37,958 nucleotides of DNA, from positions 1 to 37,958 of the forward strand of contig JAUCBJ010008844.1 of assembly GCA_032718475.1 (NCBI GenBank). The letters run 5' to 3'. Below, piece by piece: positions 1 through 37,958 of the stretch (position 1 is the stretch's first letter; each line of letters begins with the position of its first letter). Below the pieces are notes generated by a model, which did not search any database, was not told the origin of the DNA, and saw only the letters and a list, made by a program, of their open reading frames with translations. The stretch is from Nemertoderma westbladi. Lineage: Eukaryota > Animalia > Xenacoelomorpha. The translations under genes were made by a program, and so were the position numbers.

Positions 1-109
1 ATTACGCCCCCAAGCGGGGCAACTGGGGAATTTAATCATTTCAATAGATTCAATAAATTCAATAAAAAGGAACTACACACATGAATTGATGATAAAATTG
101 AAAATTAAT

Positions 110-447
110 TATATGGAAAATATCGAGTGTAAAAATAACGCGAGTAAATATACCGAGTGTTGAAAATATCGAAAATATATGAAAATATCAATAATATCGC
201 GAGTTCAAAAGAAATATCACATCGAGAGCAAAAATATCGAGAGCAAAAACACCGAGAGTAAAAATATCGAGAGTAAAAAGAAATATCGTGAGTAAAAATA
301 TCGAGAGTAAAAATATCGAGAGTAAAAAAAAAAAAAATATCGTGAGTAAAAAAATATCGAGAATAAAAATATCGAGAGTAAAAAAATATCGTGAGTAAAA
401 AATATCGAGAGTAAAAATATCGAGAGTAAGAAAATATCGAGACTAAA
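110..447. repeat. Imperfect ~15-18 bp tandem repeat (AAAATATCGAGAGT core) in the LINE 3' UTR
   Basis: Roughly 20 units with variable A-run length, most regular at 255-447. Confidence 0.9.
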
Positions 448-479
448 ATAGGAACATGCTAAATTATAAAATAAATAGA

Positions 480-3296
480 TTAAACGTTTGCTAGGGTTGC
501 GAGAGATGGGGCAGATGAACAGACCAAGATATGGAATTTATCTGTAATGGGCGAGTGACAGAATTTACAGGCACATGAATCGGATAAAGAGTGGAAAGGG
601 CGTTGGTCCAGGCAGAGTTTATGGTGGAACCCGTGCGCTGTCGTCCGACAGAGCACGTGGCGGTTCCTTTGGCCGGCTGACCTCCAGGTGGTAGATTTAA
701 AGGCTGGGCCTCGGATGAAACCTTCGCTAATAAAGTGGTTCTGGCGATCGGCTCTAAAAGCCTTATAAGATTGCACCACGTCTTTGTCGAAAATATTATT
801 GTGTTTAGATAGGATGCATTCCACTAGAGTTCTTTCTCCCGTAAGATTATGTGCTAAAGTTGAGGAGGCGTTGGTAGGAAGACCTAGCATTTTCTTTAAA
901 AAGGACGATTTAATTTTATCAAGCTCTTTTAGATTATTTAGTTTTAAAAACTTCCCATATGATGTAATGGCATATAGAGCTTTCGGGGCGATTTTACCGT
1001 TAAATATTTTGAGACCGGTATCAACAGATAAAAGAGGTAAATAGCTAAGTGAACCTATTATACTGTAGCAATCACGTTTTTTTCTGTCTATATGTCTCCT
1101 AAAACTGAGATAAGATTGCACTGTTAAACCTAGATAGTCGTAGGAATTTTCAATTTTGACAATATCACCACCGAAATAAAATACATCGCTGTTATTTAAT
1201 CGGCCACCTTTCCTAAATTTTACGATTTTAGTTTTCTTAAGGTTAACCATCATTCCATTCTCCGAACACCATAAATGTACTAGGTTTAAAGCTAACTGTA
1301 TGTCTGTGGCACTGTTCGAGTAAATGACTAGATCATCTGCATAAAATATAATAAAAATAGTGTGGGCTATAGAAAGAAGTCTGTAGGCCAAATCTGCAAT
1401 GAATAACAAAAATAATGTCGGAGATAAACAATCTCCCTGTAAAACACCTCTAAGTTGGCTAATAACGTTAGAGAGTCTAAGACCATCAAATATACGAATT
1501 GAGTTATTGAGAATATCGCGAATAATATTATAAACTTTCCCCTTAATACCGGAGTTGTAAATTTTATATAGAAGTTTAGCTCTAGAAACAAGGTCAAAAG
1601 CCTTTTTAAAATCAATAAAACAGGCGTATACTTTACGGTCACTGCGTGATGATGAGCTAAGTGAGTTACGTATATGAGAAAGGAATTTATCTAATGCTTG
1701 AGTTGTTGACTTTCCACGCAGAAACCCATATTGATCTAATGGGAACTGGGAAGCTAGATTTGACAAAATTCTTTTGTTAAAAATCGATGTGAGAATTTTT
1801 AGAAAAACTGCTATCAAGGCAATGCCACGGTAATTGTCGGGATCCCGTCGAGACCCTTTGCCTTTGAACAGAATATTAATAAAACTCAATTTCCAGGCCA
1901 AGGGTATCGATGAGCAGTTCAAACACAGGTTATATAACATGGTTATTTGAATTAAAAAGAACGGCAGTAGATCCTTAAGGTGTTCATAAAAGAACCCGTC
2001 CGGCCCGGAAGCTTTCTTGTTTTTCGAATGTTTTATAGAGTCCGCAACTTCTTCTTTAGTGATTGGTTCATTATACCATTCATGGTCGGAAAGCTCCTCA
2101 GCGGATGGCATGGGAGGGTCCGGACAACCCACTGGCGTATTCGCTGTACCGAGCAGAGATTGAAAGTGAGACTCCAGTCGATTGGCTTCGATCGGGGCTG
2201 CAGTGTTATTTGTATCTTTGAATAGAGACCAAGGGTCAACCTCTGCCTTGTCGAGACGGTTTAGAATCTTCAAATCATTATGAGAGCGTTGTTTCTTTTT
2301 AATCAGGTTTTTGTAGCTTTTCCTTGAGTTCCAATATTGGCTGGCGGAATCTAACGAGATATGGCGATTTCGCATTAAAGAGATCAGTTCCTTTTTGGCT
2401 CGAACACAGTCGGTGTCGAACCATGGTTTGTTTCTCCCTTTATACGGCTGTTTCACATTGATGGAGTCTGACATGGCTTCCTCGAGAAGTTCCCAGATAT
2501 AATCTGGAGAACCCTGACTAGTTGCAGAGATAGTGTTCAGCATTTCAGTTATTAAGGTTGTATTGGGGTGCATAGCAAAGAGTTTCATATTTAAGGTTCT
2601 GCATAAAGCGGCTGGTCGCGAATCTATTGAGGTACTTGTAGAAAAGAGGTTGAGATAAAAGCGTATAATTAAACGTTGATGTTTTCTTATTGGGGTTTCT
2701 TTGATCGCAACGGTGGGGAGAATCGTTGATTTACTGTTTGGGTCGTTCATGAACACTAAATCAATCACACTTTCTCCTTGGGGGGAGATGTAAGTCGGTT
2801 GACCAGGAGTGTCAAACTCCAGACATACGAAACCAAGTTGTTCCAGACTCTCACATAAATCGGATCCACGGGTTCCTCTATCCAGTCTGCAGTTGAAATC
2901 GCCGGCAAGAATTATAGTAGACAGTGGGTCAGTGTGGGTAAGTGACTCGGAAATAGTGAACAGAACTTCAGCAACAGAAGTTTCAGGGGTAAAGTAATAC
3001 AAGATAAAGTATGCCATGTTAGTGCGACATACTAGGTAATTTGCAGATTTATGTATTTCAGACGGATCGAGATGTGGCTTGGCAAGAACCAATAGGCCAC
3101 CATAGGGACGCCCATTAGTTGGTTTTATAGCTGGTTGTATGAATGAATAATAACCTTCCAGTTCTATGGTATCATTTGTGATAAAAGTTTCGTTGAGTAG
3201 TAAAATATCATTGTCTCCGTACAGATCTTCCGAATTTGTTGTTTCATTAATAAATCGGAACCCTTCCACATTCCACAGTAGTAATGAAACTGTTTG
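480..3296 (-). CDS. LINE ORF2: APE endonuclease, reverse transcriptase and C-terminal Cys/His motif
   Basis: The frame is open from 3296 (QTVSLLLWNVEG). APE motifs WNVEG, LLNETF, GRPYGG, AGDFN, SVIDLVF; RT motifs SGPDG, NYRGIAL, QYGF, FIDFKKAFD, GVLQGDCLSP, YADD, YLG; C-terminal CKFC..H..C. The supplied ORF track starts at a GTG inside the WNV motif. Confidence 0.95.
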   Translation of the reverse strand, partial: QTVSLLLWNVEGFRFINETTNSEDLYGDNDILLLNETFITNDTIELEGYYSFIQPAIKPTNGRPYGGLLVLAKPHLDPSEIHKSANYLVCRTNMAYFILYYFTPETSVAEVLFTISESLTHTDPLSTIILAGDFNCRLDRGTRGSDLCESLEQLGFVCLEFDTPGQPTYISPQGESVIDLVFMNDPNSKSTILPTVAIKETPIRKHQRLIIRFYLNLFSTSTSIDSRPAALCRTLNMKLFAMHPNTTLITEMLNTISATSQGSPDYIWELLEEAMSDSINVKQPYKGRNKPWFDTDCVRAKKELISLMRNRHISLDSASQYWNSRKSYKNLIKKKQRSHNDLKILNRLDKAEVDPWSLFKDTNNTAAPIEANRLESHFQSLLGTANTPVGCPDPPMPSAEELSDHEWYNEPITKEEVADSIKHSKNKKASGPDGFFYEHLKDLLPFFLIQITMLYNLCLNCSSIPLAWKLSFINILFKGKGSRRDPDNYRGIALIAVFLKILTSIFNKRILSNLASQFPLDQYGFLRGKSTTQALDKFLSHIRNSLSSSSRSDRKVYACFIDFKKAFDLVSRAKLLYKIYNSGIKGKVYNIIRDILNNSIRIFDGLRLSNVISQLRGVLQGDCLSPTLFLLFIADLAYRLLSIAHTIFIIFYADDLVIYSNSATDIQLALNLVHLWCSENGMMVNLKKTKIVKFRKGGRLNNSDVFYFGGDIVKIENSYDYLGLTVQSYLSFRRHIDRKKRDCYSIIGSLSYLPLLSVDTGLKIFNGKIAPKALYAITSYGKFLKLNNLKELDKIKSSFLKKMLGLPTNASSTLAHNLTGERTLVECILSKHNNIFDKDVVQSYKAFRADRQNHFISEGFIRGPAFKSTTWRSAGQRNRHVLCRTTAHGFHHKLCLDQRPFHSLSDSCACKFCHSPITDKFHILVCSSAPSLATLANV

Positions 3297-4274
3297 TCAA
3301 TCAGTCTGGTCTGCGTTATCACATGATACCCTGCCCCGTTGGCCTTCTGGTTCGAGCTGAGAGGACTGTGGAAAAGGTTCAGTTCGTCGTTTTGGTTTTA
3401 ACCCAAACTGTTCGCGTTCTGAATTTGTCAGCTTATAATTCTTTATCCTGATCTCTTCATCCCAGATGTCGGGATTCATGACCTCGTCTCGTTGTGATTG
3501 ATTACAGATTAGATGGAATGCCCTTTGGGAAGAGTCGGGGTGAATCGGTAGACCATGTACACCGTGGAGATGGATTCCCAGGCCCGATAGATAGTCAGTA
3601 ATTGATTTTTCAGTTTCCTCTAGTGCAACGTTTCCCAAATGGATATGCGCATTATTAGTTGTAGCAGATCGTTTGCCCCCCAGCCTGTTTTTTGGGGCAG
3701 CGCGGATAACACAGCCAACCCGGTTGCCACGGGTTATATGAGCTCGGTGGATAGGTTGTAGCCTGGAAGGATAGCTATTTTTTGGAGGTATTGGGATCGA
3801 GTTGGGATGAGTGTCCGGATAAGTTGGTGAAGTTGTGATCACCCTATCTTGTAGGTTCTGCCGGGTGTAGTGATCTGTGTCCCATTGCGGCCTAACAACT
3901 TCGCTATACGACCGTAAGTTTTGTTCAATACTCCCAGCTGAGGCGGTTATTCCAGCAGTTGTTACCGATGAAACGGTAGAGGGTATAGGAGTAGTGGCTG
4001 GTAAACCTTCTGTTAGGGCGATTAGTTTATCTTTTGCTGTAAGTGTTTCGTTCTTCGCGAGTATTGTTTCGTTGCGGGCATCGGCCACTCGGCTTACCGA
4101 CGTCATATATAAAACATTCAAACGAGTGAGGCTGCTCAGCATCGCGCGTTCGTCATCATTTGAAGTGCTACGTTTCTCTTTAGCTGTCTTAATTATCGAT
4201 ATAATCTTGCTAATTGTTGAGGAAAATTCATCTGAATCAGGCGCTGCCATTTTGTTAAAATCATATAAAATCAT
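3297..4274 (-). CDS. LINE ORF1 (325 aa), putative nucleic-acid chaperone with N-terminal helical region and C-terminal RRM-like fold
   Basis: Directly upstream of ORF2 on the same strand. The C-terminal pattern IHLGNV..ITDYL..AFHL..VMNPDIWDEEIRIKNY resembles RRM-like ORF1 domains of CR1/L2-group elements. Confidence 0.8.
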   Translation of the reverse strand: MILYDFNKMAAPDSDEFSSTISKIISIIKTAKEKRSTSNDDERAMLSSLTRLNVLYMTSVSRVADARNETILAKNETLTAKDKLIALTEGLPATTPIPSTVSSVTTAGITASAGSIEQNLRSYSEVVRPQWDTDHYTRQNLQDRVITTSPTYPDTHPNSIPIPPKNSYPSRLQPIHRAHITRGNRVGCVIRAAPKNRLGGKRSATTNNAHIHLGNVALEETEKSITDYLSGLGIHLHGVHGLPIHPDSSQRAFHLICNQSQRDEVMNPDIWDEEIRIKNYKLTNSEREQFGLKPKRRTEPFPQSSQLEPEGQRGRVSCDNADQTD

Positions 4275-4402
4275 GCAGTCATGTAAAGCAATCGGAAAAT
4301 TGTTTAGGGCAGTAGCAGAGTAGGGCAGTAGGGCAGTAGTTATTAACTACTGCTACTATTAATATTTTGGATATGAAGAATTTAATATTATAGTAAGTAT
4401 GT

Positions 4403-4567
4403 GTAAGTATTACACACAGGGAAGTTTGCAAACGTAAGTATTACACACAGGAAAGCTTACAAACGTAAGTATTACACACAGGAAAGCTTGCAAACGTAAG
4501 TATTACACACAGGAAAGCTTACAAACGTAAGTATTACACACAGGAAAGCTTGCAAACGTAAGTATTC
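4403..4567. repeat. 31-bp tandem repeat, 5 full copies plus a partial (GTAAGTATTACACACAGGAAAGCTTRCAAAC)
   Basis: Units start at 4403, 4434, 4465, 4496, 4527 and 4558; G/A alternates at one position. Confidence 0.95.
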
Positions 4568-4989
4568 AAAATAGGACAGGTTTATTGCACCTGGGTTCAA
4601 AGCAAACGTTAAGTGTTACATATAGGATGGCGAGTCATTGTAAGTATTACACAGGAAAGCATGCTAATAATATAAGTGTTACACGAGTTTTGGGCTTCGC
4701 GCAGCACGAAGTCTGTATGAGCCTTTGTGTAGCAGTAAAATTTGTAGACCTGGTTATATTTATAATAGCCTGGCGATCCTACCGTTTACTTACCGTTACC
4801 GAACTGCACCTATTAGTTCGACGGTAGCGTAAACAGACAGATTTGCTGTAAAATAAATTATCGTATCGTACTATCGTATGCCACACCCTATGGACTCATC
4901 AGCCTCACCCGCTTAATAACGTCTCCCTCATGTAACATTCTCCATTATATTTCAATTTTCTAATACAAAATTATTGTATACTTCCACAG

Positions 4990-5244
4990 CCTGTGACTGC
5001 CATCCTGTTGGTTCTAGCGGCCGAATCTGCAACCAGACGACCGGCCAATGCCCATGCAAACAAGGAGTCACCTCGTTGCTATGCGACAGATGCGCCAAAG
5101 GATACTCACAGAGTCACAGTGAGATAGACCCGTGTGTGCGTCGCGGCAGGTTGGATGACAAACCTGCGAAACCAACGTGCCCAACCAATTGTAAGACCAA
5201 CAATAAAAAGGTCAACAACGGAAAATTCTGTGAGAAAAGCTTTG
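4990..5244 (+). CDS. netrin: Netrin coding exon: third laminin-type EGF repeat and start of the NTR (C345C) domain
   Basis: [50 protein letters not shown] closely matches the netrin-1/UNC-6 LE3 repeat. Acceptor ttccacAG ends at 4989; donor GTAAGT at 5245. Confidence 0.92.
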
Positions 5245-5728
5245 GTAAGTATAAAAATAACTATTTATTATTCCGTCAAAACTGGTTAGGTCAAATTTAC
5301 ACATCAAAGGGCCATATTTTTTGAAAAATATTCGAAAGTTGAAGAAATGTAAAAATAATTTGTTTCTTACAAATAACTTGCTAGAAGAAGTAGGGACTTT
5401 ATAAGGTGCCCGGAAAAAAGGAAATGAAAATAAATTAATATAAATATAATTTTGGGTCCAATTTATAGAGTATTTTTAGTCCGGGTAGATTTTGTTCGGC
5501 TAGATTTTTTCCTGGGACCTTTTGTAACTAAAGGTCATCAAAAATAATAAATGTTATCCTATGCGATGAATGCAACTTCGGCAACTATCAATTTCGGAAA
5601 TTGTATTCCTTAAAATGTCGAACTATTGTTGTAGTTTCTGCATATCTCTTCTTTTTCATAGAGACAGTTACAGACTTTATGTAAAGTCTAAACTACCTTA
5701 GTTTCATACTTCACCTTTGTTGTTACAG

Positions 5729-5918
5729 CTGCGGTCGTTTCTGTGATTGGGAAGCAGTTGGAGTCATCCAGAGACGTCACCTACATAAAGTACAGCGTGA
5801 AGGTTCTCAGTGTCTATAGGAACAGAAATGGTAGTCTAAGAGAGAACGTCTTCGAGGACATGTACATCAAAAAATCTGACGTCGACTGCAAGTGTCCAAA
5901 AGTCCGTCTAGAGAGAAA
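5729..5918 (+). CDS. netrin: Netrin coding exon (NTR domain), absent from the ORF track
   Basis: Acceptor tgttacAG at 5728, donor GTGAGT at 5919; phases fit both neighbouring exons. Translates AAVVSVIGKQLESSRDVTYIKYSVKVLSVYRNRNGSLRENVFEDMYIKKSDVDCKCPKVRLERK, with the NTR CKCPK motif. Confidence 0.9.
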
Positions 5919-6144
5919 GTGAGTCTACCGATATTTATAATAGGTCATAGCAGTTGCCGTTTGCGTGGATATTCGAATAGCCTATCTTGTTATTCTACTA
6001 CTACACTAAACACTGCAAGGCACTATTTTGGTACATGTACATAGAAATACGTAGATAAATGTAAATGTACATATTTTATGTTTAATGGTTATGAAGATAA
6101 ATAATTAATATCTTGTAATAAATTGCTCGTTTTCCACTCTACTT

Positions 6145-6596
6145 CAGGCTCGTTTCCGCGCTGCTTTTTTGAGCTTTATTTAGTTAAAACAATTTCTAAA
6201 AATTCATTGCTTCAGATGAATCTGAGAATCGGAGAATTTGGAATTTGAAAACCTAAAATAAAGAATAAAGCTCCAAACAAAGCTTATAAAAAAGCTTGAA
6301 AAAAAGCTCAAAAAAAAGCTTGGTCCAAATTTGAAAATATTTCGATTATAAGTATAAATTAGTGTTGGTATGACATGAATGTTCTAAAAATTAACCTTAA
6401 TCTCGAATTTTAAATACAAAGTAGTAGGCCTACTGGTACAGTATGCGTATCTCCATTTTAACTAAACGTTGAAAAGGTAAAACAAGCTTGAAAAAAGTTC
6501 AATAAAAAGCTTGAAAAAATGCTTAAAAAGCTAGAATTACAGCACAAAAAAAGCTCAGAATACCTTACATAAAAAAGCAGCGCGGAAGCGGGCCTT
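6145..6596. mobile_element. MITE-like element in the last netrin intron with ~25-bp terminal inverted repeats
   Basis: AGGCTCGTTTCCGCGCTGCTTTTTT (6146) versus AAAAAAGCAGCGCGGAAGCGGGCCT (ends 6595), 2 mismatches; internal AAAAAGCT(T/C) repeats; no clear TSD. Confidence 0.75.
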
Positions 6597-6653
6597 TACT
6601 AGTATCGGTATTATATTAATGTTAAATATATTAATTTTTTTAATGTTCTGCAG

Positions 6654-6804
6654 ATATCTTGTAATGGGAGATATATCCAGTGTTCAGCAAATCAGCCGAT
6701 ACAATGGCATTCTTCTAACAAGTAAAGATACAGTCCTGGTCTGGAAGAATAAGTGGGAAAGAAAGTTAAGAAAATACCAGAGACGTGTCAACAGATGTCG
6801 GTGA
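6654..6804 (+). CDS. netrin: Netrin terminal coding exon (end of NTR domain, stop TGA 6802-6804)
   Basis: Acceptor ttctgcAG at 6653. YLVMG...VLVWKNKWERKLRKYQRRVNRCR matches the basic netrin C-terminus. Confidence 0.9.
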
Positions 6805-7287
6805 AAATATATATATTCCTTAAGGCGTTACTGATGACGTCACCATGAATCACGTAATGACGTCATATTGAGTCAGTATATAATATATGCGAGGATTACT
6901 ATTTGATGCAGACTGGTTTAATTATTTTGTCTTTAATATTCATAAAATGATTAACCGATTTAACTTTTATCTGGAGTGGGTAAAGTCTCTTTACAAACTA
7001 TCCCCTCTTCTCTTTCTGTGCGTATACGTCTGGGTCTCTCATTGTGTGAACTCTAGCCTCTAAAGCGTCATATTTTTTTACATTATACTCTCACGCATAA
7101 TATGAATTGGACCTTAACTACCCCTACTTTACTACATAATTTATTGTAAAATTTTAAAGTAAACTCACTAAAATGTTTTCTCAAGATTGTGACATCATCA
7201 CATTATATTTATGGCTAATCCTGATCAATTTTATGACGATGTACTTTTTTCCATCAATTTTAATAATATTATGTTTATAATAATCGT

Positions 7288-7341
7288 AATAAATTTTCAT
7301 CTACTCTATATCGAAATTAATCAGCTTTCAGAACGAATAAA
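7288..7341 (+). promoter_or_regulatory. Candidate netrin polyadenylation signals (AATAAA at 7288 and 7336)
   Basis: Canonical hexamers ~500 nt after the stop, but the AT-rich context makes chance occurrence likely. Confidence 0.35.
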
Positions 7342-7564
7342 TGAAAAGCATATCAATACTGTACAATACAGTTTCCTCTTATATTAAGATAATATTTGAA
7401 GATGAGTTTTAAGAGAATCTATAAATAATATTTAGCTGCAGTAGTGTAACAATTACTTTGGTGAGCAGTGTTGTATTTAATAGTTATGAGTGGTTATGGT
7501 TAATGGTCAGATCTCTAATGGTATGGAAAGAGTTCTGTTTTAGCAAATTTAAACTTAAAACCAG

Positions 7565-9049
7565 TCCAAGGTACATTAGCTGCTGAACACCGGATCCAAG
7601 GTACATTAGCTGCTGAACACCGGATCCAAGTTACAGCAGGTGCTAAACACCGGATCCAAAGTACAGCAGCTGCTGAACACCGGATCCAAGGTACAGTAGC
7701 TGCTGAACACTGGATCTAAGGTACAGTAGCTGCTGAACACCGGATCCAAGGTACATTAGCTGCTGAAAACCGGATCCAAGGTACAGTAGCTGCCGAACAC
7801 CGGATCCAAGGTACAGTAGCTGCTGAACAACGGATCTAAGGTACAGTAGCTGCTGAACACCGGATCCAAGGTACAGTAGCTGCTGAACACCGGATCTAAG
7901 TTACAGTAGCTGCTGAACACCGGATCCAAGGTACAGTAGCTGCTGAACACCGGATCCAAGGTACATTAGCTGCTGAACACCGTATATAAGGTGCAGTAGC
8001 TGCTGAACACCTGATCCAAGGTACAGTAGCAGCTGAACACCGGATCCAAGGTACAGTAGCTGATGAATAACCGTATCCAAGCTGCTGAACACCGGATCCA
8101 CGGTATAGTAGCTGCTGAACACCGGATCCAAGGTACAGTAGCTGCTGAACACCGGATCCAAGGTACAGTGGCTTCTGAACACCGGTTCTAAGGTTCAGTA
8201 GCTGCTGAACACCGGATCTAAGGTACAGTAGCTGCTGAACACCGGATCTAAGGTACAGTAGCTGCTGAACACCGGATCTAAGGTACAGCAGCTGCTGAAC
8301 ACCGGATCCAAGGTACAGCTGCTGCTGAAACCGGATCTAAAGTACAGCAACTGCTGAACACCGGATCCAAGGTACAGTAGCTGCTGAACACCGGATCCAA
8401 GGTACAGTAGCTGCTGAACACCGGATCCAAGGTACAGTAGCTGCTGAACACCGGATCCGAGGTACAGTAGCTGCTGAACACCGGATCCAAGGTACAGTAG
8501 CTGCTGAACACCGGATCCAAGGTACAGTAGCTGCTGAACACCGGATCCAAGGTACAGTAGCTGCTGAACACCGGATCCAAGGTACAGTAGCTGCTGAACA
8601 CCGGATCTAAGATACAGTAGCTGCTGAACACCGGATCTAAGGTACAGCAGCTGCTGAACACCGGATCCAAGGTAGTAGCTGCTGAACACCGGATCCAAGG
8701 TACAGTAGCTGCTGAACACCGGATCCGAGGTACAGTAGCTGCTGAACACCGGATCCAAGGTACAGTAGCTGCTGAACACCGGATCCAAGGTACAGTAGCT
8801 GCTGAACACCGGATCCAAGGTACAGTAGCTGCTGAACACCGGTTCTAAGGTACAGTAGCTGCTGAACACCGGATCTAAGATACAGTAGCTGCTGAACACC
8901 GGATCTAAGGTACAGTAGCTGCTGAACACCGGATCTAAGGTACAGCAGCTGCTGAACACCGGTTCCAAGGTACAGCTGCTGCTGAAACCGGATCCAAAGT
9001 ACAGCATGACTGCTGAATACCGGGTCTAAGGTACAGTAGCCGCTGAACA
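7565..9049. repeat. 30-bp satellite/minisatellite, ~49 copies (CCGGATCCAAGGTACAGTAGCTGCTGAACA)
   Basis: Head-to-tail units with occasional substitutions and short indels, no spacers. Confidence 0.97.
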
Positions 9050-9136
9050 ATTGAATTAATTTCAAAGAATTTCTGTTACAGTTTCTGTTTACCTATCACA
9101 GAAATTAAGTTTATTGCTTAGCCCTATAGACAAATA

Positions 9137-9254
9137 GTATATGCTACTGTATATGCTACTGTATATGCTACCATATATGCTACTGTATATGCTACTGTAT
9201 ATGCTACTGTATATGCTACTGTATATGCTACTGTATTTGCTACTGTATATGCTA
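9137..9254. repeat. 12-bp tandem repeat (ATGCTACTGTAT), ~10 copies
   Basis: Directly visible. Confidence 0.95.
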
Positions 9255-9652
9255 TTTTATTATATTTTTGGAATTTTCAAGGTGTAATAATTCAAAATTA
9301 TTCACGTGTTAATCTATCTAGATGGAAATCCATCTGTAATTATGTTAAGAACATAACAAAGCCGCAAAACCGTTTGAATTCCACCCCAATATGGTAATAA
9401 TATTACTGCTACAGAACCGGTACTATTAATAGTATACTATATGATTTGTTTGTATTATTTGTTCTAATATAATAAATTCGTCCCGCACCGATGTTTTGAG
9501 ATATTAAGTATTACTTAGTGCTAATTACATAAATATGTAATCATGGTAATAATTGGTTGTGATTCTCGTGTTTTTATTATTGCGGATTTCGCAAACTCAG
9601 AGGTATCTTACACTGTATATTTGTATATGAAATTATTAGTCACGGAGATTAA

Positions 9653-10346
9653 GGTGGGAGTACACCCTCCCCCCATGTCAAATTTTCAAATATCTGTTTT
9701 TTATTTAATCTATAGCAGTATTTAATGGGGATTTAAAATCTGAAAACCACTTAGTGAAACCGCTTTTAGTTTTCTGTATGTGATAGTCTCTCAGTCAAAT
9801 TGTAAAACAGGCAGACAACCGACAGACAGACTAGTTTCCACCAAACCTTAAAACTGACATCAGAAATGAAATCAGCGACTCCGAAAACCCCATAATGAAA
9901 GTTTTTGCCCAGTGATGCGCTTCTATCATGCCAGAAATAATCAACCAACCAGAGCACATATGGCCAGTTTTGCCGGCGGAAGGTTTAAACTTTGAAGTCA
10001 ATTATCTTTGAATGACATTTATCATTTTTCAAATTACTACTCCTCCGCCATTTTTTAACCAAATTTTACCAATAACTTTCACCTCCGTAATTTGAAAAAG
10101 ATTGGTTTCAGATAATTTCACGTAAAATTGAATAACTAGTAGCATTTTAACCGCAAATCTTGTTTCATTCAATGGCCGCTAGAGGGTGACTGGAAATTTG
10201 AAAATTTTACGCAAAAACAAATGTTTAGCGATATTTTAACAGCCCATTCTGTATAAAATCAAAATATTTTAATTTCAGTAGAATTTGTAGACATTTAAGA
10301 AAAGTGTTCGGGGGGGGGGGGGGGGGCTTAAGGGGTGTACTCTCCC
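9653..10346. mobile_element. Non-autonomous DNA transposon, Kolobok-like
   Basis: Flanked by TTAA (9649-9652 and 10347-10350); imperfect TIRs GGTGGGAGTACACCC / GGGGTGTACTCTCCC. TTAA TSD with purine-purine termini fits Kolobok rather than piggyBac. Confidence 0.7.
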
Positions 10347-11496
10347 TTAAGCTAAAAGGTGGATACGACATCCTGGTCTATTATCTGTAGCTGAGCAACG
10401 CAATCCTTTTTATTTACTAAATTTAGTAGATTTACTTTTAAATCTATTTTTTTTTATCAAATATATTAAATCAGATGTTCAAGGGATGTTTTTAAGAGTT
10501 TATTTGCCATGTTAATAGGCCAAGCTAAACAGATTTAGAAATTATTAAAAAAGCTTATTGCATTAATTTTTCTGAAATTTGGTGTTATGTGCGTGCAGAC
10601 GCCTACCTATTAATTCTAATACAATGTAATTAAAATAAAACGAGAGCTTGACTTTTCGATTTTTTTATAATTATATCTATAATTATCCGCTAAGTAATTA
10701 TCTATAATAAATCTATAATTATCCCTTATAAAACAAACTATAAAATATTTTCAGTTATTAAATCAACTTGTTTAGTACATAATATACAATACTATTATTG
10801 GGCAATTATTGTAATTATATTTTTATAATTTTTAGTGCGTTCTACCTCATTAATTATGTATTACAAGATTGTATTTGGACTTTCCATACAATTCTCTATT
10901 TTATCTACCGTAGTAGAAAATTAATTAATAGATAGATATACCCAGAGTTGCTGTGCATTTATTATATTAAAACTAAACAGCTTCCATATATACATTTGTA
11001 ACTTACAGTAGGTTTACATAATATTTTATTGCTTTAGCCAGTATATTATTCATTCATATTTACTTTTATGTCTATAGCAACGTTTTCTATATAATATTTT
11101 TGTATATATACTGTAGTATAAATATATCGTATTTCATTAATATAATACAATATTACTTTTTAGTTGTAGTAATTTTACCATCATTAAATGATAATATCTA
11201 AGTTACGTAATTTATACTTAAAAAATAATATTAATGGATGAAATAAGTATATTTATAGTCCCCCGCTATTTATCTAAATTTAAGAATAGTTTGTAAATTA
11301 ATTCGAAAAGAAAAAATGTTGATTCTTTGAATAACTTAAGTAAGTATTCGTGCGAAACACAATTCACCCGAGGCAACCCGAATGCTCCTCTCTGCGATAC
11401 TATGTATTGGTAATAGATTCACTTTTTCTGACAATCACATCTAAAGTATTTCGATGAAATTTTACTTTACTTATAAAAAATTTAGCATTATATTGA

Positions 11497-11772
11497 TGCA
11501 GGACATTGCTTTCGCCGTGAGAACCAGCCAGTGCATAATCTTGTGCTTTGGCGGCCTCTCAGATTGAATAAGCATGGTGGATTGCCCATGACTTTCTTGG
11601 GACGCATCTTGAAAGGACACCGGCCTTGAAGATACGTTTGATCTAGCAAATGTCATGGGTGATAGGGAGTTGTGGCGACGCAATATTGCAAATAAGCCGG
11701 CACATCATTCTTAATATATATGTAATACAAACATAATGTAGCTGCAATGCAGCTTGCCGATAGTAGTAGTAG
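11497..11772 (+). mobile_element. 5'-truncated 3' end of an RTE-like LINE
   Basis: Encodes AGHCFRRENQPVHNLVLW and ends in a (TAG)n tail; homologous to the opposite-strand copy at 13752-14260. Confidence 0.75.
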
Positions 11773-11858
11773 ATAGATGCTGGGCTCCAACTGCTGAGGA
11801 CAAGAAACAAGATCTCCTATAATACTCAATATGACTCATACACAAGAATGCCATTTCG

Positions 11859-12182
11859 TACGGAAGCCCATAACGGCCATGTCGCGCGCAAACTTCAATG
11901 TCAAGCGCGCAAACTTTATGCCATTTCCGTGTAGAAATATTTGCGCGCTCGACATGGAAGTTTGCGCGCGCGACATGAAAGTTTGCCCGCGCGACATGAA
12001 AGTTTGCGCGCGCGACAAACGTCCTTCGCGCGCGCAAACTTCCATGTCGCGCGCGCAAACTTACACGTCGCGCGCGCAAACTTACATGTCGCGCGCGCAA
12101 ATGTTTCTACACGAAAATGGCATAAAGTTTGCGCGCTTGACATGGAAGTTTGCGCGCGACATGGCCGTTATGGGCTTCCGTA
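11859..12182. mobile_element. 324-bp fully palindromic MITE, IS3EU-like
   Basis: Termini TACGGAAGCCCATAACGGCC...GGCCGTTATGGGCTTCCGTA; 6-bp direct repeat ATTTCG on both sides (11853-11858, 12183-12188); ~157-bp arms around a ~10-nt loop; internal 21-bp repeats. Confidence 0.85.
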
Positions 12183-12361
12183 ATTTCGGGATCACAGTCA
12201 AGTACAATGCGCAGATCTCCGTCTAGATATTACACAGCATCGGTCTCATTTAACGGAGCTGCCCCCACTTTCCAGGACATTGCTTTTGCCGAGAGGACCA
12301 GTCACTGTGTGGTTAAATTAAGATTTACTCGACAAATTTAGCAAAGAATTTGGGTGAATTA

Positions 12362-12530
12362 TTCGACTCTATGACCCATTACAATCCAATATATTAGATC
12401 TACCACTAGTAGGTCGAGTGAGCTCGGTCAGTGGAAATTAGATCTTACCAGGCTTCCCGATTCTCCTTGGTCATTAAAAAATGGTTTTAATTTTACCTGA
12501 TATTAGATCGTCATGGGCCAAAGAGTCAAA
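12362..12530. mobile_element. Small degenerate inverted-repeat element (possible old MITE)
   Basis: GACTCTATGACCCATTACAATCCAATAT (12365) matches the reverse complement of ATATTAGATCGTCATGGGCCAAAGAGTC (ends 12527) at 23/28 positions. Confidence 0.5.
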
Positions 12531-12689
12531 AAATGTAATGCAAATCCGTGGGCTATCCCAACTACTAGGGTAGAGTTATGCCGGCCAGCCAATCGGTTTT
12601 GTTGGCTGTAATTAATTATTTCGATACCAATTTAGCCAAAAGCACTGCGAGTGAAGTAAGAAGATGAGTTTCCTCAGGTTACCCCATCA

Positions 12690-12950
12690 GGGAATATGAC
12701 TTTTCACCCATTTTTGGGTCGCCCGGCCGCTCTCGACGTGAAGTATGGCCTCTACGAATCCATCTTCATTCCGCATTCCTGACCCGCCGAACATTCAGCG
12801 CACACTAGGGGCATTCTTCACTGGTCGGATTTACTGAACTAATTACAAGGGGGATGTTTGCCTGCACGCGTCGTGAACTGTAAGCCATTGCGTGGATCCC
12901 GGCTTGGCCGCCTGTGCGCCAATCTATTCCGCTCGCACGGAATTGCATTC
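12690..12950 (-). pseudogene. Possible decayed LINE ORF2 C-terminal fragment
   Basis: GC-richer patch with an R-PGRPK-type motif on the - strand; frame broken. Confidence 0.25.
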
Positions 12951-13751
12951 TGTTGAGTTAATCCCAACGGACGCCACCAGGCTAATACAACGCTGTCAAG
13001 TTGAAACTTAAAACTCTAGGATTTTAGGAAGAAAACTTGTTGAGTATCGTGCTTTCGACAAAATTGCATTATAATATGGAATCTTTGCAAGCTGCGTAGT
13101 TTTCCAAACGGTATATGCATTTCCTGTATATTAATTAGGTGTGATTCATGATGTAGAACGTACCGAATTCTTCAAGGTAAAGGTACAACTAGAGATATGA
13201 TAGCAGCTATACCTGCGATATAAGATATGCAAGAAGTATTAAACGCAATGGGATACAAAAATATTGATTATAGTCTAGATGTTACTTGATTAGGCAAACA
13301 TATTCCATATATCATTATATTTAATAAAAACAAGTTAGTGCATAAATTTCCTATCCTATAACAACTGTATTTCCTAACTCACACATACCTTGTTCACATA
13401 CCACCGTAAACAACGATTTTAATATATAAAGTTGTGTTTTTGAGGGATGGCTAACATTCAAGGATTTGTAAAGCACCATGTATCATTTTGAATTTTTGGT
13501 TAGATACATGAAACATAAACTTGCCAGTGAATCTAAACACTGGTCTACACAATAACGAATCGCATCATCATTTATTAAGGTGGTACTGATTGTGGGCTAC
13601 TTACCCACTAGTGTTGCCCCAGTTGAAGAGATGACACATTTCTACTACAGCGCAAAGTCTACAAGCAGCTACTGGTGGAGAGGATCTGCATGAATTCTCA
13701 CCTTTTTCCTAGGTGACTTTAATGCAAGTACATTAATCATCAAAATTACCG

Positions 13752-14260
13752 TACTACTACTACTTACTATAATCGACCTGCTGCATTGAAACCGCATATT
13801 GAGATGCTATGCCGGTTTAACTAAAACATTTTGTCACCACCATTTGCAATCCAACACTGGCAAGCCCAATGCAGCGTGCATTAAGAATGCTATGCCGGCT
13901 TATCAATAAAGTTGCACCGCCACAACTCCCTATCCCACATGACTTTCGCGAGATTATCCGCATCTTCAAGGCCAATATACTTTAGGAGGCGTCTCACGAA
14001 TGTCGCGGCATGTCCACCATGCTTGTTTTCTCCATGGGGTGACCAAAACACAGGATTATGCACTGGCTGGTCCTCACGGCGAAAGCAGTGTCCTGCAAAG
14101 CGGATGCGGCTTTGTTCAAGTGTCAAGCTTGGGGGAACCAATGATACACCTCCAATGTTATATAGTGTCGGGTTGGAGATGTGTGCATTTATTTGACACA
14201 GTGAACCCGACGTAGCATTCTTGCGAATACGCCATCCAGAGATTTGGTATCCTACCGTAG
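13752..14260 (-). mobile_element. 3' part of an RTE-like LINE (decayed)
   Basis: LDGVFARMLRRV and RIRFAGHCFRREDQPVHNPVFW...WDRELWR, typical of the RTE ORF C-terminus; AGT-type tail near 13752-13770. Confidence 0.8.
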
Positions 14261-14579
14261 GACTAGAGCGATGGTGTCAACCAAAATTCTGCGCATTTTT
14301 CTGTGCAGGATTTAATCTCTATAAGTTTATTGTTTACGGCTGGAACCTAGTTCAATAAGCGAACAGGAATATTTATTGCAACAGCACAGTGAAAGATCCA
14401 GCATCACACTACATTGGAGATGGTCTTGCTTCTGCAAAAACAGTTCCTGTACAGCCACGATCAGAAAAACAGGTCTCTAGACTGACCACAGAATTCGGAA
14501 GTGCCTCAACGACCTCTCTATGGAACAGATTGAGTCCTGCCGACTCGGGCGCACTTTGACATCCAATGATGTAGTTAAG

Positions 14580-15597
14580 GCTGCATCTAGAACCCTCAAC
14601 AGGCAGTATGTTAATTAAGCCAGGAAAAGGAGTAGGAGAAGCCTACCAACTACCACTGTCAACTGTCAAGGCTGAATCCTCGTGTGAACGCCTCAATGGC
14701 TGGGAGGGCCAATTTGAGAAGCTGCTAAACAATGACATGATATTGCATGATAACTATATGATATATCGTGTGTCTGAGTCTCTCATAGATATACCCGTTG
14801 GTGATATCCCCTTTGCCGAAGTCAAGTCTGCAGCAAAGAATAAGGCCAATTGTGCCAGTGGAGTAGAATTGTCCCCCCTGAGGTTTTTAACATAAATAAG
14901 TAATTGAAGCTCATTCACACCATTATCCCAGACATGTATCGATCATGTATGATCAAAGATAGTCACACAAGAAATGAAAACAAATAAGTTGGTCCCTGTT
15001 CCCAAGAACAATCTATGAGAACAGAAGCAACCTAACACTCTATGAATCTTCTCATAGAATCTAATTGTTCTCGATTGCTACAATGCATATATTATAATTA
15101 TACAATTTACTATAAAATAAACTTCTCTCACTCACGTATGTTCGGCATACTTGTATTTGCAACTTTGCCACTTACATTTGTGTCTACTGCTGATGATGAC
15201 ACAGATCCATTTGAAGTCATCTGGGGAGTCCTTTAGGGTGACAAACCTGCGCCATTCTTGTTCATAATTGTGATAGACTATGTTCTACGCATGTCCTTAG
15301 ACCATCATAATAGGGGTGATGGTAACACCATCTACTGGCTTAAGAAGTAGAGGAAATCCTCTCTACCTTACTTATCTAGATGATTGAATGATGAATTAGG
15401 AGTATTGTTGCAATCACTACAAGGAGCGCAAAGGCTCCTCTAGTCATTGGAACAGGCTGTATCTAATGTTGGTCTTTTTGTAAACTCCAAGAAGACTTTT
15501 TGATAGTTAACTTTGAAAGTCCTCAAGAAATGTCTGATCGTAAGTAATGGCATAAGCTCCAAAGATGGCTTGCTTGAGCAAGTGGATGACTTCCACA
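14580..15597 (+). pseudogene. Decayed RTE-like reverse transcriptase region
   Basis: GVL*GDKPAPFLFIIVIDYVLR at ~15223-15290, YLDD remnant at ~15372, LLEQVDDF at ~15570; multiple stops and frameshifts. Confidence 0.75.
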
Positions 15598-15699
15598 GTT
15601 TACACGGTTTTCTGAACACCGTTTTCTAATTTATTAATTAACTTTATGAACTTAATTAACCTTAGCATACTTTATGAATGCATAATAAAAAAATCAGCT

Positions 15700-16440
15700 A
15701 ATATCATACCTAGGCAAATACGCAATACTCACAGAATACCAACACGGATTTAGAAAACGATTTACTACCACTGACGCAATACTAACTGTTCCTGAACGAC
15801 TACATCAAGCGCTAGACCAACGCGATATTCTTGTTTAATATCGATTGACTTAAAACAGGCCTTCGAAACTCTGGACCACAAAATATTAATAAACCAATTG
15901 CACTGCTATGGTATCAGAGGCCTTCCACACCAACTATCACTAATCTCACTGACCGTTCACACGCTGTAGTACTTCACAATACTCACTCCGATCCACTAAC
16001 CCTACACTTTGTGGTACCGCACAAGGAGCCATTTTGAGCGCTATTTCTACTATATGTAAACGACCTTCCAAATTGTACTGACTTATTATATACACTTTTT
16101 GCGGACGACACTAAACTACGTCATATACAAAATAATCCTAATACTATTGATACAAACGTAAACCACCAACTAATTAATATAAACGACTGGCTAACAGATA
16201 ACAGACTATCTCTAAACTTAAAAAAATTGAATATTTATTTTTTAATAAACCAACGCATATACAAAACTTGCAAATAAATAATTATATATATAAATGAAAA
16301 AAATTGAACTAAATTTCTTGGTATCATGGAAATATCACTGCTCATATATCATTAAAAAAAATATTTAAAACATGGGGTATATTTTTAAAATTCGTCATAT
16401 TCTCCCTCTGCATATATTAAGAACTATTTACAAAGCCATT
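15700..16440 (+). pseudogene. Decayed CR1-group (Crack/L2-like) RT fragment
   Basis: IDLKQ-AFETLDHKIL, LFLLYVNDLP, LFADDT, WLTDNRLSLNLKK and IRHILPLHIL remnants; related to the element at 35183-36020. Confidence 0.75.
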
Positions 16441-16444
16441 AGCA

Positions 16445-17030
16445 GCACAAATCCATTAGGGTATTGAAAGGTCCATAGCTTCCCTTTACTCTTTTCGAAT
16501 GTTTTGTTTGTTGGTATCAATTCACATTCCTCCATTAGGTCTAAAAGTAAGTTAGAACTTGTTGTTATAGGTGTAACCTTTGATGTCTTCTGGGCCAATT
16601 TGCGCATTCAGGTCACCAGCAATGACTTTAACATTGTGTTTCGGAATGTCCTTTATAAGTCCAGTCAGATCTTCATAAAACTTGACTGCTTGTTCTGGCT
16701 CTGAGGCATTGGTTGGACTGTAGCAAAATATAACTGTTGTCTTGGGATTCCCATCAAATGTTGCGATCATAACCCTGGAATTTATAGATTCGATATTGTT
16801 TAGGGTCTTAAGTGCAAATGGGCTTAGCGGAATTCCTACTCCGCCAATTGATGCATTGGCCGAGTTTCTTACTGCTGAGCTTGTTACTAACGTCCATCCA
16901 TTTCCAATGTCATTGTACTTCATGGCAGTGTCTTCATGACAAATCCGATGTTCTTGGATGCAGATGATGTCGATGTTATATTCCATTGCCAGAGCAACCA
17001 TGTCACCCTGTTTGCTATGTGCTTTCATAC
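16445..17030 (-). pseudogene. RTE-like APE endonuclease fragment
   Basis: IDIICIQEHR, GGVG, CYSPTN, AGDLNAQIG, continuing after a break as LLLDLMEECELIPTNKTFEKSKGKLWTFQYPNG. Confidence 0.85.
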
Positions 17031-18115
17031 ATTCAATGATACATTATTATTAATAAAATACTAACTATTAATCTTAGCCCTTAACATAAATAACTCGATT
17101 TCAGTCTATACTTTTCACAGTGGTCTAGAATCCCCGTTTTGTGCCAAAATTCATTAATTCGAAAAGTATTCACATTTTGAGAACACCTTTTCTCCAATAC
17201 CGGTTTTCGAGGGTGCTGAATAATTTCAGAATGATCTCGAATTATGAACATGTCCGTTGTTCCATTTCTTAGCACAAGATTAAATTGGTAAATCAGCACA
17301 TACAATTAATAGTGCTACAATGTCACATAATTTGCTTCTAATGAATTTTCAAGGGTACTCTTTCAAGGGTACTATTATCACTTAGTGGCACAGTAATAAC
17401 TGTTGATAGAATATGGCACATGCAAAATGGCACAAAATATCACAATACTGCTCGACTAAAAAAGTAAAATTTTTAGTTTTTACAGGTTTTCAAGGGTGCC
17501 AAAGCGATTAAAAATGGTTTCGAATCCAGTAGTGGCACAGATGTGCCACACACTTTCTAGCTCGTGCCACATGGCACGACATGTCAAATATCAAATAAAG
17601 GTAAATATGTTTTACAGATGTTGGCTTAAATTGGATATGATATAGGTGTATCTGATTCGATTAAAAAATCAGTTAAATTTGCCACAAGTGTGCCATGAAT
17701 AACACAAAATGATTTCCTCACTTATCATTTGTTTCTAGAGCTTTCCAGTGAAAATTCATTAATTGTTTTGGGTTAGGCCTATCGTAATATACCGGTATCC
17801 TACATCTCTATATGCAAACAGGGTAAAAGTAATAATTTCAAGAATACAATAACTAAATTTTTTGAATTTCAATTTTCTGACAAAGGGGCAAGTGAGGGCA
17901 GCTATTTTTCGGTGTTCTATTAAGTATATAGGCTACACTACAGAATTTGAGTGGTATCTAGCGGGACAAAAATTTACAGGCTTTTCAAAATGTGAAAAAT
18001 TGAAATTTTTTGCAAGTATTTAAACCTATTTAAACGAGAGAACTTCGAGAACACTTGCTCATATGGTGTAACTGATGCTAGTTTTGAAATCGTCTCGTTG
18101 AGAATATCAGTTTAA

Positions 18116-18842
18116 GGAGGGGGTACACCATTTTCGGACAACTCTTCGATTTATCACTCTCAGCGTTTCAAAATTGTTTGGTTTTAGATAAAATTTTGAA
18201 TATAGGTGCCTAAGATGCTATTCTACATGACAGGTCAGAAAAAAATATTTTTTTCGGCTATTTAATATTAGTTAATACAAGTTAACAATAAAAAAAACTT
18301 GGTTGCGCATAAAACCCTAAGGCATTTACAGTTTTGACTCTAATCACATGAAAGTTTTTTTATATGATATATCAAAGATGGGGCAACATAACTATCAGGC
18401 GAAATTTTGTGAAAATAATTCTGCACCGCTAGGTGGCGCTGCAAATTTATGCAAATTTTTAGGTTTGTTATAAATAGTATTCAATTTTATTAACAAAAAA
18501 TTTCGAAAAGTTGTCTGATACTTTTATGCAGGGTGGCTATGTAGACACCCACAGAAAGCTTCAGACTAATTGCTCAAAAATTATAGAAGTAGTAGGGTTT
18601 TGAAGTTGACAATTTCATGAAAAAAATATTTGGAGATAATCGAACTTTCATTATACATAGCAATAGTAATTTCAATAGGAATCCCTAAATGGAAATTGTT
18701 ATAACTTTAAAACTAAAAGAGCTATTAAATAGCGGTTTTCAGATTCGGAAACACCCTTCAATGGTGCATTATAACAGACCATAAAAAAAATTTCGACATA
18801 TTTTGGACCAAAATGGTGTACCCCACCCCCCCCCCCCCCCCC
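18116..18842. mobile_element. Non-autonomous DNA transposon, Kolobok-like
   Basis: TTAA at 18112-18115 and 18843-18846; inverted GGGGTACACCATTTT / AAAATGGTGTACCCC near the ends, the right end with an expanded poly-C run. Confidence 0.75.
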
Positions 18843-19264
18843 TTAAGAAAAACGTTTGTCATATTTTGCCAACTATTAACGATTTTATAGGAAAACAATT
18901 TTCATTAAAAAATCAAAATTTTGTATAAAATATTGATTTTTATCAAATTTTCGCTACTTTTAGTCAAAATGTTTTTGAAGACCATTTATGTTAGCTTTAA
19001 TTTGAGATAATAAAAAACAAAATCGGAAGCAACATTTTTTTGCAATTTTGGCCACATCTGGACTAATGAGCTTTGGCGGGATGTGTGTGTGATCATTGAA
19101 TGACTTAATTAATAATAACACAAATATCCAATTTGTCGTAATTGCTCACAGGCAATAGAAAGCAAATCTAGCTCACCGCTACTGCATTATGATGTCCCCA
19201 AACAGGATATTAAACATAAAAAAAACTGTCCATCTAAAAATTAATTGTTCAAAGCCATTATATT

Positions 19265-20438
19265 TGTTCGCGCTTTCAGACCTTTGGCAGTTTAACCCGC
19301 CAAATTAAGATGTCTTCTAGATATTAAATCGGTTTTTAGTCTATGACAAGTATTTGATTCACTACACTAGTCGAAACCAATCTGTGCGCGATCATTCACC
19401 CGCTGGATATACCCGGGAGATTGGGTTCGACGGCTTAATCGTATTGCTATGTAGGCCTAATGTATTATTCGACTGACAGTATTATATAATCTCTGACAAT
19501 ATTATTCACCTTCGGGAAATATTAACAGTTCCTTTAGGACGTGGCGCTCTACCTATATAAACAGAGTTATGACTTAAACTACTCACAACGATATGGCTTA
19601 GTTATAATTCACATATATGGCGCATTCTTTAGGAAATGCTTCGTTATCAGTCTCACTCATACACAATGCTGCACAATACTGCACACTAATCTGCCGATCT
19701 TCACTGATTTTAGTCACATATAAAAGGAACACGGACCGAATCATGTAGGGTCTATCAAATAACATTAGATTTACTTCAAACCACTTTAACATAAGTCACA
19801 ATCGTTATATGTAACCTTTCTCTCTTACCTTCGGTATATCAAGAATATTGGGTTTTCGTGGTTATTTATCGTTATTCCAAATATAATAATTCATCAACCA
19901 TATTATGAAGAACTGACAGTAAATAGCAGTATAACAATATAAAAGTATGCACAGGTTGTTTGATTAGGTATGGTATGTTATGTTATGTTGAGTTTAGATA
20001 ACGGATATATGTCCTTATAATTAAGCCTACTAGTGTAAGACTAAAAACTGAAAACACGGAGGTGCCAAAAGCCGGTTCTTAGGCTCTGGGCAAAACATAA
20101 CACTGAACTACTGAGCCTCTGTATACACCTCCAACACAGAGACAACAAACGCTCTGATTGGTCAACCGAACAACGAGAGAACAAAGAAACAAAGAACTGT
20201 CGACGTGGCAATATCAGCTGCTAGCCGTCGTCATGGCAGCGCCATTGTTTTCAAGAGTATCCAGCTATTGCGTCACGAAATTACGGATTATGTCCTTTAA
20301 AGTACACATACAGAAGAAATGACTTTTATGTCCTCTAAAACACCAGTACAGTAAGAACACGGCCTTTTTATGCCTGGTAAACCAACTACAGAGTACTTTA
20401 CGGGAAAATAACCGGCTAATTACGCAAAAGCTTTTACA
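19265..20438 (-). repeat. 3' LTR (1174 bp)
   Basis: TGTTCGCG...CTTTTACA on +; about a dozen differences from the other LTR by eye. Confidence 0.97.
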
Positions 20439-20446
20439 CTGCTCCC
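20439..20446 (-). promoter_or_regulatory. Short polypurine tract (GGGAGCAG) immediately before the 3' LTR
   Basis: The - strand reads TTTTCTGGGAGCAG|TGTAAAAG; position agrees with gag orientation. Confidence 0.55.
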
Positions 20447-23400
20447 AGAAAATGGGATTTAAGTCTATAAAATATAACAAATCACAGTTTCTAAAATATA
20501 AAGATACTCTAAACAGTTAGTCTTTCTTACGCAGACGGCGTTTACGCAGTTTTTTGAGGCTAGCAAGAGTCTTTTTCTCTTTGGGGGGAGCCACTTTACT
20601 AGGAGGGCCATAACTCCTGGGTGAAGGGTGCAATATGATTGCATCAGAAGGTGTAGGATTATGGTCGAGGTATCTGCCGTTTCGATATGCTTCTCCTCGA
20701 GCTGATTTTCCTCCGCTCGTAGCTGGATACGTTCATCCAAAAACTCTCGCAGAGAATAGGATCGTCCAAGTTCGATAACTTCTTAGAGATTCTGGATTTC
20801 CCAATCGAATTGAGATAAGGCCAATTCGTTTATCGATTGGACTTACTGTTATAACTTACGTTTATCTGAACAAACGCAGGTTTCTTTTTTGATCTTTATA
20901 GAATAGCGTTTAACTCGTTTCGTACAACGCTCTCCTTCACCTTGATGAGGGGTTGTATCGCGTTAAACGGGGACGACCATACGGTTGGATAGTGATATTA
21001 GGTGTCCGCGTCACAATCCGGCTAGGTAAGATGGGCGGCTAGCTAGAAATCACTGTCGGAGTGTTACCGATTAATTGTTAGGGTAGCACTAGATCTTTGA
21101 ACAGTGAATACAGTCCGCGAGGATCCGCGACACCACCAGGATCGCAGGTCTGAGGTCCAACTAAGGAATGAGGAGGTTTGACCGAGTATTCCGGGACTCT
21201 GATCGTAGGTTTACTCCAGGATCGTTCGAGCCGAGTGAGCATAGGTGATACGTCAACAAGTTTCGGTTTACGTGGATGTTTATGTCTTTCCGTTTATTAG
21301 TTGGGTCTAGGGCATTTATCGTAATAATACCAAAGACGCACGTCTGGTAGGGTAAACGCGGGTGATATTTATTTGTTGTTACAATGCTTCTATCAAGAAT
21401 TCCAAATATACGTTGGAGTTACCGCGTCCATTTGTTTCTTTAGTGTCTTTTCTTTCGAGTCGGTTTCGAATAGAATTTTCGCATTCGAATTTCAGTTTAT
21501 GGTTCCGACTCCGCTGGGCAGGATATATAGTCGACATAGTCCGTATTGTGTAAATCGATAGGATGACCAGTAGTTAAGAAGCCCATATACGTACCATTAC
21601 GCCGCGTATATCGAGCAGCGAATTTTCTATAGCCCAACTCGTGCGAGCTGCTCTTGGGACATTGGCGGTTCGATATAACGACCATCGTCCTCCGCAGCAG
21701 TTGGACTAACGTCGCCGCGTATTAAGCTATCAACAAACGCTTGTAAAAGTAGAGTATATCGCTCCCCGATACCAAGACCATCTTCTAGCAACTCCGTCAT
21801 ATCTGCTATATATGAGTTTATCCATATTATAATGAGTTTATATTTAGGCGAGCGGGCGTCGCTGCCTACCCCAATCAGCCCCCGGACAGTGCGAGATCCT
21901 CAGCGCCGATGTGTCGTCGCCGCTGTACTTTCGCCAACGACGTAGCCGCACAACGACAACGACAACCGGCACAAGTCACTCGACTGTCCGTCCCAAAGGC
22001 TTAGATACACCTCAGGTTCTTACTGGTTACTTTCAGGTTTTACTTACTGGTCCTCAGGTTACTTTCACGATTGCGACTCGCTACTGTAAACACACCTTAG
22101 TAGTAACATTCGCCTATAAACTCACAAATACCACACACACAACTTGTCACAAATTACACACACTCGGGTCACTTGTCCGTTAGTCAATGCCTTCCAGAAT
22201 GTCACTGTATTACTATGTATCCTTGGATACTAGCAGTGCGCTATTTATTCCCTATGCTATTCAATGGGACAAGCTTTCTATTGTTCTTTTAACTCAATTC
22301 TAATTCTAGCGTGGTTGTTGCTATGGTGACATTATGCAAAGCTAGCGGTAGAATTAGGGTAATTCCAATGCATACAGATCTGGGATGTTATTTAATAGTA
22401 ATTCTTTAATGGTCAATGTCCTGTTTTATACATGACTTTATGAATTTTATCGGCTATTGACTATGTTTGGGAGACTTTCGCACACTCATACGCATAATAA
22501 GATAAATCTCCGCTCCCTTGATCTATTAATTAATGGAATTTTGGGAATGTTATAAATTGCGTAAAAATGGCAATTTATTAAATTCATTAAAAGGCATGAA
22601 TTTAAATTTATTCCCTGAAATTTTATTATTTGATAATTAAATGGACATATTTTGAGTCTAGAACATGTCTGGGGACACAAGATCCTTAATTCTATGAAAA
22701 TTGTCCTTTTAAGAATATCGGTAAATGCTACGATATCTTAATTGACTAGAATTGTTGAAGGATCTGATTTTTACAGAGTTGATTTATTAGATTTGCAAAT
22801 ATTAAATAATTAATATTTGAGATGGGCACCGATTTATTCCAGAACTTGTCTGGGGACGTTAACCACTGATTCTAGAATTTGTCTTTCAAGTATATCGGTG
22901 GGTGCCGCGATATCTTAATCGACTAGAATTACAGATGGTCAAAGGGTTTAACAGATTTATTTTGCGTTATACGCTACTGTTAAAGGGACATCACGCTACT
23001 ATATGTATTACTTAATATACGGTATGAGAGCAATATCGCACGAAGCAATGTCAGTGTGAAGAGGCAAGTCGTTTCCAAGGTCTACCCAGAGCTTGGTTTA
23101 GCCGAGACACGAGGATCTGAACTTTGCATTCCTAATACTCTGCCTACCAATAATACTTAAATATAGTAGTGGCTTTATTGTACTTTAATAAGTACGGATA
23201 TTTCATCTTACTGTAGTCACGTATTTATAATATGATACGGGCTGTAAGGAAAGAGAAAAAGAATTATTTCTCGCCGTCGCACTAAATATATAATATACGT
23301 AATTAAATAATAAACGCGAATATATATTGCACTAATCTACTAAATAATCTCTAAAATACCATACTACTAAATAAAATTAAATAAAACGATTAAAATAAAA

Positions 23401-23477
23401 TTACATAATAATACATACATAAATATAAAATAAAACAAATACAAAATAATAGAGTCACACACCCACTCCATATGTTG

Positions 23478-26400
23478 TTACGTTATGGAGTCCCTAGATG
23501 TTTGAAGGATTAGGGAGGTGGTCGTGGGAAGAGAATCTTGCCTTCCACAGTTTCCGGAGAGTCCTCCATTCCCTTCCGGTAAACACAAACGACCGACTGG
23601 GTGATTGAGTCGCTGCATCCCGAATACAATTCCAGGTTTCCTCTTCGTCCTGGAATAGTGACGATAGAAACATCGCTCTAGGTACACGACGGCCTTACAA
23701 AGCCGATTCCAGGAGCTATAGTGGTCCGTCGCTCCCTGCAGGAGAGGTGAGAGTCCCTGCGAGACGTCTGATGTTCCAGAGCTCCAATCGCTCTCTCTGA
23801 TCTTCATGAAGGATCCACTCGCGGTGGGGAGGTCCAGATCCACGGCGTCGTCCCTGGCAATATGTAATACCGACAGATCTATCCCGGGTTCAAATAACTC
23901 CGATCCACCCGTCCGGGTTTTAGGTTTGACTTTCTCCGCTCCCTTGGCTGGTCTAATCTCAGTCGGAGTAAGATGGGGAGGCCATTCATCCTCCTTACTC
24001 AGGAAGTCGGGTTCACCTAACCGGTCTGTAGTATCTGTCAGTTCTTGAGGAGTTGCTCCTCTGGAAGCGATGTCAGTTGGATTAAACTTCTTGGGGCAAT
24101 ATCTCCATTGATCTACATTGGAGCTAATATTGTCATTATCTGAGGAGTATGGTGTTCCCTCAGTTGGGTCATCTCCCTCACTAGTATCATCTTCCCATTC
24201 ACTCACCTGGCAGACGCGATCTTGAAGCAGTCTTTCTCTGAGCGTTCTTCGGGAAGGTCCAGTAAGGTACCAACCTACTCTAGTTCTTACCGCATAGGTC
24301 TGAAGTGGTTGCGGTTGAGCAGGTCGTTTCTCCAATGTCTCCAGCGCCTCATGCGCGTTTTGACCGATTAATATTTGTACTCCAGGATAATCGGTGTCGA
24401 ATCTAGGAATGTTAAGTTGTTGGGCATGATCATCTTCGTCCCAATTATAAGGTTCCACTTGGGTGGTAGCGAAGTTCTTTATTGCCACCATTTTGACTGA
24501 CCTTATACTGTGTTCTCCTAGTTTATCCTGTGGAGTGGACAACTCACCTATATAATAGTCGGCAGCCACAGCAGATTTCCAAACCTGCATGATCCCTGAC
24601 ATGTTTAGCTTGGTTCGGAACTTGGGTTGTCCAGCAAAGATGTCTTCGGCTAGTTCTTTATCGATGAATGTTCCTGTGCTGCCGGAGTCCAGGAGGGCGT
24701 TCACTATATAGCTCTTCTGAGGTCCGTGGACCCGTAACTGGACTACAGGAAATTCTCGGATTCCTACATTTGAAGTTGGCGCTTTCCAAGATTGTTGTTG
24801 ATCTGAAGTAGTTAGGGTGAGGTCGCTGTCTGTGTCTTTCTCATACATGAGTGCTCGATACACTGCGGTGGTGTTTATTAAGTAACAGGATTCGTTTTGG
24901 TCGGAGAATTCGTCCGTATAGAATCCTTCCATCTCAGATTGATCAGTGTCGTTCACATCACTGAATTGGACATGTAGTTCGGAATCACTCACCTGACTCG
25001 GACTATTTCGCTCGAATTCAGTGTGCAACAAGATATGATGTTTCGCACCGCACTTTGCACACCTTGCGTCGGAGTAACAGGTTCGCCGTTGGTGTCCTCG
25101 TCTGAGGCAATTATAACACAACCGCTTATCCCACATGACTTCCCGTCTCTCTTTTAATGATTTCTTTAAGAATTTATCACACGCATTTAAACGGTGGGGC
25201 CCGTCGCACAGCACACATTTGGGCTTGATGTTACTTACTTTAACATGTGCTGTGTGGTGCACGTTCGTTCTTTCCTCGGGCTTTCTCACCTGAATTCTCT
25301 TGGGAGACGTAGGAGGAGTTTTTCTTACCTGTTCTCTCCTGTCATTGGTTCGAGACTTGAATTTACTTACCTGGTCTTTAGGCGTTTTATTGACATAAGA
25401 TCTTTCAGTGTCTTTCCCGCTATCCTCTCCTTGAGAAGTCTGGCTTTCGCCGTCGTCTGTATAACACACTGGTGTTACCCTTCTCCTAGAAACGGGTTTC
25501 TCACTTACCTTGTTTTCCAGTGTCTTCTCTCTGGACTGCCTTAGGAGCTGTAATTTCACTTCTCCATCTAAGAATGACATGAGATCAGCCATGGTAGGGT
25601 CTCGTCGTTGTTGTTCCATCATATATAACACTTTCTTATCCCAGCGTGTACCTACTCCACCCTTCAGTAAAGTAGAAGCCACTGCTCTTATAACCATAGT
25701 ATTCTGATACTCATGAGACTTACCTAGCCAATCTAATTGTCTGCAGATCTCCTGAATCTCATCGGAAAACTCTATAATTCCGCTGCTAATAAACTTTCGG
25801 GGCGCTACCAACTTTGCATACAAATACCCAGCTATGTTATTCCTATTACCATACCTGATGTTTAGTGTATCCCAAACTTGTCTTAATCCGTCTGGATGTC
25901 CAATAAACTTTAACGCCATTAACTTGGGAGATCCTTCCAAGCATTCGATGAGGAATCTAAGTTTCTCTCCATTAGATAGCACAGAGTTCTGTATGTTAAC
26001 TTTGTAATATTCATTAAAAGGTAACCATTTCATCTCATCTCCATTGAACTTGACGATCTCTCCCACCTTTACCGCTTGCCGGGCTTCGGTTCTAGCCATT
26101 TGACGCGTAAAACTTTCTTGGGCCATCGTGTTATTTAATATCGAGTTATCGGTATATAAATTTCTCGGATTATGATCCGTTCTATATGGAATATCATTAT
26201 CAACAGGTCTATAATTACCCTTAATAGGGTTCACTATAGGAGTTTCTACTTCGCTAGCAGTATAGATGCGTGTAGGCTCCACACCTTGCGCATGCGATAC
26301 TTCAGACCTAACAGGTTGACACATTGTTACAGAGGGTGGTGGTATACCCTTTTGGGTATTTACTAATTTATCGCGTTCTAGCGCGATACTTTGCTGCACT

Positions 26401-28394
26401 TCTTGCAACTCTAGCCTACTTTCCCTTACTGTGCCTTTGAATTGTCGAACAGTCTCCTGCATCTGTCCGAGCAGGAGATCCATTCCCCGTCGTCTCTCGT
26501 CCACCCATTCGACCGCCGAAGCGGGAGTCGCCAACGTTGTAGCGGGCGGACGAGGGACAACGGGCGACAAATCATGAATATTTCGCTCGGGGTCCAGGAC
26601 CTGAACTGTCTTCTGGGCAGTTCTACTGGGCACAGGTAGCTTAGTGCTATGCAGAGGGAATTTAGAGGTAGTTTCAGGGAGCACAGGTGTGTCTATCACC
26701 GAAGGGGTGATTTCAAGAACAGGCCTAATTATTTCAGGCTCATCTACTATAGTAGGGAGTCTTTCTATTTTAATTGTTTGGTCTGTGGGTTCTGTACTAC
26801 CTAAGTTGGTGTTATTTAGTTGCCTTCTAACAGCTGGAGGCAAATCAGGCAATTTCTGACGGTGGAACGTTCTTTTACGTCTGCTTAGACGAGATCTATT
26901 TCCTTTGCCTTCAGTATCGGTGGTATCGCCTTCCTCAGATGATGTATATCCCTGCCTTTTGGGAGTAGATCGATTCATCATCTGCATATTACTAGCTGTT
27001 AACTGTTTATTTATGCAGTCTTGATTCTCCTGAATGTTTTCCAATTCTAATTGGGTGGTTTCTTCAGCCGCTCTCCGTTCTGCTTCTGCCACTGCCTCCG
27101 CCACTTTTCTTTCCGCTTCGGCCGCTGCCTTTGCCTCTGCCGCTGCCACTTTTGCCTCTGCCGCTGCCTCTTTTCTTTCTGCTTCTGCAGCTGCCACTGC
27201 TGCTGCTACTGCCGCTGCCTTTCTGTCTTCTATACGTTTTTTCTTTACTTGTTCTTCTTGGACTCTGGTGATGCGGAGTTGTTCATCAAATTTAGCCTGG
27301 TTCGCAGCCCTCATTTCCACATCGATGGCATCCAACACAAGCTTGGTTCCTTCACTATTAGGGCTAAGTCCCTCTAACCTTCTCCTCAACTCGTCATCAC
27401 CTAAAAAACGTTGATAGTCTGACAGATAGATGTCAATGGCATCCCTCTTATGCGGTTTCTCTGCCGTCGCTTCACTTTCCACTTGGGAAAAAGTAGCGTC
27501 TGTTGATTCTCCATGGGTTGAGCGCTCCTCTAGCTGAGCTTTCCACTGAGCTGTTCCTTGAACCTGGAGACTCACCCTTTGAAACCAAGTCTTTACGGCA
27601 ACTTGCAACGACGTGTCTTGCCTTCGTTTAGAAGCCTCCTCAAAGGCCGATAATATTAGCCTGATTCGTAGAATTCTTTCTCTAACTTGATAAAGCAGTT
27701 GTCCCTGCTCTTGAGGTCCTTGTGGTTGTTGAAACAGTTGTTTTTCTACTCGCTCCATAGAGCTGAAGAATCCCTGTGCGTATCCGGCTGCGGACCTCTT
27801 CCACACAGCTGGATCGATGGTTTCCTTGGCTACTCCCATCCGGTGTATGTCTTCCCAGGCAGCTTCTGATAAATCAAACGGGAGTCCGGGTCCGGGGAAG
27901 TTCCATTGCGACTCGACAATAGACTTCAGTTCTTCACTCGTGTATCCCGCATAATTATCTTTAGTTGATCGTTGACTTCTCGCCCAATCGATCTGGTGTT
28001 CTTCCACTGCAATCAATAACCTAGTGAGTACGGCTGCAGGAAGGATGAGAAGGGGATCCGAATAAACCGCTTCCGTCATCTTTGCTCCGCGCTCGGGTGT
28101 CAGCTCTACAGTATCCTCACTACTGGAGCTGTTGGGCCGTTGAGAAATAAGTTCTTGGCTAGCGGGTTGTTGCTGTTCTGCTGCTTCTTGGTCCCGCTTG
28201 ACCTGAGCTCGAGTGCCTATGATAGACCTACGATGTTGGACCAGCCTAGGTTCCGTTATTACTACTGGAGGGATGACCTTCCTCACAGTGGGAGGTGAAC
28301 TGAACTTACGACTAGACGGTTCTACGTCTCTATCTGAGTCGCAGATAGTTACATCTAATAAACTGTCTGACAGGTTCTGCTTAGTATCAGACAT
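23478..28394 (-). CDS. BEL/Pao Gag-aspartic protease polyprotein (1638 aa) with only remnants of Pol
   Basis: DUF1759-like capsid region (KFNGDEMKWLPF...LSNGEKLRFLIECLEG); BEL triple zinc knuckle (CVLCDGPHRLNAC, CYNCLRRGHQRRTC, CAKCGAKHHILLH); protease ALLDSGS...ILIG; TRVGWYLTGP; then WRYCPKKFNPTDIASRG. No YxDD RT motif and no HHCC/DDE integrase seen. Confidence 0.92.
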   Translation of the reverse strand: MSDTKQNLSDSLLDVTICDSDRDVEPSSRKFSSPPTVRKVIPPVVITEPRLVQHRRSIIGTRAQVKRDQEAAEQQQPASQELISQRPNSSSSEDTVELTPERGAKMTEAVYSDPLLILPAAVLTRLLIAVEEHQIDWARSQRSTKDNYAGYTSEELKSIVESQWNFPGPGLPFDLSEAAWEDIHRMGVAKETIDPAVWKRSAAGYAQGFFSSMERVEKQLFQQPQGPQEQGQLLYQVRERILRIRLILSAFEEASKRRQDTSLQVAVKTWFQRVSLQVQGTAQWKAQLEERSTHGESTDATFSQVESEATAEKPHKRDAIDIYLSDYQRFLGDDELRRRLEGLSPNSEGTKLVLDAIDVEMRAANQAKFDEQLRITRVQEEQVKKKRIEDRKAAAVAAAVAAAEAERKEAAAEAKVAAAEAKAAAEAERKVAEAVAEAERRAAEETTQLELENIQENQDCINKQLTASNMQMMNRSTPKRQGYTSSEEGDTTDTEGKGNRSRLSRRKRTFHRQKLPDLPPAVRRQLNNTNLGSTEPTDQTIKIERLPTIVDEPEIIRPVLEITPSVIDTPVLPETTSKFPLHSTKLPVPSRTAQKTVQVLDPERNIHDLSPVVPRPPATTLATPASAVEWVDERRRGMDLLLGQMQETVRQFKGTVRESRLELQEVQQSIALERDKLVNTQKGIPPPSVTMCQPVRSEVSHAQGVEPTRIYTASEVETPIVNPIKGNYRPVDNDIPYRTDHNPRNLYTDNSILNNTMAQESFTRQMARTEARQAVKVGEIVKFNGDEMKWLPFNEYYKVNIQNSVLSNGEKLRFLIECLEGSPKLMALKFIGHPDGLRQVWDTLNIRYGNRNNIAGYLYAKLVAPRKFISSGIIEFSDEIQEICRQLDWLGKSHEYQNTMVIRAVASTLLKGGVGTRWDKKVLYMMEQQRRDPTMADLMSFLDGEVKLQLLRQSREKTLENKVSEKPVSRRRVTPVCYTDDGESQTSQGEDSGKDTERSYVNKTPKDQVSKFKSRTNDRREQVRKTPPTSPKRIQVRKPEERTNVHHTAHVKVSNIKPKCVLCDGPHRLNACDKFLKKSLKERREVMWDKRLCYNCLRRGHQRRTCYSDARCAKCGAKHHILLHTEFERNSPSQVSDSELHVQFSDVNDTDQSEMEGFYTDEFSDQNESCYLINTTAVYRALMYEKDTDSDLTLTTSDQQQSWKAPTSNVGIREFPVVQLRVHGPQKSYIVNALLDSGSTGTFIDKELAEDIFAGQPKFRTKLNMSGIMQVWKSAVAADYYIGELSTPQDKLGEHSIRSVKMVAIKNFATTQVEPYNWDEDDHAQQLNIPRFDTDYPGVQILIGQNAHEALETLEKRPAQPQPLQTYAVRTRVGWYLTGPSRRTLRERLLQDRVCQVSEWEDDTSEGDDPTEGTPYSSDNDNISSNVDQWRYCPKKFNPTDIASRGATPQELTDTTDRLGEPDFLSKEDEWPPHLTPTEIRPAKGAEKVKPKTRTGGSELFEPGIDLSVLHIARDDAVDLDLPTASGSFMKIRESDWSSGTSDVSQGLSPLLQGATDHYSSWNRLCKAVVYLERCFYRHYSRTKRKPGIVFGMQRLNHPVGRLCLPEGNGGLSGNCGRQDSLPTTTSLILQTSRDSIT

Positions 28395-29717
28395 GTTTAT
28401 GTGTACAGTTGAATGTCTACTGCTGCATTACAGTCTGAGCAAGTCTAGTAACTCAGTATTAACTGCTAGCCTAGTAATTAATTACCGGTACTGCTACTCA
28501 GTGCAGCGTGATATATATAATATATTAGAATACCGGTATGCTTATAGTATATATAACTATATAAGTATTATTACAGACTAGGTTTATCACAGAATACCGG
28601 TAAAATTTTAGCACAAATATATATAAATATATAATAGGCCTATCGGGAATACCGGTATACAGCTTACAGTTTGTAGTATATATAAGTATAATTCTGGACT
28701 AGAATTAATTATAAAGTACCGGTATAATTTCAGCCTAAATTTATAGAAATAAAGATAATAGGCCTATCGTAAATACCGGTATATCAATTATTTTAAATAA
28801 TTGAATTTCTGAATTTTAGGGTTACTTGGTTACTTTACTTACTTTATTACCGTTATTTGAGCAGTAATCCAACTGATATTGAGACCTAATGGTTGTATGG
28901 TAGGCCTACTATTTATAAATCGTTAGATTTGATTTATAATATATATATACCCGTTTTAATGGGTTTTGTCAATGTTTGAAATAAATGTTATTATTTCTGG
29001 GAAGTAATCACTACACAAAGCGGTGCGCTTTCAGTGAAGTGTTACTTATAGGACACTAAAACAAATAATGCTAATTTACCTAAGTTACTTAATACTACAA
29101 ATTACGTACAATTCGGGTGAGATTACAATCTCTAAATAAACACAAAAATTTACAAAAACACAAAATACGAATTTTCAGGGTAATTTTACAAGAAGTCTAC
29201 AAACCAGCCTAACAAAGGGTTAGAATCTGGTTATTACAACTGACAGGGTACTGCGGTATTTGAAAATAATACGTAGTAGTAAATACACTGCGTTGTCCAG
29301 ATAGGAAAATACCACCGCCTGACGACCTATAGCCGTATCGCTATAGGTACTACGTTATGTATCACGGAGTGTTCCTACCTAGAAGTTAATAGAGCTAATC
29401 GAAAGTGCCTATCAACCACTTTACAACACAAATATAATGCCTACACTAATTACTCTCGGAAAGCACTGTACACTAAACCCTAAATTAGGTACGAGTACTT
29501 GTACAACATATAATCAGTAGTTAAATATACTTGAACAGCTAAAAGAACCACGGCATCTGCTGGAGTGACCGGTGCACACAATCACCAGTCTTTACCTACG
29601 CCAAGCAGCCCGTGTAGTACCGGGGTTAATTTAACTATAGCGGTATGTATAACAAACACAATTATTGTAGGAACAAACTTGGGGAATGAATGTTGCGAAT
29701 AATCGCATAAACTCTGA

Positions 29718-30290
29718 ATAATAAATATTACGCTACGCGTACAAACCACTCAAACAAAATGCAGACCAAACACTGACAGACTACTATCAAGCCTAAATAA
29801 ACTACAGGACATGCAGACTCCGAAATGATTAGGTAGTATGCGTTCTAACCCAGTAGTACGACTTATTCTTTAGTTGGGGGTTTACCTTACAGCATTGGCT
29901 GCCCCTACTTCCTAACCGTTCTTTATCGGACAGAGGCTCTATACACACTGCAATCCGTTCAGACCTAATAACAGCCAGACAACTATCCAGCCTACAAATT
30001 ATCTAAATAAATATTATACGCTACCCGTACAGACTTACACAAACAAAGTACAGACTAAACGATGGCAGACTACTCTCAAGCCTAAATAAACTACAGGACA
30101 TGCAGACTCCGAAATGATTAGGTAGTATGCGTTCTAACCCAGTAGTACGACTTATTCTTTAGTTGGGGGTTTACCTTACAGCAATTGGCTGCCCCTACTT
30201 CCTAACCGTTCTTTATCGGACAGGTGATCTACACACACTGCAATCCGTTCAGACTTAACAACAATCAGACAACAGCTCAGCCTACAAATT
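29718..30290. repeat. ~289-bp tandem duplication in the LTR element's 5' leader
   Basis: CAAGCCTAAATAAACTACAGGACATGCAG... at 29788 and 30077, near-identical core with more diverged flanks. Confidence 0.9.
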
Positions 30291-30563
30291 GTCTGTACAA
30301 TCTGATCAGGCTTACACGCCTTCTGTTCAATACTGGCCTACAAACAAATAAAACTTGACAGAAATAAGTAAAAATCTCAATAAAAAACCAGGGCGGGCCC
30401 TCCCTGATTAATTATTAAGGCCTACCGGTATATAATTATCAAAATCGAATAATACTGCTGTACCTGTACTGCTGTAGGTACCGGTCCGGGTGGTTAGGTA
30501 GTCAGGCCTACTGGGTACCGGTTGCCGGTACTTCCGCTTTATTGCCTACTGCAATACAGAAGC

Positions 30564-30575
30564 TATATCCGTTAT
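30564..30575 (-). promoter_or_regulatory. Primer-binding-site position, non-tRNA type (ATAACGGATATA), complementary to an LTR-internal 12-mer
   Basis: Abuts the terminal CA of the 5' LTR; lacks TGG; exact inverted repeat of 31308-31319. Confidence 0.6.
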
Positions 30576-31748
30576 TGTTCGCGCTTTCAGACCTTTGGCA
30601 GTTTAACCCGCCAAATTAGGATGTCTTCTAGATAATAATTCGCTTTTAGCCTATGACAAGTATTTGATTCACTACACTAGTCGAAACCAATCTGTGCGCG
30701 ATCATTCACCCGCTGGATATACCCGGGAGATTGGGTTCGACAGCTTAATCGTATTGCTATGTAGGCCTAATGTATTATTCGACTGACAGTATTATATAAT
30801 CTCTGACAATATTATTCACCTTCGGGAAATATTAACAGTTCCTTTAGGACGTGGCGCTCTACCTATATAAACAGAGTTATGACTTAAACTACTCACAACG
30901 ATATGGCTTAGTTATAATTCACATATATGGCGCATTCTTTAGGAAATGCTTCGTTATCAGTCTCACTCATACACAATGCTGCACAATACTGCACACTGAT
31001 CTGCCGATCTTCACTGATTTTAGTCACATATAAAAGGAACACGGACCGAATCATGTAGGGTCTATCAAATAACATTAGATTTACTTCAAACCACTTTAAC
31101 ATAAGTCACAATCGTTATATGTAACCTTTCTCTCTTACCTTCGGTATATCAAGAATATTGGGTTTTCGGGGTTATTTATCGTTATTCCAAATATAATAAT
31201 TCATCAACCATATTATGAAGAACTGACAGTAAATAGCAGTATAACAATATAAAAGTATGCACAGGTTGTTTGATTAGGTATGGTATGTTATGTTATGTTG
31301 AGTTTAGATAACGGATATATGTCCTTATAATTAAGCCTACTAGTGTAAGACTAAAAACTGAAAACACGGAGGTGCCAAAAGCCGGTTCTTAGGCTCTGGG
31401 CAAAACATAACACTGAACTACTGAGCCTCTGTATACACCTCCAACACAGAGACAACAAACGCTCTGATTGGTCAACCGAACAACGAGAGAACAAAGAAAC
31501 AAAGAACTGTCGACATGGCAATATCAGCTGCTAGCCGTCGTCATGGTAGCGCCACTGTTTTCAAGAGTATCCAGCTATTGCGTCACGAAATTACGGATTA
31601 TGTCCTTTAAAGTACACATACAGAAGAAATGACTTTTATGTCCTCTAAAACACCAGTACAGTAAGAACACGGCCTTTTTATGCCTGGTAAACCAACTACA
31701 GAGTACTTTACGGGAAAATAACCGGCTAATTACGCAAAAGCTTTTACA
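30576..31748 (-). repeat. 5' LTR (1173 bp)
   Basis: Direct repeat of 19265-20438; upstream of gag on the - strand. Confidence 0.97.
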
Positions 31749-32479
31749 ATATTTCTATTATTGTGATGGTACACACAGGGCTGTCTTAAGCTGTATATCT
31801 GGCCTTTGAGGGTGTGGAATAACAAAGCCAACCCCACCCCCCCCCCCCACGCCCCCTACACATAAAACAATTACAAACATCATACAATTTGGTAGTATAT
31901 TCGTGGGACAGTGCCCCCCCCCCTTTATTGGTCCTTCAAGTCAAACAAGTTGCCCAGGAAATGAGGAAAATAAAGGCCAGCTATAAAACATTAATTTTCA
32001 TAGTGATGATTGCAGAATGTGATCGTCCGATCAGAGCTACTGACTTCAGTATTATAGGCTCAACCAGAAATTTTTTAACGTTGTTAATTAGGAAGCTTAG
32101 ACCGACCCTCAACACACAGATCACTTCTATTCCACCTATTAGGCCCCCTTTCAGTCCAACCCCCCCCTCCTTTCGTAACTACGGCACTGTCGCATGAATT
32201 CTTTGACCGATTTTCTACTTAGTCATAAAAATATATAAAATTCTGTGCTATTTTAACGGTAAATTTATTGTAGGCATGGTTTGCCCGTTAGTAATAATTA
32301 GCTTTATTATTTGTGCATTGAGAATGGTTTAAGTATTACACCGAAACGTCTGCAGTCATCACTATGAAATGTTAAGTTTTATCGCTGGCCTTTATTTTCC
32401 TCATAACTGTTAGATTCCCCGCTTCTATTCATCTTGCCCAGGAGTTATCATCAAAAGTCATAGTCATATAAACGCGGCC

Positions 32480-34033
32480 ACGGGCCTCCTACGGACCCCG
32501 GGCCCCATATGGACCCCAGGCCCCCTACGGACCCCGGGCCTCCTACGGACCCCGGACCCCCTACGGACCCCGGACCCCCTATGGACCCCAGGCCCCCTAC
32601 GGACCCCGGGCCTCCTACGGACCCCGGACCCCCTACGGACCCCCTACGGACCCCGGACCCCCTACGGACCCCGGACCCCCTACGGACCCTGGGCCCCCTA
32701 CGGACCCCGGGCCCCCTACGGACCCCGGGCCCCCTACGGACCCCGGGCCCCCTACATACCCCGGGCCCCCTACGGACCCCGCGGTCCCTACGCACCCCGG
32801 GCCCCCTAGGCACCCCGGGCCCTCTACGCACCCCAGGCCCCCTATGAACCCTGGGCCCCCTACGGACCCCGGGCACCCGGGCCCCCTACGGACCCCGGGC
32901 CCCCTACGGACCCCGGCCCCCCTATGGACCCTGGGCCGCCTATGGACTCCGGGCCCCCGGGCCCCCTACAGACCCCCGCCCCTGTGGACCCCGGGCCCCC
33001 TACGGACCCCGGGCCCCCTACGGACCCCGGGCCCCCTACGGACCCCGGGCCCCCTACAGACCCCGGGCCCCCTACGGACCCCGGCCCCCTTATGGAACCC
33101 GGGTCCCCTACAGACCCCGCGCACCCTACGGACCCCGGGCCCCCTACAGACCCCAGGCCCCCTACAGACCCCAGGCCCCCTACGGACCCTGGGCCCCCTG
33201 GCCCCCTATGGACGCAGGGCCCCCTACGGACCCCGGGCCCCCTATTGACCCCGGGCCCCCTATGGACCCCAGGCCCCCTACGGACCCCGGGCCTCCTACG
33301 GACCCCGGACCCCCTACGGACCCTGGACCCCCTATGGACCCCAGGCCCCCTACGGACCCCGGGCCTCCTACGGACCCCGGGCCTCCTACGGACCCCGGAC
33401 CCCCTACGGACCCCGGACCCCCTATGGACCCCGGGCCCCCTACGGACCCCGGGCCTACTACATACCCCGGGCCCCCTACGGACCCCGCGGTCCCTACGCA
33501 CCCCGGGCCCCCTAGGCACCCCGGGCCCTCTACTCACCCCGGGCCCCCTAGGAACCCCGGGCCCCCTACGGACCCCGGGCACCCGGGCCCCCTACAGACC
33601 CCGGGCCCCCTACGGACCCCGGCCCCCCTATGGACCCTGGGCCGCCTATGGACTCCGGGCCCCCGGGCCCCCTACAGACCCCCGCCCCTGCGGACCCCAG
33701 GCCCCCTACGGACCCCGGGCCCCCTACGGACCCCGGGCCCCCTACGGACCCCGGCCCCCTTATGGAACCCGGGTCCCCTACAGACCCCGCGCACCCTACG
33801 GACCCCGGGCCCCCTACAGACCCCAGGCCCCCTACAGACCCCAGGCCCCCTACGGACCCTGGGCCCCCTGTCCCCCTATGGACGCAGGGCCCCCTACGGA
33901 CCCCGGGCCCCCTATTGACCCCGGGCCCCCTACGGACCCCGGGCCCCCTACGGACCCCGGGCCCCCTAAGGACCCCGGGCCCCATACGGACCCCAGTCCC
34001 CCTACTGACCCCGCGCCCCCTATGGACCCGGGG
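32480..34033. repeat. GC-rich 18-bp minisatellite (CCCCTACGGACCCCGGGC), ~85 units, with ~0.7-kb higher-order duplication
   Basis: Variant blocks recur at 32755/33461 and 32871/33577 (706 bp apart) and 33081/33751 (670 bp apart). Confidence 0.95.
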
Positions 34034-34034
34034 T

Positions 34035-34165
34035 TAGATAGATATAGATAGATTTATTTATACATTATGTAAAAACAATAACAAATACACCAAACATGTA
34101 CCGGTATAAAGGTATTGTCCAACATAACATATAGGATTACCCCTAAAGCTTTGCAGCTTATTTAT
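34035..34165 (-). mobile_element. Probable short 3' end of a LINE
   Basis: The - strand ends AATAAA-(TCTA)n; AACATAA/TTATGTT stem at ~34121-34168. Confidence 0.4.
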
Positions 34166-34245
34166 GTTACTTGGTTACAAATACAAAATTTTACACTACG
34201 CTAACCTAAAACCAATATAAAACGTAATTACACTATGCACATGTA

Positions 34246-36020
34246 ATTTCATTTCAATTCAATTTCAGTTTATTTTCCAATAATATTTCCAATAATAACA
34301 ATACATACATACACAATGGGAATACTTAAATTGTTACAAATTGATAATTTTATTAATTTAGACGGATGGAGACAGCGTGTAGCACGGTGGTGCTAGTAAT
34401 CGCTGCCACCTTTAGGTATGGTGGTATGGCAATACAATAAGAGATAATATCCTTAAATTACACGTATTGATCGGCAAGACAACGAGTTCTAAGAGTAAAG
34501 CAGGGCAATATTAAGAAAAAAGTGTATATAATATATTAGCGACCAATGATATAACTATGAAACCTTAAATATTAAGATATTTATAATGTTAAATATAAAT
34601 ACAGTAAAAGAAGTCGTGGAAGTCCTCTATACTGACGCGGCTTACTTAGAGGTGGAATGTTTTGATTGGTGGAATATTTGATGTAATTTAGATTAATTTT
34701 AATTTGGCTATTCGGAACCTAATGAGATACTATGATTTTAAATTTAATTTAATTTAAAGAGTGTTTAATTTAACTAATAGTAATATAAAATTTAGGGTGT
34801 TAATTTTTACCGATAGTATACCAAAATTCAAATATTTATCCCAGTATTAATCTGAATATTCAAGGACCCAATGGGCGAAGAGCGTGACCCCGCGCCCGGG
34901 TAGAACATGGCATCCCACCGGATACAGGCGTGACCCCGCGCCCGGGTAGAACTTGGCATCCCACCGGATACAGGCGTGACCCCGCGCCCGGGTAGAACAT
35001 GACATCCCACCGGATACAGGCGTGACCCCGCGCCCGGGTAGAATATGGCATCCCTCCGGATACAAGCGTGACCCCGCGCCCGGGTAGAATATGGCACCCC
35101 ACGCACGGGTAGTACAATAAAACACATTCCGAATGATGCTATGCCTACTGGTTAGGTATATATATCGTTGTGTAACTACTATTTATAAAGAGTTCAGAAG
35201 ATTAAGCTTAAGCTTCCTGCAGAAGAGTGGCTTATTTGGTAAATTTTTAAGTTTATCGTTGACAGATTTCCAAATGACAGGACCTTGATATTGCAGGGAA
35301 TTTTGTCCGACGAGCAGTCGAACGCGTGGGATAAAATAATTATCGTGTGTAGCCGAGCGGGTGCCATAAGAGTGTACACTACTAGTTCGCTGAAAAAGAT
35401 GTGCCAGGGGTGAAAAACCTTTGTTGACGTCGTACATTAATTTTGCTACTTCGAATTTATAAAGTTTATCTATTGGGAGAATGTTTAATTTTTTGTATAG
35501 TGGTGCAGAGGATGCCTGATAATGACTAAAAGTAATTGTACGTACAATTTTGTTGGTTCTAGTTCTAAGCGGGCGTAATATCGAAGCAAAAGTATTTCCC
35601 CATAAGGCAATTGCGTATTGTAATGTAAATATGGTTGAATTAAAGATGTGAAAATAAGACACAAAATTCTTAGGGGAAATATATGTCTCAATTTATATAA
35701 TAGTCCGCTAGTTTTAGATATTTTTTTAAGAATTAAATTGATGTGTGGCTTCCAAGACAGTTCATTATCAATTTGCACTCCCAAATATTTAGCACTGGTT
35801 ACTTTGGTAATATTAGTGTCATTGATTATTGCATTAGGTAAAGTGTTGACCCCATATGACTTACTATTGGAGAAAATACAGTATTCGGTTTTTTTTATAT
35901 TTAAGGTTAGCTTATTGTCAGTCAACCAGTCTGAAAGTCTGCTTAGGTTACTGTTCAGAGTCGATAATGCGAGAGGTAAGGATTTAGAGCTATGACGTAA
36001 GGTAGTATCGTCTCCGAAAG
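34246..36020 (-). mobile_element. 5'-truncated CR1-group (Crack/L2-like) LINE with long 3' UTR
   Basis: Starts at FGDDTT (mutated ADD motif), then WLTDNKLTLNIKKT, KYLGV, LSWKPHI, HSYGTR; stop at 35183. Frameshift from a TTACA duplication near 35620. 3' stem-loop CAGCG..TAGCAC-GGTG-GTGCTA..CGCTG (~34373-34405) and AATAAA plus ATTGA-type tail at ~34246-34274. Assigning all of 34246-35182 to this element is inference. Confidence 0.75.
34882..35101. repeat. 46-bp tandem repeat, ~5 copies (GCGTGACCCCGCGCCCGGGTAGAACATGGCATCCCACCGGATACAG)
   Basis: Units start at 34882, 34928, 34974, 35020 and 35066. Confidence 0.95.
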
Positions 36021-36029
36021 TAGTATCGA

Positions 36030-37735
36030 CAAGTTTACCGAGAGCGTGGCAATGCCCGACTCAACGATAAAGATGTAATGTACAGAACAATTTATTATAA
36101 AACGTAATTACAGTATAAATAGTAAATAATTAATAAACTAATAACTTACTGTAGGACTATTGTACCTATTTTTACATTGCACACGGAGGTGAGATTTAAC
36201 TGCAGATTTAAAAGAATGTTGATTATTTAGGTTTTTCATTTCATTAGGCAGAGCGTTCCAATTTTTAATGCCGTTAAAAAAGAAAGTATCAGATTCGAAG
36301 GATTTACGATTCGGGAGGTAGAAGTTTGAAGCACTTGCTCTGGTACTGTAAGAGTGTGTATCGCGTACTCTGTTGAATTTTTGTTTTAGGTAATTGGGAC
36401 ATTTACCATTATACACTTTATGCACATGGTTAAGGCGTAGCTGCTTAACTCTACTATCTAAGTTAAGTAGTCCAGATTCAGAAAAGTCTTCTGGAGTTAG
36501 GTGGTGCCTAGGTTTGTTTGTAGTCTTTAATAAATCGTACTACTTTATTCTGAGCTACTTGTAATTTACATTTAGGCTGTTTGGTTAAGCCTTCATACCA
36601 AGAAGAGCATGCATAGTCCATATGGCACTGTACTAAAGAAGGGCAAAGTAACTTGCGGGAGTCGGTGTTGAAAACTATTTTTAATTTTGTATAGAAACCT
36701 AAGCCTACTGTTAACTTTCGAGAAAATATTTTTCACTGTGCTTTCTCCTGATAAGCAGTTATCCAATGTGGCGCCTAAATATTTAACTTCCTTTTTATTT
36801 TCAATCTTATGTCCATTACTAGTGACTTCAAACTTAGTTACCTTCTTTAACTTTCTTTTGGAACCAAACAAAATACTTTCAGTCTTACCGTAGTGAATTG
36901 ATAGCATATTATCAACCAACCACTCATTACAGGATTCTAGAACTGCACTTAACTTTTGGGAAATATGGATAGGATCTTTATGAGAGAAAATAAGAGCACT
37001 GTCGTCGGCATATAAAATGAGTTTAAAATCGGGATCTATACTACTTATCATATCATTTACATAGCATTCAAAAAGCAGAGGACCTAATATACTACCTTGC
37101 GGTACACCACAGGTAATCTCTTGTATAGTAGACTGCGATTTGCTAATGACTACAGTTTGACCTCTGTCTGACAGGTAGGACTTGAACCAGTCTATATAAC
37201 CTACACCCATCAGGCCTAACTTACCAAGCAGAATTTCGTGATCTACTGTATCGAAAGCCTTTTGTAGGTCCAACATTACCATACCAGTATATAAACCCGT
37301 TGCGTTATTACATCTAATTGTATCAGATAAGTTAATAAGACAGGTGTCTGTAGAATATGATTTACGAAAACCAGACTGAAGTTCATAGATCAGATTTAGC
37401 CTACTAAGATGTGCTTCCAGCTGTAGAAAAACTGAACGTTCTAGAATTTTAGATACAATACTTAAGATACTAACAGGTCTGTAATTACAGGTTTCTACTT
37501 TACTATTCTTTTTATACAGAGGAACAACCTTAGCTAATTTCAGTTCGTCTGGTACTACATTATCTACGATAGAGTAATTAATAATAAAAATAATAGGCAC
37601 TTTAAGTACTTCAATACCATCCTTAAGAAAACGGGCAGGTATTAGGTCTAGACCGGTAGTTTTTGAGGCTGATAGGCTAAGTATATTTTGAAAAACGAAA
37701 TCCTCAGAAACTTGATAACTTGAAATTTGATAATC
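36030..37735 (-). mobile_element. 5'-truncated CR1-group LINE: RT domain and C-terminus, frameshifted
   Basis: [54 protein letters not shown]; frame breaks near 36670 and resumes to the stop at 36138 (HSYSTR...NWNALP). Confidence 0.88.
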
Positions 37736-37739
37736 CTGT

Positions 37740-37958
37740 GAATAGTTCCAAGACATGCAATGAAAGATAGTGTTGTTATCGGTGATGTTTTGAAGAGAGT
37801 ATAAATGCAGTCATTGGATACATAGTTTCCGATGAGGAGTAGACCCCGTAGTATTTTCCTGTAGTGGGAATCGAGCCGCCTTTGATCATTAATGGACATT
37901 GCACCAATACCAAGGCCTTCTTGGGAGTGAATGTATGAAGGGATTGCAATCGATTTCC
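37740..37958 (-). pseudogene. Fragment of another LINE ORF2 (post-RT region), running off the window
   Basis: RRLDSHYRKILRGLL...VSNDCIY resembles the LINE post-RT helix pattern; short. Confidence 0.45.

Follow-up and report, generated by a model that had tools for sequence, protein, structure and literature searches.

We found that a BEL/Pao retrotransposon of the xenacoelomorph Nemertoderma westbladi probably begins its reverse transcription in the manner of the fission yeast element Tf1, by folding the start of its own RNA back onto the primer-binding site, and that it would do so with the enzyme of a helper. The window, by which we mean the whole stretch of 37,958 nucleotides that was analysed, had been annotated earlier from its letters alone, and that sequence-only reading had proposed a self-priming BEL/Pao lineage. 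As far as sequence comparison goes, the proposal is supported by the BEL/Pao character of the element's protein, by a self-complementarity that is specific to each of its relatives, and by one compensatory change.

The element lies on the minus strand of the window, its extent being given by the alignment of its long terminal repeats (LTRs) and by its target-site duplication:

31749..31753, minus strand: left copy of the target-site duplication, AATAT
19265..31748, minus strand: the whole non-autonomous BEL/Pao element, 12,484 nt
30576..31748, minus strand: 5' LTR, 1,173 nt, TG...CA
20439..20446, minus strand: polypurine tract GGGAGCAG, adjoining the 3' LTR
19265..20438, minus strand: 3' LTR, 1,174 nt, TG...CA
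19260..19264, minus strand: right copy of the target-site duplication, AATAT

The LTR alignment overruns the edge by one base, the first base of the duplication also being A, and the edge was set at 30576 because of the TG...CA termini and the 5-bp duplication. The two LTRs agree at 1163 of 1175 positions (99%, 12 differences) and the duplication is intact; hence, the element is a young, recent insertion. Its interior consists of about 3.0 kb (20439-23478) and about 2.2 kb (28394-30563) of non-coding sequence, which includes short local repeats at 29748-30294, and of a single coding region:

23478..28394, minus strand: single open reading frame, 1,638 aa from the first ATG, with a long N-terminus
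about 26048-25677, minus strand: DUF1759 gag domain (E 1.3e-9, above the cut-off)
25217-25023, minus strand: three zinc knuckles
24695-24678, minus strand: protease motif
24134-23960, minus strand: C-terminal end of an RNase H, in frame after the protease

When the window was searched by tblastn with 10 relatives, only the gag, the protease and the RNase H C-terminus were matched; the reverse transcriptase (RT), the RNase H core and the integrase were not found, nor did tblastn with the relatives' proteins recover an integrase remnant in the non-coding internal parts (20439-23478 and 28394-30563). Because RT and integrase are absent, the element is a non-autonomous BEL/Pao derivative that needs a helper, not an intact member. 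The assignment to BEL/Pao made in the sequence-only reading is confirmed by the DUF1759 gag and by the homologs, all 25 of which carry Pfam families of the BEL/Pao type (DUF1759, Peptidase_A17 or DUF5641). The closest protein relatives are about 30% identical (among 1.84 billion representatives) and identity to the relatives spans 22-32%; the sequence libraries searched hold no close relative of the protein, and a pattern search of viral_contigs gave 90 matches, none of them a relative. Measured against the 2021 ICTV profile of the Belpaoviridae (PMC8742986), the element has the DUF1759 Gag with zinc knuckles, the protease, LTRs within 0.2-1.2 kb, a polypurine tract no longer than about 10 nt and a target-site duplication. 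It departs from that profile in its length of 12.5 kb, in the absence of the full set of RT, RNase H and integrase, and in having neither the 18-nt site complementary to the 3' end of tRNA-Arg or tRNA-Gly from which host-tRNA priming is described nor a TGG after the LTR. The same profile calls replication in this family poorly understood.

The complementarity on which the self-priming reading turns comprises three segments:

30564..30575, minus strand: putative primer-binding site ATAACGGATATA, 12 nt, with zero gap to the terminal CA of the LTR and no TGG
31308..31319, minus strand: putative self-primer 12-mer, LTR nt 430-441, the exact complement of the site
19998..20009, minus strand: the same 12-mer again, in the 3' LTR

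The sequence-only reading had described a site set directly after the LTR and lacking TGG, an exact 12-nt complement inside the LTR, and a match ending exactly at the LTR edge. All of this holds: 30575-30564 directly follows the terminal CA, the complement is at 31319-31308, and the pairing cannot be extended on either side. Beyond its two LTR copies, the exact complement of the site occurs nowhere else in the window. All 12 of the 12 bases are complementary, at least 10 nt of LTR complementarity being the mark of the Tf1 type. The distance of the paired segment from the LTR end is 744 nt, compared with 72-510 nt in 19 relatives. A primer built by splicing was considered for the window element and rejected, the contiguous 12-mer being the best match. 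A search of the window for tRNAs found none present, and an Rfam search gave only two weak matches (E 0.9 and 1.6), which were disregarded.

Could the match be an accident or a relic, in an element that is dead or mobilised by another route? It is seen in one copy only, any genome scan comes across many LTR elements, and of the 10,097 start positions in the internal region one other besides the primer site also reaches 12 nt. Against this, when the LTR was shuffled by dinucleotide 20,000 times, only 6 shuffles reached at least 12 nt at offsets 0-3 (mononucleotide expectation 2.2e-4), which gives p about 3e-4 for a position that was set beforehand and upholds the earlier claim that the match is improbable by chance; furthermore, the trait recurs in 13 of 15 relatives, and LTRs 99% alike with an intact duplication mark a recent insertion. 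Thus, we regard an accidental or relic match as very improbable indeed.

The relatives were gathered from an alignment of seven full-length sequences, which led to 84 loci (78 from metagenomes and 6 from genome collections). The LTR end could be read from two LTR copies in 19, four of which were dropped (two duplicates, one without the 3' LTR end, and one without the 3' LTR start) to leave 15, and the scoring admitted both contiguous matches and matches across GT-AG introns. At offsets 0-4, a range widened after two cases had been seen, 13 of the 15 show a complement of 10-15 nt in their own LTR; the LTR ends of L039 and L056 were set after a blind scan, and the stricter count without both is 11/13. 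At offsets 0-3, an element's own pairing reaches at least 10 nt in 11 of 17 rows, versus 2 of 294 cross pairings. Ten of 238 cross pairings reached 10, nine of which fall within the group of L019, L023, L056 and L057 that shares one site. The scoring relatives represent about 10 different primer types, with the site at offset 1-4 and never at 0, and TGG is missing in 14 of the 15 relatives with a mapped LTR end. The two misses are L057 (7) and L066 (5); the latter is the only row with TGG, and reaches 10 with a non-consensus donor.

What the sequence-only reading missed is that in most relatives the complement spans a splice junction of the LTR. Just two of the 13 scoring relatives have it contiguously; the other 11 (L019, L023, L032, L038, L055, L075, L077, L079, L080, L039 and L056) assemble it across a GT-AG junction with consensus-like donors. 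Only 3-9 paired bases precede the donor in these, which implies very short first exons, and the spliced relatives keep the intron in both LTRs. The blind scan covered 14 loci whose LTR end was not fixed; the best values, 9-13, exceeded the control maxima (8-11) in 12 loci and equalled them in 2, which is consistent with self-complementarity, weak as it is when taken alone.

In a quick tree of 64 rows, with SH-aLRT support only and with the window row filled in 37% of the columns and on a long branch, the element falls in a 13-row clade (SH-aLRT 99) with L007, L012, L079 and L080, which is nested in a set of 31 rows (96); every one of the 16 loci included in the tree belongs to that set. This tree, built without named BEL/Pao clade references (Sinbad/Sailor, Suzu, Tas), only sets the element apart from the insect-labelled rows. 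The polypurine tract of the relatives (found in 48 of 55) differs from that of the element, and for this reason the window element is a separate sub-lineage. The BEL/Pao elements L079-L084 come from contigs filed under bacterial metagenome-assembled genomes; these contigs are most likely animal DNA in bacterial bins.

Co-variation of the site with the LTR segment, which the sequence-only reading had put forward as a check, is seen among the distant relatives in L079 and L080. Their LTRs are 91% alike, and three bases that differ between their sites are matched by three complementary bases at the exon end. Sister copies of the window element were sought in run X1 (assembled contigs, 0.27 of words). 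In one contig, with a depth of 16.6 of 20.1, two bases of the primer site are changed (30575 and 30571), and no change in the adjoining 60 U5 bases is among the changes listed. The altered site forms 10 of 12 pairs with the window's 12-mer, at -7.3 kcal/mol against the -13.3 kcal/mol predicted for the 12-bp duplex; it has no better partner in the window's LTR, and its own LTR is not among the X1 pieces compared. The primer site thus varies within the window element's family, which is unexpected for a site bound by a tRNA.

These observations bear on the possibility that a host RNA, such as half of a tRNA cleaved in its anticodon loop or another small RNA, serves as the primer, with the LTR match being due to chance or to a captured copy of that primer. 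Priming by half-tRNAs is described for Copia lineages, and in the accessible sections of the same papers it is confined to them (PMC6317226, PMC10886601). As the sequences stand, a fixed host tRNA does not explain a self-complementarity that differs from family to family, each site matching its own LTR, and that is accompanied by compensatory change; the sister contig that alters 2 of the 12 site bases likewise speaks against it. We therefore consider a host primer quite improbable.

If the RNA primes itself with its first bases, transcription should start next to the 12-mer. Three signals of the LTR are relevant here:

31323..31330, minus strand: TATA-like TTATAAGG, which precedes the 12-mer by about 10 nt and is a caveat for the start
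31320..31321, minus strand: initiator-like CA, directly before the 12-mer (-2/-1)
31131..31138, minus strand: candidate consensus-like splice donor AAG/GTAAGA, downstream of the 12-mer

We predict that transcription starts at the A of the CA, 31320, because a CA precedes the 12-mer here and the paired segment in relatives; this prediction backs the start proposed in the sequence-only reading. In 12 of 19 relatives, against an expectation of 3.5, a CA stands within the four positions that precede the paired segment, and C at -3 and A at -2 occur in 11 and 13 of the 19, respectively. Among rows with fixed ends the CA count is 6 of 12 against 2.1 expected (p 0.009, post hoc), and a test restricted to YA at -2/-1 in these rows, chosen after seeing the data, gives p 0.08. 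TATA-like motifs at -36 to -19 are not enriched (5 of 19 relatives against 2.9 expected). The TATA-like motif that had been noted upstream of the 12-mer does exist, as TATAAG at 31329; if used, it would put the start downstream of the 12-mer and, together with a CCAAT box 150 nt upstream, it leaves doubt on the start.

In another form of self-priming, the segment would be internal or would come from the 3' LTR copy or from a second transcript, the start being farther upstream or the 3' end of the RNA being trimmed to the duplex. Initiator-like TCAGT motifs at 31361, 31416 and 31424, the CCAAT box itself (31471, about 150 nt upstream) and the lack of a TATA box at -30 would suit an upstream start. 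Moreover, neither AATAAA nor ATTAAA occurs anywhere in the window element's LTR, so that the 3' end of the RNA cannot be placed. In the relatives, however, an A[AT]TAAA poly(A) hexamer follows the segment in 14 of 19, so that the segment falls on R's 5' side; the CA signal stands immediately before it; and the retention of the intron in both LTRs of the spliced relatives would fit the 5' copy as the primer. An internal or 3'-derived segment is accordingly unlikely in our estimate. The sole AATAAA near the 5' LTR is at 30543-30538, in a predicted leader hairpin just past the primer site.

Contigs of X1 leave the LTR either at 31306, with U3 and the 12-mer kept, or at 31244, with the downstream part kept. 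One contig (depth 8.5) retains the 12-mer unchanged and departs from the LTR at 31306, whereas X1 depth over the LTR mostly falls upstream of about 31244, where a contig continues into other sequence. The LTR thus looks modular right around the predicted start (31244-31306). The single X1 joint within the LTR (69 nt) has no GT-AG ends on the element's strand. In addition, half of the LTR differences (6 of 12) fall within a 32-nt portion of U5, at 30619-30650 and its counterpart in the 3' LTR, and 4 of the letters of the 3' LTR are present in X1 contigs. From this cluster and the occurrence of its letters in X1, the element may have arisen by recombination between two variants of its family, and may be younger than its divergence of 1% suggests.

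We return to priming by the start of the RNA and its predicted folding, in which three further segments stand out:

31263..31307, minus strand: G-free, A/C-rich stretch after the 12-mer, 45 nt, predicted to be unstructured
30594..30615, minus strand: predicted U5 hairpin upstream of the site
30530..30563, minus strand: predicted leader hairpin whose first base immediately follows the site; 2 of 3 windows give it as stable

The predicted self-primer duplex, which encloses a loop of 732 nt, belongs to the minimum-energy structure in 8 of the 21 long folds computed and is absent from the other 13. It forms in all 8 folds that start at LTR nt 421-430 with a leader of 30-60 nt, in none of the 4 with a 150-nt leader and in none of the 9 that start farther upstream; forcing it costs 2-17 kcal/mol in folds with the longer leader. 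By local folding, the 12-mer and the site are each predicted to be among the most accessible 8% of 12-mers. The G-free stretch belongs to a run of 49 nt, the next longest in the LTR being 16. The local fold of U5 with the leader is not more stable than that of shuffled sequences (z -1.4). Weaker helices between U5 and leader, which the sequence-only reading had placed beside the duplex, fared unequally when the primer site was held open: ACUGC/GCAGU, both arms of which sit in local hairpins, has a probability of 0.0 in 3 of 3 windows and is not predicted, and AAGC/GCUU ranges from 0.02 to 0.70 depending on the window. Hence, the folding models appear compatible with self-priming and are not decisive.

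The course of events that we propose would begin with Pol II starting at or beside the CA at 31321-31320. The segment 31319-31308, whose complementarity is plain and whose pairing is predicted, would then anneal to 30575-30564 across the loop of about 730 nt, which an LTR intron from the donor at 31138 might shorten. By analogy to Tf1, RT/RNase H would cut after the paired segment and extend its 3' end into U5, presumably followed by transfer to the 3' R, with an autonomous relative supplying RT and integrase in trans. The paired primer is perhaps 10-12 nt, since the relatives leave a spacer of 1-4 nt after the LTR. The window element would represent a lineage trait in its contiguous form, a trait for which most of the relatives sampled make use of a splice junction. 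In these relatives, the retention of the intron would fit a 5' copy that is spliced and then cleaved off to act as the primer, with the template provided by a 3' copy that stays unspliced. More broadly, we incline to the view, with more reserve than for the window element itself, that a large branch of BEL/Pao abandoned tRNA priming, and that the capped first bases of its RNA prime either contiguously or via a first exon of 5-12 nt joined by the spliceosome, the LTR intron thereby surviving replication.

In Tf1, the RNA's initial 11 bases pair with the site and RNase H cleaves between base 11 and base 12, according to the accessible text of PMC7175516 and PMC4600332; self-priming of Tf1 is also described in the available part of PMC5341516. 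Like Tf1 and Tf2 of S. pombe, Tj1 of S. japonicus and the Tf1/sushi chromoviruses (Metaviridae) at large, the window element has no tRNA site, and an LTR segment, of 11-12 nt in these elements, complements the bases after the LTR. Unlike them, it belongs to another superfamily, its protein being of the BEL/Pao type and not that of a Ty3/gypsy chromovirus, and it has no chromodomain integrase, or indeed any integrase. It further differs from Tf1 in its loop of about 730 nt, in a U5-IR-like flanking stem that is only partly predicted, in a start and cleavage that are putative, and in having relatives that build the primer across an intron. Thus, the element most likely works like Tf1 and is not a member of the Tf1/sushi group. 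A further close precedent is the prediction of self-priming for the plant Copia lineages TAR, Houba and Osr-1 and for the plant Gypsy lineage Tcn1, made where a complementarity of 10 or more bases starts 0-5 bp past the LTR, a pattern that the window element shares; the accessible part of that survey treats them as Copia or Gypsy elements of plants and has no BEL/Pao case (PMC6317226). The sections available of PMC5445492, PMC3601003, PMC2864245 and PMC8220671 likewise contain no case of self-priming in BEL/Pao, and terms for the primer or its binding site are absent from PMC3118150, PMC554778, PMC6238403, PMC8556966 and PMC5408684. Our literature search returned no paper on a self-priming BEL/Pao element; most subscription papers, Repbase Reports and supplements lay outside its scope, and a prior note may exist. 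The signature of the window element most likely reflects a form of the known Tf1-type mechanism, in a superfamily defined as tRNA-primed. Cer7, a nematode element of the BEL/Pao superfamily, has reportedly been proposed to encode its own tRNA-like primer, a proposal that our search of the literature did not find.

If the proposed mechanism is correct, BEL/Pao would be the third superfamily of LTR elements with self-priming, which has been shown in Gypsy and predicted in Copia, and it would become clear why no tRNA can be assigned to the primer sites that these elements carry. The defective element of the window would show that the self-primer can function with RNase H supplied by a helper, and across some 700 nt of loop. 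The mechanism predicts a start within 2 nt, an RNA of 11-13 nt on strong-stop DNA and, in the spliced relatives, a reverse-transcription step that is gated by splicing. Silencing can act through tRNA fragments at the primer site, and self-priming elements would be freed from it.

Elsewhere in the window, frames of non-LTR retrotransposons are found at 480-3296, 16552-17043, 35485-36060 and 36593-37810 (an endonuclease with RT, an endonuclease piece and RT pieces). MITE-like inverted-repeat elements lie at 11497-14097 and 31961-32404, one of them with an inner palindrome of 157 nt. There are also two tandem arrays, one of 30-nt units at 7439-9000 and one of 18-nt units at 32428-34000, the second being very C-rich on the plus strand.
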